Below, in pieces: positions 1 to 64,000 of a stretch of 64,000 bases of DNA. The stretch's first letter is position 1; each line of letters opens with the position of its first letter. The notes under the pieces are model-generated. The model did not search any database and was not told the DNA's origin. It was given only the letters and a program-made list of their open reading frames with translations. This stretch comes from an uncultured delta proteobacterium. Its GTDB lineage: Bacteria; Desulfobacterota; Desulfomonilia; UBA1062. Location of the stretch: contig CAWAUM010000001.1 in the NCBI GenBank assembly GCA_963785235.1, positions 224,001 through 288,000 on the forward strand, written 5' to 3'. Both the position numbers and the translations under genes were made by a program.

Positions 1-316
1 GGTTCAGCAGGTACTCGATGCCCTTTGCCAGCCTTGTTACGATCCTGGTCTTGCGCTTGTAAAGACCCTCGAGGGTCAAAGTGGCTGCCCCTGTCTCAAT
101 CCCGAACCGCCGGGCATTTTTCATGTGATCATAGAGGTTGATGCTTTCAATATAGGTCTTGGCAGGGATGCACCCCTTGTTCGTACAGGTGCCCCCGAAG
201 TTGGAGCCTTCGGCAATACCGACCCGCAGGCCCTTTTTTGCACCGAGCAGTGCGGCAGTATACCCGCCCGGCCCTGTGCCTATGACAAAAAGATCGTATG
301 GCTTCTGCGTGGCCAT
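1..316 (-). CDS. lpdA: Dihydrolipoamide dehydrogenase (N-terminal part, runs off window edge)
   Basis: Manual translation MATQKPYDLFVIGTGPGGYTAA...GGTCTNKGCIPAK: FAD-binding GxGPGG motif and redox-active CxxxxC of class I pyridine nucleotide-disulfide reductases; not in the ORF track. Confidence 0.85.
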   Translation of the reverse strand, partial: MATQKPYDLFVIGTGPGGYTAALLGAKKGLRVGIAEGSNFGGTCTNKGCIPAKTYIESINLYDHMKNARRFGIETGAATLTLEGLYKRKTRIVTRLAKGIEYLLN

Positions 317-318
317 TT

Positions 319-622
319 CTAAGTCTTTTTCCTCTTCTTATTGGGGATGGGGTAGAAGATATCTATGTAAGTATGCTTGAAGACCCCTAAGGCCTCCCGG
401 TGAATCATCAGCATCTCCCTCCGGGTGTAGTGCGAGTTTGTGAAGCTCGTTAAATTTCTCCACAAGGGAGTTGTATTCCTCAATGTTTTGTATTTGGCCC
501 ATAAGGGCATCCAGCTCTTTGAGCTGCTCAAGGACCGACTCGAGTTGATGTCCGGAGCTGCCCAGGGCCTTGGCCATCTCCTCCATGAGTTCCTGCTGTG
601 TCTTGTCAATGCTGTCTTTCAC
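319..622 (-). CDS. Small helical hypothetical protein (DUF6665-like), one frameshift near 430
   Basis: Joining two frames gives VKDSIDKTQQELMEEMAKALGSSG...REMLMIHREALGVFKH..YPIP; family assignment from memory. Confidence 0.5.
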
Positions 623-809
623 CACACAATGGGCTATAGCACACAAGGCCCATGGCGATAAAGGGCCTGACGCAACCACGGGCCACAAGGTGATAATTCG
701 AACAGGAATCCGTATTCTCCGGAACGATTCTATGGTAGGATACCAACATCTTAGCGGATAAAGAATCTCCTCCTGATATCCGATAAGCAGGCCTATACGG
801 AGGGTTATT

Positions 810-2126
810 GTGGATCTTGATATAATCTCGGAACAAGTCGACACCACGATACAGTCACTGGGGAAGGCTACCATCGAATCCCCGGTTAGGGGAAGCGCCA
901 TCTTTGTGGAAGACAGCGAGCGGGTCATCATAGATACCTCGCTGGACTTCTTCAACAGGTGCAGTCAGGGTGGTTCCCCTCCAACATCCTTTGAACTCTC
1001 CGGGCCCCGTAGAAAGATCTTCTTCGACCCTTCCAAGACCAAGTGCGGTATTGTAACGTGTGGAGGGCTCTGTCCGGGGATCAATGACGTTATCAGGGGC
1101 ATTGTCCTTGAATTGTACTATGTCTACAGCGTGGAGAATATCTACGGCATCACCTATGGTCTCCAGGGATTTATCCCCAAGTACAGGCATCCCCTCATCG
1201 AACTCACCCCTTCCTATGTCGAGCACATCCATGGAATAGGCGGCACCGTGCTCGGGTCTTCCCGTGGATCTGAAGATATCTCGGAGATCGTGGATGCCAT
1301 CGAGCGGCTGAATATGAATATCGTGTTCTTCATCGGTGGAGACGGCACATTGAAGGCATCTTCTGCAGTGGCCAGGGAGGCCTTGGCCAGGGGGTTCCGG
1401 TGCTCAATCATCGCGGTGCCCAAGACAATCGATAACGATATCCTCTTTGTTTCCAAGACCTTTGGCTTCGATACTGCGGTAGAAGAGGCAAGGAGGGTCA
1501 TCCAGAGCGCCCATGCAGAGGCCAAGGGGGCGCCTGACGGCGTCGGGCTCGTCAAGGTGATGGGACGGGACTCCGGATTTATTGCAGCCAATGCCGCCCT
1601 TGCTTCGAGGGATGTCAATTTCGTTCTCGTCCCTGAGGAGGACTTTGACCTTGAGGGTGAGAAAGGCTTTCTGGCCACACTCGAGAAAAGGGTCAGGTCG
1701 CGGGGTCATGCCGTGGTTGTTGTGGCTGAGGGAGCCGGGCAGAAGTTCTTCAAGGATCTCCCCGAAGAAAAGGATGCCTCCGGCAATGTAAGGAAGCACG
1801 ATATAGGCCTTTTCCTCAAGGACCGGATCGAGCGTTATTTCCAGGCACACGGTATGCCCACCAACATCAAGTACCTCGACCCGAGTTATTTGATCAGGAG
1901 TGTAGTGGCCAATGCCTCCGATTCGATCTTTTGCGGGTTCCTTGCCCAGATGGCGGTTCATGCAGGTATGAGCGGTAAAACCGATATGTTGATTGGTCTG
2001 TGGAATAATGTATATGTACATATACCCAATGCAATATGTATGAAGGGGAGGAAGAAGATCGATACGAGCGGGCCTTTGTGGATGAGCGTCAGGGAATCAA
2101 CCGGGCAGCCCGAAATGAAGAATTGA
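810..2126 (+). CDS. pfkA: ATP-dependent 6-phosphofructokinase
   Basis: TCGGLCPG, GGDGT, PKTIDND and MGRDSG motifs. Confidence 0.92.
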   Translation: MDLDIISEQVDTTIQSLGKATIESPVRGSAIFVEDSERVIIDTSLDFFNRCSQGGSPPTSFELSGPRRKIFFDPSKTKCGIVTCGGLCPGINDVIRGIVLELYYVYSVENIYGITYGLQGFIPKYRHPLIELTPSYVEHIHGIGGTVLGSSRGSEDISEIVDAIERLNMNIVFFIGGDGTLKASSAVAREALARGFRCSIIAVPKTIDNDILFVSKTFGFDTAVEEARRVIQSAHAEAKGAPDGVGLVKVMGRDSGFIAANAALASRDVNFVLVPEEDFDLEGEKGFLATLEKRVRSRGHAVVVVAEGAGQKFFKDLPEEKDASGNVRKHDIGLFLKDRIERYFQAHGMPTNIKYLDPSYLIRSVVANASDSIFCGFLAQMAVHAGMSGKTDMLIGLWNNVYVHIPNAICMKGRKKIDTSGPLWMSVRESTGQPEMKN

Positions 2127-2174
2127 GGCGTGACTGCTAAAAGGGCCAAAGTACGTTATCGAAAAGGAGTGACT

Positions 2175-2939
2175 ATGGATGACAAGAATTTATTAGAAGA
2201 TGATATTATTGATCTTACCGACCTTCTGGAGGAAGGCAGCCCGCCAAAGAAGCCCCAGCAATCCGACACACGAAAGAGGGTTGTGAATGAGCCTGATTCC
2301 TTTGACCTCGGCAAGGAGATATCTATGGATTATGATGTCTCCATTGAAGAGATCGAAAATGACACCACTGTGCTTCCCAATGATACCCCTTTGGATTTTG
2401 ACAAGAAGCCGGGCAAGCAATCCAAACTTGAAGAAGATATGAGTGACCTCCTGAAAGAGCCCCTGGGCAGCATCGAGTCTGAGATAGATCTTGCAATGAA
2501 GGACAAGTTCGAGGAAGTGAGCCTTACGGCAAAAGAAGAGGAAGTGCTCCTCAGTGAGACCCCGGCAGAAGAGATTCCCTCAATAAATAGTGAAGAGACT
2601 GATGCCCTCAATGAAGAATTCCCGGCCCCACCCGAAGAGCCTGTGAGGCTGCAGGAGGTTTTAATCCCTGCTGCGTCCACGCTGTCACCAATTCAGGAAC
2701 AACCCGGTGTCCAGGTGGAAATACCCAAGGTGAGCATCCCTGTTGATATGCCCACCGAGGCCATTTTGGATGCCGTTATCACTGAATTCAGGAAAGAAAT
2801 GCCTGCCCTCCTGGAAGGCATCGTAAGGCCGGTTGTGAAGGAACTGATCCAGGAGATTATCTCCTCAACCCGTGAAGTGATCCCCGGGATTGTGGAAAAG
2901 GTGATACGCGAAGAGATAGACAAGCTCAAGAAGCTCTGA
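2175..2939 (+). CDS. Acidic, Pro/Glu-rich protein with C-terminal amphipathic helix (PopZ/RomR-output-like)
   Basis: AGGAG RBS before ATG 2175; DIIDLTD motif, low-complexity acidic middle, C-terminal VIPGIVEKVIREEIDKLK; directly upstream of valS. Confidence 0.7.
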   Translation: MDDKNLLEDDIIDLTDLLEEGSPPKKPQQSDTRKRVVNEPDSFDLGKEISMDYDVSIEEIENDTTVLPNDTPLDFDKKPGKQSKLEEDMSDLLKEPLGSIESEIDLAMKDKFEEVSLTAKEEEVLLSETPAEEIPSINSEETDALNEEFPAPPEEPVRLQEVLIPAASTLSPIQEQPGVQVEIPKVSIPVDMPTEAILDAVITEFRKEMPALLEGIVRPVVKELIQEIISSTREVIPGIVEKVIREEIDKLKKL

Positions 2940-3020
2940 TCAGATAACCGCTTCGAGCCTTTTGCCTTTCCGCCTTGTTCATGCTATGAGGTGTGCCATA
3001 ACCCTCATCAGGAGTGCAAG

Positions 3021-5657
3021 ATGCTCGACAAAGATTACGACCCCAAGGATATTGAACAGAGATGGTACGACACCTGGCTTGAGAAGAAGTATTTCCATGC
3101 CAGTGAAGATGATGAGAAAAAACCCTGCTATACAATCGTAATCCCTCCCCCCAATGTCACCGGCGTGCTCCACATGGGGCATGCACTGAACAACACCCTT
3201 CAGGATATCATGATCCGTTACAAAAGGATGGATGGATATAATACCCTCTGGATGCCAGGCACCGACCATGCGGGCATAGCCACGCAGAACGTAGTGGAAA
3301 AGTATCTTGCAGAGAAGGGAACCTCCCGGCACGACCTGGGAAGGGATGAATTCATAGCAGAGGTCTGGAGGTGGCGGGAAAAGCACGGAGGACTGATCAT
3401 CAGCCAGCTGAAAAGGCTCGGCGCCTCCTGTGACTGGGACCGCATCAGGTTCACCATGGACGAGGGGCTCTCCAATGCGGTGAAGAAGGTCTTTGTAACA
3501 TTGTACGAAGAAGGCCTGATCTACCGGGGCGATTACATCGTAAACTGGTGCCCCAGGTGCCACAGCGCCCTGTCCGACCTGGAGGTGGAGCACGAGGAAG
3601 AAGACGGCCATCTCTGGCACATAAGGTATCCCTTGGCCGATGGATCGGGTGAGGTCGTGGTGGCTACCACCAGGCCCGAGACCATGCTGGGCGATACTGC
3701 CGTGGCGGTCAACCCTGAAGATGAGCGCTACGCAGCCATGATCGGCAAAGACCTTATCCTGCCTGTCATGAACCGCCGCATCCCCATTATTGCCGATTCC
3801 CTGGTGGACAAGGAGTTCGGCACCGGCGCAGTCAAGGTAACCCCTGCCCATGATCTCAACGACTATGAGATGAGCCTGCGGCATGGCCTGGAAGTTATCG
3901 TCATCATAGATGAGTCGGGATTCATGAATGCCAATGCCGGGCAGTATAACGGGCTTGACCGGTTCGAGTGCAGGAAACAACTCGAGAAGGACCTGGAGGA
4001 TCTTGGCTTCCTCGTGGACAAGACCGCCTACCGGGTGCCGGTCGGCGGGTGCTACCGGTGCAAGACCACCATCGAGCCGTATCTCTCCAAACAGTGGTTC
4101 GTCAAGACCAGGCCATTGGCGGATGAGGCCATCAAGGCCGTTCAAGACGGCCGGACGCGGATCATCCCCAAACAGTGGGAGAAGGTCTACTACGAGTGGA
4201 TGAACAACATCCGTGACTGGTGTATCTCGCGGCAGATCTGGTGGGGGCACCGGATCCCGGCATGGTACTGCGATGCATGCGAAGAGGTCATAGTAAGCGA
4301 GACAGAACCCAGGCAGTGCCCCACGTGTAAATCCGATGCGCTCAGGCAGGAGACCGATGTGCTCGATACCTGGTTCTCGTCCGGGTTGTGGCCCTTTTCC
4401 ACCATGGGCTGGCCGGAGCCCACAGCCGCATTGAAGAAGTTTTATCCCACCGATGTCCTCATCACCGGTTTTGACATCATCTTCTTCTGGGTGGCCAGGA
4501 TGATGATGCTGGGCCTGAAGTTCATGGGTGATGTGCCCTTTAAGGATGTCTACCTCCATGCCCTGGTGCGTGACGAGCAGGGCCAGAAGATGAGCAAGTC
4601 CAAGGGCAACATGGTGGACCCCATCATAGAGATGGACAAGTATGGGGCCGATGCCTTCCGTTTTGCCCTTACCGCCTTTGCCGCCATGGGCAGGGATGTG
4701 CGAGTCAGCGACAAGCGCATCCAGGGATACCGCTTTTTCATCAACAAGATCTGGAACGCCGGCAAGTTCGTTCTGGCGAATATCAAAGGGTTCGAACCCG
4801 AAGAGGTCACCCTTGATCCGGCAAAACTCGGGCTTGCGGAAAAATGGATACTGACCGAGCTGAACAAAACCATCCGGGATGCACGGCTCGCCCTTGATGA
4901 ATACCGCTACAACGACGCAGCGGACATCCTCTATCAGTTCACCTGGCATACCTACTGCGACTGGTACATCGAGCTGTCCAAGTCCATGCTGAACGCCGAA
5001 GGGTCTCAGTACACCAGGTGGGTGCTGCACTATGTGCTGAAGTCCATCCTCGAACTCCTGCACCCCATCATCCCCTTTGTCACCGAAGAGATCTGGCAGT
5101 GTCTGCCGGGCAGGGTGGGTGAGTCCATAGTAATCGCCTCCTATCCCAAGGCCAGGCCGGAGCTGGACTTTGTGGACGATGCCGAGCTCATGAGCTATAT
5201 CATCGAGGTTATCTCGGGTGTGCGCAGCATCAGGGGAGAGACGGGCATATCTCCTGCCGTGGTGCTCGATGTGGCCATCAGGGTGCCTGACGCAAAGCTG
5301 CAATCCATGCTGGGCGCCAACAGCATCCATATCAAGGACCTTGCAAGGGTTTCTCAGGTGAGGTTTATAGCCAATGAATCCGAGCGCCCGAAGAAGTGCG
5401 CCCTTTCCGTAAGGAAGGGACTCGAGGTCTATGTGCCCCTTGAAGGTATTATCGACATCGACAAAGAGACTGACCGGTTGAACAAGCAGATGGGCAAGGT
5501 GAACAAGGAGCTCGCAGAGAAGCTCAAGAAGCTGTCGAACCCCAACTTTGTGGAAAAGGCGAAGAAGGAAGTGGTGGAAGAGCAGCTCAAGATAAAGCAA
5601 GACCTTGAGTTCGAACTCATAAGCCTCAAGAAGGCCCATGCGCTGCTTCAAGGGTGA
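3021..5657 (+). CDS. valS: Valine--tRNA ligase
   Basis: PPPNVTG.LHMGH (HIGH), DWCISRQ, KMSKS, C-terminal coiled coil; AGGAG RBS before 3021. Confidence 0.98.
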   Translation: MLDKDYDPKDIEQRWYDTWLEKKYFHASEDDEKKPCYTIVIPPPNVTGVLHMGHALNNTLQDIMIRYKRMDGYNTLWMPGTDHAGIATQNVVEKYLAEKGTSRHDLGRDEFIAEVWRWREKHGGLIISQLKRLGASCDWDRIRFTMDEGLSNAVKKVFVTLYEEGLIYRGDYIVNWCPRCHSALSDLEVEHEEEDGHLWHIRYPLADGSGEVVVATTRPETMLGDTAVAVNPEDERYAAMIGKDLILPVMNRRIPIIADSLVDKEFGTGAVKVTPAHDLNDYEMSLRHGLEVIVIIDESGFMNANAGQYNGLDRFECRKQLEKDLEDLGFLVDKTAYRVPVGGCYRCKTTIEPYLSKQWFVKTRPLADEAIKAVQDGRTRIIPKQWEKVYYEWMNNIRDWCISRQIWWGHRIPAWYCDACEEVIVSETEPRQCPTCKSDALRQETDVLDTWFSSGLWPFSTMGWPEPTAALKKFYPTDVLITGFDIIFFWVARMMMLGLKFMGDVPFKDVYLHALVRDEQGQKMSKSKGNMVDPIIEMDKYGADAFRFALTAFAAMGRDVRVSDKRIQGYRFFINKIWNAGKFVLANIKGFEPEEVTLDPAKLGLAEKWILTELNKTIRDARLALDEYRYNDAADILYQFTWHTYCDWYIELSKSMLNAEGSQYTRWVLHYVLKSILELLHPIIPFVTEEIWQCLPGRVGESIVIASYPKARPELDFVDDAELMSYIIEVISGVRSIRGETGISPAVVLDVAIRVPDAKLQSMLGANSIHIKDLARVSQVRFIANESERPKKCALSVRKGLEVYVPLEGIIDIDKETDRLNKQMGKVNKELAEKLKKLSNPNFVEKAKKEVVEEQLKIKQDLEFELISLKKAHALLQG

Positions 5658-6377
5658 TGGAACCACTGAAATCAAAAAAGATTATCACGGAGTTCATAGA
5701 GCTTAACCAGGTGGACTCCACCAATCAATATGCCCTGGACAAAAGCAGGCCGGGGCTTCTTGTCACTGCCCGCGCCCAGAATGCAGGCCGGGGAAGGCGG
5801 GGAAGGCCGTGGTTCTCGCCTGCCGGTGAGAATGTGTACATGACGCTCACCGTCGCGCCGCCTGAAGAACGCTACCCCATTATTGCAGGTGTTGCCGTAC
5901 GGGCCGCCATTGCCGGCCTTGTTCCGGATGAGGCAGTGGCCGTCAAGTGGCCCAATGACATTGTCATATCAGGCAGGAAGGTGTGCGGGATCCTCTGTGA
6001 GACCAGGGGGCCCATCACCGCCATCGGCATCGGCGTCAATGTGAACCAGCAGGCATGGCCAAAAGAGCTTGAGCACAGGGCTTGTTCATTGAAGCAGTAT
6101 TCACATGATGGATTCAGTGTCAAATAAGGTGATTGAGTTGGTATCGGAGCACCTCTGCGCCTGGATTGATGTGTTCCGCAGCCAGGGCTTCGCTCCGGTC
6201 AGGGAGGAGTTCCTCCGCCATGGCCTGTTGCAAGGTTATGAGGTCTTTCATGAAAAGGGCCAAAGATGCACCATTGTCGACCTCACCATGGATGGACATC
6301 TCATTATCAGGGAAGGCGAGACGGAAATGGAACTTATTCATGAGCCTGTGTCTCTGGGATGGGATAAGGACTTGTAA
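5654..6377 (+). CDS. birA: Biotin--[acetyl-CoA-carboxylase] ligase, frameshifted near 6122
   Basis: DSTN, QNAGRGRRGRPW, KWPND, KVCGIL, GIGVNV motifs; C-terminal part continues in ORF 6105..6377. Confidence 0.9.
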
Positions 6378-6390
6378 GACACGAACACTT

Positions 6391-6642
6391 TTATCGCGTT
6401 TTTGAAAGCAACTCCCCTTCGATGTACCGGTGGATTATGCCGGAAATGAGTGTCTGATAGGGGATACCCATTTTCATCGCTTTCTTTTGGATGCCCTGAT
6501 AATCATGTTCATAGAGACGTATGGTAATTGGTTTATCTTTTACAAAAGTCTTTCGTGCCGTTGCCTTGATTGCCTCGATCTCCTTTTTTGCCCAGGATAG
6601 TTCCCTTGGTCGGGATGATCCTATACTGCGTGGGACTTTCAC
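6391..6642 (-). CDS. CopG/RHH-family (BrnA-like) antitoxin, no intact toxin seen
   Basis: KDKPITIRL...KAMKMGIPYQTLISGIIHRY resembles CopG-family antitoxins. Confidence 0.7.
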   Translation of the reverse strand: MKVPRSIGSSRPRELSWAKKEIEAIKATARKTFVKDKPITIRLYEHDYQGIQKKAMKMGIPYQTLISGIIHRYIEGELLSKTR

Positions 6643-7323
6643 TTTTTAATCCGCCTTGCCGTTCTCCCGGCGCACCAGGGATCTATGATCCTGCTTGAGT
6701 GATAGTATTCTATAACTGTCCATACTAACTTGTAAAAGAAACAATGATGGGTATAATGGGAACATAAGGTAACTGAAATGAAAGTAGTCATCTTTTGCTT
6801 TAATACGCAAGACGAGTTGAGCATGTAAATCTTTGTATTATATTCTTATTATAGTTTTGTAATTGGAGTACCGGGGTTATCAGAGCATCCGAGTTCAAAG
6901 AGGATCACTGAAGAGACCACCCAAAAGCCTGATCTGGAAGCTTTCGCACAGATCAGCAAAGAGAAATGGCGGTCTCCCTATGATATCCCTGGAGAGTATC
7001 ATTCAGAAAGATGATCCCGAAAAAACCAGCCAATGAGCTGGCTGCGGCCCTATCATACGGATAGGGCTTACGGTCCCTCTCATGACTAACACATGGAGCA
7101 GAGATGGGGATAATCAAAGGGGACATTTTTAACGAGTCTTGACAATGCCTCATAATCAGTATTGATATTTCACAAGACAGATTTACTATTACTGATGATG
7201 TACTTTAGTCAAATGATCGTTTCAGTGCAGCTCTTTTTGGGGAAAGACCAAAGCTTCATAATAACCCTTTGCGTACTTCATGAAGTGAAAGAGTAAGTGT
7301 ATTCAATAAGGGGGATAAATCTC

Positions 7324-7725
7324 ATGAAGAATGAAACCCGGAAGAAAATCTATTTTTGGGGTTCCTTATGGAATTTTGGTTTCTCATTCAATGGTCTGGT
7401 GATGCCAAGTCTCACCATGTGGCTCATCTCCGGATCAAAGAATATAATTACCGGGGTTCTGCCCCGGACCTTCTTTGCATTCTTCTGGTCAGCAGTGGGC
7501 GTCTTTGGGTGGGGTTACTACCTCGTATCACGTGACCCGGAAAAGAATCAGGGTGTCATCTGGATGGGATGCTTTGCAAAAGTTGGCATCTTTCTCACTT
7601 TTGCCCGTCTCTATCTACGCAAGTACATAACGCTCTTCGGCTTTCTGTGTGCCCTGGGAGACTTGATATGGACGATCCTCTTCCTTGCTGCACTGCGTGG
7701 AGAGAAACAGGAAGAGAAAGCCTGA
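7324..7725 (+). CDS. Small integral membrane protein (about 4 TM), unknown function
   Basis: Four hydrophobic segments; GGGGA RBS before ATG 7324. Confidence 0.65.
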   Translation: MKNETRKKIYFWGSLWNFGFSFNGLVMPSLTMWLISGSKNIITGVLPRTFFAFFWSAVGVFGWGYYLVSRDPEKNQGVIWMGCFAKVGIFLTFARLYLRKYITLFGFLCALGDLIWTILFLAALRGEKQEEKA

Positions 7726-7791
7726 AAAATGTGTCCTGAGTAAGCATAAAGAGCTGGATGACTGAGCTTTAACGTCATTTCTGATTTCCTC

Positions 7792-8091
7792 ATGGAATCT
7801 ATACTTAAACCTATGGCTCTTAGCCAGTATCGTTTGGCCAAGGAAATTGGCGTACCCGCTCAGCGTATCAGTGAGATTGTTGCTGGCAAGCGTTCGATTA
7901 CAGCTGATACCGATTTGCGGTTGTGCCGGTTCTTTGGTCTATCCAACGGCTATTGGTTACGCGCTCAGGCTGCCCACGATACGGAGGTTGCAGAGCGCTC
8001 TCTAGGCCCATCGCTAAAGAAGATCAAACCTTGGTCTGCATATGCGGACCAACAAGGGGCTCCAGCTAATGTTCGTACCTCGCACGGCTGA
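7792..8091 (+). pseudogene. higA: HigA-family HTH antitoxin, N-terminally degraded, no higB
   Basis: LKPMALSQYRLAKEIGVPAQRISEIVAGKRSITADTDLRLCRFFG..GYWLRAQ is typical HigA; the usual PGE..LEEF start is missing. Confidence 0.8.
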
Positions 8092-8105
8092 GCTTTTTGT
8101 TACTG
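8047..8105 (+). other. Solo integron attC-like site (59-base element)
   Basis: GACCAAC (R'') .. GCTCCAGC (L'') .. GCTGAGC (L') .. GTTACTG (R'); 59 bp with an extrahelical base in L''; at the 3' end of higA. Confidence 0.65.
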
Positions 8106-8361
8106 CACCGAAAGTGAGGCGTAACGATCAGAATACACTTATCCCTGTCAGCCAGGAAGTGTCTGAACCTGACCACGCTCGTTCAACTTCAAAAGTATGC
8201 TTGAGTAGGATGATCCCATTATAATACCTGGCACTATTTCACCGCGCCAATAAGCCTCTAAAGAAGATAAAGGCAATATTTTCTCTCGCGCATGAAATAT
8301 TTTCCGACGAGAGCCTGGTAACGACCTGTCCATAAATAGGAAGCGCCCGCACCTTCTCTTG

Positions 8362-8377
8362 TGGCACAATGGTTGCT
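8362..8377 (+). promoter_or_regulatory. Sigma-54 (-24/-12) promoter in front of zorA
   Basis: TGGCAC-AATGG-TTGCT, exact match to TGGCAC-N5-TTGCW. Confidence 0.65.
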
Positions 8378-8389
8378 CATATAAAGGGT

Positions 8390-10396
8390 ATGATGATAGA
8401 CTTTGTCCGCCATTTTCTGATCATAGCAATAATATCCCTGACACTTATTGCCATAGCATTGAGTTTTTTCACTCAATTCGTCCTGCCGGCCATGCGCCTC
8501 AGGAAGGACCTTCAGGCGACCATCGAGCGGGTCAGGCGTTTAAAGGCTGCCTCCAAGGGCAAGATAACCGACCTTGAGGAGATCTCGCAGGAGATGCTGA
8601 CAAGTGATAGGTTCAGCCATCCCTGGCAGGAGTATCGCGAAACACTCCATGAACAACAGTGCGCTGATCCTTCCGGCAAAGGCAAGTCGGTGCGGTGGCG
8701 TTCCACAACCCTGGCTGAAACCTTCTTCTCCGAGCAGGCCCTGGTAGATACCCCATTAAAGACCTCTTTCTACAAGCATCTGCCCGGGATACTCACCGGG
8801 CTCGGCATCATCGGCACGTTCTCGGGCCTCATCGTGGGCCTGATCAGGTTCGAGGTGTCCGGCGATGCGGACAAGGTGCGTGCGAGCCTGAACGGCCTTA
8901 TCCAGAGCGTGGGGTATTCCTTCGTTGTGTCCGCTACGGCCATCACGCTCGCCATGATCTTCATCTGGGTGGAAAAATCACTCGTTACTGCATGCTACCG
9001 GCATGTGGAGAAGTTGTGCCAGCTCATAGACAGCCTCTTCGATACCGGTGCCGGGGAGGAGTATCTGGCGCGCCTGGTGGTTGCCGCCGAGACTTCGGCA
9101 GAGCATTCGCTCACCATAAAGGATTCCCTGGTAACCGACCTCAGGCAGGTCTTCACCGAGCTCGCCACCCAGCAGATGAAGGCCTCGGCCCTGCTCAGCA
9201 AGAATCTCTCCGTAACCATCGCACAAGGTATAACCAGGAGCATAGAGGAACCCATGGGGCGGATCTCCATGGCCGTCCAGAAGGCAAGCGCGAACCAGGG
9301 CGAGGCGGTGAACAAGGTCCTCTCCGATGTCCTGGCAGGCTTTTCTTCGCAGATGCAGGGCATGTTCGGCAATCAGTTCCATGAAATGGGCGACATCCTG
9401 AAAGGAACCGCAGAGGCAATCCAGGGGGCTGCCCTGCAGGTGAGCAGGTGCGTTGAAACCATGCAGGCACGGGAAAAGGAACGGAACAGGCCATGGCCGA
9501 ACGCCTGAACAGCGCGGTCAACTCGCTGGATGAACGTCAGAAGATCATGGACAGGTCCATGAGTGTCTTTGTGGAAAAGACCTCTGAAGTGAACACCTCC
9601 CAGACAGATGCAACAAGGAATATGCAGTCCATCCTTACCGACATCGGGGAACGGATGGCGGGCATTGTTACCCAGATCGAGACACAATCACGCCACACGG
9701 CACAGGAGTATGAAGCGCGCCAGGGCAGACTGGCAGAGCAGAGTGTCTCCATAATGGGCGAGATTAACGAACCAGCTCAGGACCTTAGCGGGTGAGATGA
9801 GGCAGGCGGGTGAGATTACCCGTGACAGCGCTACAAACCTGGCATACATCACCAAGGAATCCACAGGGCTGTTCAATGCAGGTGCACATGCCCTGCAGGT
9901 TTCTTTCAAAGACTTTTCAAAGGCGTCGGGCATGGTGAGCAGTACCATGCAGGCCATAGAGAAGGCATCCGCTGAGATCCAGGGCGCCTCATCCAACCTC
10001 GCCCAGGCAACGAACGGGGTAAAGGATATGATGGACGAGCACGCCCGCACGAGCGATATCTTTGCAACCATTGTCTCAGAGCTCAGGTCCACCATTGAGA
10101 ATGCCCGGCACGAGGCGTCCATGACCACCCAGATCGTTGAGAGGATACAGAAGGCAACCGAGCAGCTCGGCATAGCCCAGAACAAGGCGGAGGAATATCT
10201 CCATGGGTTGACTGATGTGCTGGCCCAGGCGCATGCCGAGTTTGCCGGGAATATCGAACTGACGCTCCGGAAGAGCAATACCCAGTTCCATGAAGAGCTC
10301 TCCAGGGCCGTGTCGCTGGTATCAGGGGCAATACAGGATTTCGGGGATGTCCTCGACTCGGCATCGGACAAGGGTGATAAGCAATGCTGGGTCTAA
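8390..10396 (+). CDS. zorA: Zorya ZorA (MotA-like membrane domain plus long helical tail), frameshifts near 9490 and 9790
   Basis: FYKHLPGILTGLGIIGTFSGLIVGL and further TM helices followed by a long amphipathic helical tail across ORFs 8369..9508, 9493..9795 and 9797..10396; start codon uncertain. Confidence 0.88.
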
Positions 10397-11088
10397 GGCT
10401 TCCCTGCCGCCATAAAACACAGGACGATGCGGAAAAGCCCTTCTGGATATCGTTTTCCGATATGATGACGGCGCTCATGGTGCTTTTCCTGGTGGTCATG
10501 ACCGTGACGCTCCTTGCGGTCACCCATACCGTTTCACAGGCCGAGCGCATGAAGACGGCAAAGGGATGCGGAGATCAGCAAGCTCATGGCGAAGATACGG
10601 GAGGCTTCACGGGATTTCCCCGGCATCACCCTTAAGGGCAATACCATCGACTTCGGCGACCAGGCCCGCTTCGAAACCGACAGCAACCGCCTCACCCGTG
10701 AGCAGGCGCAGCATTTGAGGGCCTTTGTGCCCAGTGTATTGAAGATAGCCCGCGACCCTTTGGGTAAAAAATGGCTTAAGCGGGTGGTGGTGGAAGGGTA
10801 TGCCGACCAGCGCGGGACGTACCTGCATAACCTTGACCTGAGCATGCAGCGTTCCGAAAGGGTGCTGTGCGCCCTGCTGGCCATGCCGGAACCTCAAGAG
10901 AAATCCCTGAACCACCGGATGACCGTCTGCTTATCCAGCAGCTTTTCCTGGTGGGCGGGGCATCGTTCAATTCTTTGAAAAAAACCCTGGAGGAGAGCAG
11001 GCGGATAGAGCTGAAACTGGAGTTCCTGGAGATGGGAGAAACCAGGCCCATAACGCCCCCCATACAACTGGCTGCAGACCAGTACTGA
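10384..11088 (+). CDS. zorB: Zorya ZorB (MotB/OmpA-like), frameshifts near 10560 and 10910
   Basis: AEKPFWISFSDMMTALMVLFLVVM, GKKWLKRVVVEGYAD..G.YLHNLDLSMQRSERVLCALL, LFLVGGASFN...ESRRIEL closely follow type I ZorB. Confidence 0.92.
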
Positions 11089-11102
11089 GAGCTGGATTAA
11101 CC

Positions 11103-12516
11103 ATGAACGCGCTCGACCTGTTACGCTTCAAGCTGCATCAGTCGTTTTCTTCTGTGTTTCATGATGCCACGTGGGGACAGCCCGAACTCATGACCAAGGT
11201 CCTTCAAGAAGTGTGCGCTGCATTTGATACCTCTGCAGATACCACCTCCAGAAGGTCCATCGGCTCAGACCCTGCTGTCTTTTCGAGCATCCGCCAAGCT
11301 GCCCACATTTTTAGACCTGAAATATGCGTGCATAGGCATTTCCCAGCAGGCTGGAGACGACGGCTGGCGGTTGCTGGAAGACAGGGACCTCTTTGCAGTC
11401 GTACTGGATGGTGTCAGCTCCCAGGCGCATAATCCCAGGCGCTTCAGGAAATGCTACCAGGGGCTTCTGAGCGGGTATTTCGACTACAATATATTCGATG
11501 CTGCCGTACCGGAGCAGGGCAGGAAGAACTGGCTGAGCCTGCGCTCTTTTCTCCGGGATCATCTGGGCGTAATTCAGCGGGCCGTGCCCGTGCTCAGCTG
11601 GGTCAAGGTTATCAGCAGCCACATGAACCTGCTTGACGATAACCCGTGCGAACGCTATGGCGCTGCACTGGCACAGGGCGACTACGCGGAACTGAAGTCG
11701 GCCTTCAAGGGCCTCCTCATCCCTAAGAATTCGTGGATCTGGGAGGTCATAGTCCTGGCGCGCATCAGGGCCATATGCAGTTTCACGGATGATGAATTCA
11801 AGAAACAGCTTGCAGTGTCTCTGGCCATGGCTAGCCATAACTCCGGCATTATACTCTCTGAGATACTGAAGAAGAAGTGTCTCGCGCAGCTCATAGGCCG
11901 TTATGCACGGTGTGCAGCAAGGCCGGAAAACGCCTTGCTCTGTGACTGCGCCATATCAATACTGGGAAATCCATGGGTCAACCGGGCGGCATGGGATGCA
12001 CATGTACACGATGATACCGCGAGAACCATGATCGAATCCTGGCTGAAACGTAGATTGATCACTGATTATTTCCACCTGCTCGGCCGGGACAGGTCGGTGG
12101 ATATGCAACGCCTTAAGTACTGGCTGAATTTCATCCCCAAGATAGAAGACATGTGGTTCGCGCTGGGCCCCTATGCATTGAACCATCCCGGGGCGGTTTT
12201 CAAGGAATTCCGGGAGATAGCCAAAGACCGCATCCTGGCCCTTGAAAGTCCGGGCTGTGATGAAGACAACGCACTCATCATGAAGATTGACGACTATGTC
12301 TTTGTGGAGTTCGGATCAACAGAGAATTCCTGCCTGGTCTTCAAGAGCAACGACCTGCCTTTTGATCTGGACAAGAAATGGATCTATATCGGCTCGAAAG
12401 CAGGTTCCGGCCTGCCGCACAGGCTTAATATGAAGCATTCGCTGCGGAAAAACAGCACCCTGAAATTTCCAGTTGCTGACCCATCATCAAGGGACGCCAT
12501 TAAAAAATCAGCTTAA
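11103..12516 (+). CDS. zorC: Zorya ZorC (EH-signature domain protein), frameshift near 11265
   Basis: Follows zorB; R..YWLNF...IEDMWFALG, NALIMKIDDYVFVEFG..ENSC and a downstream His fit the EH-signature domain. Confidence 0.8.
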
Positions 12517-12748
12517 AAACCGGATTTTGCGGGTAAGAAGAGTAAAGACTTTTTTCCGTTCAAATCCATCACCAAAGCAGCCTTCGTGAAATGCTAATTT
12601 TAGCGGTCCTTCCAGGCTGCTTTGGTGATGGATTTGAACGGACCTATTTAAAGAACAGTTTCATGCTCACTATGAGTGCTCTGCTAATGGCCACCTCCAG
12701 ATGCATGAAGCCCTTGTGGTTACATCCAAACGCAAAAACCGGGGTTAA
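12513..12748. repeat. MITE/REP-like element family A, copy 1
   Basis: TTAA ends with imperfect terminal IRs (ttaaaaaccggattttgcg / cgcaaaaaccggggttaa); perfect 29-bp internal IR 12555-12583 / 12614-12642; homologous to 26126-26341. Confidence 0.75.
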
Positions 12749-12755
12749 GGCCCCG

Positions 12756-13490
12756 CTATGTTTTTGTCCGGCTGAGGCTTCTCTGGATGCGGGACTGTAT
12801 CTTCTGCTGGAACAGTCTCCTTATAATATATCCACGGAACAGGTTGGCAGCCCGGGTGAGATTCGTGGTTATCTCAGCGTTATCCTTTGCGGACATGCCC
12901 CGGATGATCCTTTTGCGAAACGCCACCTCATGGTCGGTGATCTCATGGCCGAGACGGACATAGAACTCGAAATCATTTGGGTCGATGCCGAATTGATAGA
13001 CCTGCCGGATAGCTTCCCTGGCTACGGTAACGTCTTCAGGGTTGTATAGGCAGTTCTCCTTTTCCCTCAGGTAAGGCATAATAAGGCCGATCCGCTCCAC
13101 CTCATCGAGCTGCTCGGGCTTCAAACCGGTCAGGCTTAAGAACTCCGCCCGGTCTACCAAGTTCATCTCCCCATCGGCTATGGGTGCGAACACTGCATCC
13201 TCAACCGCCGAAGACTCTTCAAAGGTAAAACCGTCGTCCATGCGGCGCAGGATATTTTTGATCATTGCCAAAGGGTAGTACTTTTTTTCCTGCAGATGCT
13301 GGATTGCGTAGAGTTTCTTGATGCAGATCTCGTTGTAGTAGGCCATCTTTTTATTGACCTTTTCCGGGGCAGGAAGGAGGCCTTCTTTCACGTAGTAACG
13401 GATCGTCGAGACAGGGACCCCGCTTTTTCTGGAGAGTTCTCCTATTTTAAGGCCCATGTCTTTATCGTCCTTTTCAGCTTCTGCGCTCAA
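12756..13490 (-). CDS. MerR-family transcriptional regulator
   Basis: LKIGELSRKSGVPVSTIRYYVKEGLL HTH plus a second MerR-like repeat. Confidence 0.9.
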   Translation of the reverse strand: MSAEAEKDDKDMGLKIGELSRKSGVPVSTIRYYVKEGLLPAPEKVNKKMAYYNEICIKKLYAIQHLQEKKYYPLAMIKNILRRMDDGFTFEESSAVEDAVFAPIADGEMNLVDRAEFLSLTGLKPEQLDEVERIGLIMPYLREKENCLYNPEDVTVAREAIRQVYQFGIDPNDFEFYVRLGHEITDHEVAFRKRIIRGMSAKDNAEITTNLTRAANLFRGYIIRRLFQQKIQSRIQRSLSRTKT

Positions 13491-13493
13491 CTA

Positions 13494-14531
13494 TCAAGCA
13501 AAAACGCCCGACATCCTTTTCTCGATGGCCTCCGCTTCATTCACGATCCGATCCAGAAGCTCCTTGACCGATGGCTCGTCATTGATCAAGCCGCCGCACT
13601 GACCCACGGGCAGGATCCCCTTTCCAAGGTCACCTTCTTCAGTGGCCAGCTGGAAGGCCTTGGAGGCGTTTGCCAGATACGCGAACTGCATGGAGGTCTT
13701 CCAGCCTGACAGCAGGACACCGATGAAGAGCTTGATGAAGGGCAGACGCAGCGACTTGGCAATATCCTGAGCATTGAAGAATGCTGCGGGCAGGTTCAAG
13801 CCTTTCTTTTTGGCGCGCTGGGCCGTCTCGGTATCCAAAACCCGGCACCAGAGCCCGTCGATGCGTTTTGAGTACAGGGTTTGGGCGGTATCCATCTTGA
13901 TGGAGAGATCTTTGTAGTTTCTGTGCAGAGGGCTTTCCTTGGTGGTCATAAGCCTGGTCCCCATGGCGACACCTTCGGCGCCGAGCGCGATCGCTGCGGC
14001 CAGGCCCCGCCCGTCTGCTATGCCGCCTGCCGCAACCACAGGGATGGTCAGGGTATCAACAAGGCTCGGTATGAGGCAGAATGTGGTGATGAATTCACCG
14101 TGGGCCGCCGCCTCATTACCCGTTGCTATTACGGCATCGCATCCATAATCCTGGGCCCGCTTGGCGTGACGTGCGGTTACTACGGTGGCCACAACCTTGC
14201 CGCCGTATTTGTGGGCTTCCTCTACAATCCAATCCCCCTTGCCCAGGGCGAAGTTGATCACCGGGACCTGCTCTTCTAAAAGAACCTTTGCAGACTCCTT
14301 GGCGCCGGGAAACAGGAGCGATGCGTTGGCACCGAAGGGCTTGTCCGTGAGCTTGCGGATCTGTTTAATAGCCGAGCGGGTCTGCTCCTTCTCCAGGGGG
14401 CCTGTGGCGAGTATCCCCAGACCGCCTGCATTTGAAACGGCAGCCACCATCTCGGGTACGCTGATCCAGCTCATTCCGGAAAGGAAGATAGGGTAGTCAA
14501 TGCCCATCATTTCGGTGATCCTTGTCTTCAT
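13494..14531 (-). CDS. Nitronate monooxygenase / FabK-like enoyl-ACP(CoA) reductase family flavoprotein
   Basis: MKTRITEMMGIDYPI, AVSNAGGLG, G.EAAAH, PVVAAGGIADGRG, GVAMGTR. Confidence 0.9.
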   Translation of the reverse strand: MKTRITEMMGIDYPIFLSGMSWISVPEMVAAVSNAGGLGILATGPLEKEQTRSAIKQIRKLTDKPFGANASLLFPGAKESAKVLLEEQVPVINFALGKGDWIVEEAHKYGGKVVATVVTARHAKRAQDYGCDAVIATGNEAAAHGEFITTFCLIPSLVDTLTIPVVAAGGIADGRGLAAAIALGAEGVAMGTRLMTTKESPLHRNYKDLSIKMDTAQTLYSKRIDGLWCRVLDTETAQRAKKKGLNLPAAFFNAQDIAKSLRLPFIKLFIGVLLSGWKTSMQFAYLANASKAFQLATEEGDLGKGILPVGQCGGLINDEPSVKELLDRIVNEAEAIEKRMSGVFA

Positions 14532-14562
14532 AATGCCCTCCAGGTAGGTTTGTTAGGAATGA

Positions 14563-14591
14563 ACTATAAAGTATTACTTCATTCTTTACAA
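14563..14591 (-). promoter_or_regulatory. Sigma-70 promoter of the FabK-like/MerR operon with a palindrome in the spacer
   Basis: Minus strand TTGTAA-17 nt-TATAGT; spacer contains AAGTAATACTT. Confidence 0.55.
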
Positions 14592-14680
14592 TAAAAAAAT
14601 ATCAAGAGTGAATTGTTCTCACTGTGAAAAAGAGGTTGTCCTTGAGATACCCCTGCACAGCAGCAAAAAAGGCAAAGAAG

Positions 14681-14751
14681 AAAATTGGCCCGTTCAAAAC
14701 ATGGATCTTGGTGAAACCAAGATCCATGTTTTGAACGGGTAAGGTTTTTTC
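14681..14751. repeat. Palindromic REP-like element family B, copy 1
   Basis: 23-bp perfect IR 14689-14711 / 14717-14739; reverse-complement homolog at 18261-18331. Confidence 0.8.
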
Positions 14752-15013
14752 TCCCCAGGTATATAGTTTTCTGGAAGTTATTAGGAGAAGTTTTCTTCAG
14801 GAATTCCTTCTTTGCGAAAAGGGCACCCTAATGATAGAGGTTGGTAGACACTTTATCCAAGGAGGCATATGCATGTCAGGAGCCATCCTTGTAATAAGGA
14901 GAATATCCCCCTTGAATGGGCATTGTATGAATCGCACGCCATCCAGGCCAAGGCCTTTGAATGTAAATCCAGGCTTTATGCCGACAGGTATATCTCCTGC
15001 GGGGACTGAACAC

Positions 15014-15532
15014 TTGAGTGCCCCGGTACCGCGCCTGCCCAGGCTGATTGAATCAGATCCCCGAGCACCGCAGGTTCTGTGCATGCTCAGCGCAAACACA
15101 AGGCTGCTGTGGAAGGAGGGTGAGATCGAGGTGACGGTCGCCAAGCTCAGTCCAGAGCTGGAAACGGCCTTGCGGTGTGCCCATAATGCCGGACAGGTGG
15201 TCCAAGGGTTGGAGAGCGCGGAGCGCAGACTTCTTCTTGAAGAGCGGGGGCTGCGTCTGGCTGATAAGAAAAGCAGCGTGCAGCGCGGTGAGCGTGTTTC
15301 GCGCCTGCTGATGATGTCCGACGACGGAGCCGAGCGCTTTTATCGCAAGGTGGAGTCGCTTCTGCGCCGGCACGGGCCGCGTATGCTCGCAGTACGTCTT
15401 GAGGTGGATGCTGCCACCCTGGGAGAACTGATCTTCGGCAAGGGGCGTCTTGCCCGGCTGCTGATGCTCGAACACAAGGAGGCAGTCAGCGCAGTGCTCC
15501 TGGCTATGGCCGGCCGTGCCGAGGGAGCATGA
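15014..15532 (+). CDS. Hypothetical protein with L7Ae/L30e-like sequence pattern
   Basis: Probable TTG start after GGGGA; GQVVQGLE...RLLMMSDDG.ERF.RKV...LGELIFGK...LLML follows the L7Ae/YlxQ pattern. Confidence 0.55.
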   Translation: MSAPVPRLPRLIESDPRAPQVLCMLSANTRLLWKEGEIEVTVAKLSPELETALRCAHNAGQVVQGLESAERRLLLEERGLRLADKKSSVQRGERVSRLLMMSDDGAERFYRKVESLLRRHGPRMLAVRLEVDAATLGELIFGKGRLARLLMLEHKEAVSAVLLAMAGRAEGA

Positions 15533-15641
15533 CAAACAATTCGATCGTATAGTTGACAGAATGCATGCTGTTCCATTAGCTGTATCCAGATACAAAAATG
15601 GACGCCGACTGAGAAAATACTTACTTTAGAGGACAACATTC

Positions 15642-16532
15642 ATGAAGCTCTTGCGAAACTGGTTTCTAGCAACGAGGCCCTGGTCATTTTCCATGACAGT
15701 GATATCGGTGAGTGTCGGAAGCGTCCTTGCGGCCATAGAGGGTCAATTTTCCTGGTTTCTCTACCTTCTTACCGTAACAGGCGCCGTGTTCATGCATGCG
15801 GGCACGAACCTTTTGAATGATTATTACGATGTAAGAAACGGCCTTGATACTTTGTCGGCAGCAACGGCGCAGTACCGGCCTCACCCAATTGTTCACGGTC
15901 TGGTGCCTGCCCGGCAGGTGCGCCTGGGGGCCTATGGCCTTTTTTGCGCTGCCTGCGCCATAGGGCTCTATCTCACTTTTGTCAGTGGCCCTATGGTATT
16001 GTGCATCGGCTTGATAGGTATCCTGGCTGGAATAGGTTATACCGCTCCACCCATGAGATATAAATATTTCGCATTGGGCGAGGTATCGGTATTTCTCATG
16101 TGGGGGCCTCTCATGGTCGAAGGCGCCTACTATGTTCAAAGGCACATCTTAAGCTTCAATGCGCTGCTCATATCCATCCCCTTCGGAATACTGGTTGCAT
16201 TGGTGATCTTTGCAAACAACATCCGGGACATAGAGCATGACAGCAGAGAGCATATCAGGACCGTTGCCATTTGGCTCGGGCCCAGAGCAGGTATACATGT
16301 CTATCTTGCCATCATGATCCTTGCATACCTGAGCACGCTCATCATCACCTTATTGGGCGTACTCACCCCATGGGGGCTCCTGGTATTCCTCTCCCTGCCG
16401 CTGGCAATAAAACTTCTCCGGCAGATGGAGACAAGCATCCCGGCAGATGCCGATGCCCAGACAGCCAAACTCGACACGGCCTTTGGAGTTCTTCTTGTAA
16501 CAGGTCTGGTCATCCAGAGGCTCATGGGATGA
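15642..16532 (+). CDS. menA: 1,4-dihydroxy-2-naphthoate octaprenyltransferase (UbiA family)
   Basis: ATRPWS, NLLNDYYD...GLD, YTAPP...KY..LGE, NNIRDIEHD. Confidence 0.88.
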   Translation: MKLLRNWFLATRPWSFSMTVISVSVGSVLAAIEGQFSWFLYLLTVTGAVFMHAGTNLLNDYYDVRNGLDTLSAATAQYRPHPIVHGLVPARQVRLGAYGLFCAACAIGLYLTFVSGPMVLCIGLIGILAGIGYTAPPMRYKYFALGEVSVFLMWGPLMVEGAYYVQRHILSFNALLISIPFGILVALVIFANNIRDIEHDSREHIRTVAIWLGPRAGIHVYLAIMILAYLSTLIITLLGVLTPWGLLVFLSLPLAIKLLRQMETSIPADADAQTAKLDTAFGVLLVTGLVIQRLMG

Positions 16533-17155
16533 ATCATGCCGGATTCCGACCAAGGCTGGTATGGTTTACAGTCATACTGGCCTTTGGGCTGTGGTTTGTA
16601 ACCTTTTACCTGGATTGGCTGAATTTCTGGATCAAGATATCTTTTAGTGCAGCCACGCTTGGGGCATTGTCCGTATGGGCGCACACCTTGAGGGATAACA
16701 GGCTGTGCTTTGACAGAACCGCTGTTTTCCAAGGGCTTGTTGCTGCTGTTGCCCTCTATGTAGTATTCTGGGCAGGGCAAACGGTATCATCATACATCTT
16801 CCCTTTTGCCTCACACCAGGTCAGCGCCATTTACGGCAAAGGGGCAGGATTTTCGCGTTTCAGTATTTTCTTCCTCCTGCTTCTCGTCACAGGACCATGT
16901 GAAGAGATTTTCTGGCGGGGCTTTCTGCAGCGCAACCTCATGGGCCGTTACGGCGAATTCCCAGGCTGGCTTCTGGCCACAGCGATCTATACCGGCGTGC
17001 ATATCTGGTCTTTCAACTTCATGCTTATCGGGGCGGCAGCTGTTGCAGGTGCTTTCTGGGGGCTTCTCTACATGAAGCTGAAGCGTCTGGATACCCTCAT
17101 CATCTGTCATTCCCTCTGGAGTGCATGTATCTTTGCCGTAGTTCCATTGATGTGA
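16529..17155 (+). CDS. CPBP (CAAX/Abi) family intramembrane protease
   Basis: EEIFWRGF, YTGVH, ICHSLW motifs; ATGA overlap with menA. Confidence 0.85.
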   Translation: MNHAGFRPRLVWFTVILAFGLWFVTFYLDWLNFWIKISFSAATLGALSVWAHTLRDNRLCFDRTAVFQGLVAAVALYVVFWAGQTVSSYIFPFASHQVSAIYGKGAGFSRFSIFFLLLLVTGPCEEIFWRGFLQRNLMGRYGEFPGWLLATAIYTGVHIWSFNFMLIGAAAVAGAFWGLLYMKLKRLDTLIICHSLWSACIFAVVPLM

Positions 17156-17257
17156 TACACGATTAATAATTCTGACCTCTTTTTTTCAGGTGTCGCATGA
17201 GTGAATATCCAGATCCTTGGGAAAGGACCGATAGATCATTATTGAGGAGACGCTACA

Positions 17258-18199
17258 TTGCTTTATAAAGAGATACCCCATCATATAGCCTTTATTAATC
17301 AGAAAAGTACTATTGATATTTATGTTAAGATCAGGGGCGACTACCGCCTGTTTGCCGCCAGAGGGGCACTCTTGTCCGATGAACAATACCGGCAGTTCAA
17401 CAAGGAGTTGATGAAGCTCTATTTCATGGTGCAGGACTCCGTTGACCCTGAAGAGAGTCTGGACGCCCACCTTATGGATATTTTGACCAGTCCTGAGGTG
17501 AGCCCGCAGGCGAAAGCGGATATCGCATATTCAACATCCATGAAATCCATCCAGGATGTATTCCAGGGGGTCAATTCGAGGACCTTGTCCGCGCTGAAAA
17601 AGGTTTCAAAAAAAATCGTAAAAATGATCCTGACAGACAGTAAGGTCATTGATAATTTCATGACAATCACCAGTGACGACCATTACACCTTCATGCATTC
17701 GGTAAAGGTGGGGATCTATGGCACAGCCATGGCGATCAATCTTTTTCAGGATAAGGTCAGGGACCACAATATCGATGAATTGAGCATGTCATTTTTCCTC
17801 CATGATATCGGAATGACAAAGGTCCCGAGCACTATCCTGAATAAGAAAGAACCTTTAACCGACAGCGAATGGGAGACCATACGGGAACACCCCCTCTGGG
17901 GACAGGACCGGCTCAGGAAGGCACGTTACGAAAGTAATGAGTCAACCGAGATCATCCTGTATCACCATGAGAGGTGCGATGGGAACGGATATCCATTTAA
18001 AAAAACAGGCAGTCAGATCCCTTTCTATGCAAAGATATGCGCCATTGCCGATACCTTCGAGTCCCTGACTACAGGGAGGCCTTTCAGATCACCCAAGAGT
18101 GCGTTTGAGACACTCAGGATCATGCAGGTGGAGATGGCCCGGGAGTTCGATCCCGAGCTGTTCAGGGCCTTCGTTATGCTCCTCGGCCCCGGCAGATAG
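17258..18199 (+). CDS. HD-GYP domain phosphodiesterase
   Basis: HSVKV, LHDIG, HHERCDGNGYP, ADTFESLT..RPF. Confidence 0.9.
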   Translation: MLYKEIPHHIAFINQKSTIDIYVKIRGDYRLFAARGALLSDEQYRQFNKELMKLYFMVQDSVDPEESLDAHLMDILTSPEVSPQAKADIAYSTSMKSIQDVFQGVNSRTLSALKKVSKKIVKMILTDSKVIDNFMTITSDDHYTFMHSVKVGIYGTAMAINLFQDKVRDHNIDELSMSFFLHDIGMTKVPSTILNKKEPLTDSEWETIREHPLWGQDRLRKARYESNESTEIILYHHERCDGNGYPFKKTGSQIPFYAKICAIADTFESLTTGRPFRSPKSAFETLRIMQVEMAREFDPELFRAFVMLLGPGR

Positions 18200-18260
18200 C
18201 TTCTCCCTGACCACCTGGTTAAGAATAGAGCGGATCTACCATAATTCCTTTCACGGCAAG

Positions 18261-18331
18261 GAAAAAACCTTACCTGTTCAAATCATGAATCTCGGCTTCA
18301 CCGAGATTCATGATTTGAACAGGCCAATTTT
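18261..18331. repeat. Palindromic REP-like element family B, copy 2
   Basis: 23-bp perfect IR 18273-18295 / 18301-18323 with the same flanks as copy 1, inverted. Confidence 0.8.
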
Positions 18332-18371
18332 TTTACCCTGCTTAATCGCAAAATCTAGATTAAAATCCCCC

Positions 18372-18421
18372 TTGCCCTTCCTGCCAGTAAGGTATATATT
18401 GTCAGCTGGCAATACCACCAG
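18372..18421 (+). promoter_or_regulatory. Sigma-70 promoter and FadR/GntR-type operator of the GRE operon
   Basis: TTGCCC-17 nt-TATATT followed by TGGCAATACCA (18407-18417), similar to the TGGTnnnACCA FadR-subfamily box. Confidence 0.55.
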
Positions 18422-18441
18422 CCACATACAATGGAGACTCC

Positions 18442-19182
18442 ATGAAAGATATCCTGAAGCCGCTTCATTCAGAGAGCCTGGTAGAAGTGTTCATATCGCG
18501 CTTCGAAAATCTCATCCTCACCGGCAAGATCGCCATCGGCCGGAAGTTGCCCTCGGAGCGCGAGCTGGCCCTGCAGTTGGGTGTGAGCAGGCCCGTGGTG
18601 CACGAGGGGCTTGTGGATCTGGCTGCCAAGGGCCTGGTCACCATGAAGCCGCGGGTGGGGACAATGGTGAATGACTACAGGAAAGAGGGATCGCTCAGTA
18701 TCCTGAACTCCATCATCAACTACCAGCAGGGCTCGCTTGACGAGGACCTTCTGGAAAGCCTGCTGGCCACGAGGCTCCTGGTGGAGACCGAGAACACCCG
18801 GCTCGCTGCGGCCAATCGCACCGAAGAACACGTAAAAGAGTTTCGAGTGATCCTTGAGGCGGAAGAAGCCATTGGCCTAAAAGATGTGAAAAAGATCACT
18901 GCGCTTGACTTCAGCTTCCACCATACCATCGGCATGGCCTCGGGCAATGTCATTTACCCCATGCTCATCAACTCGTTCAAGCCCGTGTACATGAATTTCA
19001 CCGGCATATTTTTTTCAGAACCCGCCAATGTAGCAGAAACGATTCAATTCCACCGCAGGCTCGTGGAAGCCATAACGGACAAGAACGCCGTGCAGGCGGT
19101 AAGCATCATGATCGAGACACTGCACCACGGCGAAATGCATGTGCGCACAATCCTCAACCAGCCCAAAAGGAGAAGGCCATGA
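18442..19182 (+). CDS. GntR/FadR-family transcriptional regulator
   Basis: KLPSERELALQLGVSRPVVHE HTH; FCD domain D.SFH...SGN. Confidence 0.93.
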   Translation: MKDILKPLHSESLVEVFISRFENLILTGKIAIGRKLPSERELALQLGVSRPVVHEGLVDLAAKGLVTMKPRVGTMVNDYRKEGSLSILNSIINYQQGSLDEDLLESLLATRLLVETENTRLAAANRTEEHVKEFRVILEAEEAIGLKDVKKITALDFSFHHTIGMASGNVIYPMLINSFKPVYMNFTGIFFSEPANVAETIQFHRRLVEAITDKNAVQAVSIMIETLHHGEMHVRTILNQPKRRRP

Positions 19183-21695
19183 GTACCTCGGCAGCACTCA
19201 AAAGCGTTCACAAGATCAAGGAACCGAAAAATCTGTCCAAGCGCATAACCTGGCTGCGGGATTATTACTACAAGGGCGTGGATCGACCGTGGAACAACGA
19301 GTTCACTGCCTGGACCACAGGCACGCCCTGGGATGTGCAGTTCGATGAGATGACGTTTTACATCGTGCCCGAGACCTACCCCTTCATGCAGACCTTCCGC
19401 TCCTGCATGCAGCAGGCGGCCAGGCCTGTGAAGCTGCACCCCGACTTCTGGAAGTGGAGCCTGGTTGAGCGCAAGGCCTGGTTCGTCAGGGAGGTGATGG
19501 TGAACTATGTGCCCGCCGAGATCCTGCCGGGCGACCTCATTGCGGGGGGCCGCTTCAACCTCCAGACGTCCAAGTGCTGGACAAAACAGGAGGCAAAGCT
19601 TCGCGACAGGCTCATCTACGGGAAGAAAGGCGCGCGTGCATCCATGAAGTGGTTCCACGACCACGGCTACGGCAACTCGGGCGCCACGAGCGGCCACCTC
19701 ATCCCGGGGTATGAACGGGCCTTGAAGATCGGATGGAGGGGCATATACGAAGACCTGGATAATCGCTACAGCATGCTGCCCCAAAAGGACAAGAAGGGCA
19801 AGAAAGGCGCCCAGCTGAGCGCCATGATGACGGCCGCCACCACGGCGCGCGACCTGGCAGCCAAATATGCCGCGCTGTGCGAGCGTATGGCCCTCGATGA
19901 GAAAGAGGCAGTGAGGCAGGGCGAGTTGCAGAGAATGGCAGCCATCCTCAAGCGTGTCCCCTGGGAGCCGGCGGTCACCTTCTGGGAGGCCGTGCAGGCC
20001 CTGTGGATCACACACATGCTCGTCATGAGCGATGAGAACTATCCCGGGCCCGGAGTTTCCTTCGGCCGTATAGACCAGTATCTGCTGCCCTACTGGCAGC
20101 GGTCCATTGCAGGCGGCATGGAGAGGGAACTGGGCAAGGAGATCATGAAATGCCTCTGGGTGCATGCCAACACGGTGTACGACGCCATGATCCGCGTGGG
20201 TGACAATGGCATCACCGCGGGTTACGGCCAGCTCATAACGCTCTCGGGCGTGGGTGAAAACGGCAATGATATGACCAATGACCTGACGTATGCCATGCTG
20301 GAGGTCATCGACGAGATGACCCCCATGCTGGAGCCCAAACCCAACGTTCGCCTGCACCGGGGCACGCCGGAGACACTGCTGGACAAGGTGGTGGACATGA
20401 TCTCGGTAAGCCAGGGCGCGCCTTTCCTGCTGAACTTCGACGAACGGTCCATGGCAGGGATGCTCCGCGAGGCGAAAAAGGCCGGGGTGGAACACCTCAT
20501 CAACGAGACCAACGTGCACGACTACGCGCCCGTGGGCTGCCTGGAGAACACCATGCAGGGCAATGACCGCTCCGGCACGGTGGACAACAACCTGAACCTC
20601 TTAAAGGCCGTGGAGCTCTCCCTGAACGACGGGAAGGACTTCTTTGATTTTACCGACCCCATAACGGGGAAGAAGGAGAAGGTGAAACAGGCAGGCCCGA
20701 AGACCGGCGACGCTAAAGCATTTGCAACCTGGGACACATTCTGGAAGGCCTATGCCGAGCAGACGCGGTTCATCGTGCAAAGGTGTGCAGCGCTCTATGA
20801 GCTCTCCGAATCCATCCGGGCCCGGTTCTGCCCCACGCCGTACCTCTCCTGCCTGGTGAAGGGGTGTGCGGAAAAGGGGCTCGACGTCACCCAGGGGGGC
20901 GCTGAGCTGGGCTTCACAACCCTTGAGGCCGTGACCTTCGCCACCACGGTGGACTCGCTGCTGGCCATCAAGGACCTGGTGTTCGACAAAAAGGAATGCA
21001 CCATGGCCGAGATGATCGAAGCCCTCATGGCCAACTGGGATGGCAATGAGAAGCTGCAGGCCAAGGCCAGGTTCAAGGCCCCGAAATACGGGCGCGACGA
21101 CGATGAGGCCGATGCCATGGCTGCAAAGGTTATGGAGCTGTGGTGCGAGGAGACCTGGAAGTACAGAACCATCTCCACAAACCGCCGGTTCCGGCCTGGT
21201 ATGCTGAGCTGGAACTACTGGGTGGGCGACGGCTTCATCCTGCCGGCAAGCCCGGACGGCAGGCCCAAGGGGAGGTTCCTTTCAAATGCCATCTGCCCGG
21301 TGAGCGGGGCGGACATCAACGGCCCCACCGCCAATGTGAACTCCGTGGGCAAGGCCATGGGAGGAAAAGACCTGCAAGGCCCGGGGGACTATAAGGGATA
21401 TTACAACTGCCTGCCCAACGGCGCGAGCCACACCATCACCATCAACCCCTCCCTGCTGAAGAACCCGGAGCACCGCTCAAAGTTCAAGTCATTCTTGAGG
21501 GGATACGTGGAAAACGGGGGCAGCGCGCTGCAGATCAATATCCTTGATGCGGATATGCTTACAGACGCCCAGAAGAGGCCCGAAGACTACCGGTCGCTCC
21601 TGGTGAGGATAACAGGGTACAACGCATACTTCACGAGCATCGGAAGGGAGCTGCAGGATGAGGTCATCGCCCGCCTCAGCCATGAGTCGCTGTAA
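19179..21695 (+). CDS. Glycyl radical enzyme 1 (PFL superfamily, substrate unknown)
   Basis: SFGRIDQYL, Cys loop PVGCLEN, Gly loop LLVRITGYN. Confidence 0.92.
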   Translation: MSTSAALKSVHKIKEPKNLSKRITWLRDYYYKGVDRPWNNEFTAWTTGTPWDVQFDEMTFYIVPETYPFMQTFRSCMQQAARPVKLHPDFWKWSLVERKAWFVREVMVNYVPAEILPGDLIAGGRFNLQTSKCWTKQEAKLRDRLIYGKKGARASMKWFHDHGYGNSGATSGHLIPGYERALKIGWRGIYEDLDNRYSMLPQKDKKGKKGAQLSAMMTAATTARDLAAKYAALCERMALDEKEAVRQGELQRMAAILKRVPWEPAVTFWEAVQALWITHMLVMSDENYPGPGVSFGRIDQYLLPYWQRSIAGGMERELGKEIMKCLWVHANTVYDAMIRVGDNGITAGYGQLITLSGVGENGNDMTNDLTYAMLEVIDEMTPMLEPKPNVRLHRGTPETLLDKVVDMISVSQGAPFLLNFDERSMAGMLREAKKAGVEHLINETNVHDYAPVGCLENTMQGNDRSGTVDNNLNLLKAVELSLNDGKDFFDFTDPITGKKEKVKQAGPKTGDAKAFATWDTFWKAYAEQTRFIVQRCAALYELSESIRARFCPTPYLSCLVKGCAEKGLDVTQGGAELGFTTLEAVTFATTVDSLLAIKDLVFDKKECTMAEMIEALMANWDGNEKLQAKARFKAPKYGRDDDEADAMAAKVMELWCEETWKYRTISTNRRFRPGMLSWNYWVGDGFILPASPDGRPKGRFLSNAICPVSGADINGPTANVNSVGKAMGGKDLQGPGDYKGYYNCLPNGASHTITINPSLLKNPEHRSKFKSFLRGYVENGGSALQINILDADMLTDAQKRPEDYRSLLVRITGYNAYFTSIGRELQDEVIARLSHESL

Positions 21696-21799
21696 ATGAA
21701 TATTTTCCTAGGGGGCTGTCAGCATCAGTTGCATGGGGTGGTGTTGGCAGTCCCTGCCCCCATGGCGCCGGGGTGAGGGGCCCATACAAGGGAAAAGGC

Positions 21800-22804
21800 A
21801 TGACAAGCGCAGAAGACAAACACCAGGGAACAATCTTGCGCATCCAGCGCATGTCCACCGAGGACGGGCCCGGCATCAGGAGCACGGTCTTCTTCAAGGG
21901 ATGCCCGCTCGCGTGCATATGGTGCCATAACCCGGAGAGCATCTCACGCGGGCCCCAGGTGCATTGGGTGAAGTCCAGATGCATCGGCTGTAGAGGCTGC
22001 ATAGAGGCATGTCCGAAAGGGGCGCTTGCTTTTGGGGACAGTGGTATAACCATCAATCGATTACTGTGCGACTCATGCTCCGAGTGTGTTCAGGCCTGCC
22101 CATCCACGGCCATGGAGGCGTACGGCGAGGTCTTTTCCACCCACGATCTGGTGCGTGAGGTCATCAAGGACAAGGTCTATTTCCAGAAGTCAGGAGGCGG
22201 TGTGACACTCTCGGGCGGTGAACCCACCATGCAGCCGGCCTTTACCAAAGAGCTGCTTGCATCTTTGAAGCAAGAAGGTGTCCATACCGCGCTCGACACC
22301 TGCGGGCAGTGTTCGTGGGGAACCCTTGAGGCCCTGCTGCCGCAGGCGGACCTTGTGCTGTACGACCTCAAGGAGATCGACCCGGAAAACCATAAGCGGT
22401 TCACCGGCATTACCAACAAGGGTATCCTGCATAACCTCAAAATGCTGGGGCACTTCATGAAGGATCGAGGCATGCCGGGCGATCTCTGGATACGCACCCC
22501 TTTAATACCGGGCTGCACGGCAACGCCGGAAAATATCAAAGGCATCGGCGCCTTCATCAAGAAGCAGTTGCATTCAGTGGTAAGCAGGTGGGACCTCTGT
22601 ACCTTCAATAACCTGTGTACCCACAAGTATGATGGGTTGGGGCTCGACTGGAGCTTTAAGAGGGCAGGGCTCCTTGATGAGGATCAGGCTGATCACCTGG
22701 TTACCCTGGCCATGTCCTCGGGTGTCGATCCGGGAATTGTTCACCTGAGCGGGCCCATGAGAACACTTCCCCCCTCTCCCCTGGCGGGAGAGGGCCTAAG
22801 GTGA
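21800..22804 (+). CDS. Glycyl-radical activating enzyme (radical SAM, ferredoxin insert)
   Basis: EDGPGIRSTVFFKGCPLACIWCHNPE; CIGCRGCIEACP and CDSCSECVQACP; GGVTLSGGEP. Confidence 0.95.
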   Translation: MTSAEDKHQGTILRIQRMSTEDGPGIRSTVFFKGCPLACIWCHNPESISRGPQVHWVKSRCIGCRGCIEACPKGALAFGDSGITINRLLCDSCSECVQACPSTAMEAYGEVFSTHDLVREVIKDKVYFQKSGGGVTLSGGEPTMQPAFTKELLASLKQEGVHTALDTCGQCSWGTLEALLPQADLVLYDLKEIDPENHKRFTGITNKGILHNLKMLGHFMKDRGMPGDLWIRTPLIPGCTATPENIKGIGAFIKKQLHSVVSRWDLCTFNNLCTHKYDGLGLDWSFKRAGLLDEDQADHLVTLAMSSGVDPGIVHLSGPMRTLPPSPLAGEGLR

Positions 22805-22810
22805 GGGGGG
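22769..22810. repeat. REP-like CCCTCTCCC...GGGAGAGGG...GGTGAGGG element overlapping the activase 3' end
   Basis: Hairpin ccctctccc-ctggc-gggagaggg; related hairpin at 40561-40592 and a partial copy near 21750-21785. Confidence 0.6.
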
Positions 22811-22873
22811 AGTGCATATTGACGGCAGTGTCGTCTCCCTGGTTCCGGATATGAGTAGTGATGGAGGTAAAAT

Positions 22874-23722
22874 ATGAAGAAGACCTATACACGCTTTGAT
22901 GCCCTCGACATGAAGCAGTTCGAGCCCGAGGCAAAGGTGGGACTTATCGCCACGGTAAACCCTGAAGGCCTGCCGCATGTCACCCTCATTACCGCGCTGC
23001 AGGCAAAGACGCCTGAGAAGCTTATCTGGGGCCAGTTCTCCGAAGGCAGGAGCAAGGAGCACGTGAAGACCAATCCGAAAACAGGCTTTGCCATCATGAC
23101 CATGGACAAGAGCCTGTGGCGTGGCAAGGCGCTCTACACCCACAGGGCCAAAAGCGGTGATGACTACGAGATGTTCAACCTGAAGCCCATGTTCCGATAC
23201 AATGCCTATTTCGGCATTCATACCGTGCACTACATGGACCTCTTGGAGACCTACGGTAAGGAATCTTTGCCCCTTGCCCGGATCGGCCTGGGTTCTGTCC
23301 TGGCCCTGGCGGGGAGGTCCGCCGTTAAGCCGGGGCATGGAAAACGCATCTTAAAGCCCTGGGCCGAGGCCCTGTTCAAGAGGCTCGATACCATAAAGTT
23401 CATCTCAATTGTTGGGGAGGGCGGATTCCCGGTGATCATCCCGCTCATCGGCTGCCAGGCGGCAGACAGCACCAGGCTCGCCTTTTCACCGCTGGCCTAC
23501 GGCGAGGAGCTCAAAGCAATAAGGCCGGGGGCAACCGTTGCCGTATTCGGCCTTACCATGGAGATGGAGGACGTGCTGGTCAGGGGGACCTTCAGCGGGT
23601 TTGAGAGGCACCGGGGCATTACGCTCGGGTGTGTGGACATCACCTGGGTTTACAACTCCATGCCGCCCAAGCCCGGCCAGATCTACCCGGACTCGGAGCT
23701 TAAGCCTGTAGTGAATTTCTAA
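22874..23722 (+). CDS. Tandem pyridoxamine 5'-phosphate oxidase-like (split-barrel flavin-binding) protein
   Basis: GLIATVNPEGLPHVT...SKEHVKTNPK and a second repeat KFISIVGEGGFPVII; GGAGG RBS. Confidence 0.75.
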   Translation: MKKTYTRFDALDMKQFEPEAKVGLIATVNPEGLPHVTLITALQAKTPEKLIWGQFSEGRSKEHVKTNPKTGFAIMTMDKSLWRGKALYTHRAKSGDDYEMFNLKPMFRYNAYFGIHTVHYMDLLETYGKESLPLARIGLGSVLALAGRSAVKPGHGKRILKPWAEALFKRLDTIKFISIVGEGGFPVIIPLIGCQAADSTRLAFSPLAYGEELKAIRPGATVAVFGLTMEMEDVLVRGTFSGFERHRGITLGCVDITWVYNSMPPKPGQIYPDSELKPVVNF

Positions 23723-23737
23723 AGAGGAGAAATCAGT

Positions 23738-26117
23738 ATGATAGCCCATTCGGCACCCAAGAAACCAGATGACAGGTTAACCCCCCCCGAGCGCTTTACA
23801 CGCATCAAGCATGCACTGCTCTCTTCGTGTGTGCATCTCTGTACCGAGCGGGCGCTGCTCATCACCGAGTTTTTTAAAAAACATGACAATAAAAAAGAGC
23901 CTATGGTGATCCGTAAGGCCAAGGCACTGCGCTACCTGCTCCGGAATAAGTCGGTGAAGATCTTCGATGATGAGCTCATTGTCGGCAATGTGGGCGGCTT
24001 TCGGAAATCGGCCATCATGCAGCCTGAACTCTCCGGGGTAGTCATGAGCGAGGAGTTACTCTGGATGGGCTCCCGCAAGACAAATCCCTATCCTATTTCC
24101 TGGGCGGACAGGCTGAAGCTCTTCTTGAAGGTCATCCCGTACTGGTCCTTCAGAAATATGAACACCCGTGCATTCAAGTGGTACAGCCCGAAGCTTATCC
24201 GTTTCGTGCTGGCACAGATCAGCGCCTCCAACTACCTCATCAATGAGTCCGGAGGCATAGGTCACTTCCTGCCCGATTACGGCAGTATGATAAGGCTCGG
24301 CATCAAAGGCTACAGGGAAACCCTTGATGGGTCGAAGTTCGACCTCCATGCAGCAGCGCTCATCGCCTGCGAGGGCCTGGCAGACTATGCAAAAAGGCTC
24401 TCTGCTGAGGCTGTGAGGCTCGCATCCTATGAAAGCTCGCCTGCAAGAAAGCAGGAGCTCATAGAGATTGCGCGCATCTGCAAAAAGGTGCCCCTGGAGC
24501 CTGCCGAGACCCTGCACGAGGCCCTGCAGGCCCTGTGGCTCACCCACATGGCCGTATGCCTTGAAGGGATCAACTCCGCCGTCTCCTTTGGGAGGATAGA
24601 CCAGTACCTCTACCCGTACTACAGGGCCGATATGGCAGCCGGCAGGATCGATGCTGACAAGGCCCGGGAGCTGCTTCTTTGCTTCTCCGCCAAGACCACC
24701 GAGCACATGTTCCTCCTTTCAAGCAGGGTCAGCGAGTACCACGGAGGATACCTGGTGGCCCAGGCCGCCACGGTAGGAGGCATGGACAAGGACGGCAATG
24801 ATGCGGTGAACGACCTTACCTACCTGTTCCTCGATGTCATGGAACTGGCGGGGCTGCGCGACCCTAACTACATGGCAAGGATCCATACCTCTTCTCCCGA
24901 GGAGTATGTGCGCCGGGCCGTGGATGTGGCATGCAAAGGGAGCAATGTGCCGGGCCTGTTCAATGATGAGGCCACCATCGCATCGCTCACCTCCCATGGC
25001 TACGCCCTCGAAGAGGCCCGCGACTATGGGGTTGTGGGCTGCGTGGAACCGACCATCCCGGGAAAAAGCTTCTGCTCTACTGATGCCGCACTCTTCAACC
25101 TGCCCTTGTGCCTGGTCCTGGCCCTGAACAAGGGCATGCGGCCGGATTCCCGGTTCAGGGTGGGCGCTTCGACACCCGATCCGGCTACATTCAAGACCAT
25201 GGAGAACCTCATCGATGCCTTCAGGGCCCAGGTGGCATTCATGGTAAGCCGCCTGATCAAGGATATCCAGATAATCGAAGGGGCCAACCGCGATTTTCAC
25301 CCCACCCCGTTTTCCTCCATGCTGGTTAAAGGCTGCCTGGAGAGCGGCCGCGACGTGACGTCGGGCGGCGCTCAGTTCAACTCCAGCGGTATCCAGGGCG
25401 TGGGTGTGGCGGACGTGGCTGATTCCCTTGCAGCTATCGAAGACGCGGTGTTCACCCGTAAGTCTTATACCCTGACTCGAGGTGATCGAATCCATGGGGA
25501 AGAACTTTGCGGACAATCCGAAACTCGGTGCGGCGCTGGTCTCGGCCCCGAAGTTCGGAAACGACAACGGCATGCCTGAGCGATACGCCGACCTTGTCGT
25601 ACATATCTTCCACGACGCCCTGATGAGGTATCGCAACACACGCGGCGGCCCCTATATCTCCGGGTTTTACTCATCCACGACCCATGTGGGCTTCGGAAGG
25701 AGGACGCCTGCCCTGCCAAGCGGCAGAAAGGCGGGAGAGCCCTTTGCGGCAAGCATGGGGTGCTGCAACGGGCGCGACAGGAACGGGCCCACAGCCCTAC
25801 TCAATTCGGTGGCTGCCGTTGATTCAAGGCTGTCCCCCAACGGCTATGCACTGAACATGCGCTTCGATGTGTCCTCATTGAAAGGTGAAAAGGCCCTTTC
25901 TACCATGACCGCCCTTACCAGGGGCTTCTTTGCCCAGGGCGGCATGGAGATGCAGCTCAATGTGCTCGACCCGGCGGTCCTGGCCGATGCCCGGTCGCAC
26001 CCCGGCAAGTACCCCGGTATCGTGGTGAGGGTTGCCGGGTACTGCGCCTATTTCGATGATCTTCCTGACACCGTGAAGGACGAGATCATCAACAGGACCA
26101 GGATGGAGCTGGGGTAG
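23738..26117 (+). CDS. Glycyl radical enzyme 2 (PFL superfamily, substrate unknown), frameshift near 25480
   Basis: ERALLITE, SFGRIDQYLYPYY, Cys loop VVGCVEP, APKFGND, Gly loop IVVRVAGYC (ORFs 23738..25579 and 25482..26117). Confidence 0.92.
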
Positions 26118-26125
26118 GGGCTGTT

Positions 26126-26341
26126 TTAACCCGGAGTGTGAGTTTAAGAAGAGTAAAAAAACTGATCCGTTAAAAAACTCACTCTTGCAGCCTTTGTGGA
26201 GCGATAATTTTATCGGTCCTTAAGGCTGCAAGAGTGAGTTTTTTAACGGACCTATTCAAAAAACAATACCATGCTCACTATGAGTTTTATGCTTAAGTCC
26301 ACCTGTAGCGCACAGGGTATTTATGGGTTTATTCCAAAGGC
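26126..26341. repeat. MITE/REP-like element family A, copy 2 (right end decayed)
   Basis: Shares taagaagagtaaa, aacggacctatt, catgctcactatgagt and ccacct with copy 1; perfect 29-bp IR 26166-26194 / 26222-26250. Confidence 0.75.
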
Positions 26342-26355
26342 CCGATTTGCCTCCT

Positions 26356-27372
26356 TCACCCGAGATACTCGCGATACACCGACGAGAACCTCCTGAGCTC
26401 TTTATAATCCATAACCGTGGACATGGGGAGGTTCGTCTCCTCCACCCCGGCCTCCCTTGCCGAAGCAACAGGATTAAGGCCGCCCAGCAGTACGATGCCC
26501 ATCTTATTAACGTCAACACTCACCTGGCAGACGCTCTCACCCATCTTGCCCATGGAGATCACCGGCTGCATGTCAACGCCTTTTAACAGTTCAATGACCT
26601 CTTCCACGCCGTCCCTGCACACCCCGGCTACTTCGCTGAAGTTAGCCAGGATCTTTCCCTCACCCCTTCTCAGAACCTCCCGCATGGCGGTCATCCGGGC
26701 ACTGATGAAGGCCTCCGATGGATCCAGAGAGGTTCCGGAGTAGTGGATCAGCTCTACAAAACGCATGGGTTTATGTTCACTTACCTGGAGTATGCCACCG
26801 AATTTTGACTCCAGCGGGATGCCGCGTTTAAGAAGCATACCGGAAAAAACGATGCTGCACACCGTTGCGAAACCGATGCACCCCGGCGGTACGTGCACAT
26901 CGCCCAAAAAGGCCCCTTCGGGCGCCACTGCAACCAGGTTGCTCACGCAATAGCCCTTTTCAAAGGCCGACTTCATCCCCTTGAGCGCATCCTTGAAGCT
27001 CTCCTTGGGAAAGAACGAGACATTGCTGGGGATCAGGCCCTTGCCTGCGGTTGCATCAAAGGTGGTCTTGTAGGCAAGGATCTCCATACGTGAGATGCAG
27101 TAGCCGACCTTGTCCTGGACCCGGGCGTTGCGTAACTCTTCTATGCCCTTTTCCGTAATGAGCCTGCCGACCCTTCTCCCGATAAACCGTGTAAGCTCAC
27201 GCTGGTCCATGAACTGAAGGTGGTAGCGGACGGCACGCTCGCTCAGGTTGATCCCGTATTCCTTCATCCTCCTTGCAATGATGCGTGCGCCGAGCGGTTG
27301 CCCGGCATGATTGAGGATCCTCAGGATCAGGATGCTCTTCCTTTCCATCTCATCAAAAGTAAACATGTTCAT
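26356..27372 (-). CDS. nrpR: NrpR-family regulator (wHTH plus one NRD/DUF128 domain)
   Basis: ILRIL...PLGARIIA...LSERAVRYHL; TVCS, FGGIL, YSGTSLDPSE, GGLNPV. Confidence 0.85.
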   Translation of the reverse strand: MNMFTFDEMERKSILILRILNHAGQPLGARIIARRMKEYGINLSERAVRYHLQFMDQRELTRFIGRRVGRLITEKGIEELRNARVQDKVGYCISRMEILAYKTTFDATAGKGLIPSNVSFFPKESFKDALKGMKSAFEKGYCVSNLVAVAPEGAFLGDVHVPPGCIGFATVCSIVFSGMLLKRGIPLESKFGGILQVSEHKPMRFVELIHYSGTSLDPSEAFISARMTAMREVLRRGEGKILANFSEVAGVCRDGVEEVIELLKGVDMQPVISMGKMGESVCQVSVDVNKMGIVLLGGLNPVASAREAGVEETNLPMSTVMDYKELRRFSSVYREYLG

Positions 27373-27492
27373 CTCCCCATAAAAATATCGGTTGCCTATT
27401 GCCGATGATGGTTACACGCCGGAGAAAAACTGTCAACGTTTGCATGACAATTCGCAATATTTCGGATACAACATATGCATTGAGGAAAGGGC

Positions 27493-28155
27493 ATGGGCCG
27501 GATCAGAGACAATGTGTTGAGGCTGCTCTCGGAGATACCACAGGGCATCACCGTGGTAGCGGCCGCCAAGTCGAGAGACGCTGCGGAGATCCTTGAGGCC
27601 GTTGAAGCGGGCATCACCGCTGTGGGCGAGAATTATATGCAGGAATCCCGGACAATGATCGAGGCCATCGGTCCGAAGGCTTCATGGCACTTCATAGGCC
27701 ACATCCAGAAGAACAAGGTCAAATACATCGTGCCGCTCTTTGACATGATCGAGACAGTTGACTCCATGGAGCTTGCATCCATGATAGACCAGCACGCCGC
27801 CAGGTATGGCAAGGTCATGCCCGTGCTCGTCGAGGTGAACATCGCCCATGAGGCACAGAAACACGGTGCCATGCCCGAGGATGTCCCCGGTCTTATCCGG
27901 CAGTTGAGCAGCCTGAAAAATATCCATGTGAGCGGGCTCATGACCATGGGGCCCTTTGTGGAAGACCCGGAGGAACTCAGGCCTTACTTCAGGCAGGCCA
28001 AGGTCCTCTTCGAGGAAATCAAGGCATTGAATATAGCGAATGTGACGATGGACTACCTCTCCATGGGCATGAGCGATTCCTTCCAGATAGCCATCCAGGA
28101 AGGGGCCACAATGGTCCGCATCGGCACCAGTATCTTCGGAGAAAGGCCGCACTGA
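27493..28155 (+). CDS. yggS: PLP homeostasis protein YggS
   Basis: AAAKS, GENYMQE, WHFIGHIQKNK, GLMTM, LSMGMSD, GATMVRIGTSIFG. Confidence 0.95.
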   Translation: MGRIRDNVLRLLSEIPQGITVVAAAKSRDAAEILEAVEAGITAVGENYMQESRTMIEAIGPKASWHFIGHIQKNKVKYIVPLFDMIETVDSMELASMIDQHAARYGKVMPVLVEVNIAHEAQKHGAMPEDVPGLIRQLSSLKNIHVSGLMTMGPFVEDPEELRPYFRQAKVLFEEIKALNIANVTMDYLSMGMSDSFQIAIQEGATMVRIGTSIFGERPH

Positions 28156-28165
28156 ATTTATCCTC

Positions 28166-28892
28166 TCAACAAATCTTAACAGGCATCCCTACCTTTGCAC
28201 CGATGATATTGGCCGCATTCCCTCGGTTTGCCGCTATCTCGATGGTGGAGGCGCTGCCGCAGATGAGGCCGACAGAACCGGAAGGGATGTCTGCAAAGGT
28301 CTTTGCGCAAACCATAATGACCTGACCATTCAATTCCAGCGAAATATCGGGCTTGGCAAGTTCACAGATGATGTTGGTGATCACATTCCCGAAGGTGTCT
28401 ATGTGTACGACCATGGGGTTCGTTACTTCAAGAGATACCGGTGCAGCCGCTGGCTATGCCCAGCTCATGTATGTCATCCCCCGCCAGTATCCTTGCCACG
28501 ATCAGCGCAAAGATATCCCTGCCGTGGAAGGTTGGCGATACGGCCCCCTGGGGCCTCCAGGTGATTTCAATGACCGTCTCGGCCGGGAACAGGAACGAGA
28601 AGACCCCGTTATCAGGCCCCACAAAGATATGACCATCCTTTTTTACGTAAAGGATGCCGCGCCCGGTCCCAACGCCGGGGTCAACCACGGCCAGGTGTAT
28701 GGTGCCGGCGGAAAAAAACCTGAAACTGCTTGCCAGCAGCCACCCCGCAGATATGATGCCGAAGGCTTCAATTTCGTGGGTGATGTCGATGATCCTGGCT
28801 TCCGGTGCCTGGGTGAGTATGACCGCCTTCACCTGGGCCACATAGGCATCCTTCAGGCCGAAATCCGAGATAAAGGTTATGGTGGGGATCAT
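28166..28892 (-). CDS. SAM hydrolase / SAM-dependent halogenase family (DUF62), frameshift near 28435
   Basis: SDFGLKD.YV, VVDPGVGT.R, GPDNG, SPTFHGRDIF; C-domain HIDTFGNVITN. Confidence 0.88.
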
Positions 28893-29008
28893 GCCTTCTA
28901 TAGTACGCCAAACCAGGCGATGGTCAATATGCACCTAAAGGGTATTGAGGTATAACCTTCATCAGTCACCCCTTGCATGGCAGGCAATCTTGTTTTATAT
29001 TCAACGAG

Positions 29009-29759
29009 ATGATAATCAATGAACAGAGCTGTTTCTATCCTGACAGTTACGTATACTTCGACCCGGCATCGAGGGGATTCCAAACCGAAGACATCTTTCT
29101 GGATGACCGCATCCACTGCTGGTTCATACGGCCCCAACCGGTCAATGCGAAGCAATCACTGATAGTCCACCTCCATGGCAATGCAGAGAACATGACCTCC
29201 CACATCACAGGCGCCATGTTCCTGCTGGAAGCTGGGCTATCCTATTTTGGCATTTGACTACAGCGGCTACGGCAGGTCGAAGGGAACACCGACCCTGGCA
29301 GGGATACAGGACGACGCCAGAGTAGTCTTTGGACACATATTCGCAAACCCCCATACGTTCGGCAGCTCAGTCTTCGGGTTCGGCCAGTCCATGGGGGCAT
29401 ATACGCTGGCGCGGGTCCTGCCGGATTTTCCAGGGCTCAAGGGCGCCATATTAGAGGCCGGATTGCATTCATTCCATGCGTTGTTCTGTGAGGCCTATCC
29501 TGCGCTCGAATGTACCGTGCCTGACAAAGGCTATTCGGCCCTTGATACGCTGCCTGGCAGTGCCGTACCCAAGCTCTTTATCCACGGGACTGCCGATGGC
29601 GTTGTGCCCTTTTCCCACTCTATACGGATGCACGAGGTTGCAGCAGAACCGAAAGATATCCTTATCCTGGACGGTGTCGGCCATATCGATGCCTTTATCT
29701 CCCGGCATGCCATGACCTATCGGGAGAAGATCCAGCAATTTCTGAAACAGAACAGTTAG
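29009..29759 (+). CDS. Alpha/beta hydrolase, frameshift near 29245
   Basis: FYPD, HGNAEN, FDYSGYGRSKG, GQSMG, IHGTAD.VVP, GVGH. Confidence 0.85.
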
Positions 29760-29787
29760 CAGCTTGACCTGATATCAATATTTATAA

Positions 29788-29953
29788 CCGCGAGGTGAGC
29801 TGAAGAGCAACGTGTCGTAGGTGTTTGTGTCATGCGTGCCGTCGTTGCCTGCAGCTCTTCGTGATGCAGAGGCGCCTCATGATGAAGTCCTTAGGGTGTG
29901 CGGTCGTAAGTTGCTGATCATGTAATATGGCGCCTTCGTGATGCCCCTCGCGG
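29788..29953. ncRNA. Candidate structured RNA/DNA element (closing stem plus two long hairpins)
   Basis: CCGCGAGG/CCTCGCGG closing stem; hairpins 29797-29857 and 29870-29935, each followed by CTTCGTGATGC; no family recognised. Confidence 0.35.
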
Positions 29954-29988
29954 TCAGATGAGAACATGCGTTCCCTTATCTGCCTGAA

Positions 29989-30216
29989 TCAGGTAAACAA
30001 GCCGGCCAGGCCTTCCCAGTAGAGAGTTCCCCAGGAGTTTATTGTGGGGTCTGCCTTGCAGGTAGGGCAGAAGTGGACGACTATGATGTTTTCCGGGTCA
30101 AAGCTGGTGATCTCCTGGTGTCCGCAGTGTCTGCATACCGGAGTCCCGCACCCTGAGCATGAGGTTTCGGTATGGATGCCGCATGAGCAAGCATCGAGTT
30201 TCCGTGCCGGTAGCAT
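29989..30216 (-). CDS. Small Cys-rich zinc-finger-like protein
   Basis: CSC, CSGC, CRHC, CPTC; GAAAGGGGG RBS. Confidence 0.6.
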   Translation of the reverse strand: MLPARKLDACSCGIHTETSCSGCGTPVCRHCGHQEITSFDPENIIVVHFCPTCKADPTINSWGTLYWEGLAGLFT

Positions 30217-30269
30217 TGAGATGCCCCCTTTCATGCCTTGTTGATTTCGTTGGTTGTTATGAAAGTGAT

Positions 30270-30286
30270 TGCCATTTTTATGCCAA
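30270..30286 (-). promoter_or_regulatory. Sigma-54 promoter of the small Cys-rich gene
   Basis: Minus strand TTGGCAT-AAAAA-TGGCA with correct GG/GC spacing. Confidence 0.5.
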
Positions 30287-30484
30287 GGGGAAGGGCAGGG
30301 GCAATCAGATGTTTGAGATAAAAATGTCGAGGAAAATCAAGAAGCAACTAATTACCCCCTCGATGGTATACCCATGAAACCATAAGCCGGTACTGGTCCG
30401 TATGCCATAAATTTATGGCGTCTGTACCATAAGAGATGCCCGGATCGCCCTTGCAGCAGGATTCTTCGTCATTTACACTATCTC

Positions 30485-32597
30485 CTATTGCAGGCCTTCC
30501 CTTTCCAGAGATTCACTTTGCGCTATGAGCTTATAGATATCCAGGATCAGGGCCACCGTGCCGTCGCCCAGGATGGTAGCCCCTGATACCCCCTCGATGT
30601 TCTTCATGAGGTTGCCCATATTCTTGATCACGGTCTGGTGCTGGCCGATCACCTTGTCCACCAGGAAACCCACCCGCTTTTCGCCGAGCTCGGTGATGAC
30701 TACCTGTTCGATGGGTGGTGTATCCGACTTCAAGCTGAAGGTTTCACGCAAAGAGATGTAAGGGATGATCGCATCCCTCACCCTGATGAGGTGACGACCA
30801 TGGGAGTGCCTTCTCTCTGCATCGGACAGTTCCACGCACTCCACGACTGCGTTCAAGGGGAGAACATAGGAGTCGTTATCAAGGTTCACGAGCAGTCCGT
30901 CAATAATGGCCAGTGTCAAAGGAAGCTTCAAGGTGATGGTGGACCCACGGCCCTTGGCGCTTTGAACCTCAACAGATCCGCCCAGGCCTTCGATGCTGTT
31001 TCTGACCACATCCATGCCGACGCCCCTTCCCGAGACGCCGGTCACGCTTGAAGCCGTAGAAAAACCAGGCGCGAAAATGAGATCGTACAGTTCGCGTTCA
31101 GTGAGCGCAGCATCGGGGCTGATGATGCCTTTTTCTATGGCCTTTGCCCTGATGGCATCTCCACCCAACCCAGCGCCGTCGTCGGCGATACTGGATCAGG
31201 ACATAGGCACCCGAGTGCTGGGCCGAGATCTTGATGATACCTTGAGCGGATTTACCAGAGGCGATTCTGATCTCCGGCGCCTCGATGCCATGATCGATGC
31301 TGTTGCGGATGAGATGGACGAGCGGGTCTGAAAGCTTGTCGATGACGGTCTTGTCGAGTTCGGTTTCCTCGCCTTCCATAATGAAGCCAATGTCCTTGCC
31401 AAGCTCGGTGGACAGGTCACGGACCAGGCGCTTGAACTTGGCAAAGGTCGTCCCGATGGGCAGCATCCTGATACCCATGGAGATATCGCGGAGCTCTGCG
31501 CTGAGCCGTTCCACCTCCTCGGCAATGGCTATGAGGTCCGGGTCGCTCTTTGTTGCCGAGAACTGGGTAAGTCGTGCCTGAACCGTCACCAGCTCGCCCA
31601 CCAGGTTCACCAGGGCATCGAGCCTTGGTGCCGGAACGCGGATGCTGGATGTCTCTTCTGCTACGGCACGTTTTTTATTTTGTGTCCTGATCTGCTCCTG
31701 TTCGGACAGTGCGGATCTGATCTCGGCCTTGTTCACCACCCCGGTATCAAGGAGCACCTCGCCGAGGCGCTTCTGGCTCTTCAGCGCTTTATCCAGGTCC
31801 TCCTTAACGAGGGCGCCGCGCTCCAGCAGGATCTCGCCGATCTTCTTGTCTGGTGCAGCAACATTATCGGGTACTGGCACATGAATGCTCTCTATGGATA
31901 TATCGCTTGAGTCCTCTACAAAGATGAACACATCCCTGATGATGTTTATATCGCTTGTGGTTGTCAGGATAATGTCCCAGCTCGTATAGCAGGCCTCAGG
32001 GTCCATGTCGGCAAGGTCCGGCAGATCATCCATATTGCAAATGAGAGTGCTTTCGCCAAGACCTGCAAGCTCGTTCAGGAGTGGTATGGGATTTGTCCCG
32101 TTGGCAAAAAGGTCTTTGTGAGGTCGGAAACGGATACGGTATGTAGTCAATAGCCCCGAAGCTTTCTCTTTGTTTTCTTGTATTGTCGGCGCATCAGGTT
32201 CTCTTTCAGGCGTTCCCGCTTCAGAGGGGAGATATGCCTTGAAGCTCAGCATAAGTTCGCTTGTCTTTGCCTCGGAAACAGTGTTCAGACCCTGGGAAGC
32301 GCCCAGCATGTCCCTGATCTGGTCGCAGGAGGCAAGCGTCAGGGTGATGAGGTCGGCGGTGACCTTGAGCTTGGAGTCCCTGATGAGGTCATAGATCGTC
32401 TCGATGGTGTGGGTGAATGTTGCAATATCATCGAAACCGAACATGGCCCCCGATCCCTTGATGGTATGCATGGCCCGGAAGACCTTTCCTACAATATCGA
32501 GGTCTTCCGGATGCTGCTCCAGCTCAAGGAGGGAGTCCTCAAGGTTTGTAAGGAGCTCGTATGCCTCTTCCCTGTACAGATCTTTCTGGTTTTCCAT
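30485..32597 (-). CDS. cheA: Chemotaxis histidine kinase CheA with MshEN-like insert, frameshift near 31190
   Basis: FRAMHTIKG (Hpt), LVNLVGELV, HLIRNSIDHGIE, FAPGFSTA..V..VSGRGVGMDVV, CheW-like C-terminal domain. Confidence 0.95.
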
Positions 32598-32655
32598 ATC
32601 CTGTTACCTCAATGATGATGCCTTTGTTGTGCAATCCCGCACCATATATTCCTGC

Positions 32656-33021
32656 CTATCCCAGCAATCGTTTCACCACGGCAATGAGCTGTTCCGGCTT
32701 GAAGGGCTTCACGATCCAGCCCGTGGCGCCCGCCTGTTTTCCTGCATCTTTCTTGTTCATGGCGCTCTCAGTGGTAAGCATCACGATGGGGGTGAACTTG
32801 AAGGTCGGCTCAGAGCGTAAGGCCTGGATCAGCTCTATCCCGTCCATATTCGGCATGTTCAAGTCGGTAATCACCATGTCCACCATGGAGGATTTTGCCT
32901 TTTGAAGCGCATCCTGGCCGTCAACGGCCGATACCACTTCATAGCCTTCCTTCTCAAGGGTGAACACTACCAGTTGACGGATGCTCGCTGAATCATCCGC
33001 ACTCAAGATCCTCTTACTCAT
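32656..33021 (-). CDS. cheY: Chemotaxis response regulator CheY
   Basis: Single receiver domain: ADDS, TDLNMPNMDG, MLTTES, GWIVKPF. Confidence 0.92.
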   Translation of the reverse strand: MSKRILSADDSASIRQLVVFTLEKEGYEVVSAVDGQDALQKAKSSMVDMVITDLNMPNMDGIELIQALRSEPTFKFTPIVMLTTESAMNKKDAGKQAGATGWIVKPFKPEQLIAVVKRLLG

Positions 33022-33364
33022 CTCTTCCTCCTGTGGTCCACAGACATGGACCATGGGGTTCTCTATCACAGGCTTCAGGAACGAGGGCGACTGAAGATAA
33101 TGACCTGACGACGCCTTCCGGCAGTACGCCGGCTATACGTATGCCCTTCTGGGCCCGGGAGTATGTCTTATGCGCTGAGCAGAAAATCTGAAGACATGCG
33201 AGATCAACGGACTGCACCCTTGAGAGGTCGATCAGGAGTGTCTCTGCTGATGGCAAGGCCTCCAGGAGGCACTCTCTCAGCTCGGATGCATCCTGAATGG
33301 ACAGGTCGCCCTCCGCACTGAGGATCTTTGCATTGTCCTTGTCTTCCATGGATATCTTTGCCAT
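33014..33364 (-). CDS. STAS domain protein
   Basis: EGDLSIQDA.EL, IDLSRVQSVDLACLQ. Confidence 0.85.
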   Translation of the reverse strand: MAKISMEDKDNAKILSAEGDLSIQDASELRECLLEALPSAETLLIDLSRVQSVDLACLQIFCSAHKTYSRAQKGIRIAGVLPEGVVRSLSSVALVPEACDREPHGPCLWTTGGRDE

Positions 33365-33429
33365 TGTTCCCTCCTGCTCCACTTCTTAAACTGTCTATCT
33401 TTTTACAAGTCGGGTACGTTCATTTCTGC

Positions 33430-35265
33430 TTAGAAGAGTTCCACATTATCGCCCAGACCATCGGCAGCTTCTCCTTGCACACCCTGCTCAGGCGTTGCAT
33501 TAACTGCCGACACACTCTTCATATGGACCTCGCGTTCGCTCTGCATGGTGTAGAGCTTGTCGATATCAGCCATGAATGATGATGATGTATCGTTAAATCC
33601 TTCCGGACATATCTTTTCCGCGTCATCCGTGATCCCTGAGACAGTCTCCAATACCTCACCGAGCATGGCCTGGAACTCTTTATGTACATCGATATGGGAG
33701 GCCGTATCTTCGATATCCATCATGAGAGACTTGCCCAGGTCGGTCAGCTCCGTGAGCATGGAAATAACCGTGATGTTGATCTCATGGAGCAAGGCGATAA
33801 GGCCTTTCAGTTTCTCCATGAGGATATCCGAGAGCTCCTTTTCAGTGCCCTGCATGTCCTTGAAGTCTCTATTGAAGGTGGTTGAAAGGTTTACCAGGGT
33901 CGAGAGCATCGTAGAGAGGTTCCCAGTATCCTCTCGGGCATTTATGGAGAGCTCGTAGATGCTTCCTGAGATGGTATCAAGCGCGGCCCCTTCCTGGCCC
34001 AAATGGGCGGCCTTGATCCGAGCATTCAGTGCGATGAGCTGGAGATGGAGCCCCAGTGTCTCAATGTCCTTTACGAACATGGACATCTCCGCGGCCATTT
34101 CACTCGCATTGCTCACCGTGTCCGTGAGTTTGTCCTGCTCTTGGTCCGCAAGCCCCATGCCCTGGATTACCGAGGATATGCCTTGGTCGATCTCTTCCAT
34201 AAAGGTCGTCCCTGATGTTTCTGAGGCCATGGTTGCCTCGTGGGCTTCATGGATGATTTCACCTACACTCCTGCCGATGGACCGGAGGTTACTGATGATC
34301 TTGAGTACGGCGCTGGTCAGTTCATCGCGTGATTGGGCAAGCTGGGCATGCTGAAGCCTTGACACATCCCTCACAAAGGCCGCCTTTTCGGCAATGGTGT
34401 GCCCCTGTTCGTGAACCTTTTTGTCCATATGATCGAACACCTCCTTGACATGTTCGATCTGCTGGCGGGTGATGTCGTGAAACTGCAGCGACATGACAAT
34501 ATCGCCGATGTTTGATGCGATCCTCTGTGTACCCTTATCTATGAGCGCGGTGGAACCCGAAGCCGCTACGTGTTTGTTCTTCAGCGAACGATGGTTGTTA
34601 AAGGCTTTTTCCAGCATGGTGCGTGCCTGGTCGCCTTGGTTTTTCTCGAAGTCCGATAGCTGTGTGACGGTATGGACAAGAAAGGACTTCACTGTTTCTG
34701 ATTTAGACCTGATGTGTGCGGCCTTTTGCCTGATGGTCTCCGCCAGGCCCCTCACATCGTCGGTAAGGCTTGCAAAGCCTGTGTCGTTGGTGAAGATGTA
34801 AGCGTTCTCCACCTGGGTGAGGAACCCGAGCATGATCAGATTCATCACGATCATATGGAAATCGTCCAGGTACGAGGTGACCTTTGAAATGGCATTCAGG
34901 TGCTCGGTGAATACCCCTGTTGTCCTGGAGATGTTCTTCTCGGGGGTTTTGAAACGCATCCTCAGCTCATCCAGGATCTGGCTCAACCCGTCGGTTGCGT
35001 TTTTCAGGTCATTGCCGGCCAGGAGATCGACCATGGCGCTGGATTTGTTACTCATGTCCCGGGAGCGCCGGTAAAACTCCTGCAGCTTTTCCCCTATGGA
35101 AAGGAATCGATCCCCCGATGATGAAACGATATCATCGAGCCTGGACTGAAGAGTATGCAATTGATCAGTCAACCCTTGTATGGCCTCCATATCATCTTTG
35201 GCATGCGTGGCTGAAGGTCCTGTGCGATGAGGCAGGAATCCGGCGAGTATCTTTTTCAGGCCCAT
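33430..35265 (-). CDS. Soluble MCP-like chemotaxis protein with a CheZ-like motif
   Basis: LIALNARIKAAHLGQEG, a degenerate first hairpin tip, LQFHDITRQQIEHV, C-terminal NVELF; no TM segments. Confidence 0.75.
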   Translation of the reverse strand: MGLKKILAGFLPHRTGPSATHAKDDMEAIQGLTDQLHTLQSRLDDIVSSSGDRFLSIGEKLQEFYRRSRDMSNKSSAMVDLLAGNDLKNATDGLSQILDELRMRFKTPEKNISRTTGVFTEHLNAISKVTSYLDDFHMIVMNLIMLGFLTQVENAYIFTNDTGFASLTDDVRGLAETIRQKAAHIRSKSETVKSFLVHTVTQLSDFEKNQGDQARTMLEKAFNNHRSLKNKHVAASGSTALIDKGTQRIASNIGDIVMSLQFHDITRQQIEHVKEVFDHMDKKVHEQGHTIAEKAAFVRDVSRLQHAQLAQSRDELTSAVLKIISNLRSIGRSVGEIIHEAHEATMASETSGTTFMEEIDQGISSVIQGMGLADQEQDKLTDTVSNASEMAAEMSMFVKDIETLGLHLQLIALNARIKAAHLGQEGAALDTISGSIYELSINAREDTGNLSTMLSTLVNLSTTFNRDFKDMQGTEKELSDILMEKLKGLIALLHEINITVISMLTELTDLGKSLMMDIEDTASHIDVHKEFQAMLGEVLETVSGITDDAEKICPEGFNDTSSSFMADIDKLYTMQSEREVHMKSVSAVNATPEQGVQGEAADGLGDNVELF

Positions 35266-35270
35266 GTATT

Positions 35271-36368
35271 TTATCCTGTCTTCATGCGTGCGAGCTGGTA
35301 GGCACGCATGATTTCTCCGGGCATGGATTCCAAGGACATAACCTTATCCACCCCGCCTAACTTGATGGCCTCGTTCGGCATGCCGAACACGATGCAGCTC
35401 TCTTCGTTCTGGGCAATGGTGTAGGCCCCGGCCTCTTTCATTTCCAGCATGCCCTTGGCCCCGTCGTCGCCCATGCCGGTCATGATGACGCCGATGGCAT
35501 TCCTTCCGGCATAACGTGCCGTGGAGCGGAATAACACATCGACTGAAGGGCGGTGGCGGGAGACGAGCGGACCGTCCTTGATCTCTACAAAGTACCGGGC
35601 CCCGCTGCGTTTGAGCAGGAGGTGATGGTTGCCGGGCGCGATGAGTGCATGGCCGGGCAGCACGGTATCGTTGTTGGCAGCCTCTTTCACGGTGATCTGA
35701 CAGAGCGAGTCGAGCCTTTTGGAAAAGGCCGAGGTAAATCCCTCAGGCATGTGCTGCACGATGACGATACCGGGGCAGTCCCTGGGCAGCGCCTCCAGAA
35801 AAATCCTCAATGCTTCTGTCCCGCCTGTGGAAGCCCCGACCGCAACTACCTTTTCGGTAGTCTGAAGCACGGAATCGGGTTTGGCCTTGGCAATGATCAC
35901 GTCGGCGCTGAGCTTGGGCTGCACCAGGGATGTTTCTGCCGTGCTCGAGATCTTTTTGGTCTTGGTCTTGGTCCGCGATGCTGCCACCACGACATCGCAG
36001 ATGAGCGTGCTCGATTCGACAAGCATCTGCTTGGTGCCCAGCGCGGGCTTGTGGATTACCTCCACGGCGCCGTACTCCAGGGCCTTGAAGGCCGTCTCGG
36101 TTCTCTGGCCTGCGAGTGAAGAGCAGATGACCACCGGGATTGGGTGCTGGGCCATGATTTTTTTCAAGAAGGTTAACCCGTCCATGCGTGGCATCTCCAC
36201 GTCCAGGGTGATTACATCCGGGACCTGCTCGTTGATCTTTTCGGCCGCAATAAAAGGGTCGGATGCAGTGCTAATTACCTCGATCCTCGAGTCGGATGAG
36301 AGGATGTCATAAAGTGTCTGCCTCACGAGGGCGGAATCGTCCACAATGAGTACCTTGACCTTTTTCAT
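35271..36368 (-). CDS. cheB: Chemotaxis methylesterase CheB
   Basis: Receiver domain plus [27 protein letters not shown]. Confidence 0.97.
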
Positions 36369-36916
36369 TTCTCACTTCCTGAAGCATAAAGGGCAACCTG
36401 GGGTGCCACTTTTGATACGAACTTCGTGAATACTTCGCCCGTATCCGTGTAGAAGATCACCTTTCTTCCCTTGTTGCCTCCCACGTTCCAGGCCTTGAGC
36501 TTCAGCTTCTTCTCGTGGATTACCTTCAGTGCCACCTCAATGTTTTTCGTGCCCACCGAGAAGGAGGTTTCATATTTTTTGCTGTCATAGAATATCTCCG
36601 AGCCTCCGAAAATCTTCACCTCGAGATCTTTGGAATTGATCCCTCTCTTCTCGAAACGGTTCAGCATCCACTCCACCGAGCTGTCCACGTACTGTAAGAC
36701 CTCTTCTGATGGTGGCCTTTTCTTCTTCGCTGCCTCATATGTCGGCATGACGGCGTGGCAGATGGCCCCTATCCTGGTGTGCCGATGGTACATGATCACG
36801 GCAACGCACGACCCCAGAACCGTTATCACCCGGGATGGCTCAGCGCCGAAGTGCACCTCGCCCGGCTTCAGGTAGATAGTCGGGAGTTCCTGAACGGGGC
36901 TGATTCTCCGGTGCAC
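36365..36916 (-). CDS. cheD: Chemoreceptor deamidase CheD
   Basis: [25 protein letters not shown]. Confidence 0.92.
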
Positions 36917-37804
36917 CTAGATCCTCCTTGATATGGTGTTGGCCACTGTCTCGATGGGGAGGTCCATGCCGCTGAGCGTCTCCGAGTGCCCGGTGAACAG
37001 ATAACCGCCCACTGCAAGATGCCTGCACAGGTGGTCAACGACCTTTTCCTGGGTTGAACGATCGAAATAGATGAGCACGTTCCTGCAGAAGATGATGTCC
37101 ATCTTCTCTCTCAGCCCGAAATCCTCATTCATGAAATTGAGCCAGCGGAACCTCACCTTTGAGCGCAGGTCGGGAATGACCCTCACGGTCTTATTTTTCG
37201 GGTCCTTGCTCCTCATGAAGTATCGTCTGCGCAACTCAATAGGAACAGGCATGATGCGTTCTTCATGGTAGATGGCATCCTTTGCCTTTTCGAGCATCCT
37301 GGTGGATATGTCCGTTGCGAGCACCATGGATTGAAAACCCGGTGTCTTCTTGGCATACTCTTCCAAGACCATGGCCAGGGTGTAGGGCTCTTCACCTGAA
37401 GAGCACGCTGCAGACCAGGCCATCAGTGTCCTCTTAACGCCTGCCCCTGTGGACTTGATCAGGTCCGGGATGGCCTTGTTCACGAGGTAATCAAAGTGCT
37501 GCGGTTCCCGGAAGAAATCGGTCTTGTTGGTGGTGACCGCATCGATCATGTGCACAAGTTCGTTGCTCCTGCCCTCGGGGCTGAAGAGAAATTTGCAGTA
37601 CTCTTCGAAAGAGGCAAACCCCAGCGCCCTCATCCTTTTAATGAGGCGGGCCTCCAGCATGGTTAATTTTGCCGGCGGCATCTTGATGCCGCATGTCTCG
37701 TAGATGAATGAGCTGAGCTTGTTGAAGAGGTCCTGAGACAAGGCGGCCCTTGCCTCAGGCTCCGGGCGCATGTTCTGGTTGGGTGAACTTCCAGTGAAGG
37801 ACAT
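36917..37804 (-). CDS. cheR: Chemotaxis methyltransferase CheR
   Basis: TTNKTDFFRE, WSAACSSGEEPYT, IFCRNVLIYF, GHSE. Confidence 0.97.
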   Translation of the reverse strand: MSFTGSSPNQNMRPEPEARAALSQDLFNKLSSFIYETCGIKMPPAKLTMLEARLIKRMRALGFASFEEYCKFLFSPEGRSNELVHMIDAVTTNKTDFFREPQHFDYLVNKAIPDLIKSTGAGVKRTLMAWSAACSSGEEPYTLAMVLEEYAKKTPGFQSMVLATDISTRMLEKAKDAIYHEERIMPVPIELRRRYFMRSKDPKNKTVRVIPDLRSKVRFRWLNFMNEDFGLREKMDIIFCRNVLIYFDRSTQEKVVDHLCRHLAVGGYLFTGHSETLSGMDLPIETVANTISRRI

Positions 37805-37815
37805 ATATCCTCTTT

Positions 37816-38331
37816 TTATAGATCCGCCATACCAACCGCGCCGGTTGATGCTCCGGTCTGGGTGACCAGGGAGAGCTCTTCTGCCGAGAACACCTTGTCG
37901 ATGTCCAGGATCATGACGAACTCCTCCTCGCGCTTGCCCATACCCTTGATGAAATCCGTATTCAGCCGGGTGCCGATCCTGGGGGCCGGCTCGATGCTCT
38001 CGGGCTCCAGTTCCATGACTTCATGCACCGAATCAGCCAGGACCCCCAGCACGGTGTTATCCCCTTCAATGGAGACCTCACCGATGATGATCCTGGTGTT
38101 CACGGTCTTATCCGTTGTCTTGTTGCCGAACTTCATATTGAGGTCCACCACCGGCACCACCGAGCCCCGCAGGTTTATCACGCCCTGCATGTAATCAGGG
38201 GTCTGGGGCACCTTGGTGATCTTGGTGAAGTCGAGCACCTCCCTGACCTTGGATATGTCCAGGGCGAACTCTTCTTCCTCGAGCTTGAACGAAAGGTATT
38301 GTCTGGTTTCGTTTATTCCTTCCACGCTCAT
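37816..38331 (-). CDS. cheW: Chemotaxis coupling protein CheW
   Basis: QYLSF.L, ITKVP..P.YMQGVINLRG.VVPVVDL. Confidence 0.96.
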   Translation of the reverse strand: MSVEGINETRQYLSFKLEEEEFALDISKVREVLDFTKITKVPQTPDYMQGVINLRGSVVPVVDLNMKFGNKTTDKTVNTRIIIGEVSIEGDNTVLGVLADSVHEVMELEPESIEPAPRIGTRLNTDFIKGMGKREEEFVMILDIDKVFSAEELSLVTQTGASTGAVGMADL

Positions 38332-38386
38332 TGCCTTCTCCTTGTTACGTTTATATGTTTTCTCCATCATCGCATTTCATTACATA

Positions 38387-40417
38387 TCAATACTGTTCGA
38401 AATCCTCGTCCTTGGGGTCGCCCTTGGAATCTTTATCGCTCATGTCAATGAGCACGCCGGTATGCCGGGGACCACTCTCGTCCCTTCCCTTGATTACCCT
38501 GGATGCCTCACGTTGAACATTCACTACGCGGGGTTTTGCGAGAATATGACTGGTCTTGGCCGTCTTTACCGATACAGCCTTCCTTGTGCCGTCCTTGTCG
38601 ATCTTGAAGAAGGAGATGGCCTCCTGGAGCTGCATGGCCTGGCTTGAGAGCTCCTCGGAGGTCGACGACATCTCTTCTGCCGCGGATGCGTTCTGCTGAA
38701 CCACCTGGTTGAGCTGCTGGATGGCCTGGTTGATCTGCTCGGCCCCGGTGTTCTGCTCGTTGCTCGCTGCAGTGATCTCCTGGACGAGCTGTGCGGTCTT
38801 GCCGATGTCGGGCACGATCTGGGTGAGCAGCTTGCCTGCCTTTTCGGCCACCTCGACGCTGCTGACCGAGAGCTTGCTGATCTCGCCTGCCGCCTCTGCG
38901 GAACGCTCGGCAAGACGCCTCACCGCGGATGCCACCACGGCGAATCCCTTGCCGTGCTCGCCTGCGCGGGCAGCCTCGATGGCGGCGTTTAACGCCAGCA
39001 GATCGGTCTGCCGGGCGATCTCTTCGACAATGGAGATCTTTTCGGCAATGGTCTTCATGGCGGTGACGGTCTCAACAACGGCCTTGCCGCCTTCACGTGC
39101 GTCCTCAGCCGACTTGACGGCAAGCTTCTCGGTCTGCTGGGCATTGTCCGCATTCTGGCGGATATTGGACGCCATCTCCTCCATGGAAGATGATGCCTCT
39201 TCGGCAGCGCTTGCCTGTTCTGACGCGCCCTGGGACATCTGCTCGGCCGTGGAGCTCATCTGCTCTGAGCCTGCGGCCACGTTGTCCGCTGCGCTGTGGA
39301 CATCCGCCACGATGGTCCTGAGCTTACCCATCATATTCCGTAAGGCATCCGCCAGCTGGCCGATCTCGTCCTTCTGGTCGATATCGATATTTGCCGTGAG
39401 GTCGCCCTCGGACACAGATACCGCCAGGTCCACGCCTTTCCTGATGCCCGAGGTGATGAGGCGGGCGAAGAGGAAGAACACCACAAAGGCGGCAGCAAAG
39501 AATATTGCTCCCACCACCATCACGATGTTGCGCACCTCAACGGCCTTTGCAAGGAATTCGGCATCGGGCAAAGAGAGGCCCACGCTCCATCCTGTCAGGG
39601 GAACCGGCGCAAACCCGCCGGTCTTGGCAATCCCCTTGAAAACATAGGTATCCACGCCCGCCTGGCCGGACAACATCTTTTTGGTGATATCTTCCATGCC
39701 CTCTAATGTAGCGAGATTGAGTTTCAATATGTTTTCTTTGACAGGGTGTGCTATAGTGACACCTTCTTTGTTCACCATAAAGGCATAGCCTGTCTTACCG
39801 ATCTTGGCCCCGGCTATAACTTCACTTAAGTATCCGATATCCAGGACATTAGCGATCACACCCACGACCTTGCCGTCCGGTGACACGATCGGGACCGCTA
39901 TGGGGACGAATGGTTCACCCGTGACCTTATTCAGGGCTGCCTCGCCGATGTTCGCCCTGCCCGCTACGGCGTCTTTGAAATATCCCCGGTCTGCCAGGGA
40001 GACCCCCACGAACTTGGGGTCGGAGGCGGCAAAACTTGTGCCGCGCTGATCTATGGCGATCACCACCTGAGAGTTGTCCTTGAGCCCTTCGGTCTTATTG
40101 AAGGTTTCCAGCTTCTTATTGAGTTCTGCCACTTCCCCTGCAGCGGCCTGGATGCCCGAACCGGCCACAGCAGTTGCAGCCTTTATTGTGGAATTCCCAA
40201 CGGCGAGATCCCTGACCACCTTCAGCTCCCCGGTCAGGGCGAGATTTACGGCCTGGGCAAGGGATTTGGTTACCCCGGCGAGCTGTTCTTTCTCGATCTC
40301 GCCGAGCCCGATGCTTGCCTGCCTCACCGAGAGAAAGCCCACCACGGATATGGGGACCAGCAGCAGGATCGACCCCACGAGAATCAGTTTTGTTCCCAGT
40401 TTCAGATTCTTAAACAT
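38387..40417 (-). CDS. Methyl-accepting chemotaxis protein (dCache, HAMP, C-terminal pentapeptide)
   Basis: Two TM segments, Cache motifs, [35 protein letters not shown]-terminal DFEQY. Confidence 0.96.
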
Positions 40418-40639
40418 TGTCTCCTCCCTGAAGTGACAGTGATATGAAACAATGATCCGGTTCTAGGATGCCTGGACCATGCTCATTTTTTGATAGTTGG
40501 TATTGATCGGCTCCGCCTTCTGTTGCCACCGGTCTCGTTCTGTTGGCGTTCACGAAAAAATTGCCCTCTTCCCGGGCAGGGAAAGAGGGCAAGGAAAGGG
40601 GGTGAACCATTATTGTCTGTACGTTATGGATTGAGCCTT

Positions 40640-41047
40640 TCATATGATTCCTTGTTTTTTTACAGCCGGTATTCCGGCCCCGGGGTTGTGCTGACCAGGG
40701 GCACCCTGTTTGGAAAGGTCCGGCATATGCGGCCTGATGAAATCCATCAGTCCCTGGACAGAGGTTTTGCCCAGGATGGAATCCAGGAGCTCTCCGTTCT
40801 TGATGATGAGAAATGAGGGAGTTCCTGAGATAAAAAAGCGCTTTTCGAAGTAGGGCAGGATATCTTCAAGGGCGAAGCACACTTTCAGGTCGGGGCCCGC
40901 GAAGAGGGCGATGAATTCAATTCCAGCCCTGGTTTCCTGGTAATCAATGTCATCCCTGATACATGCCACAAAAATGGCTTTCTCCCCCCTGATGACAGAA
41001 TCGATGGTGTCGATCATGATGCGGGTTATTATCTCTGGTCCTGGCAT
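40640..41047 (-). CDS. Thioredoxin-fold protein lacking CxxC
   Basis: RFFISGTPSFLIIKNGELLDSILG is the thioredoxin cis-Pro region; no CxxC. Confidence 0.6.
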   Translation of the reverse strand: MPGPEIITRIMIDTIDSVIRGEKAIFVACIRDDIDYQETRAGIEFIALFAGPDLKVCFALEDILPYFEKRFFISGTPSFLIIKNGELLDSILGKTSVQGLMDFIRPHMPDLSKQGAPGQHNPGAGIPAVKKQGII

Positions 41048-41104
41048 CCTCGCTCCTGTGTTTGCGCCTTTCTCCCCGGCCTGTCCGGGGAGCATTCTTC
41101 CTTA

Positions 41105-41267
41105 CACAAGAAGCATGCCACGGGGTAAAAAGGAGGGGATTTATTACTTAAATCAATTGATATCAAATGGTTATGGGGTAGCATGCGCGGTTGCAGGATG
41201 GTAATTATGTCTCATGCTTATGTAACAAGTGACGCCCAGGGTGTTACAGGTATGATACATTGTTACA
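41105..41267 (-). promoter_or_regulatory. Sigma-54 promoter, IHF site and candidate activator sites for the che operon
   Basis: TGGCAT-GCTTC-TTGTG (41105-41120, variant -12); TATCAA-ATGG-TTA (41161-41173) matches the IHF consensus; repeated TGTTACA-like heptamers 41208-41267. Confidence 0.5.
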
Positions 41268-42987
41268 TATGATCATCAGGCCCGGAGATGAGAAGCTCTC
41301 TCATCTTCCGGTAGATGGTCTGGCGGCTGATACCCAAGGACTTGGCCGCCCTGGCCTTGTTCCAACCGTTCTTTTCCAGGGCTTCGATGAATTCTTCACG
41401 CCGGGTGGGGGGTGTCTCTTCCCGGAGTCTTTCTCTGGCCCTGGGACCACGAATCTCAGGGGGCAGGTCATCCAGCGAGATGGTCTGTGTCCGGCATACC
41501 ACGAAGGAGTGTTCCAAGGCGTGGATGAGTTCCCGGACATTACCCGGCCACTCATATTCCATGAATAGCTTCTGCACCTCTGCCGAGACGTTGGTGATTT
41601 CCTTGCGGAACCTTTTCCTGAAGACGGAAAGAAAGTGGTCCACCAGCAGAAAGATGTCGTCCCTTCGTTCGATAAGGGCCGGGACACGGATCTCCAGAAC
41701 CTTGAGTCGGTAATAGAGGTCTTCGCGGAATTGACCCTTCTTCACCTTGCCCGTCAGATCGGCATTCGTGGCGGAGATGACCTGGACATCGAGCTTCAGG
41801 GGCGTGGAATCACCCACCCGTTCGATCTCCTTGTTTTCCAGGACGCGCAGGAGCTTGAGCTGAATAGCAGGCGAGATGTCTCCGATTTCGTCCAGGAAGA
41901 GGGTCCCCTGGTTCGCCAGCTGGAACCGGCCCTCCCTGTCGCGGATGGCCCCGGTGAATGCCCCTTTCACATGCCCGAAGAGCTCGCTTTCCAGAAGGTT
42001 TTCCGCCAGGGCCGAACAGTTCACCACCACAAAGGGTCTGTGTGCCCTTGCACCGCTGTAGTGGATGGCCCGTGCAACGAGCTCCTTGCCTGTGCCGCTC
42101 GGACCGGTGATGAGTACGGTAGTTTCGATGTCCTTGAGATCCTCTATGAGGTTGTAGATCTCCTGCATCTTGGGGCTTCGGCCGATGATACTCTGGAACT
42201 GGTTTCTCTCCTGCAACTCCCTTTCCAGGGCAGACAGCCTGGTGATGTCTCTTATGACCATGACCGCACCCAGCGGCTTGTCATCCTTTCCCTTCAGGGG
42301 CGAGATATTCAGGACAATCACCCTGTTGGGCTGCCGGGCATGATCGCACTCGATCCGGTACTCCTGGATAGGCCTGTTCTTGACCACCGTCTCTTCAAGG
42401 ACCTTCATGCATTTCCTGGAGCAGTCGGTCTTCCCTTCTTCCCACTGCGGGCTCTTGGGCGAGACCCCGCAGATACGCTCTGCCGCATCATTGGCTTCAA
42501 TGACGTGCATGGTGTTGTCCACGGTAATGATACCGTCGCCGACGCTGTGAAACACTGCCTCCAGGTGGGACCTGTAGCGTTCCTTCTCTGTTTCAATAAT
42601 CAGCTTTTCATCAAGCAGGGCCTTGTGCTGCAGGGCATGCTTGGTAACCCTCAGGAGGGTTTCCTTCATGATGGGTTTGGTGATGAAGTCAAAGGCGCCA
42701 TACCGCAATGAGGCTGCAGCATTGTCTATGTTGGGCTCGCCCGTGATCATGATGACGGGCGCCAGGATGCCCCGGGTCTTGATCTCCCGGAGGATCTCGA
42801 TGCCCGAGTGGGGACCCAGAAGGATATCCATGAGGATAAAGTCAAAGGATTTCTGCGCGATCAGATCCATGGCCGATTGGTAATCGGCTGCGGTGATGAC
42901 GTTATATCCTTCTTTGGAGAGGAAGGATCCGAACGTATGGCGGATGCTCTCTTCATCATCGATGACAAGAATGTTGGCGCTCAACAA
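41263..42987 (-). CDS. Sigma-54-dependent response regulator (REC-PAS-AAA+-HTH)
   Basis: [36 protein letters not shown], Fis-type HTH. Confidence 0.95.
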
Positions 42988-43064
42988 CGGTTTGCTCCCC
43001 TATGAATAAGTAAGATATATACCCGTATGGTCTCAGCCGGGGCAACACCTTTTTAATGCCAGTA

Positions 43065-46000
43065 TCAGGCCTTGAGCGACCTTTTGATGGCACCTGCGAG
43101 CATGTTCTTGGTGAAGGGTTTGTCCAGGTACTCCTTTATGCCTTGTGCAACGGCCTCCTCCGGGGTGATGGTCTCACTGAATCCGGTCATGAGGATAATG
43201 GGCATGCCGGGACTTATCTTGAGGATCTCGGTTGCGAATTGTGAACCCGTAAGGCCCGGCATGGTCTGATCCGTGATAACAAGGTCGATCCCGTCCTGGG
43301 CTGACCGGAAATAGTTCAGTGCATCAATACTTGAACAGAGGCCTTTTACCTTGTAGCCGAGCTGGTTGAGCATGGCCTGGGTAAAGTTGATGATCGCCTC
43401 CTCGTCATCCACCAGCAGTATGGACTCGCCGGATCCCGGGGTTGGCTCACCATGAAGGTCATCCACACCCTCCTGCTCCTGTTGGGATACGGGGAGGTAA
43501 ATCTCAAAGGTGCTTCCATTGTTGATTGACGATTCCACAAGGATTGCCCCGCCAAGCTCGGTAACAATACCATGGACCGTTGCAAGCCCTAAGCCGGTTC
43601 CCTTGGCCTTTTCCTTTGTCGTGAAGAAGGGATCGAAGATACGTTTGAGGGTTTCGGTGTCCATGCCGCACCCGGTATCCCTTACGGTGATCAGCAGATG
43701 CGCCCCTTCAGACAGCGGCGGGTGCTTTGAGATGAAGCCGGAGTCGAGGTAGAGCTGTTCGAGGATTACCGTGAGTTCGCCGCCGGTGGTCAGCATGGCC
43801 TGGTAGGCATTGGTGCACAGGTTCATGATGACCTGATGGATCTGTGTGGAATCGGCTAAAACCGTTCCTGAGGCGGTATCGATGTGCTCGGTAATGGTAA
43901 TGGTGCTGGGGATGGAAGACCTCAGCAGCTTCAGCGCCTCCTTCATGATGAGATGAATTTTCACCGGTTTTCTCTCGGTTTCCATCTGGCGGCTGAAGGT
44001 GAGGATCTGTTTGACAAGGTCCTTTGCCCTGCCTCCCGCCTTGAGGACCTCCATGATGTTCTTAGAGACAGCGCTGTCTTCAGGCAACTCATCTATGGCC
44101 AGTTCGGAATAGCCGATTATGGCGGACAGGATATTATTGAAGTCGTGGGCGATACCTCCTGCAAGGGTTCCGATGGCCTCCAGCTTCTGGGAGCGCATGA
44201 GACGGGCTTCGTATGTCCTCCGTTCTTCCTCTGAGAGCTTGCGCTCCGTAATGTCAACGTTCATGCCTTCGAGGTACACGATGTTCCCGGCTGCATCACG
44301 GACTGTATGGAGAGAGATGGATATCCAGAAGGTGTTTTTGTCCTGACGGCGCATTTCTACCTCAAACCCTTCCACAGAATCCTGTTCCCTGAGCATGCGG
44401 ATCATTTTTTCCCGGTCCTGGGGATTTACGTACAGATCCTGGCCGATATGCTTGACCCCATTGATCATCTCTTCAGGCGAGGAGAACCCGAACATCCGGG
44501 CAAGTGACGGGTTTACGCTTAGAAGCCGTCCCTGGGGCGTTGTCCGGTATATCCCCTCGTTGGCATTCTCGAAGATCTGTCGATAGTTCTCTTCACTCGC
44601 ACGCAGTGCTTCGTCGAGAAGCCTTTGATCCGTGACGTCTATGCCGATGCCGAAGACGAACTCGAGTTCTCCGTTATCACGGAATACGGCCTTGCCCTGC
44701 CACTGTACCAGCAGAGACCTGCCGTCCTTGGTAAGGACCCTGTTATCATGCACGACAGGCCCCTTTGATGAGATCATCCGGTCCATGGCACCCTTGAAGC
44801 CCTCACGGTCTTCTTCAGGGATGAATAACCCAAGGTAGTCTTTGCCCACAACCTCGGGGAGTGAATAACCTAATGCGCTCAGCATGGCCTGGTTCATGAA
44901 GAGCACCTTTCCCTGGGGGTTAATGGCGTCATAAAAGGCAGGGGAGGTCTCGACGATGGAGGCGGTCAGATCACGCTCTTTCTCGAGCTGCCTTGAGGCC
45001 CTGATCCTGGAGGTGATATCGCGGGCAGAGCCGCGGACGCCTGTGGGCCTGCCTTGATGGTCGATGATGAGGGAGTTGCGGTACTCCATGATCCGCTCAT
45101 CTCCGGTCTTGGTGGTTATGGTCATGAGCCCTTCATCGTAGCCGTTTTCCATTACCCGGCTGATATAGTCCTTAAACTGGCCCTTATGACGTTCCGGCAG
45201 GATATCCTTGATGTTCATGGTTTTCAGGTCGGCCTCGGTGTATCCTGTGGTCTTCTTGGATGCCAGGTTGGTCTCTATGAAAATACCATTAAAATCATGC
45301 ATATACAACAGGTCTGACACATTGAAGAAGATATCCTTGTATCTGGCCTCGCTCTGCCGCAAGGCCTCCTCGGTCTGCTTAGACTCAGTGATGTCACGGA
45401 CAGATTCAATGGCGCCGATGATGTTCCCCTGTGAGTCATAGATGGGGCCCGCCTTTCCCCAGAGGGTGATCTTTCTTTTTTTGATCTCCACATCGCCGAT
45501 TGCGAGAACGACCTCATCGACTTTTTTCAAATACGAATAGTTTCCCCCGATTTCCTTGTCCGGGTCGAGTATGTTGTCCACCAGCATGGGCCGCCTTATG
45601 CCATAGAAGGGCAACGCATACGCATAGTCCGTCTTACCGGCCATGTCCCTGGCCGGTATGTGTGTGAGATCCTCAATGGCGCGGTTCCACATGATAACCC
45701 TTCCCTTGAGGTCTATGGCAAAGGTGGGGTCGGGCAGGAAGTCAACAAACTGGGTAAGCTGCATCAGGGCATCGGTGCGGGCCTTCTCAATCTCCTTCCT
45801 GTCCATGATGTCCCGGATGGATTCGATGGCGCCGATGATCTGCCCGGTCTTGTCGTAAATAGGACTGGCCTTGATCCAGAGGAATCTTTTGGAGGGCAGC
45901 CCCACTGCCTCGGCATAGAGCGTATCTCCTTCACGGCGGACAAAGGTGTATTTGTTCTCCATGTCAGGATCGGGATGTAGAATGAGGTCAATCAGGATAG

Positions 46001-46229
46001 GGCGTCTTTCGTTATAGAAGGGCAGGGAATATTCGTACACCCCCTTTCCAACCATGTCTTCGGCCTTGACACCGGTCATTTCTTCCATTGCCCGGTTCCA
46101 CACGATGACCTTACCCTTGAGGTCAATGGCAAAGGTTGGGTCGGGTAAAAAATCAATGACCTGAGAGAGGAATAATTTTGTTGACCGCAGATATCTCGCT
46201 GAAGATAGATTACGTTCCATTTCTCCCAT
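43065..46229 (-). CDS. Cytoplasmic multi-PAS hybrid histidine kinase
   Basis: About 5 PAS/PAC repeats, AHDFNN, FDPFFTTK, GTGLGL, C-terminal receiver. Confidence 0.95.
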   Translation of the reverse strand: MGEMERNLSSARYLRSTKLFLSQVIDFLPDPTFAIDLKGKVIVWNRAMEEMTGVKAEDMVGKGVYEYSLPFYNERRPILIDLILHPDPDMENKYTFVRREGDTLYAEAVGLPSKRFLWIKASPIYDKTGQIIGAIESIRDIMDRKEIEKARTDALMQLTQFVDFLPDPTFAIDLKGRVIMWNRAIEDLTHIPARDMAGKTDYAYALPFYGIRRPMLVDNILDPDKEIGGNYSYLKKVDEVVLAIGDVEIKKRKITLWGKAGPIYDSQGNIIGAIESVRDITESKQTEEALRQSEARYKDIFFNVSDLLYMHDFNGIFIETNLASKKTTGYTEADLKTMNIKDILPERHKGQFKDYISRVMENGYDEGLMTITTKTGDERIMEYRNSLIIDHQGRPTGVRGSARDITSRIRASRQLEKERDLTASIVETSPAFYDAINPQGKVLFMNQAMLSALGYSLPEVVGKDYLGLFIPEEDREGFKGAMDRMISSKGPVVHDNRVLTKDGRSLLVQWQGKAVFRDNGELEFVFGIGIDVTDQRLLDEALRASEENYRQIFENANEGIYRTTPQGRLLSVNPSLARMFGFSSPEEMINGVKHIGQDLYVNPQDREKMIRMLREQDSVEGFEVEMRRQDKNTFWISISLHTVRDAAGNIVYLEGMNVDITERKLSEEERRTYEARLMRSQKLEAIGTLAGGIAHDFNNILSAIIGYSELAIDELPEDSAVSKNIMEVLKAGGRAKDLVKQILTFSRQMETERKPVKIHLIMKEALKLLRSSIPSTITITEHIDTASGTVLADSTQIHQVIMNLCTNAYQAMLTTGGELTVILEQLYLDSGFISKHPPLSEGAHLLITVRDTGCGMDTETLKRIFDPFFTTKEKAKGTGLGLATVHGIVTELGGAILVESSINNGSTFEIYLPVSQQEQEGVDDLHGEPTPGSGESILLVDDEEAIINFTQAMLNQLGYKVKGLCSSIDALNYFRSAQDGIDLVITDQTMPGLTGSQFATEILKISPGMPIILMTGFSETITPEEAVAQGIKEYLDKPFTKNMLAGAIKRSLKA

Positions 46230-46382
46230 ATCCCCTCTACTGCATGGCAAGGCCACACATGATCGTGTTTATTTCAGGATTGTGCATGACATCTTACTCT
46301 AAAATAAAGATTACATAAAGAATGATGGGTAACGCAGAGAGTTATTCAGGGATAGATTCAGACCTTCTTCCAATGTGAGCGA

Positions 46383-49300
46383 CTATCCTCCAGCCGGGTT
46401 CAATGCCTTGTACACCGCTTCAGAGAGCTCACTTGCCACCATGGGCTTCATCACCATCTCTCTGATGCCGGCATCCCTGATCCTTTCAGGCGAGATCCCC
46501 AGGCTGAAACCGGTGCACAGCACAATAGGGATATCGGGCCTGATTTCCTGGAGCCGTTCCGAGAGCTCAAGACCCGTCATCCTGGGCATGGTCAGATCCG
46601 TCAGGACAAGATCGAACGCACCCGGATCGGATGTGAACAGCTCAAGGGCCTCCATGGGACTGGTAGTTGAAGTGATTTCGTATCCGAGCTGTTCAAGAAT
46701 TCCGCGACCCGAGGTTATGACCCCCTCTTCATCGTCCACGAAAAGAATCCTCCCGCTGCCTGTCTTCATGAGTTTATCCAGAGCTTTGTTTTCAACAGCC
46801 TCTCCCTTGTACAAGGGGAGGATGATGTTAAAGGTGGTTCCAATGCCTGGATCGCTGTACACGGAAATCGCCCCCCCCATTTCCTTCACTATGCCGTGGA
46901 CAACAGACAGGCCCATGCCCGTTCCCTCTCCACGCTCCTTGGTAGTGAAGAACGGGTCGAAGATACGCTTGATGATCTCCTTCGGGATGCCGCTTCCGGT
47001 ATCGGTAACGCTCAATCGCAGGTATCGGCCTCGCTTCAATCCCTTGAAATCCACCTCTACCTCATCATCCAGTTCAACCTCTGCAAGGCGGACATCAAGC
47101 ATGCCGCCCCTTTCCTTCATGGCATGGGCGGCGTTGGTGCAGAGGTTCATGATAACCTGGTGGATCTGAGTGGGATCAGCGATTATCATGCTGCCAGAAA
47201 CAGGGAACTCCTGTCTGATTTCAATGGTCACAGGCAAAGAGGCCCTGATAAACTTTAGAGTTTCTTTGATGAGAGGGGCCACTACCATGGGCTCTCTCTT
47301 GATGCCTGCCTGGCGGCTGAAGGTCAGTATCTGCTTTACCAGGTCTCTGGCCCTGATCCCGGCCTTGAGGATCTCATCCAGCTCGTTTTCTATATTCGCC
47401 CTGTCTTCCAGCTTCATCTTGGCAAGCTCGGCAAAGCCGAACACGGAAGACAGGATATTGTTGAAATCATGGGCTATGCCACCCGCCAGGGATCCGATTG
47501 CCTCCATTTTATATGACTGCTGAAGCCGTTCCTCGAGTTTCAGCCTTTCTGCCTCCAATTTCTTGCGTTCGGTAATATCCTCAAAGGTTGCCACCATTCC
47601 GCTGAACTCTTTGGTTGCAGAAATGAGCGGTGTTCCATTGATGGATAATAATATTCGCCGGCCGTCGGGCCACTCGATGGCGTGTTGAATATCTTTTACA
47701 GGTTTCCTTGTTTTCAGCACCTGCATAAACGGGAGGTTTTCCATGGGGAAAGGTTTTCCGTCCAGATCGGTTATCCGCCAGGCCGGGGCATTGTACTCGA
47801 GTCGGGTAATATCGGTTTTTGATAGACCGAGAATTTCCTCTGCCTGGGTATTTGCAAAAATGATCTTTCCTGATGCATCGACAAAGGTAATTCCAACAGG
47901 GCTGGTTCCCACAAGCTGCGTGAGGAGGTCGTGCTGCTTTTGCAGTTCCTCTTCGGCCCTTTTGCGTGCTGTGATGTCCAGAAAAACTGCGGCGAACTGT
48001 CCATGCCTCGGTGAATACGCAGACACCTCGAAATACTTGTTCAGGACCCCTGTAAAATTTTCGAAGTGTATGGGGTTACCTGTCAAGGCGACCTGGCCAT
48101 AGAGGTCTATCCAGTATTGCTCGGTATCAGGCAATACCTCGCTGACGGCCCTTCCGACAAGATCTTCACTCTTCAGGCCGGTCAGTTGTTCAAAGGCAGG
48201 ATTGACCTCAAGGAATCGGTAGTCCTGTGGTGCGCCTTTCTCGTCACATATAATTTCGTGGAGGGCAAACCCAGTGACCATGGACTGGAAGAGCAGTCGG
48301 AATTTCTCTTCCGACTCTCTGAGGGCCTCGTCGGCATGCTTTCTGGCTGTAATGTCTCTTGATACAATGACCCCTGTCAATGATCCATGCATATCGATGA
48401 GCATACCTTCCGATTCAAGCCAGATGTAACCACGGGAAGGGTGAAGGTAACGGTACTCGGCCTTCGCGATACCCCTGCTCTTCACGGCGTTGGCGAAGGT
48501 CGCCATCACACCCGGGATGTCCTCGGGGTGAATGTGCTCGAAGATGCTTTTTCCGAGCACCTCCTCTCCGCGATCCAGCACCCGTTTGTGAGAAGAAGAT
48601 ATGAAGGTGTAAGTGCCCGAAGTGTCGGTAGTCAGGATGATATCAGTAATATTGTCAGTGATGAGGCGGTATTTCTCCTCGCTCTCACGGAGCCCCTCCT
48701 CCGCCTGCTTACGCTCGCTGATGTCACGGGTAATAGATATGATGTGCGAAACACCCTTAAGCTTTATTATTCGTGCAGACATCAGGGCGGTTACGATGCT
48801 CCCGTCTTTTCTCCTGAACTGCGCCTCAAGGTTTTCGTAAGAGCCTTTGGCCCTTAGACCTTGCACCAATTGTTGCCGGTCTTCGGTGTTGAGCCATATA
48901 TCGATATCCACCGAAGTCTTCCCGATGACGTCTTCCCTCGTGTAACCTGTCAAGGTAGTGAACCCTTCATTGATATCGACATACAACCCATCTTCCAGTC
49001 GGTTGATATTGATTGAATCCGGACTGGTACTAAAGGCCAGCCGGAAGCGCTCCTCGGTTTCTTTCAGTGCTTCCTCGGCCTGCCTGCGTTCGGTGATGTC
49101 AATGATCGTCCCTTCTGCGATATCACGGGATGGATCTATGTGTGCGCTGAACTCTGCCCAGAAGATCCTGCCCGTCAGCTGATTCTTGAGCTGCAGCACA
49201 TGGTCGGTTATATATCCTTGTCCTCGTAGGGTATCTTTAACTTCCTCCCTGTCTTCGGGGTTGACATAGAGATGCAGGACGTCCCTGCCGAGGGCACTCT

Positions 49301-50558
49301 CAACGGTTGGGAAACCTGCCAGGTCGCAGTACCGCTGATTGCAGGCTATGATCGTCGCATCTTTGAGACTTGTCTCGAAGAGACCCACCTGGGCGTAATG
49401 ATAAAGGTTGCGATATTTTCGTTCACTCTCCCGAAGCGAATCATCTATTCTCTTTCGATCGGTGATGTCGCGAACGATAGCCCACATTCCTATAGGATTA
49501 CCTGTTTCATCTTTCTGGAGTATGGCCCGCAATTCCACAGGGAAGACCGTCCCGTCTTTCCTGCGGTATTCCTTTTCAAAAATATCAGAATAACCATTGG
49601 GGAGTATCTGAGTTCTAACAATTGCGGACTCCATCGCATGCCATTTCTCAGGGGTAATGTCCTGATAGGTGAGCGCGCTGATCTCTTCAGGCTTATAGCC
49701 CAGCATGCTCAGGTAGGATTCATTGTAATCCTTGATATGCCCTTCCATATCTACGCTTACAACTGCATCCCTCATGCTGTCATGAAGGAGGCGATATCTT
49801 CCTTCTGATGAACGTAACGCCTCTGCAAGCTGCTCCTGTTCCTTAATCGTACGTGCCAATTTCAGGTTGCTGTAACTCAGATCAGAAACCAGAACCGAAA
49901 ACTTTGTGAGGAAATCCATAAAGGCAGTGACCCTTTCCCGGCTGAATCGCGGCACGTGGTGCAGCGCACTCAAATAGGATTCCCGGTCAAAACCATACCT
50001 TTCAGCCTGAGTGATGAAAGCTTCTTCATCTATGTCTTCATCATCGTAAAAGAACTGTCCGGTGTAGATATTGCCCACATGCTTCCCACCGATATACAAA
50101 GGGGTCACCACATCCCAGAGCTGGTTCTTGCACTTGTAGGCCACATATTCGCCCTGCCGCATGTTCTTGGCCAGGAAGAGATCGCTTTCCATGCAGTTCA
50201 GGGCTGTTTGAGGATGAACCCGGTGGTATCGGGTGCAGATATCCTGCCAGCCGAGGGCTATCAGCACCTTTCCCTTGAGATCCAGGATTGCCAGTGCCAT
50301 GTTGGTGAGTTTATAAAAATCATCCATGAGAGATTGAATGGCGGGGACATCCATAATGGCGCTTAACTCCAGAGAGCTTATATCCATATTCGATGAGCTG
50401 ATGGTCTTGAGCTTCAAATCCAGAGGCTCTTCGCCCTCCTGTTGCACTTTCACTTCTTGCATATGCCCGAATGATGAATCTTCCAACTCGGCGATCCGTT
50501 TGCGTGCTTCATTCAGCTCTTCTATGAGCTGGTCTTTTTTCTTATTTTTATCTTTCAT
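46383..50558 (-). CDS. PocR plus multi-PAS hybrid histidine kinase
   Basis: N-terminal PocR motif (GWQDICTRYHR..P.T..NC.ESD, YKCKN.LWD), about 6 PAS, AHDFNN, receiver. Confidence 0.93.
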   Translation of the reverse strand: MKDKNKKKDQLIEELNEARKRIAELEDSSFGHMQEVKVQQEGEEPLDLKLKTISSSNMDISSLELSAIMDVPAIQSLMDDFYKLTNMALAILDLKGKVLIALGWQDICTRYHRVHPQTALNCMESDLFLAKNMRQGEYVAYKCKNQLWDVVTPLYIGGKHVGNIYTGQFFYDDEDIDEEAFITQAERYGFDRESYLSALHHVPRFSRERVTAFMDFLTKFSVLVSDLSYSNLKLARTIKEQEQLAEALRSSEGRYRLLHDSMRDAVVSVDMEGHIKDYNESYLSMLGYKPEEISALTYQDITPEKWHAMESAIVRTQILPNGYSDIFEKEYRRKDGTVFPVELRAILQKDETGNPIGMWAIVRDITDRKRIDDSLRESERKYRNLYHYAQVGLFETSLKDATIIACNQRYCDLAGFPTVESALGRDVLHLYVNPEDREEVKDTLRGQGYITDHVLQLKNQLTGRIFWAEFSAHIDPSRDIAEGTIIDITERRQAEEALKETEERFRLAFSTSPDSININRLEDGLYVDINEGFTTLTGYTREDVIGKTSVDIDIWLNTEDRQQLVQGLRAKGSYENLEAQFRRKDGSIVTALMSARIIKLKGVSHIISITRDISERKQAEEGLRESEEKYRLITDNITDIILTTDTSGTYTFISSSHKRVLDRGEEVLGKSIFEHIHPEDIPGVMATFANAVKSRGIAKAEYRYLHPSRGYIWLESEGMLIDMHGSLTGVIVSRDITARKHADEALRESEEKFRLLFQSMVTGFALHEIICDEKGAPQDYRFLEVNPAFEQLTGLKSEDLVGRAVSEVLPDTEQYWIDLYGQVALTGNPIHFENFTGVLNKYFEVSAYSPRHGQFAAVFLDITARKRAEEELQKQHDLLTQLVGTSPVGITFVDASGKIIFANTQAEEILGLSKTDITRLEYNAPAWRITDLDGKPFPMENLPFMQVLKTRKPVKDIQHAIEWPDGRRILLSINGTPLISATKEFSGMVATFEDITERKKLEAERLKLEERLQQSYKMEAIGSLAGGIAHDFNNILSSVFGFAELAKMKLEDRANIENELDEILKAGIRARDLVKQILTFSRQAGIKREPMVVAPLIKETLKFIRASLPVTIEIRQEFPVSGSMIIADPTQIHQVIMNLCTNAAHAMKERGGMLDVRLAEVELDDEVEVDFKGLKRGRYLRLSVTDTGSGIPKEIIKRIFDPFFTTKERGEGTGMGLSVVHGIVKEMGGAISVYSDPGIGTTFNIILPLYKGEAVENKALDKLMKTGSGRILFVDDEEGVITSGRGILEQLGYEITSTTSPMEALELFTSDPGAFDLVLTDLTMPRMTGLELSERLQEIRPDIPIVLCTGFSLGISPERIRDAGIREMVMKPMVASELSEAVYKALNPAGG

Positions 50559-50897
50559 GTGACCATTCACCCGCTTGGATCGGCTTTTTTGCCCAAGAAA
50601 AAACCCTGCCCGGTTAGTCATCCTTCCTGCAAGCCGCTATCTTTATTGTCCAGGAGATACCCTCTGATGACGACTCTTGGACATGGACCTTATTCATCAT
50701 TCTTAAAAAATAGGGGGTTACTACAAAGGGGGAGGTATAACAAAATTATCGCTGTTGTAATAATTGGTAAGCCGCATGTGTTTTTTACATGTGACCTTTT
50801 ATTGTCGCCCTTTGTACGTATAGCCTTATAATAGCGCTCAGATAAGTAAGATCAATATGCGGCAGAAATCTTCCCGCTCGTACTCAGACCCAAGGAG

Positions 50898-53800
50898 TTA
50901 GTATGTCTTGCTGTCAATTCCTTGAAGGCATCTCTGGATAGCACACGTAATGGCGCTCCTGGTAAAGGGCTTTTCCATATATTCCTGGATCCCTTGCGCA
51001 AGGGCCTCGTCAGGGCAGATTGTTTCACTGTAACCGGTCATGAGGATAATGGGTGTGTCAGGTCGTATCGTGAGGATCTCGCTTGCGAGTTGTGAACCGG
51101 TGATGCCGGGCATGGTCTGGTCCGTGATGACGAGGTTGAATTTTTCCGGGGCCGATTGAAAGAGCGCCAGTGCCTCGGTGCCTGAAGACAGGCCGGTGAC
51201 GTTATAGCCCAACTGAACCAGCATGGTCTCTAGATAATGGAGGATAATTTCCTCATCATCTACCAGCAGGATGGTCTCGCCGTTTCCCGGTGCAGGTATT
51301 TCTTCAGATTCTTCAAGTTCCTCCGGCTCCCCGATAAAAACAGGGAGATATACATCGAACGTGCTGCCTTTTCCCATAGCCGAACTCACGAAGACCGCAC
51401 CACCAAGGCTTGTAACGATACCATGGACCGTAGACAGGCCGAGGCCGGTGCCCTTGCCCTTTTCCTTGGTAGTGAAAAAGGGGTCGAAAATACGTTTGAT
51501 CGTCTCTGAGTCCATGCCGCAGCCCGTATCGCTCACCGTGAGCCTGAGGTGTTCACCTTCACAAAGGGGCGGGTGTTGGGATGAAAAGAAGGCATCGAGG
51601 TATGTCTGCTCCAGTGATACGGTAAGGATTCCGCCATGAGAAAGCATGGCATGGTAGGCATTGGTGCACAGGTTCATGATTATCTGGTGGATCTGGGTGG
51701 AATCTGCAAGGACAAAGCCGATAGAGGGGCTTATACGATCAGTGATGGTAATGGTGCTGGGGATGGATGACCTCAGCAGTTTCAGTGACTCCTTGATGAT
51801 GTAATGGATTTTAACAGGGCTTCGCTCGGTCTCCACCTGACGGGAAAAGGTGAGGATCTGCTTGACCAGCTCCTTTGCCCTGCATCCTGCATGAAAGACC
51901 TCCATGACGCCCTCATAGGCCATGCTGTCTTTGGGAACCTCATCCAACAGCAGTTCGGAATTGCCGATGATGGCGGACAGGATATTATTAAAGTCGTGTG
52001 CTATGCCGCCTGCGAGCGTTCCGATGGCCTCGAGCTTCTGGGAGCGCATCAGCCGGGCCTCGTAGACGGTGCCGTTCCTCCTCGGCCTGCTTTTTTTCCG
52101 TGATGTCGTCGGCGATGCCGGCAAGGTAGACCACAGATCCCTGATCATTGCAGATGGCCGAACGCCTGTTTCGTATCCACCTGATGGACCCATCTTTTTT
52201 TACATAGCGGAACTCGTATTCATGTTCGATGTCCTTTGTGTTTTCGGCCATGGACAGGACTAGCCCGATATCATCGGGGTGGATGAGTTCGAGCAATAGG
52301 CGAGGGTTCTTATAGAACTCTTCGCAGGGTATGCCGGAGATCCGTTCGAAAGCCGGGCTGACATAAATAACCTTGGTCCAGTCGGGCAGCGTGATCCAGA
52401 AGACCTCAGGGCTGGACTCGGCCAGCTTCCTGAAGCGCTCTTCGCTTACCTTGAGCTTTTCCTGGGCCCGTCTGAGCTCGGTAATATCGTGTATCAGGGA
52501 GAAGATGTAGGAAGTGCCTTCCACTTCTACAAGGGTTGCCGAGAGGATGACGGACCGGATATCACCGGATCTGTTCTTGAGTTGGACCTCGGTATTCAAA
52601 ATGTTGTTTCCGGCGATCAGCTCATCCATAAACCGTAAACGGTCATCCCTGTTCACCCAGACGCTCAGCTCGGCAGTGGTGCGGCCTATGATCTCTTCCT
52701 TGGAATATCCTGACCATGCCACAAAGGAGGTATTGGCATCGATAATCCTGCGGTTTGCAGGGTTTATGATGCACATGGGGTCAGGGCTTGAATCGAAGGC
52801 AGCCTGGAATTTCTTCTCGGAAAAAGTCACGAGTTTCTCTGCACGCCTGTGCTCGGTAACATTGATACCGATGCCGAAGATGAATTCAAGTTCGCCATTA
52901 TGCTTAAAGACCGCCTTTCCCTGCCGCTGAACACTCAGGGTTCTCCCGTCTTTTGTCATGACCCTGTTCTCATGCACTATGGGGATCTTGGTGGAGATCA
53001 TCTTGTCTGTGGCTTCCTGCAACAGGGTATGGTCTTCTTCCGGGATGAATTTTTCAAAGTAGTCCGTGCCTACAATATCTGCGAGCTTATATCCCAGGGC
53101 GTTCAACATGGCTTCGTTCATGAAGATCGTCTTGCCGGCAGGATCCACGGCGTCGTAGAAGGCCGGCGATGTCTGGATGATGGAGATGATGAAATCCCGT
53201 TCTTTCTTCAGCTCCCGCTGGGTGCGGAGTCGGGCCGTGATGTCCCGGGCTGAGCCGCGTACGGCGATCGCGTTTCCCCCGGTGTTGGTAACCAGGGAAT
53301 TTCGATACTCCAGGACACGTTCAACCCCGTTCTTGGTTATGATGGTAAGGAACCCTTCGTCAAAGCCTTTGTCCATTACGTTACGAATATAATTCTCAAA
53401 GCGGTTTTTATGCCTTTGGGGCAACAGGTCTTTCACCGAAAGGCTGGTTATCTCGTGCTCTGAGTAACCGGCGTTTTTCTCGAATGCCAGGTTGGTCTCA
53501 ATGAAATAGCCATCGAGATCGTGGAGATAGAGATAGTCCGAGACGTTGAGGAAGATATCGCGAAATTTAGCTTCACTCTTTTTTAAGGCATCTTCGGTCA
53601 GCCTGCTGTCGGTTATGTCGCGCAGCGTTTCGATGGCGCCCATGATATTTCCGTCTTTATCATAGATCGGACCTGCCTTTATCCAGAGGTATCTTTTCGT
53701 GGGCAGACCTATGGATTCGGCATAGATGCTGTCTCCCTGCCATAGGATGGACGTGTAGTTCTTCTCAATTTCATGGTCACTCTTGAGCACCAGGTCAACG

Positions 53801-54060
53801 ATTACCGGCCTTCGCTCTCCATAAAGCGGCAGAGAGTGCTCATAGTTCGACTTTCCCATTATTTCCTTTGCACTGATCCGGGTGAGCTTCTCCATTGCCC
53901 GGTTCCAGATTATCACACGGCCATCCCTGTCGATTGCAAAGGTGGGGTCAGGCAGAAAATCGACCACCTGCGAGAGCAGCAATGTGGCCTCGTCAGGGCT
54001 GTCTTTGCCGGGCTTGATGGTTGTTTTTGACTTTGTCCGGGGTTTTTTTGTCGATTCCAT
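50898..54060 (-). CDS. Cytoplasmic multi-PAS hybrid histidine kinase (paralog of 43065..46229), frameshift near 52075
   Basis: ORFs 51988..54060 (PAS) and 50898..52193 (kinase plus receiver) join at EEER...YEARLMRSQKLE. Confidence 0.9.
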
Positions 54061-54212
54061 CCCTGTTGAATCTCCTTTAATATCCTTCTCATGAATGCAA
54101 ACAAAAAATCATAGAAGGCATATCATGATAAAAAATAATACATTCTCTATCTTATATAATTATTACCGGAGTGCGCAATTACAAGAGTTGATAAAATGAG
54201 AAAACATGCTCT

Positions 54213-56048
54213 TTAGAAGAGTTCCAGATTCTCCCAGTTATCGTCACCGGTGTTCGTTTTCTCAGACCCTGACCTGTCTCGAGGACCTGACTCAAGGTGC
54301 TTCACATGGATGTCACGTTCGCTCTTTGTGGTGTAGAGCCGGTCGAGGGTGGACATGAGAGATGCCGCCAATGATTCAAATCCGGATGGACACGCGAGGC
54401 GTGCGTCGCCGGCGGTAGCCTCAATGTTCTTCATTACCTTATTCAGCACGCTTTCCACCTTCTCGTGCACCGTGATCTTATCAGTTGTATCCTGGAGGTC
54501 CCTCAGGAGTGATTCACCCAGGGTCGTCATTTCCCGGAGCATTGCATGGACGGCGTCATTAATGCTGCCCAGCGACTCGATCAGTTCCCTGAGTTTGTCC
54601 ACCATTAACCCTATGGTCTTTGACTGCTTGTCCTGCATGAGGAGCATGTCTTCCTTGAAGTGCAGCGATATGTCTACCAGGGTTGCCAGGATCTTGCTTA
54701 AATCTCTTGTGTCTTCACGGGCATTCTTTGAAAGCTCGTATATGCTGCCCGAGATCGTATCAAGCATGGCCCCTTCATTCCCCAAGTGTGCAGCCTTGAT
54801 CCGTGCGTTCAGAGCAATGATCTGGAGATTCAATCCCAGCGATTCAATATCTTTGACGAACACGGACATCTCGGACACCATTTCGCTTGCAGAGTTAACC
54901 GTTCCACTTAAGGTTGCATGCTCTTCGGCAATGGCCTTTATGCACTCTATGACCGAGTTTATCCCGCTGTCCAGGCCCTCCATGAAAGACTGCCCCTTTG
55001 TATCAGAGCCCCATGCAACGTCCTGGGTCTCCAGGAGGACATCACCAACATTTTTCGTAATATTCTGGAGGCTCGCGATAACCTTGAACACGGCATTGGC
55101 CAACTCCTCATAGGACTGTTTGAGCTGTGCATGCTGCAGGGTCAGAACATCCCTCACCATGGCGGCCTTTTCGAGCTGGGTGTAATCATCCTTATCAATC
55201 TCTGCACCGAGGTTGTCCAGCACCTCCTTCACATGTTCAAGCTGCTGACGGGTGATGTCATGGAACTGCATGGAGATGACGATGTCGCCGATGTTTGAAG
55301 CTATGTCCCTGCTTACCTGTTCCACGAGCCTTGCAGACTCTGATGCGCTTTTGAATTTTTGGGAAAGGGCCTGGTGATTTGTTACTGCCTTTTCCAGGGT
55401 TATGCGTGCGCTTTCGCTCTGGGTTCTCTCAAAACTAATAATCTTGGTAAGCGCCAGCGTAACGAAGGACTGCACATTTACTGATACCTCGTTGATATGC
55501 AATGATTTCTGTTTGATGATCTCGGAGAGATTCCTCACATCATCGGTCAGTGTTGAAAACCCTGTGTTCTCAGTGAAGATGTGTGCATTTTCCACCCGTG
55601 TAAGAAAGCCCAGCATGGAAAGGTTGAGTACATGCAGTTTGAAGGATTCAATGCTCGATGACAGCTTTGAGAGTTCCAGACGATGCTGCTGGAATACCCT
55701 GCTAATCTGTGAGAAGTGACCTTGAGACTCGTTGATATGATCCTTGAGCTCTTCAAGGATTTCCTGGAGCCCATTCGTGGCGGTTCCCAGTGCCTCGCCG
55801 GTCATGATTTCCACAACCCCGGTCGACTTATCGCACATCTTCTGGGCGCGAGCGTAGTATTCCTGGAGGTTTTCAGCAATTCTGAGGAAATCTTTTTCAG
55901 ACGCCTCGATGAGCCTGTCGAGCAGACTATCCACCTGGTCAATGGAGTTTGTCCAGCCGAACTGAGTTTCCGAGGATATGGCAGTAGTGCTCCCTTTCTT
56001 CTTAATAATGTGCGCGGAAAGGTTTTTCACTGTCCCAAGCAGACTCAT
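54213..56048 (-). CDS. Soluble MCP-like chemotaxis protein, paralog of 33430..35265
   Basis: MQFHDITRQQLEHV, IIALNARIKAAHLGNEG, C-terminal NLELF; same 611-aa length. Confidence 0.75.
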   Translation of the reverse strand: MSLLGTVKNLSAHIIKKKGSTTAISSETQFGWTNSIDQVDSLLDRLIEASEKDFLRIAENLQEYYARAQKMCDKSTGVVEIMTGEALGTATNGLQEILEELKDHINESQGHFSQISRVFQQHRLELSKLSSSIESFKLHVLNLSMLGFLTRVENAHIFTENTGFSTLTDDVRNLSEIIKQKSLHINEVSVNVQSFVTLALTKIISFERTQSESARITLEKAVTNHQALSQKFKSASESARLVEQVSRDIASNIGDIVISMQFHDITRQQLEHVKEVLDNLGAEIDKDDYTQLEKAAMVRDVLTLQHAQLKQSYEELANAVFKVIASLQNITKNVGDVLLETQDVAWGSDTKGQSFMEGLDSGINSVIECIKAIAEEHATLSGTVNSASEMVSEMSVFVKDIESLGLNLQIIALNARIKAAHLGNEGAMLDTISGSIYELSKNAREDTRDLSKILATLVDISLHFKEDMLLMQDKQSKTIGLMVDKLRELIESLGSINDAVHAMLREMTTLGESLLRDLQDTTDKITVHEKVESVLNKVMKNIEATAGDARLACPSGFESLAASLMSTLDRLYTTKSERDIHVKHLESGPRDRSGSEKTNTGDDNWENLELF

Positions 56049-56405
56049 ACTATCGGTCCTATCTGAGATGAATGCTCATCTGAGCCGTCTGTCCCTGCTT
56101 TTTCCAAATGACTCTTCCCCTCAATGTCTTAGGATGTCCCTGACCTGTCCATACGGAGGGCCTTTTTTTTGCAAGGACAGATATATTGATCGGTTTGATG
56201 CATGCCTGTACTTTACAGCATCTTTATCCATCTCAGCTGTCATGGGTTTCTCGGAGTCGGTGCTTGGTGATGCCTTTTGAACTTGAGAAGAAGAGACAAC
56301 GGTTTTCAGAGGTGATGGATGAGAAATGGCATGCAGCGCTTCACATGGAATGACAAGTGGGCTATACTCTTGTTTCTTGGACGTTAATAACCTGCAGGAG
56401 ATGCC

Positions 56406-57101
56406 ATGAGCACAACGAAGAAAAAAAGGATCATTATAGCGGAAGATCACACCATCCTTCGGGAAGGGCTGAAGGCGCTTCTTTCCCAGGACCCGGATCT
56501 GGAGATCGTGGGTGAGGCGAGAGACGGGCTGGAGGCCATCAGGGTGATATCCGAGCTCAAGCCGGACCTTGCCCTCATGGACCTCTCCATGCCCAAGATG
56601 AGCGGGATCGATGCCATCAGGGAGGCCAAGCGGTGCTGCCCCGATACCAAGATCCTCGTGCTCACGGTGCACAAGAACGAAGAATATGTCATCGCAAGCC
56701 TCAAGGCCGGGGCCAACGGGTATCTCCTCAAGGAATCCACTCACCAGGAGCTTCTGCAGGCCGTCTCTCACGTGCTGGACGGGAAACCGTATCTGTCGCC
56801 CGGGATATCAGATACCATCATCTCGGGTTATCTTGCAGGCAGGAAAAATGAGGTGAATTCCCCTGTGGACATGCTCAGCCAGAGGGAGAAAGAGGTCTTG
56901 AAGCTCGTTGCGGAAGGGCATAAGAACAAGGAGATTGCCGAATTCCTGTTCATCAGCATCAAGACGGTGGAAAAGCACCGTGACAATATCATGAAAAAGC
57001 TCGATCTCCACAGCACCTGGGCACTGACGACCTTTGCCATAGAGCACGGTCTCGTGGAGTCTGACAGGGGACCTACGAACCAGGATCCCTCATCATCATG
57101 A
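56406..57101 (+). CDS. NarL/LuxR-family response regulator
   Basis: AEDH.ILREG, MDLSMP, LSQREKEVL, KTVEKHR. Confidence 0.95.
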   Translation: MSTTKKKRIIIAEDHTILREGLKALLSQDPDLEIVGEARDGLEAIRVISELKPDLALMDLSMPKMSGIDAIREAKRCCPDTKILVLTVHKNEEYVIASLKAGANGYLLKESTHQELLQAVSHVLDGKPYLSPGISDTIISGYLAGRKNEVNSPVDMLSQREKEVLKLVAEGHKNKEIAEFLFISIKTVEKHRDNIMKKLDLHSTWALTTFAIEHGLVESDRGPTNQDPSSS

Positions 57102-58716
57102 TCGCCAGGTGGACATGATGAGGGTGCCGAGCCCCTTGACCGAGTCGATGGAGAAGCAGCCCCCCGAGAGGTCCGTGCGTTCCTCCATGCTGGCAAGGCC
57201 CATGCCCTTGCCGCTGTCTTCACGCAGGATATTTTCCTGAACGTCAAACCCTTGCCCGTTATCCGAGATGGAGAGCTCGATGCTGCCGGCTTCCTTGGCG
57301 AGAGAGATATCCACGGTATCTGCCCGGCTGTGTTTGGCCGCATTGTTCAGCGCCTCCTGGATGATCCTGAATATGATGATCTTCAGGTGTTCAGGCACGT
57401 CGGCCTCTTCCAGGGTGATGCTCGCATTGACCTTGATGGAGGTGTATACGGCCTGGAATTCCCGGCAGAACCAGGATATGGTGGCGAGGATGCCCAGGTC
57501 GTCAAGGATGGACGGCCTGAGGTCCATGGAGATCCTTCTCACCTCCTCGATGGTTGCCTGGATGACAGGGATGCTCTCCTTGAGGGATGCCAGCCCCGAT
57601 TCGGATGAACCCTTTTCCATGCGGCTGATGATGTTCTCCAGGTTGAACTTGATGGAGCTCAGGTACTGCCCTACACTGTCGTGGAGCTCGTGTGCAATGC
57701 GCTTGCGCTCCTCCTCCTTGGCCGTTATGAGCTGGGAGGAGAGGATCTTCAGGTTCTTCTCGGAGCGCATGAGGTTTTCCCGGCTGAGTTTGCTCTCCGT
57801 GATATCCTCCATGTGGACCAGGACCATGTCGGGCGGGACATAAGACGAGGTGAAGGCGATGAATTTCTCTTCTTCCGTGGTGAACATACGGTAGGGCGAT
57901 TCCCTCCTGATGGTGCTTGTCTGTGCAAAGGAGACGGTGATGTCCTGAATGATATCGGGCCGGTCATGGTAGAGGTCGCTGATGGTCCTCCCGATGAAGT
58001 TGGAAATAAGCCCCTGGGTGAAGTCTTCCGTGGCCTTGTTGTAATCAACCAGCACGAAATCGTCTCCCGATTTTTTCCAGGTGAAGGTGGGGACCGGGAT
58101 ACCCCGGTACTGTGCCCTCAACATCTCCTCGCTCTGCCGGAGCGCCTCTTCCATGCGGGCGCGTTCCACGATCTCCTTTTTCAGCTGTTCGTTGGTCGCC
58201 ATCAGCTCTGCGGTCCGCTGCCTAACCTGTCTTTCCAGATCATCCCGGGCCTTTTGCAGCGCCAGCTGGTCCTGTTTGTGCGTGGTGATGTCCTTGGCCA
58301 CGACTGCAATGCCCGATACGGATCTGTCGTCCTCGAAGAAACGGGTAGAAGTTCATGACCAGGTAATGCCTCCCCCATAAAGGATATTCGAACCAGTCTT
58401 CAAGGGAGGTCTCCTGTCCGGCCAGGCACCTGTCCAGTTGTATCTTGATCCTTTTCTCGAATGTCTTTCTGCCCAGGAGTTCTTCAAGGGTATGTCCCAC
58501 GATCTCCTGACGTGACCTGTTGAACATGTTGAGGAAGACATCGTTAACGGCCAGGCAGGTATAGTTTCTGTCGATATACCCCATGGGGTCCTGAATGGCA
58601 GAGAAGATCAGTTCGTATTTGCGAAGCGTACCCTTGGTCTTTTTGCGGCTCTGGAATTCCTGTTCAAGCTCCATGAGCCTTTTTTCCAGCTCTTCATAAG
58701 TCGGTTTCCTGACCAT
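57096..58716 (-). CDS. PAS sensor histidine kinase (HisKA_3/NarX type), frameshift near 58320
   Basis: ERKRIAHELHDSVGQ, QEALNNAAKHS, DNGQGF; N-terminal PAS in ORF 58240..58716. Confidence 0.88.
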
Positions 58717-58949
58717 CGGTATCCTCCCCGGCCCGGTTTCATGGTGTGTTGGCCATTATCCCACAACTTTTCACCATGGTATAGGGACCGTGTTATCACT
58801 CCTGTAGGTAGAAAGTGATCCGGCGTACGGATGAAATACCCGATTCTCAGGTAATGGAAAAGGTGAAAGTTCCATGCGGGACACATCGACATAGGGCTCA
58901 AGAGTGGTATCCTCATGTGGTATCCGGAATACATGAGTCCTGGGTGGCC

Positions 58950-60830
58950 TTACTCTTCTTCCTTCTTTTCTTCACCGCTGAAGGAGATCTTGACTTCATA
59001 TACACCGTACTCCAGCGTTGACTTCACGGGATATCCGGATCTGGCGAATACCTTCATCATGGGGGTGTTCTGCGACAGGACATCTGCCGTGAACCCCTTT
59101 ATCTTCTTTTCCTTTGCAATGCGGATCAGATACTGGAGCAGGAATAAGCCGATGCCCCTCTTCTGCCAGTCCTTGTTGGTGGTAAAGGCAACCTCTGCGA
59201 AGTTGGTCTGGGGGTCGCGGATATAACGTCCTACAGCCACTATCTTTTCTTTGCTCTCGGGTTCTTCCTTGCCGGTTACTGCGGCGATGGCCATTTTGTC
59301 GTTGTAGTCGATGGCGGAAAGAGGCATGGCAACCTTGTGGGGGAAGGCCTTCAGGTTATGGAAGAACCTGGTGATGATATCGTGTTCCGGCAGGGCATAG
59401 ATCATTTCCTGGATCGAGCGTTCATCCGTGGCCTTCACCGGGCGGAAAAAGATCTCGGTCCCTCCATTGTCGGTGTAGTATGTCTCGTACTCCTTCGGGT
59501 AGAGAACCACCGGCAGGATCTGGTCCCTATACACGTAACCCTGTTCCTTGGCCTTTTCCAGAAGCTCATCACGGAAGTCCGGATGTGCAATATTGATCAG
59601 GGCCATGGCCCTGTCCCGTATGGATTTTCCATGCACATATGCGACACCATATTCCGTGACCACATAGTGGATGTCGCCCCTGGTTACGACGATCCCGCTG
59701 CCCGGATAATGATACGGGACGATCCTTGACTTCTTGCCGTCATCCGTAGTGGAGGGCAGCACCATAATGGATTTCCCCCTCCTGGACATGGCCGAGCCGC
59801 GCACAAAGTCCACCTGCCCCCCGATGCCGCTGTAAAACTCGAAGCCCAGAGAATCGGAGCACACCTGGCCGGTAATGTCCACGGTTAGGGCCGAGTTGAT
59901 GGAGACCATCTTGTCATTTTGGGCAATGACATAGGGATCGTTCACATACCGGCAGGGCCTGAACTCGAAGAGCGGGTTGTTGTGCACATAGTCGTACAGG
60001 CGTTTGGTGCCCATGCAGAAGGCGGCCACGACCTTGCCGGGGTTTAACGATTTCTTCTTGCAGGTGATGACCCCGGCCTCGATAAGATCGATGAGCCCTT
60101 CCGTGAACGTCTCTGTATGGACACCCAGGTCCCTCTTGTTCATAAGGTAAGGGAATACGGAGTTCGGGATCCTGCCCACACCGGTCTGTATGGTGGATTC
60201 GTTCTCGATGAGTTCGGCAATATGCTCGCCGATGTTCTTGGCGATGCAATCGGGCGCCTTCTGTATGAAATCAAGGAGTGGAACATCGTTTTCGACAAAG
60301 GCATTTATCTCGCTTACATGAAGGAAGCTGTCACCGAGCGTGCGGGGCATATTCGGATTGACCTCCGCAACGACATAGCCGGCGGTTTCTGCCGCTGTTT
60401 TCGTGATATCCACAGACACGCCCAGGCTTACATAACCGTTGTTATCCGGAGGAGAGACCGTTATGAGTGCGACATCAATCGGCATGCTGCCGCGTTGCAT
60501 GAGCAGCGGTACCTCTGAGAGGAAGACAGGGGTATAATCCGCCCTGCCTTCCTTGATGGCAGCGCGTGTGCTGGACCCGATGAACAACGCGTTGTGGCGG
60601 AAGTTTTCATTGAACTTCTCATCGGTATAAGGGGCTATCCCCAGGTCAAGGAAGTGGATGATCTCGGTGTCCACAAGGTTCGGCGCCACATCGATGAGGG
60701 TCTTTACCAGGAGCTGTGGCTCTCCGCAGGCAGAGCCTATAAATACCCTGGCGCCCCTGTGGATGCCGGAAAGGGCTGTCCTCGCATCAGTGAGCCTTTG
60801 TAAATAGGTTTCCCGCCAATCGAGTATCAT
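58950..60830 (-). CDS. Acetyl-CoA hydrolase/4-hydroxybutyrate CoA-transferase family protein fused to a GNAT domain
   Basis: GRADYTP, QTGVGRIP, HTE, SGIGGQVDF, VVTEYG; C-terminal AEVAF...WQKRGIG. Confidence 0.92.
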   Translation of the reverse strand: MILDWRETYLQRLTDARTALSGIHRGARVFIGSACGEPQLLVKTLIDVAPNLVDTEIIHFLDLGIAPYTDEKFNENFRHNALFIGSSTRAAIKEGRADYTPVFLSEVPLLMQRGSMPIDVALITVSPPDNNGYVSLGVSVDITKTAAETAGYVVAEVNPNMPRTLGDSFLHVSEINAFVENDVPLLDFIQKAPDCIAKNIGEHIAELIENESTIQTGVGRIPNSVFPYLMNKRDLGVHTETFTEGLIDLIEAGVITCKKKSLNPGKVVAAFCMGTKRLYDYVHNNPLFEFRPCRYVNDPYVIAQNDKMVSINSALTVDITGQVCSDSLGFEFYSGIGGQVDFVRGSAMSRRGKSIMVLPSTTDDGKKSRIVPYHYPGSGIVVTRGDIHYVVTEYGVAYVHGKSIRDRAMALINIAHPDFRDELLEKAKEQGYVYRDQILPVVLYPKEYETYYTDNGGTEIFFRPVKATDERSIQEMIYALPEHDIITRFFHNLKAFPHKVAMPLSAIDYNDKMAIAAVTGKEEPESKEKIVAVGRYIRDPQTNFAEVAFTTNKDWQKRGIGLFLLQYLIRIAKEKKIKGFTADVLSQNTPMMKVFARSGYPVKSTLEYGVYEVKISFSGEEKKEEE

Positions 60831-61102
60831 GCAATTTTCCCTCGCCCGGCAACGGGTGCAATCAAGACACGCGCTTATGCCGAAAAAGCCTTGAACCTTG
60901 TCTTGATGGAATCAAGTTCAACCTTTAAAGGATTATACGGATGAACCGGAAATTAATATATCAGGTGAACAGCGCATTGTTCGCTACGGGATCATGTATT
61001 TTCAATATCGATCATTTCTTCCACGTTAATTCTTTTCGCTCTTCCCGTTCGCGTCACCCGACGCTTCATCCCCCCCTGCACCGGAAAAAAATCGAAACTC
61101 TG

Positions 61103-61130
61103 TGTCACACACGGGGCAAGAAGTTGTATA
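61103..61130 (+). promoter_or_regulatory. Candidate ECF-type autoregulatory promoter
   Basis: TGTCAC-16 nt-TGTATA directly upstream of the ECF sigma gene. Confidence 0.4.
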
Positions 61131-61180
61131 AGAGGCAGGAGGGGAAAGAATATGAACATGATCCACCCCCGGGTGAGAAG

Positions 61181-62059
61181 ATGAACAATCCGTTCCAAGA
61201 AGTACCGGCAGACGGGCACGAAGAGACAGCGCTGATCAGGAGGTGCCTCTCGGGCGACCCGACAGCCCTGGAGGCCCTGGTCCTGGATCACCAGGCCTGG
61301 ATCTACAACATTGCCATGCGCATGGTCATGGACCCGTTCATGGCCGAGGACATCACCCAGGAGGTCCTCATCAGGATTATAACCCGGCTGTCGACCTTTG
61401 ACCCTGGCAAGGCCGCCTTCAGGACCTGGGCATACCGCATCGTTGTCAACCACATCATCAATGCCGGAAAGAGCAGGAAGGAGGTCCTGGTCTCGGACCT
61501 CGCAAAAGACAAGGGCTTCGAGGAATACGCGGCGCACATCCCGGACCGGAGGCAGCCCCATGCCTGCCCTGCCCCGATCGCCGAGGAGGCCAAGGTCACC
61601 TGTGTGAACTGCATCCTGCTCTCCCTGAACCGGAGGGAACGGATGGTGTTCATCCTAGGTGTGATCTTCGGTGTGGGGCACGCCGTGGGCGGCGAGATCT
61701 GCGGGGTAACCCGGGACAATTATCGCAAGATCCTCTCCCGGGGCCGGAGCAAGGTGTTCACCTTTTTCCGGGAGAACTGCGGGCTCATCAGCGAGGACAA
61801 TCCCTGCCGCTGCGAATACCATGTGAAGCCCATGCTCGCGATGAAGCTCATGGACCCGGCAGACCTCCTGGCGGACAAGGAGAGCCTGGGCACGGTCAAG
61901 GAGGTCATTTCCGGCGCCGTCCGGGGCATCGAGGAATCGTACGAGGAATTCGTCGCGCTCTTCCGTGACCAGCCTTTCCTGAAGTCGCCGGACATGGTGA
62001 GCTGGCTCAAAGATCTCGTGGAACGCAAGGAAATCAAGGCGATTATGCACATGTACTAG
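61181..62059 (+). CDS. ECF sigma factor with Cys-rich C-terminal extension
   Basis: AEDITQEVLI, FRTWAYRIVVNH, region 4 LSRGR, then CGLISEDNPCRC. Confidence 0.9.
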   Translation: MNNPFQEVPADGHEETALIRRCLSGDPTALEALVLDHQAWIYNIAMRMVMDPFMAEDITQEVLIRIITRLSTFDPGKAAFRTWAYRIVVNHIINAGKSRKEVLVSDLAKDKGFEEYAAHIPDRRQPHACPAPIAEEAKVTCVNCILLSLNRRERMVFILGVIFGVGHAVGGEICGVTRDNYRKILSRGRSKVFTFFRENCGLISEDNPCRCEYHVKPMLAMKLMDPADLLADKESLGTVKEVISGAVRGIEESYEEFVALFRDQPFLKSPDMVSWLKDLVERKEIKAIMHMY

Positions 62060-62077
62060 CATGAAAGGAGCAATCTC

Positions 62078-62518
62078 ATGGTCAATAGGGAAACAGTCGC
62101 CCCCTGCGGGCTTTATTGCGGAGTATGTGGTATCTACCAGGCAACAGTCACCAACGATTCGGATCTGAAGGCGAAATTCGCCCGGGCCTACGGCGTCCCG
62201 GCAGAAAACCTTGCCTGCCTCGGCTGCCGCTCAAACCAGATTTTTGAATACTGTAGGGTCTGCGGCATTAAGTCCTGCGCAGCAGAGAAGGACCTCGAGG
62301 GTTGCCACCTGTGCGCCGACTTCCCCTGCGACAAGGTGGAGGCCTTCCCGGTGCCCGAGGGAAAGCTGAACATCCTCCGTGCCGTACCCCGGTGGCGGGA
62401 GCTGGGTACCGAGCAGTGGGTCGCCGAGGAGGTGAAGCTCTTCAGCTGCAAATCCTGCGGAAACCAGATGTTCCGCGGTGCAAAGAAATGCCGGAAGTGC
62501 AGCACCCTGGTGGGCTGA
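62078..62518 (+). CDS. DUF3795-family Cys-rich protein
   Basis: APCGLYCGVC, CLGC, C.VC.IKSC, CHLCADFPC, C-terminal zinc ribbon. Confidence 0.85.
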   Translation: MVNRETVAPCGLYCGVCGIYQATVTNDSDLKAKFARAYGVPAENLACLGCRSNQIFEYCRVCGIKSCAAEKDLEGCHLCADFPCDKVEAFPVPEGKLNILRAVPRWRELGTEQWVAEEVKLFSCKSCGNQMFRGAKKCRKCSTLVG

Positions 62519-62619
62519 GGTTTTTTAAGGAAGCATCGGTCTTGTGGGGCCACCCAGTATCATAGGCCAGAGAGCCAAGAGCGCTTTGTAGGATCTGATT
62601 TTATACAGAGGATACAACC

Positions 62620-62655
62620 ATGAGGAGGCCTCATGAAGGGCCTCCTCATTTTTTA
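62620..62655. terminator. Intrinsic terminator between convergent genes
   Basis: ATGAGGAGGCC-loop-GGCCTCCTCAT followed by a T run. Confidence 0.75.

Positions 62656-64000: not shown

Follow-up and report, generated by a model that had tools for sequence, protein, structure and literature searches.

In type I Zorya systems, zorC is followed by zorD, which encodes a Snf2-type ATPase and nuclease. According to the reports on the E. coli and Serratia systems, none of the four type I genes can be spared, nor can the C-terminal domain of ZorC, and the output is that ZorD degrades DNA where the phage enters (PMC11946911; PMC11890865). In the two type I systems tested in these reports, ZorABC without ZorD gave no protection (PMC11946911; PMC11890865). 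The C-terminal globular domain of E. coli ZorC is described as necessary for DNA binding and defence (PMC11946911). Deletion of this domain, the substitution H443A, or loss of any of the genes is reported to abolish defence in E. coli (PMC11946911; PMC11890865). Types II and III are described as combining the ZorAB motor with exchangeable soluble partners, ZorE in type II and ZorF and ZorG in type III (PMC8565338; PMC11890865).

Here we analyse a zorA–zorB–zorC locus without zorD, carried on a stretch of 64,000 nucleotides (the window) from an uncultured delta proteobacterium (source genome G000). Its ZorC is short and is termed ZorC'. The sequence comparisons below make it about an even call that the locus belongs to a so far undescribed three-gene type I Zorya lineage, zorA-zorB-zorC', which would have been kept as a working module after ZorD and the C-terminal third of ZorC were lost in one ancestral event.

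The operon and its surroundings

The three genes lie in the order A-B-C and match the PADLOC type I Zorya models (Table 1). ZorA and ZorB score best with the type I models, and the three proteins are members of type I Zorya families. In this assembly, zorA is split over three frames, in pieces spanning 8369-9508, 9457-9795, and 9755-10396. The pieces match the ZorA1 model collinearly (E = 3.1e-133, 3.1e-16, and 6.2e-48) and jointly cover profile positions 9-660 of 663. The start of zorA was placed from the alignment to the N-terminus of ZorA in the relative G002, where the orthologue is intact (668 aa) and 90% identical at the DNA level. The source genome contains a single ZorA locus. zorB is also split over three frames (10381-10635, 10553-10978, and 10837-11088), and its pieces match the ZorB1 model over profile positions 1-228 of 240 (E = 1.5e-25, 1.1e-44, and 7.4e-16); the orthologues in G002 and G011 are intact, with 233 aa. 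ZorB keeps the conserved Asp of the FWISFSD motif. zorC is split over two frames. The main piece (11194-12516) matches the ZorC1 model with E = 2.5e-122 over profile positions 52-420 of 570, and EH_Signature (PF15611) is matched with 105.6 bits, where 27.5 is the cut-off. The N-terminal piece (11103-11432) has no model match, yet it can be aligned to the N-terminal ends of the ZorC proteins of intact relatives.

Table 1 Features of the zor locus, in window coordinates
Feature	Position	Strand	Basis
zorA, MotA-like membrane motor subunit with long cytoplasmic tail	8390..10396	+	PADLOC ZorA1 PDLC00598
zorB, MotB-like stator subunit with plug and OmpA-type peptidoglycan-binding domain	10384..11088	+	PADLOC ZorB1 PDLC00611, Pfam MotB_plug and OmpA
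zorC' (short ZorC), EH-signature core	11103..12516	+	PADLOC ZorC1 PDLC00613, Pfam EH_Signature, alignment to canonical ZorC
MITE-like intergenic repeat, directly 3' of the zorC stop	12517..12739	.	central perfect hairpin
Terminator-like site, G+C-rich hairpin with T-runs on both strands	12740..12755	.	consensus match only
MerR gene	12756-13490	-	Pfam
Private 1-nt deletion, zorA (first frameshift)	9468	+	extra base in contigs of runs X1, X5
Private 1-nt insertion, zorA (second frameshift)	9764	+	base missing from contigs of X2, X5
Private 1-nt insertion, zorB	10560	+	missing from contigs of X1, X2, X4, X5
Private 2-nt insertion, zorB, bases around scrambled	10916..10920	+	missing from contigs of X1, X2, X5
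Private 1-nt insertion, zorC	11264	+	missing from contigs of X1, X2, X5

Downstream of zorC, the MITE-like repeat has perfect 29-nt arms (12555-12583 and 12614-12642). A second copy is located at 26128-26304 in the window, and many copies are present in G000 and G011. The terminator-like site separates zorC from the convergent MerR gene. The module adjoins a mobile repeat, and it also adjoins an AT-rich stretch. No Rfam family reaches its gathering score between 6000 and 27000.

The neighbouring genes encode ValRS, a biotin ligase, an HTH_3 protein, MerR, NMO, UbiA, and an HD_5 protein. PADLOC and Pfam identify no Zorya effector and no helicase or nuclease domain among them; the only PADLOC matches are those of MerR to mad1 (E = 1.9e-10) and, weakly, of the HTH_3 protein to PDC-M69A (E = 2.6e-4). 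ZorE, an HNH nickase, was sought with one model (PDLC00644), which has no match in G000 or among the neighbours. The models for ZorF (DUF3348, PDLC00653) and ZorG (DUF2894, PDLC00657) have no match in G000, nor did either match any control genome.

A preliminary description, made from the letters of the window, had proposed most of this outline: a zorABC module without a ZorD, ZorE, ZorF, or ZorG partner, a long-tailed ZorA, a ZorB that keeps the Asp of WISFSD and its peptidoglycan-binding motifs, an EH-signature ZorC, no helicase or nuclease on either flank, and an operon that ends at a repeat element and a convergent MerR gene. The PADLOC run that it suggested, together with Pfam and the inspection of the neighbours and of the repeat arms and copies, bears out these points, ZorF and ZorG being covered by models that matched no control genome.

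The short ZorC and the zorD-less clade

The profile match of ZorC stops at position 420 of 570. Truncation of zorC by insertion of the repeat was considered and rejected, because the intact zorC of G002 ends at the same place without a repeat. The end at 12516 is therefore native. In the alignment with canonical ZorC, the window protein ends like the proteins of its clade: all 26 nearest clusters and the G002 orthologue have 0-9 residues where the canonical C-terminal domain has ~60. Three canonical parts are lacking in ZorC': the Trp-bearing helix, the linker, and the globular domain at the C-terminus. The loss of this C-terminal part had not been seen in the first reading of the locus.

The core fold of ZorC' is retained in the predicted structure (pLDDT 82.6). 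The sole PDB match of the model is E. coli ZorC (8R68; Foldseek E = 2e-11), and a phmmer comparison of the core with 8R68 gives E = 1.8e-28. The signature Glu is present, followed 43 residues later by a His. In an automatic alignment, the His column holds Lys or Arg, as if the residue had been lost throughout the clade; this was rejected, as a count of residues from the Glu puts a His at positions +39 to +43 for 10 of the 25 short clusters, including the window, compared with 27 of 27 canonical clusters in which it is kept.

In each of the three protein trees, the zorD-less loci group together as one branch (SH-aLRT 100 for ZorA, 96 for ZorB, and 99 for ZorC). The canonical zorABCD of a genus-mate, G008, encodes ZorA of 666 aa, ZorB of 238 aa, ZorC of 561 aa, and ZorD of 1252 aa, and shares 53%, 71%, and 49% protein identity with G002 in ZorA, ZorB, and ZorC. 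By ZorA and by ZorB it is the sister of the clade, whereas its ZorC falls among the remaining canonical rows. Among 120 ZorC rows, the 25 short clusters and one further locus (L031) make up an exclusive clade (support 100). All members are without ZorD and have a ZorC of ~450-480 aa, their hosts are Desulfomonilia-type MAGs, and the zorABC genes are intact in the relatives examined.

zorD does not follow zorC in any of the seven genus-mates whose contig runs past zorC, in L031, or in any of 11 metagenome loci of the clade, each with at least 1.37 kb after zorC (the loci checked include G002, G003, G004, G007, G009, G013, and L031). ZorD is present in all of the controls (L028, L029, L032, L094, and G008). 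A search for zorD elsewhere in the genome, as proposed in the preliminary description, retrieved none in G000 with two ZorD models (PDLC00630 and PDLC00632) and a ZorD protein query. The same query matches over residues 13-1257 in the positive control, G008. In the ten genomes with a short ZorC, it has no match in six (G000, G005, G007, G011, G013, and G119) and only partial matches in four, in the helicase region (G002 and G009) or over a short stretch (G003 and G004). ZorD is thus not found, rather than proven absent, elsewhere in the clade genomes, because all members are MAGs or metagenome contigs and several are incomplete (completeness 71% for G005, 76% for G013, and 88% for G011).

It is very improbable that the locus is simply a type I Zorya that lost its zorD by local deletion or through misassembly near 12.5 kb. 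In favour of this account, the zorC stop is followed immediately by the mobile repeat, but G002 has the same zorC end without a repeat, two contigs of G011 (C463 and C480) carry the identical zorC tail-repeat-MerR junction, and every clade member is without zorD and has a short ZorC. The preliminary description had named zorD-bearing close relatives and a misassembly as grounds for abandoning its proposal; the former were not encountered within the clade, the zorD-bearing genus-mate G008 belonging to the sister lineage, and the latter is contradicted by the two G011 contigs and the zorC end of G002.

Values of 0.09-0.27 were obtained for lineage-specific pN/pS and of 0.08-0.25 for pairwise dN/dS. 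Such purifying selection is evidence of proteins in use; it does not establish that they act in anti-phage defence. The preliminary description had left three options, namely a minimal three-gene variant, a repurposed ion-driven motor, and a decaying type I system, and had suggested a ZorB phylogeny. With the zorD-less clade recovered in that tree and its genes under purifying selection, the first option is favoured and decay is disfavoured for the clade.

No fourth gene is conserved in an all-against-all comparison of the ORFs within 6 kb of 13 loci, in which genes are shared only between close relatives. The candidate downstream partners were rejected; they are Lon on the opposite strand (G009), a hybrid kinase (L031), DUF1003 and PKD genes (G004), a DJ-1/PfpI gene (G002), and a 396-aa ORF of unknown type with an MBL-fold gene (G007).

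The remaining option, in which the module is an ion-driven motor repurposed for a role outside defence (such as envelope sensing or signalling) with ZorC' as its cytoplasmic partner, is in our view unlikely. Both DNA-directed parts are gone while the remainder is conserved, in most lineages the flanking genes are of housekeeping rather than defence type, and the window neighbours match no Zorya effector model, their only PADLOC matches being that of MerR to mad1 and the weak one of the HTH_3 protein. However, the module has a patchy distribution, as defence genes do (it occurs in 9 of the genus's 15 genomes, in 10 of the 52 from the family, and in none of the 70 from the second family), it has seven different downstream contexts across the clade, it lies beside the AT-rich stretch and the mobile repeat, and its sister lineage is a canonical defence system.

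Frameshifts in the assembled copy

Five private indels, called by three-way alignment with G002 and G011, interrupt all three zor genes at about the positions listed in Table 1; the preliminary description merely hints at them with the words 'polished' and 'repaired'. G002, G011, and four public metagenome runs have the unshifted reading at the five sites. Run X1 is without coverage at 9764, the unshifted reading at 9468 occurs in a single contig of X5 (depth 3.9 of 7.1), and in no public run does the share of the locus's words exceed 34%; no RNA run is listed for the locus. In the same assembly, genes for a biotin ligase, a PFL-like enzyme, CheA, and a hydrolase are split mid-domain by similar private indels, mostly +1 insertions with scrambled adjacent bases. 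With the indel columns dropped, 28 synonymous and 10 non-synonymous changes fall on the window branch, which has a pN/pS of 0.09-0.12 and no in-frame stop.

These observations make it likely that the five frameshifts are consensus errors of the assembly, and the operon is therefore probably intact in the organism. The decay of a type I system, as raised in the preliminary description, accordingly gains little from this copy, as its frameshifts look like assembly errors. On the other side, there are five private frameshifts in 4.15 kb of zor sequence, compared with 7-8 in 33.9 kb of the compared flanks (binomial P = 0.006-0.009), an excess with which real decay of this copy would agree.

The corresponding alternative places the locus in the same lineage and takes this copy as a real, very recent pseudogene, the operon being dead in this strain. 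We regard it as rather unlikely. Frameshifts in all three genes, at a density ~5 times that of the compared flanks, would agree with it, and defence genes are often lost. However, five neutral indels should be accompanied by many more non-synonymous changes than 10, the low pN/pS and the open frame of the branch point the same way, similar indels split housekeeping genes of this assembly, and the genes are intact in G011, the nearest relative (96% identity). Because the assembly carries scattered single-base indels, its broken genes should be taken for pseudogenes only after a check of the reads.

Possible output and comparison with known Zorya systems

For an intact three-gene lineage, the following course of events may be proposed. 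In a single event, an ancestor would have lost both zorD and the C-terminal third of its ZorC, and the module would then have been retained in Desulfomonilia-type bacteria. By analogy with E. coli, ZorA5B2 would be a peptidoglycan-anchored, ion-driven motor that senses damage to the envelope by phage and signals through the ZorA tail, on which ZorC' would still dock through its conserved core. As ZorC' is without the domain that EcZorC requires for DNA binding and there is no ZorD, the output could therefore not be ZorD-mediated DNA degradation. Defence in E. coli depends both on ZorD and on the C-terminal domain of ZorC, and the output of the lineage thus probably differs from that of the E. 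coli system. Most likely, it would be either exerted by an unlinked partner or the motor's own effect (ion leak or abortive infection), with ZorC' as the gate.

More tentatively, ZorAB and a bare ZorC core may constitute a self-sufficient immune module that works without a dedicated nuclease, by motor-driven ion leak or abortive infection under the control of ZorC' or through recruitment of an unlinked host enzyme. In that case, it would be the conserved ZorC core, and not the DNA-binding end, with which the ZorA tail universally pairs, while ZorD would be an add-on. The lineage would be a natural case in which the two DNA-directed parts were shed at once and the three other proteins stayed under selection over a long divergence. 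It may thereby separate two functions: what the ZorC core does alone, and the signalling of ZorAB to something besides a linked nuclease.

In the literature on Zorya types and variants and on ZorAB and ZorC phylogeny, we found no description of a ZorD-less lineage, although supplementary tables may list such loci. The published censuses, as described in PMC11946911, retained only canonical gene orders, which would explain why such lineages go undescribed in this literature.

The module resembles types II and III in its ZorAB motor and differs from type II in that the one ZorE model has no match in the genome. The exchangeable partners of these types are a precedent for a change of output module. 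Its nearest canonical relative is the zorABCD of G008, which has a ZorA of similar length but keeps ZorD and a full ZorC. Compared with EcZorI of E. coli NCTC9026 (Hu et al. 2024, PMC11946911), it has no ZorD and a ZorC of ~470 aa instead of 560. Unlike EcZorC, ZorC' has no helix bearing Trp458, no linker, and no C-terminal globular domain, and the equivalents of Asp332 and His443 are variable within the clade. The parts missing here are each reported to be essential in E. coli (PMC11946911). Like EcZorI, the locus has a ZorA with a long tail, a ZorB with the Asp and a peptidoglycan-binding domain, the gene order A-B-C, and a ZorC with the EH-signature core, which is recognizable both by sequence and by fold (PDB 8R68).

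The zorABC′ locus of the window

The zor genes of the window form eight collinear ORF pieces instead of one long ORF. Three pieces match the PADLOC model ZorA1 (PDLC00598) in order, over profile positions 9–363, 361–466, and 459–660 of 663, and three match ZorB1 (PDLC00611) over 1–60, 58–180, and 180–228 of 240. The last piece, of 440 residues, matches ZorC1 (PDLC00613; E = 2.5e-122) over 52–420 of 570. Pfam identifies MotB_plug, OmpA, and EH_Signature (105.6 bits; cut-off 27.5) on the pieces. The locus is the sole ZorA locus and the sole EH-signature locus of the genome (G000).

On the upstream side are ValRS, a biotin-ligase gene, and then an AT-rich stretch containing an HTH_3 gene; the downstream side has a repeat, convergent MerR and NMO genes, and then UbiA and HD_5 genes. 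Zorya effector models have no match among these neighbours, in which neither helicase nor nuclease domains were detected; the flanks are as the preliminary description had them. Only two neighbours have a PADLOC match: MerR matches mad1 at E = 1.9e-10, and the HTH_3 gene matches PDC-M69A at E = 2.6e-4. The AT-rich stretch looks like the edge of a variable island; its counterpart holds other genes in the genus-mate G011 (an amine-oxidase-like gene) and a 9.3-kb insert in the genus-mate G002. The repeat is MITE-like and has many copies in G000 and G011, with stems that vary in sequence among copies and are fully compensated.

Features of the window and of related loci (window positions unless another sequence is named)
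Position	Strand	Feature	Remark
320; about 430; about 2140–2156		Private indels	
6122		Private +1	Splits biotin-ligase gene; G002 counterpart is a single 240-aa ORF
6400–8300		AT-rich stretch between biotin-ligase gene and zorA	G+C 0.42–0.47 vs about 0.55 around; HTH_3 gene and 142-aa ORF without family match
8369–12516	+	zorABC′	Eight ORF pieces
9468; 9764; 10560; 10916; 11264		Private zor indels	−1; +1; +1; +2; +1
11103–11432		ORF piece without model match	ZorC N-terminus, from alignment with intact relatives
12517–12739; 26121–26338		MITE-like repeat	About 220 nt; perfect central hairpin
14676–14752; 18262–18334		Hairpins related to the repeat	
19179–21695; 23738–25579		Two PFL-like glycyl-radical enzyme paralogues, 2 kb apart	Second without Gly_radical domain, due to the indel at 25474
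25474		Private +1	Cuts PFL-like gene ahead of glycyl-radical domain
29233		+1 (vs G011 only)	Splits Hydrolase_4 gene
29805		+1 (vs G011 only)	
31190		+1 (vs G011 only)	Splits CheA within HATPase_c
43065–54060	−	Three large paralogous ORFs (1063, 1412, 690 aa), probably multi-domain proteins arranged as a tandem family	300-nt blocks in common (62–81% identity); 34-nt motif, 11 copies, about 375–400 nt apart
G008:C20:26000–42000		Canonical zorABCD (L043)	Same-strand ORFs of 819 and 430 aa come next and may be further defence genes
L031:10280–10440 (approximate); G119:C34:31349–31509		Pro/Ser/Leu-rich ZorC′ insert of ~50 residues past N-terminal helices	In the clade's most divergent members

The fragmentation results from five window-private indels, called by alignment with G002 and G011. 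Over the locus, these two relatives are 90% and 96% identical to the window, respectively, and their zor genes are intact. Logan contigs from four public runs of four studies, about 95–97% identical to the locus, have the unshifted reading at all five sites wherever they cover them; site 9764 is outside the contig coverage of run X1, and at site 9468 run X5 is unshifted in one contig only (depth 3.9 of 7.1). When the indel columns are dropped, the window zor genes have no in-frame stops.

Private indels of this kind, mostly +1 insertions with scrambled adjoining bases, are not special to zor, as they also occur in 1–6520, in 18300–27900, and in 28600–46400 (the last compared with G011 only). 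Their density is about five-fold higher in zor (5 in 4.15 kb) than in the flanks (7–8 in 33.9 kb; binomial P 0.006–0.009), which leaves room for a real and very recent decay of the window copy, a question separate from the role of the lineage. However, the zor substitutions of the window branch (28 synonymous, 10 non-synonymous; pN/pS 0.09–0.12) carry no trace of relaxed selection, and the same insertion-type indels with scrambled neighbours split nearby housekeeping genes mid-domain. Therefore, the five frameshifts are probably consensus errors of the 13-contig assembly, and a truly dead copy is unlikely. Broken genes in this assembly need a read check before they are called pseudogenes.

Distribution and origin of the zorD-less lineage

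Of the 15 genomes in the genus, nine carry zorABC′, in which ZorC′ is a short ZorC (G000, G002, G003, G004, G005, G007, G009, G011, and G013). The module also occurs in one further genome, G119, which belongs to a second genus of the same family; all 70 genomes from the other family of the class lack it. The relatives' genes are intact wherever contigs permit and encode ZorA of 638–686 aa, ZorB of 233–241 aa, and ZorC of 458–478 aa. The canonical order, with ZorC of about 560 aa and ZorD of 1252–1262 aa, is found in the genus-mate G008 and in more distant phylum relatives (L028, L029, and L032).

Trees built for ZorA, ZorB, and ZorC individually each unite the zorD-less rows on a single branch (SH-aLRT 100, 96, and 99, respectively), and its sister in the ZorA and ZorB trees is G008. 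When 5.8 billion proteins were searched with G002 ZorC, protein length changed sharply after the best 26 clusters. These are 47–90% identical to the query and 310–503 aa long (24 of 26 at 438–478 aa; the 310-aa cluster covers just 66% of the query), and clusters from the 27th onward are mostly 544–617 aa. The 25 of the 26 that reach at least 420 aa were taken into a tree of 120 rows, where they form an exclusive clade with the clade member L031 (support 100). Within the clade, pairwise dN/dS of each of the three genes is 0.08–0.25 among pairs with unsaturated dS, and lineage-specific pN/pS is 0.09–0.27. These sequences indicate that the zorD-less lineage has one origin and was then maintained, bearing out the suggested zorD-less ZorB clade under purifying selection.

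A simple deletion in the window, with zorD right after zorC in close relatives, had also been considered. By tblastn, ZorD follows zorC in none of 11 metagenome loci of the group with at least 1.37 kb downstream, some of them on contigs probably from the same populations as MAGs and hence not independent; in the canonical locus L094 it follows directly. This speaks against such a deletion. A ZorD query from L029 matches G008 over residues 13–1257. Among the ten short-ZorC genomes, the query has no match in G000, G005, G007, G011, G013, and G119, and partial matches only in G002 and G009 (helicase region) and in G003 and G004 (short stretch). In G000, where a zorD elsewhere in the genome had been proposed for checking, two ZorD models (PDLC00630 and PDLC00632) and one ZorE model also have no match, nor do one ZorF and one ZorG model, both without a positive control. 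Because several MAGs are incomplete, we regard ZorD in these genomes as not found rather than absent.

The genes 3′ of zorC vary. They are the repeat and MerR–NMO in the window, G011, and L082, DJ-1/PfpI in G002, convergent DUF1003 and PKD genes in G003, G004, and related contigs, an unknown ORF and an MBL-fold gene in G007, and a convergent Lon, membrane-protein, or hybrid-kinase gene in G009, G013, and L031, respectively. No ORF within 6 kb is common to the loci beyond close relatives. Directly observed are three proteins, their clade and conservation, and no linked fourth gene.

Putative output and comparison of ZorC′ with canonical ZorC

By analogy with the E. coli model, ZorA5B2 would be an ion-driven motor anchored in peptidoglycan that senses envelope perturbation and passes the signal via the ZorA tail, and ZorC′ would still be its cytoplasmic partner. 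The output may come from an unlinked partner or be an effect of the motor itself. We see about an even chance that the lineage is a functional defence module whose output has changed; a non-defence role of the module seems improbable. A full-text literature search, covering the main articles, turned up no account of a Zorya lineage without ZorD; published censuses retained canonical gene orders only (PMC11946911).

The short forms were aligned with canonical ZorC and with E. coli ZorC (EcZorC, PDB 8R68; phmmer E = 1.8e-28). As in EcZorC, the core is kept through the signature Glu (EcZorC Glu400), together with the equivalents of Arg335 and Trp339; the equivalent of Asp332 is variable. The AlphaFold2 model of G002 ZorC′ has a confident core (mean pLDDT 82.6), is disordered from residue 431, and has EcZorC as its sole significant PDB match (E = 2e-11).

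In canonical ZorC, a His lies 38–43 residues past the Glu and is invariant (27 of 27 clusters, as well as G008, L028, and L029). Beyond it are a W-E-x-x-F/L-D helix, then a linker, and finally a ~60-residue globular domain ending in G-x-G-W-W-K-E. Of 25 clusters in the short clade, 10 retain a His at +39 to +43 (the window, G002, G004, G007, and G013 among them) and 15 have lost it (G009 and L031 among them). All 26 clusters lack the Trp-bearing helix, linker, and globular domain, and have 0–9 residues where the globular domain would be.

In the E. coli system, deletion of the C-terminal globular domain of EcZorC is reported to abolish both defence and DNA binding, and defence is likewise reported to be lost with E400A, with H443A, and on removal of any single Zorya gene (Hu et al., PMC11946911); each component is reported to be needed in a Serratia system as well (Mariano et al., PMC11890865). 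Because ZorC′ is without the part that EcZorC needs for DNA binding, and no ZorD accompanies it, we would expect an output other than the localized degradation of DNA by a dedicated nuclease.

Follow-up and report, generated by a model that had tools for sequence, protein, structure and literature searches.

Organisation of the operon

Within the window, by which we mean the whole 64,000-nt stretch of DNA analysed here, five co-oriented genes on the forward strand encode, in order, a FadR-type GntR regulator, a glycyl radical enzyme (GRE1), a GRE-activating radical SAM enzyme, a tandem split-barrel (PNPOx-like) protein, and a second glycyl radical enzyme (GRE2); all five are confirmed as real genes at the coordinates listed in Table 1. 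The gntR stop and the GRE1 start overlap (ATGA), and the activase reading frame, which opens at 21773, likely starts at the ATG listed in the table, behind AAGGGAAAAGG. The hairpin that precedes the operon likely ends transcription of the upstream HD-domain gene as an intrinsic terminator, and would isolate the operon from what lies upstream.

Table 1. Features of the operon and its upstream region (positions in the window)
Feature	Position	Strand	Details
Hairpin followed by a T-run	18262..18334	+	34-nt arms, 88% complementary, 5 nt between
Sigma-70-type promoter, TTGCCC-17 nt-TATATT	18372..18400	+	9/12 matches; whole scan at chance level
FadR-type GntR operator, GTCAGCTGGCAATACCACCAGCC	18401..18423	+	overlaps the transcription start region
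GntR-family regulator, FadR/FCD subfamily	18442..19182	+	Pfam GntR 59.6, FCD 65.2, FadR_C 68 bits
GRE1, CxE eliminase/isomerase-type glycyl radical enzyme	19179..21695	+	838 aa
GRE-activating radical SAM enzyme	21800..22804	+	TIGR02494 316.3 bits, cut-off 174.35
Tandem split-barrel (PNPOx/HupZ-like) protein, predicted GRE1 partner	22874..23722	+	282 aa
GRE2, second CxE-type GRE, closest to A. fulgidus PFL2 (PDB 2f3o)	23738..26117	+	two frames here, 23738-25579 and 25482-26117
Net +1 indel splitting GRE2	25474..25478	+	…YTLT / EVIESM… here, …YTLSEVI… in relatives

Both promoter hexamers keep their position in same-genus relatives. The operator is of the FadR/FCD kind, whose consensus box is of the TGGTNNNACCA type; its core, TGGTAATACCA, recurs in relatives, where the core motif lies 5' of gntR in 16 of the 17 loci compared (the exception being L032). 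Its best-conserved part is the right half-site, ACCACCAGCC, and one relative (L031) carries the full palindrome, GGCTGGTGGTAATACCACCAGCC. The exact site occurs once in the whole genome, at the operon itself, and a genome-wide regulon search allowing up to two mismatches returned three 2-mismatch matches, no more than chance given two in the reversed control; there is no second site genome-wide, and neither the regulon search nor the neighbourhood offers a clue to the substrate. The regulator joins an N-terminal GntR winged helix-turn-helix to a C-terminal FCD/FadR_C domain, which places it in the FadR/FCD subfamily, and it reaches no equivalog (93 bits for FadR itself, cut-off 189). Probably it acts as a repressor of its own operon and responds to a carboxylate. 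A GntR gene is missing 5' of GRE1 in 26 of 69 GRE1-bearing loci despite room for it, which places the regulator outside the universal core.

The activase carries the radical SAM CX3CX2C motif, as CPLACIWC, and two ferredoxin-type clusters, CIGCRGCIEACP and CDSCSECVQACP, and belongs to the GRE-activating family. No families of microcompartment shell proteins were found in the genome (completeness 93%), and a scan of 11 flanking ORFs, located between 13.5 and 31.2 kb, showed no transporter or aldehyde/alcohol dehydrogenase. The first-pass annotation of this DNA had described the same gene order behind one promoter with a FadR-type box, a single activase, and no shells, transporters, or such dehydrogenases, and our analysis agrees with it on each of these points.

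Two CxE-type enzymes outside the characterised families

Glycyl radical enzymes catalyse some of the hardest anaerobic reactions, and both proteins belong to this superfamily, with Pfam PFL-like and Gly_radical scores of 408 and 77.1 bits for GRE1 and 513 and 83.7 bits for GRE2 (Gly_radical cut-off 22.2). In GRE1, Cys454 and Glu456 lie in the loop GCLE and Gly813 in RITGY, the C454-L-E456 triad being invariant in 28 of 28 family members; in GRE2, the corresponding loops read GCVE and RVAGY. The invariant His173 of GRE1, like the histidine of GIGHF in GRE2, aligns with His164 of glycerol dehydratase (GD). According to the available text of the 2026 GRE review, the CxE motif defines GRE eliminases and isomerases (PMC13450708, sections 5.6 and 5.7), and both enzymes carry it. 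Since a single-Cys CxE loop stands in place of a Cys-Cys pair, neither is a PFL, and the PFL model TIGR01255 gives only 90.7 bits for GRE1 and 142 bits for a GRE2 orthologue against a cut-off of 994.

Neither enzyme reaches the cut-off of any other curated family model. Against the NCBIfam equivalogs, with cut-offs of 1000-1109 bits, GRE1 scores 275-365 and GRE2 453-487 bits, far below throughout. By family, with GRE1 first and GRE2 second, the scores are 322 and 480 bits for CutC (TIGR04394, cut-off 1050, the second value from a GRE2 orthologue), 346 and 487 for HypD (NF043068, cut-off 1100), 358-365 and 461-467 for HpsG/HpfG/IslA (NF048009 and NF048011, cut-off 1000), and 416 and 623 for the glycerol/propanediol dehydratase subfamily (TIGR01774, cut-off 678). 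The catalytic loops noted earlier, the exclusion of PFL, and the placement of both enzymes outside characterised families have thus all stood up.

The AF2 model of GRE1 aligns with solved GREs over residues 15-832 and has the glycyl radical superfamily fold, a ten-stranded barrel carrying the catalytic Cys loop, tying at Z 25-26 with HypD, PflD, GD, CutC, and propanediol dehydratase (PD), with PFL at Z 18.8. A new fold for its N-terminus was considered and rejected; because the alignment begins at about residue 15, the N-terminal region is divergent in sequence and not in position. Model confidence falls below pLDDT 50 at residues 453-469, 675-718, and 810-825, which comprise the active-site loops (Cys loop and Gly loop), and the pocket of GRE1 is therefore not readable from it.

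GRE2 is split here into two frames, a break at which the first-pass annotation only hinted and which traces to a net +1 indel. The indel is absent from the conspecific MAG and from most other GRE2 orthologues examined (L054 and L042 were compared), the conspecific L054 encodes a GRE2 of 792 aa in a single frame, and contigs from three metagenome runs (two studies) have one base fewer than the window at this point, the comparison being with contigs of close relatives (best word share in any indexed run 0.39). The assembly is rich in such indels, with four frame-changing ones in ~17 kb. From these alignments the break is most likely an assembly error, with a residual chance that it is a real frameshift private to this strain.

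A conserved GRE1-activase-partner unit

Of 24 genomes of the same family, 21 carry a GRE1 orthologue (70-94% identity); none of 16 genomes of the next family does. We examined two samples of loci, 17 fetched from relatives and, separately, 80 anchored on the split-barrel protein. The order GntR-GRE1-activase is kept in 17 of 17 relatives' loci, far beyond chance, and the split-barrel gene follows in 16, the seventeenth ending at a contig end. Among the partner-anchored loci, 69 of 80 contain GRE1, and the remaining 11 are all cut by a contig end within 2.5 kb upstream. The split-barrel gene lies directly 3' of the activase gene in 65 of the 69; the activase gene is absent between GRE1 and the split-barrel gene in four, where the latter still adjoins GRE1. 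Median identity to the window proteins is 77% for GRE1, 69% for the split-barrel protein, and 59% for the activase. Judged by these alignments and gene orders, the split-barrel protein tracks GRE1 and not the activase.

The conserved unit is GRE1-activase-partner. Beyond these three, the GntR gene, and an NrpR neighbour, no family recurs in more than 10 of the 80 loci, and no other neighbour family exceeds 17 of 80. Rarer neighbours are housekeeping or lineage-specific genes, including GDH, tRNA synthetases, riboflavin genes, and a sigma-54 regulator; a P5C reductase appears in six related loci and an MFS transporter in four.

The module, built on an oxygen-sensitive radical enzyme, is widespread. 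Relatives of the split-barrel protein number 3615 at E <=1e-5 among 90%-identity clusters, and they occur in MAGs labelled Desulfomonilia, Syntrophales, Syntrophobacteria, and Spirochaetota; an Atlas cluster of the protein is commonest in Promethearchaeota.

GRE2 is a lineage-specific add-on outside this unit. The earlier proposal gave GRE1 and GRE2 a single activase and had them either carry out successive radical steps in a two-step pathway or combine in a heteromeric enzyme, and several observations speak for it: GRE2 belongs to the same operon, shares its operator, and starts 15 nt after the stop of the split-barrel gene; the arrangement recurs in 10 of the 17 relatives' loci and in 18 of the 80 partner-anchored loci; and 18 of 20 genomes with a GRE2 orthologue also carry GRE1, though these genomes are kin and not independent. 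The wider sample weighs on the other side. All 18 of those loci come from Desulfomonilia or loosely labelled delta-proteobacterial MAGs, whereas 62 of the 80 GRE1 modules have no GRE2 (eight of the 62 have less than 1 kb downstream). GRE2 orthologues (59-64% identity) lie away from the cassette in four genomes (G022, G023, G028, and G015), with no adjacent activase in the three contexts scanned, and G028, which is 97% complete, has the GRE2 orthologue and lacks a GRE1 orthologue. The two enzymes share only 33-36% identity, and GRE2 has a canonical N-terminus that aligns to glycerol dehydratase from residue 13 and lacks the divergent docking region predicted for GRE1. With GRE2 outside the conserved unit, its orthologues relocated, and G028 as it stands, neither an obligate two-step pathway nor a heteromer of GRE1 with GRE2 is likely.

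The genome holds nine GRE loci and seven activases, and GRE2 and one other GRE have no activase of their own. Placed behind the module, GRE2 would share its regulator and, most simply, its activase as well; borrowing of the operon's activase by GRE2 is plausible as far as gene order goes.

The split-barrel protein and its predicted contact with GRE1

The AF2 model of the split-barrel protein (pLDDT 87.2) consists of two split barrels. Foldseek matches it at probability 1.0 to HupZ, the putative PNPOx 2htd, an F420 reductase, and FMN-binding proteins (including 3f7e and 3in6). By sequence the relationship is faint: the window protein scores 25.4 bits against the Pfam PNPOx_N gathering cut-off of 28.1, and weak matches at E <=0.1 are found in 33 of 33 family members (best E 7.5e-9). 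Domain 2 is not detected by Pfam, a single-sequence search of the PDB returned nothing significant, and a profile search reached E 1e-3 to HupZ and no better. Domain 1 has the invariant polar residues K21, T27, T40, S60, K61, R83, H116, and H119.

We predicted the complex of this protein with GRE1(1-715), which omits the glycyl radical domain, from shallow, unpaired alignments. Three runs gave ipSAE values of 0.85-0.87, the best of three controls giving 0.00; of 157 solved complexes 116 reach the mark we apply, as do 2 of 215 mismatched pairs, counts that are rough here given our own alignments. The three runs have at least 88% of contacts in common, with a partner pLDDT of at least 87. On GRE1 the predicted interface comprises residues 29-129, 336-345, 494-497, and 679-686. 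On the partner, conservation is higher at the interface than elsewhere (0.87 vs 0.70, a difference reached by 0.0004 of random draws), and many invariant partner residues fall within the interface; conservation on the GRE1 side is no higher than background (0.78 vs 0.76, reached by 0.32 of random draws). Model confidence thus supports a partner that binds GRE1 by docking on its sequence-divergent N-terminal region.

Two other roles for the protein deserve weight. GRE activases require a one-electron donor, and the split-barrel protein might serve as a dedicated flavin electron donor to the activase, a stand-in for flavodoxin that reduces the [4Fe-4S] cluster for SAM cleavage, in which case it would be no subunit of GRE1. 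Its gene directly follows the activase gene in nearly all GRE1-bearing loci, as counted above, and its fold is like that of small redox proteins that bind FMN, the D. vulgaris FMN-binding protein and Swol_0183 among them. Set against this are the predicted docking on GRE1 (ipSAE 0.87, controls 0.00), the four loci in which the protein sits beside GRE1 with no activase gene there, and its higher conservation relative to the activase. The other six activases of the genome are also not known to have a partner of the split-barrel kind, and on balance we regard the electron-donor role as unlikely. The subject itself is covered in the review, whose section 2.2 is titled 'Fe-S Cluster Reduction' (PMC13450708; available in part).

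Alternatively, the protein could be a separate enzyme acting on the substrate or product of GRE1, as a flavin- or F420-dependent reductase, an oxidase, or a tautomerase, with no stable complex formed. PNP oxidase, F420-dependent reductases, and the prFMN maturase PhdC all belong to the split-barrel family, the invariant polar residues of domain 1 would fit a ligand site, and the lack of aldehyde-processing genes nearby implies that some downstream step is needed. The complex prediction, which passes with clean controls, and the many invariant residues in the predicted interface speak against this reading, which we regard as unlikely; it is compatible with a complex and differs from our favoured explanation mainly in degree.

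A model for the operon

The explanation we favour, and consider probable on the whole, is an autoregulated operon built around a widespread GRE1-activase-split-barrel module, in which the split-barrel protein is bound to GRE1 and GRE2 is an attached paralogue. It may be set out in five steps:

(i) The FCD-type GntR repressor would sit on the operator that overlaps the promoter and be released by a small inducer, probably one bearing a carboxylate.

(ii) The activase would then place the radical on Gly813 of GRE1.

(iii) Within GRE1, where His173 takes the place of GD His164, Cys454 would form the thiyl radical and Glu456 act as a base, and the reaction would be a 1,2-elimination or isomerisation of a hydroxylated substrate.

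(iv) The split-barrel protein would be a bound subunit of GRE1, seated on the divergent N-terminal region, as the structural model has it, and not a free electron carrier.

(v) GRE2 would be a paralogue from a different clade, like A. fulgidus PFL2, placed behind the module by one lineage.

A bolder extension of this model is that GRE1 and its partner form a new two-component GRE, in which a partner cofactor (flavin, deazaflavin, or heme) at the mouth of the GRE channel joins in catalysis, for example by supplying or withdrawing electrons, so that a PFL-like GRE would achieve a net redox conversion (reductive dehydroxylation being one) where a redox-neutral elimination is otherwise expected, and that orphan GREs of the GRE2 type rely on the module for activation. 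We offer it as speculation and think it unlikely.

Whole clades of GREs are still without a function, as the available text of the review records (PMC13450708, section 7). If the partner is a true subunit, it would represent a new type of GRE accessory protein, and the GntR regulator with its operator could be used as a ligand sensor for finding the substrate. The GRE2 of the window, though 'broken', should not be taken for a pseudogene.

Comparison with known systems

The pairing of GRE1 with a split-barrel partner is a more unusual feature of the operon than the pairing of GRE1 with GRE2. Both the enzymes and the partner are compared here with systems already described.

(i) Glycerol and propanediol dehydratases (PDB 1r8w/1r9d, 5i2g, and 9rco) have a fold like the GRE1 model (Z 26.0, rmsd 3.4 Å over 680-686 residues), and the likeness extends to the CxE loop, the histidine at the position of GD His164, and a dedicated activase with extra Fe-S clusters. 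Identity to GRE1 is nevertheless only 24-25%, and the PDB sequence score is 276 bits with GRE1 and 483 with GRE2. Other residues lining the GD pocket are H281, S282, Y339, D447, and Y640. In the alignment, GRE1 has P/G and GRE2 S/A in place of H281/S282; D447 is retained in GRE2 and replaced by V in GRE1; and in GRE1 Y339 falls in a deletion, with L, part of an invariant MLSWNYW motif, in place of Y640. In GD, His164 protonates the leaving hydroxyl according to the available text of the review (PMC13450708). The solved GD/PD structures compared have no split-barrel partner, and the available parts of the same review name none.

(ii) No PDB sequence matches either GRE better than A. fulgidus PFL2 (2f3o), at 305 bits for GRE1 and 503 for GRE2. 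GRE2 has in common with it the loop after the CxE motif, …SF(C/T)S(T/S)DAAL…, and GRE1 the ENY insertion before the GxS strand; it differs in having no described partner protein. Its function is debated, with glycerol dehydratase and alkylsuccinate synthase both proposed (PMC13450708, section 7, in the text available), and the match therefore gives no substrate for GRE1 or GRE2.

(iii) HypD, CutC, HpsG/HpfG, IslA/IseG, and the isomerases HplG, YbiW, and PflD have the CxE loop and the GRE fold, and tie with the GRE1 model at Z 24.4-26.2. At the position of Asp216 of CutC, both GRE1 and GRE2 have His. HpsG, HpfG, and IslA hold their sulfonate with an Arg/Gln/Arg anchor, as described in the available text (PMC13450708).

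(iv) The HupZ/COG3576/PNPOx-like proteins (5esc, 7kpz, 2htd, 3f7e, and 3in6) have the same fold as each half of the partner, with TM-scores on the target of 0.60-0.74 and sequence identities of only 14-19%. They are single-domain homodimers, whereas the partner fuses two barrels in one chain. Known members of this PNPOx-like/HupZ split-barrel group bind FMN, F420, or heme.

(v) No eliminase-type GRE with a PNPOx-like partner is described in what full-text literature searches returned or in the available parts of the 2026 review (PMC13450708). A PNPOx-like gene, LssP, stands unexplained in a limonenylsuccinate synthase operon (PMC12583861, available in part). The concept has parallels in the small subunits of BSS and MASS and the gamma subunit of HPAD, where a GRE catalytic subunit is likewise co-encoded with a tightly bound accessory; in the text available (PMC13450708, sections 4.2 and 7) X-succinate synthases and decarboxylases carry small accessories of the Fe-S or rubredoxin-like kind, whereas the predicted accessory described here, on an eliminase-type GRE, consists of a tandem split barrel of 282 aa.

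Operon layout and control region

The five co-oriented genes that the first-pass annotation described at 18442-26117 were recovered by ORF and domain scans, and the motifs it quoted (GCLE and RITGY in GRE1, GCVE and RVAGY in GRE2) were found in the translations. Its remarks on missing neighbours also held: no BMC shell gene was found in the genome, and the 11 flanking ORFs scanned included no transporter and no aldehyde/alcohol dehydrogenase.

The operator motif is recognisable at the same place in 16 of 17 relatives' loci, one of which (L031) carries it as a perfect palindrome, GGCTGGTGGTAATACCACCAGCC; we take the core, TGGTAATACCA, to fit the FadR-subfamily box. A whole-genome search returned no second operator site. 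The NrpR/YggS pair is a conserved downstream neighbour in the GRE2-bearing lineage, with NrpR clustering in 17 of 80 loci.

Features of the operon, its surroundings and related loci (window positions unless prefixed by a contig, C, or locus, L)
Feature	Position	Strand	Remarks
Hairpin and T-run	18262-18334	+	End of upstream HD-domain gene
Promoter TTGCCC-17-TATATT	18372-18400	+	Downstream of hairpin/T-run
Operator GTCAGCTGGCAATACCACCAGCC	18401-18423	+	Immediately behind promoter
GntR regulator, FCD/FadR_C domain	18442-19182	+	Domain matches
GRE1	19179-21695	+	838 aa; start overlaps GntR stop
GRE activase	ORF from 21773, ATG at 21800	+	21800 ATG, behind purine-rich site, matches relatives' start
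Partner	22874-23722	+	282 aa; weak PNPOx_N match
GRE2	23738-26117	+	Two frames: 23738-25579, then 25482-26117
NrpR-type regulator (HTH_12 + NRD1_2)	26356-27372	-	Directly downstream of operon
YggS	27493-28155		Follows NrpR
Further frame-changing indels against G002	27972-28928; 28952-29756; 50925-54048		Genes hit include Hydrolase_4 gene and a 1074-aa gene
Hydrolase_4 gene	28973-29257 + 29247-29759		Two pieces
227-aa ORF	30485-31168	-	HATPase_c + CheW domains of CheA kinase only
Other GRE/activase loci, source genome	C13:42637-46011; C12:148998-150959; C7:106810-111417; C7:233225-236469; C7:241005-244479; C7:251497-254840; C9:26970-30209
4Fe-4S + CCG (HdrD/GlpC-like) protein, G022	L122:4279-5310		343 aa; 13 nt upstream of detached GRE2
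Third GRE and own activase, G010	L028:14039-15389		Few kb downstream of cassette, past NrpR and YggS

Conservation of the module

Orthologues of GRE1 (70-94% identity) occur in 21 of 24 same-family genomes but are absent from all 16 next-family genomes. All 17 fetched loci have GntR-GRE1-activase, with the partner next in 16 (the 17th is ended by the contig end) and GRE2 next in 10. In a set anchored on the partner (one genome per species; best 80 of 192 confirmed loci), GRE1 is present in 69, and in the other 11 the contig ends within 2.5 kb upstream; the longest such stretch is accounted for by the 3.5-kb insertion between activase and partner seen in one lineage (L095). The activase lies between GRE1 and partner in 65 of the 69 GRE1-bearing loci; GntR is upstream in 36 and absent, with room for it, in 26. 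GRE2 follows in 18 of the best 80, all from MAGs titled Desulfomonilia, Syntrophaceae, Thermodesulfobacteriota, Deltaproteobacteria or (doubtfully) Bacteriovoracaceae, and no additional gene family goes with the module in these 80 neighbourhoods. The trio of GRE1, activase and partner is thus what is conserved; GntR is frequent and GRE2 a lineage-specific addition.

A pyrroline-5-carboxylate (P5C) reductase gene lies within 1-2 kb of the partner in six related loci of Syntrophales MAGs (L084, L092, L093, L095, L098, L104). In the known HypD pathway, the GRE product is passed to P5C reductase; with all six loci drawn from one lineage, this proximity is only a weak hint. The only transporter seen adjoining the module is an MFS gene directly 3' of the partner in four related loci (L094, L096, L103, L109).

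The partner and its predicted contact with GRE1

The partner family is strongly conserved (mean column identity 75%, 33 sequences), and its AF2 model consists of two tandem split barrels (pLDDT 87.2, pTM 0.86). Foldseek matched it at probability 1.0 to HupZ, a putative PNPOx (2htd), an F420 reductase, FMN-binding proteins and the prFMN maturase PhdC, although these relatives share only 14-19% identity with it. A search with the family profile hits HupZ at E 1e-3, and PNPOx_N matches all 33 members weakly, in domain 1 only.

When GRE1(1-715) and the partner were modelled together, each with its own family alignment, three runs gave ipSAE values of 0.85, 0.87 and 0.87, with at least 88% of contacts in common and partner pLDDT of at least 87; three controls, two with an unrelated partner and one with an unrelated large chain, gave 0.00. 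The calibration mark, approximate here with custom alignments, was reached by 116 of 157 solved complexes and 2 of 215 mismatched pairs. No GRE-split-barrel complex was among the PDB search matches, so a score owed to a structure memorised by the model seems unlikely. The predicted interface comprises GRE1 residues 29-129 (the divergent N-terminal region), 336-345, 494-497 and 679-686, the last after the invariant SWNYW strand, and partner residues 54-58, 105-116, 228-234 and 261-270, among others. On the partner, conservation is higher at the interface than elsewhere (0.87 vs 0.70, reached by 4 of 10,000 random draws), whereas the interface residues of GRE1 show no such excess (0.78 vs 0.76).

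The partner might instead be a free electron donor serving the activase. This fits less well, however: in four loci the partner remains beside GRE1 without an activase gene, and it is more conserved than the activase (median identity 69% vs 59%). Both points fit a GRE1 subunit better.

The broken reading frame of GRE2

The GRE2 frame switches between …KSYTLT and EVIESMG…, where the window reads …TATACCCTGACTC-GAGGTG…; a conspecific MAG (L054, 95-99% protein identity) and an 89-92% relative (L042) read …TATAC(A/C)CT--CTCAGAGGTG…, so that the window has a net one extra base. The L054 gene translates without stops into 792 aa, and at 25474-25478 the contigs of three metagenome runs, from two studies and 95-99% alike, are all net one base shorter. 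Among the cassette-linked orthologues in relatives' loci, eight of ten are single-frame and two (L030, L037) are split, L037 also having a split partner gene. Four frame-changing indels fall in the ~17 kb of the window syntenic with the relative G002, and fragmentation affects four of the nine GRE genes and two of the seven activase genes in the source genome; small indel errors seem to be numerous in this assembly. Given the intact relatives and metagenome contigs, the many indels and the fragmented genes, we consider it probable that the GRE2 break is an assembly indel; a real private mutation is possible. The 227-aa CheA-like ORF is probably another indel-cut gene.

GRE2 outside the cassette and its activase supply

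Orthologues of GRE2 (59-64% identity) stand away from the cassette in four genomes (G015, G022, G023, G028), and G028, 97% complete, has no GRE1 orthologue; both observations argue against an obligate GRE1-to-GRE2 pathway or a heteromer. Three of these contexts were long enough to read, and none has a GRE activase next to the detached gene. The 4Fe-4S/CCG protein of G022 is a possible redox partner for GRE2-type enzymes.

The source genome has nine PFL-like GRE loci and seven activases. Because every other GRE except one has its own neighbouring activase, the simplest reading of the position of GRE2 is that it may borrow that of the cassette. Only the C13 GRE, in two pieces, nears a named family (HpfG sulfopropanediol dehydratase; fragment 944 bits vs cut-off 1000), the rest being unassigned, and the C12 GRE (991 aa, 200-aa N-terminal extension) lacks a neighbouring activase. 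The third GRE of G010 is 46% identical to the C-terminal part of GRE2.

Proposed mechanism

In our model, GntR would repress at the promoter-overlapping operator until relieved by a ligand, probably of carboxylate type because the regulator belongs to the FCD domain family. The activase would activate Gly813 of GRE1, Cys454 would become the thiyl radical while Glu456 and His173 serve in acid-base catalysis, and GRE1, in complex with the split-barrel subunit, would eliminate or isomerise a hydroxylated substrate, to which neither the neighbourhoods nor the genome-wide operator search gave a clue. GRE2 would share this regulator and probably the activase as well.

Comparison with known systems

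No NCBIfam equivalog was reached (best 365 bits for GRE1 and 487 for GRE2, vs cut-offs of 1000-1150), and both enzymes fall below the TIGR01774 subfamily cut-off. Their best PDB sequence match is A. fulgidus PFL2 (305 and 503 bits, respectively), whose function is debated, followed by CutC and glycerol dehydratase. Motifs peculiar to GRE1 and invariant in its family are ENYPGPGVSFGR, CLENTMxGNDRSGTVDNN and MLSWNYW. Its AF2 model (pLDDT 72.7, core loops weak) ties at Z 25-26 with HypD, PflD, GD, CutC and PD, clearly higher than PFL (18.8). The N-terminal 170 residues were unaligned by any sequence method; the structural alignment begins at about residue 15, so by the model this region has diverged in sequence and is no new domain.

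Alignment to glycerol dehydratase shows the leaving-hydroxyl His kept in both enzymes (H173 in GRE1); the other pocket positions differ. According to a 2026 review (PMC13450708), this His protonates the leaving hydroxyl, and the CxE loop, present in GRE1 and GRE2, defines eliminases and isomerases.

Our literature search returned no description of this GRE1-partner pairing, and flavoprotein, PNPOx and pyridoxamine do not occur in that review. The present analysis adds (i) a controlled complex prediction placing the partner on the divergent GRE1 N-terminal region; (ii) the operator; (iii) the observation that the partner tracks GRE1, not the activase; and (iv) a probable resolution of the GRE2 'pseudogene'. 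Among known systems, the limonenylsuccinate synthase operon has an unexplained PNPOx-like gene, according to an excerpt of PMC12583861.
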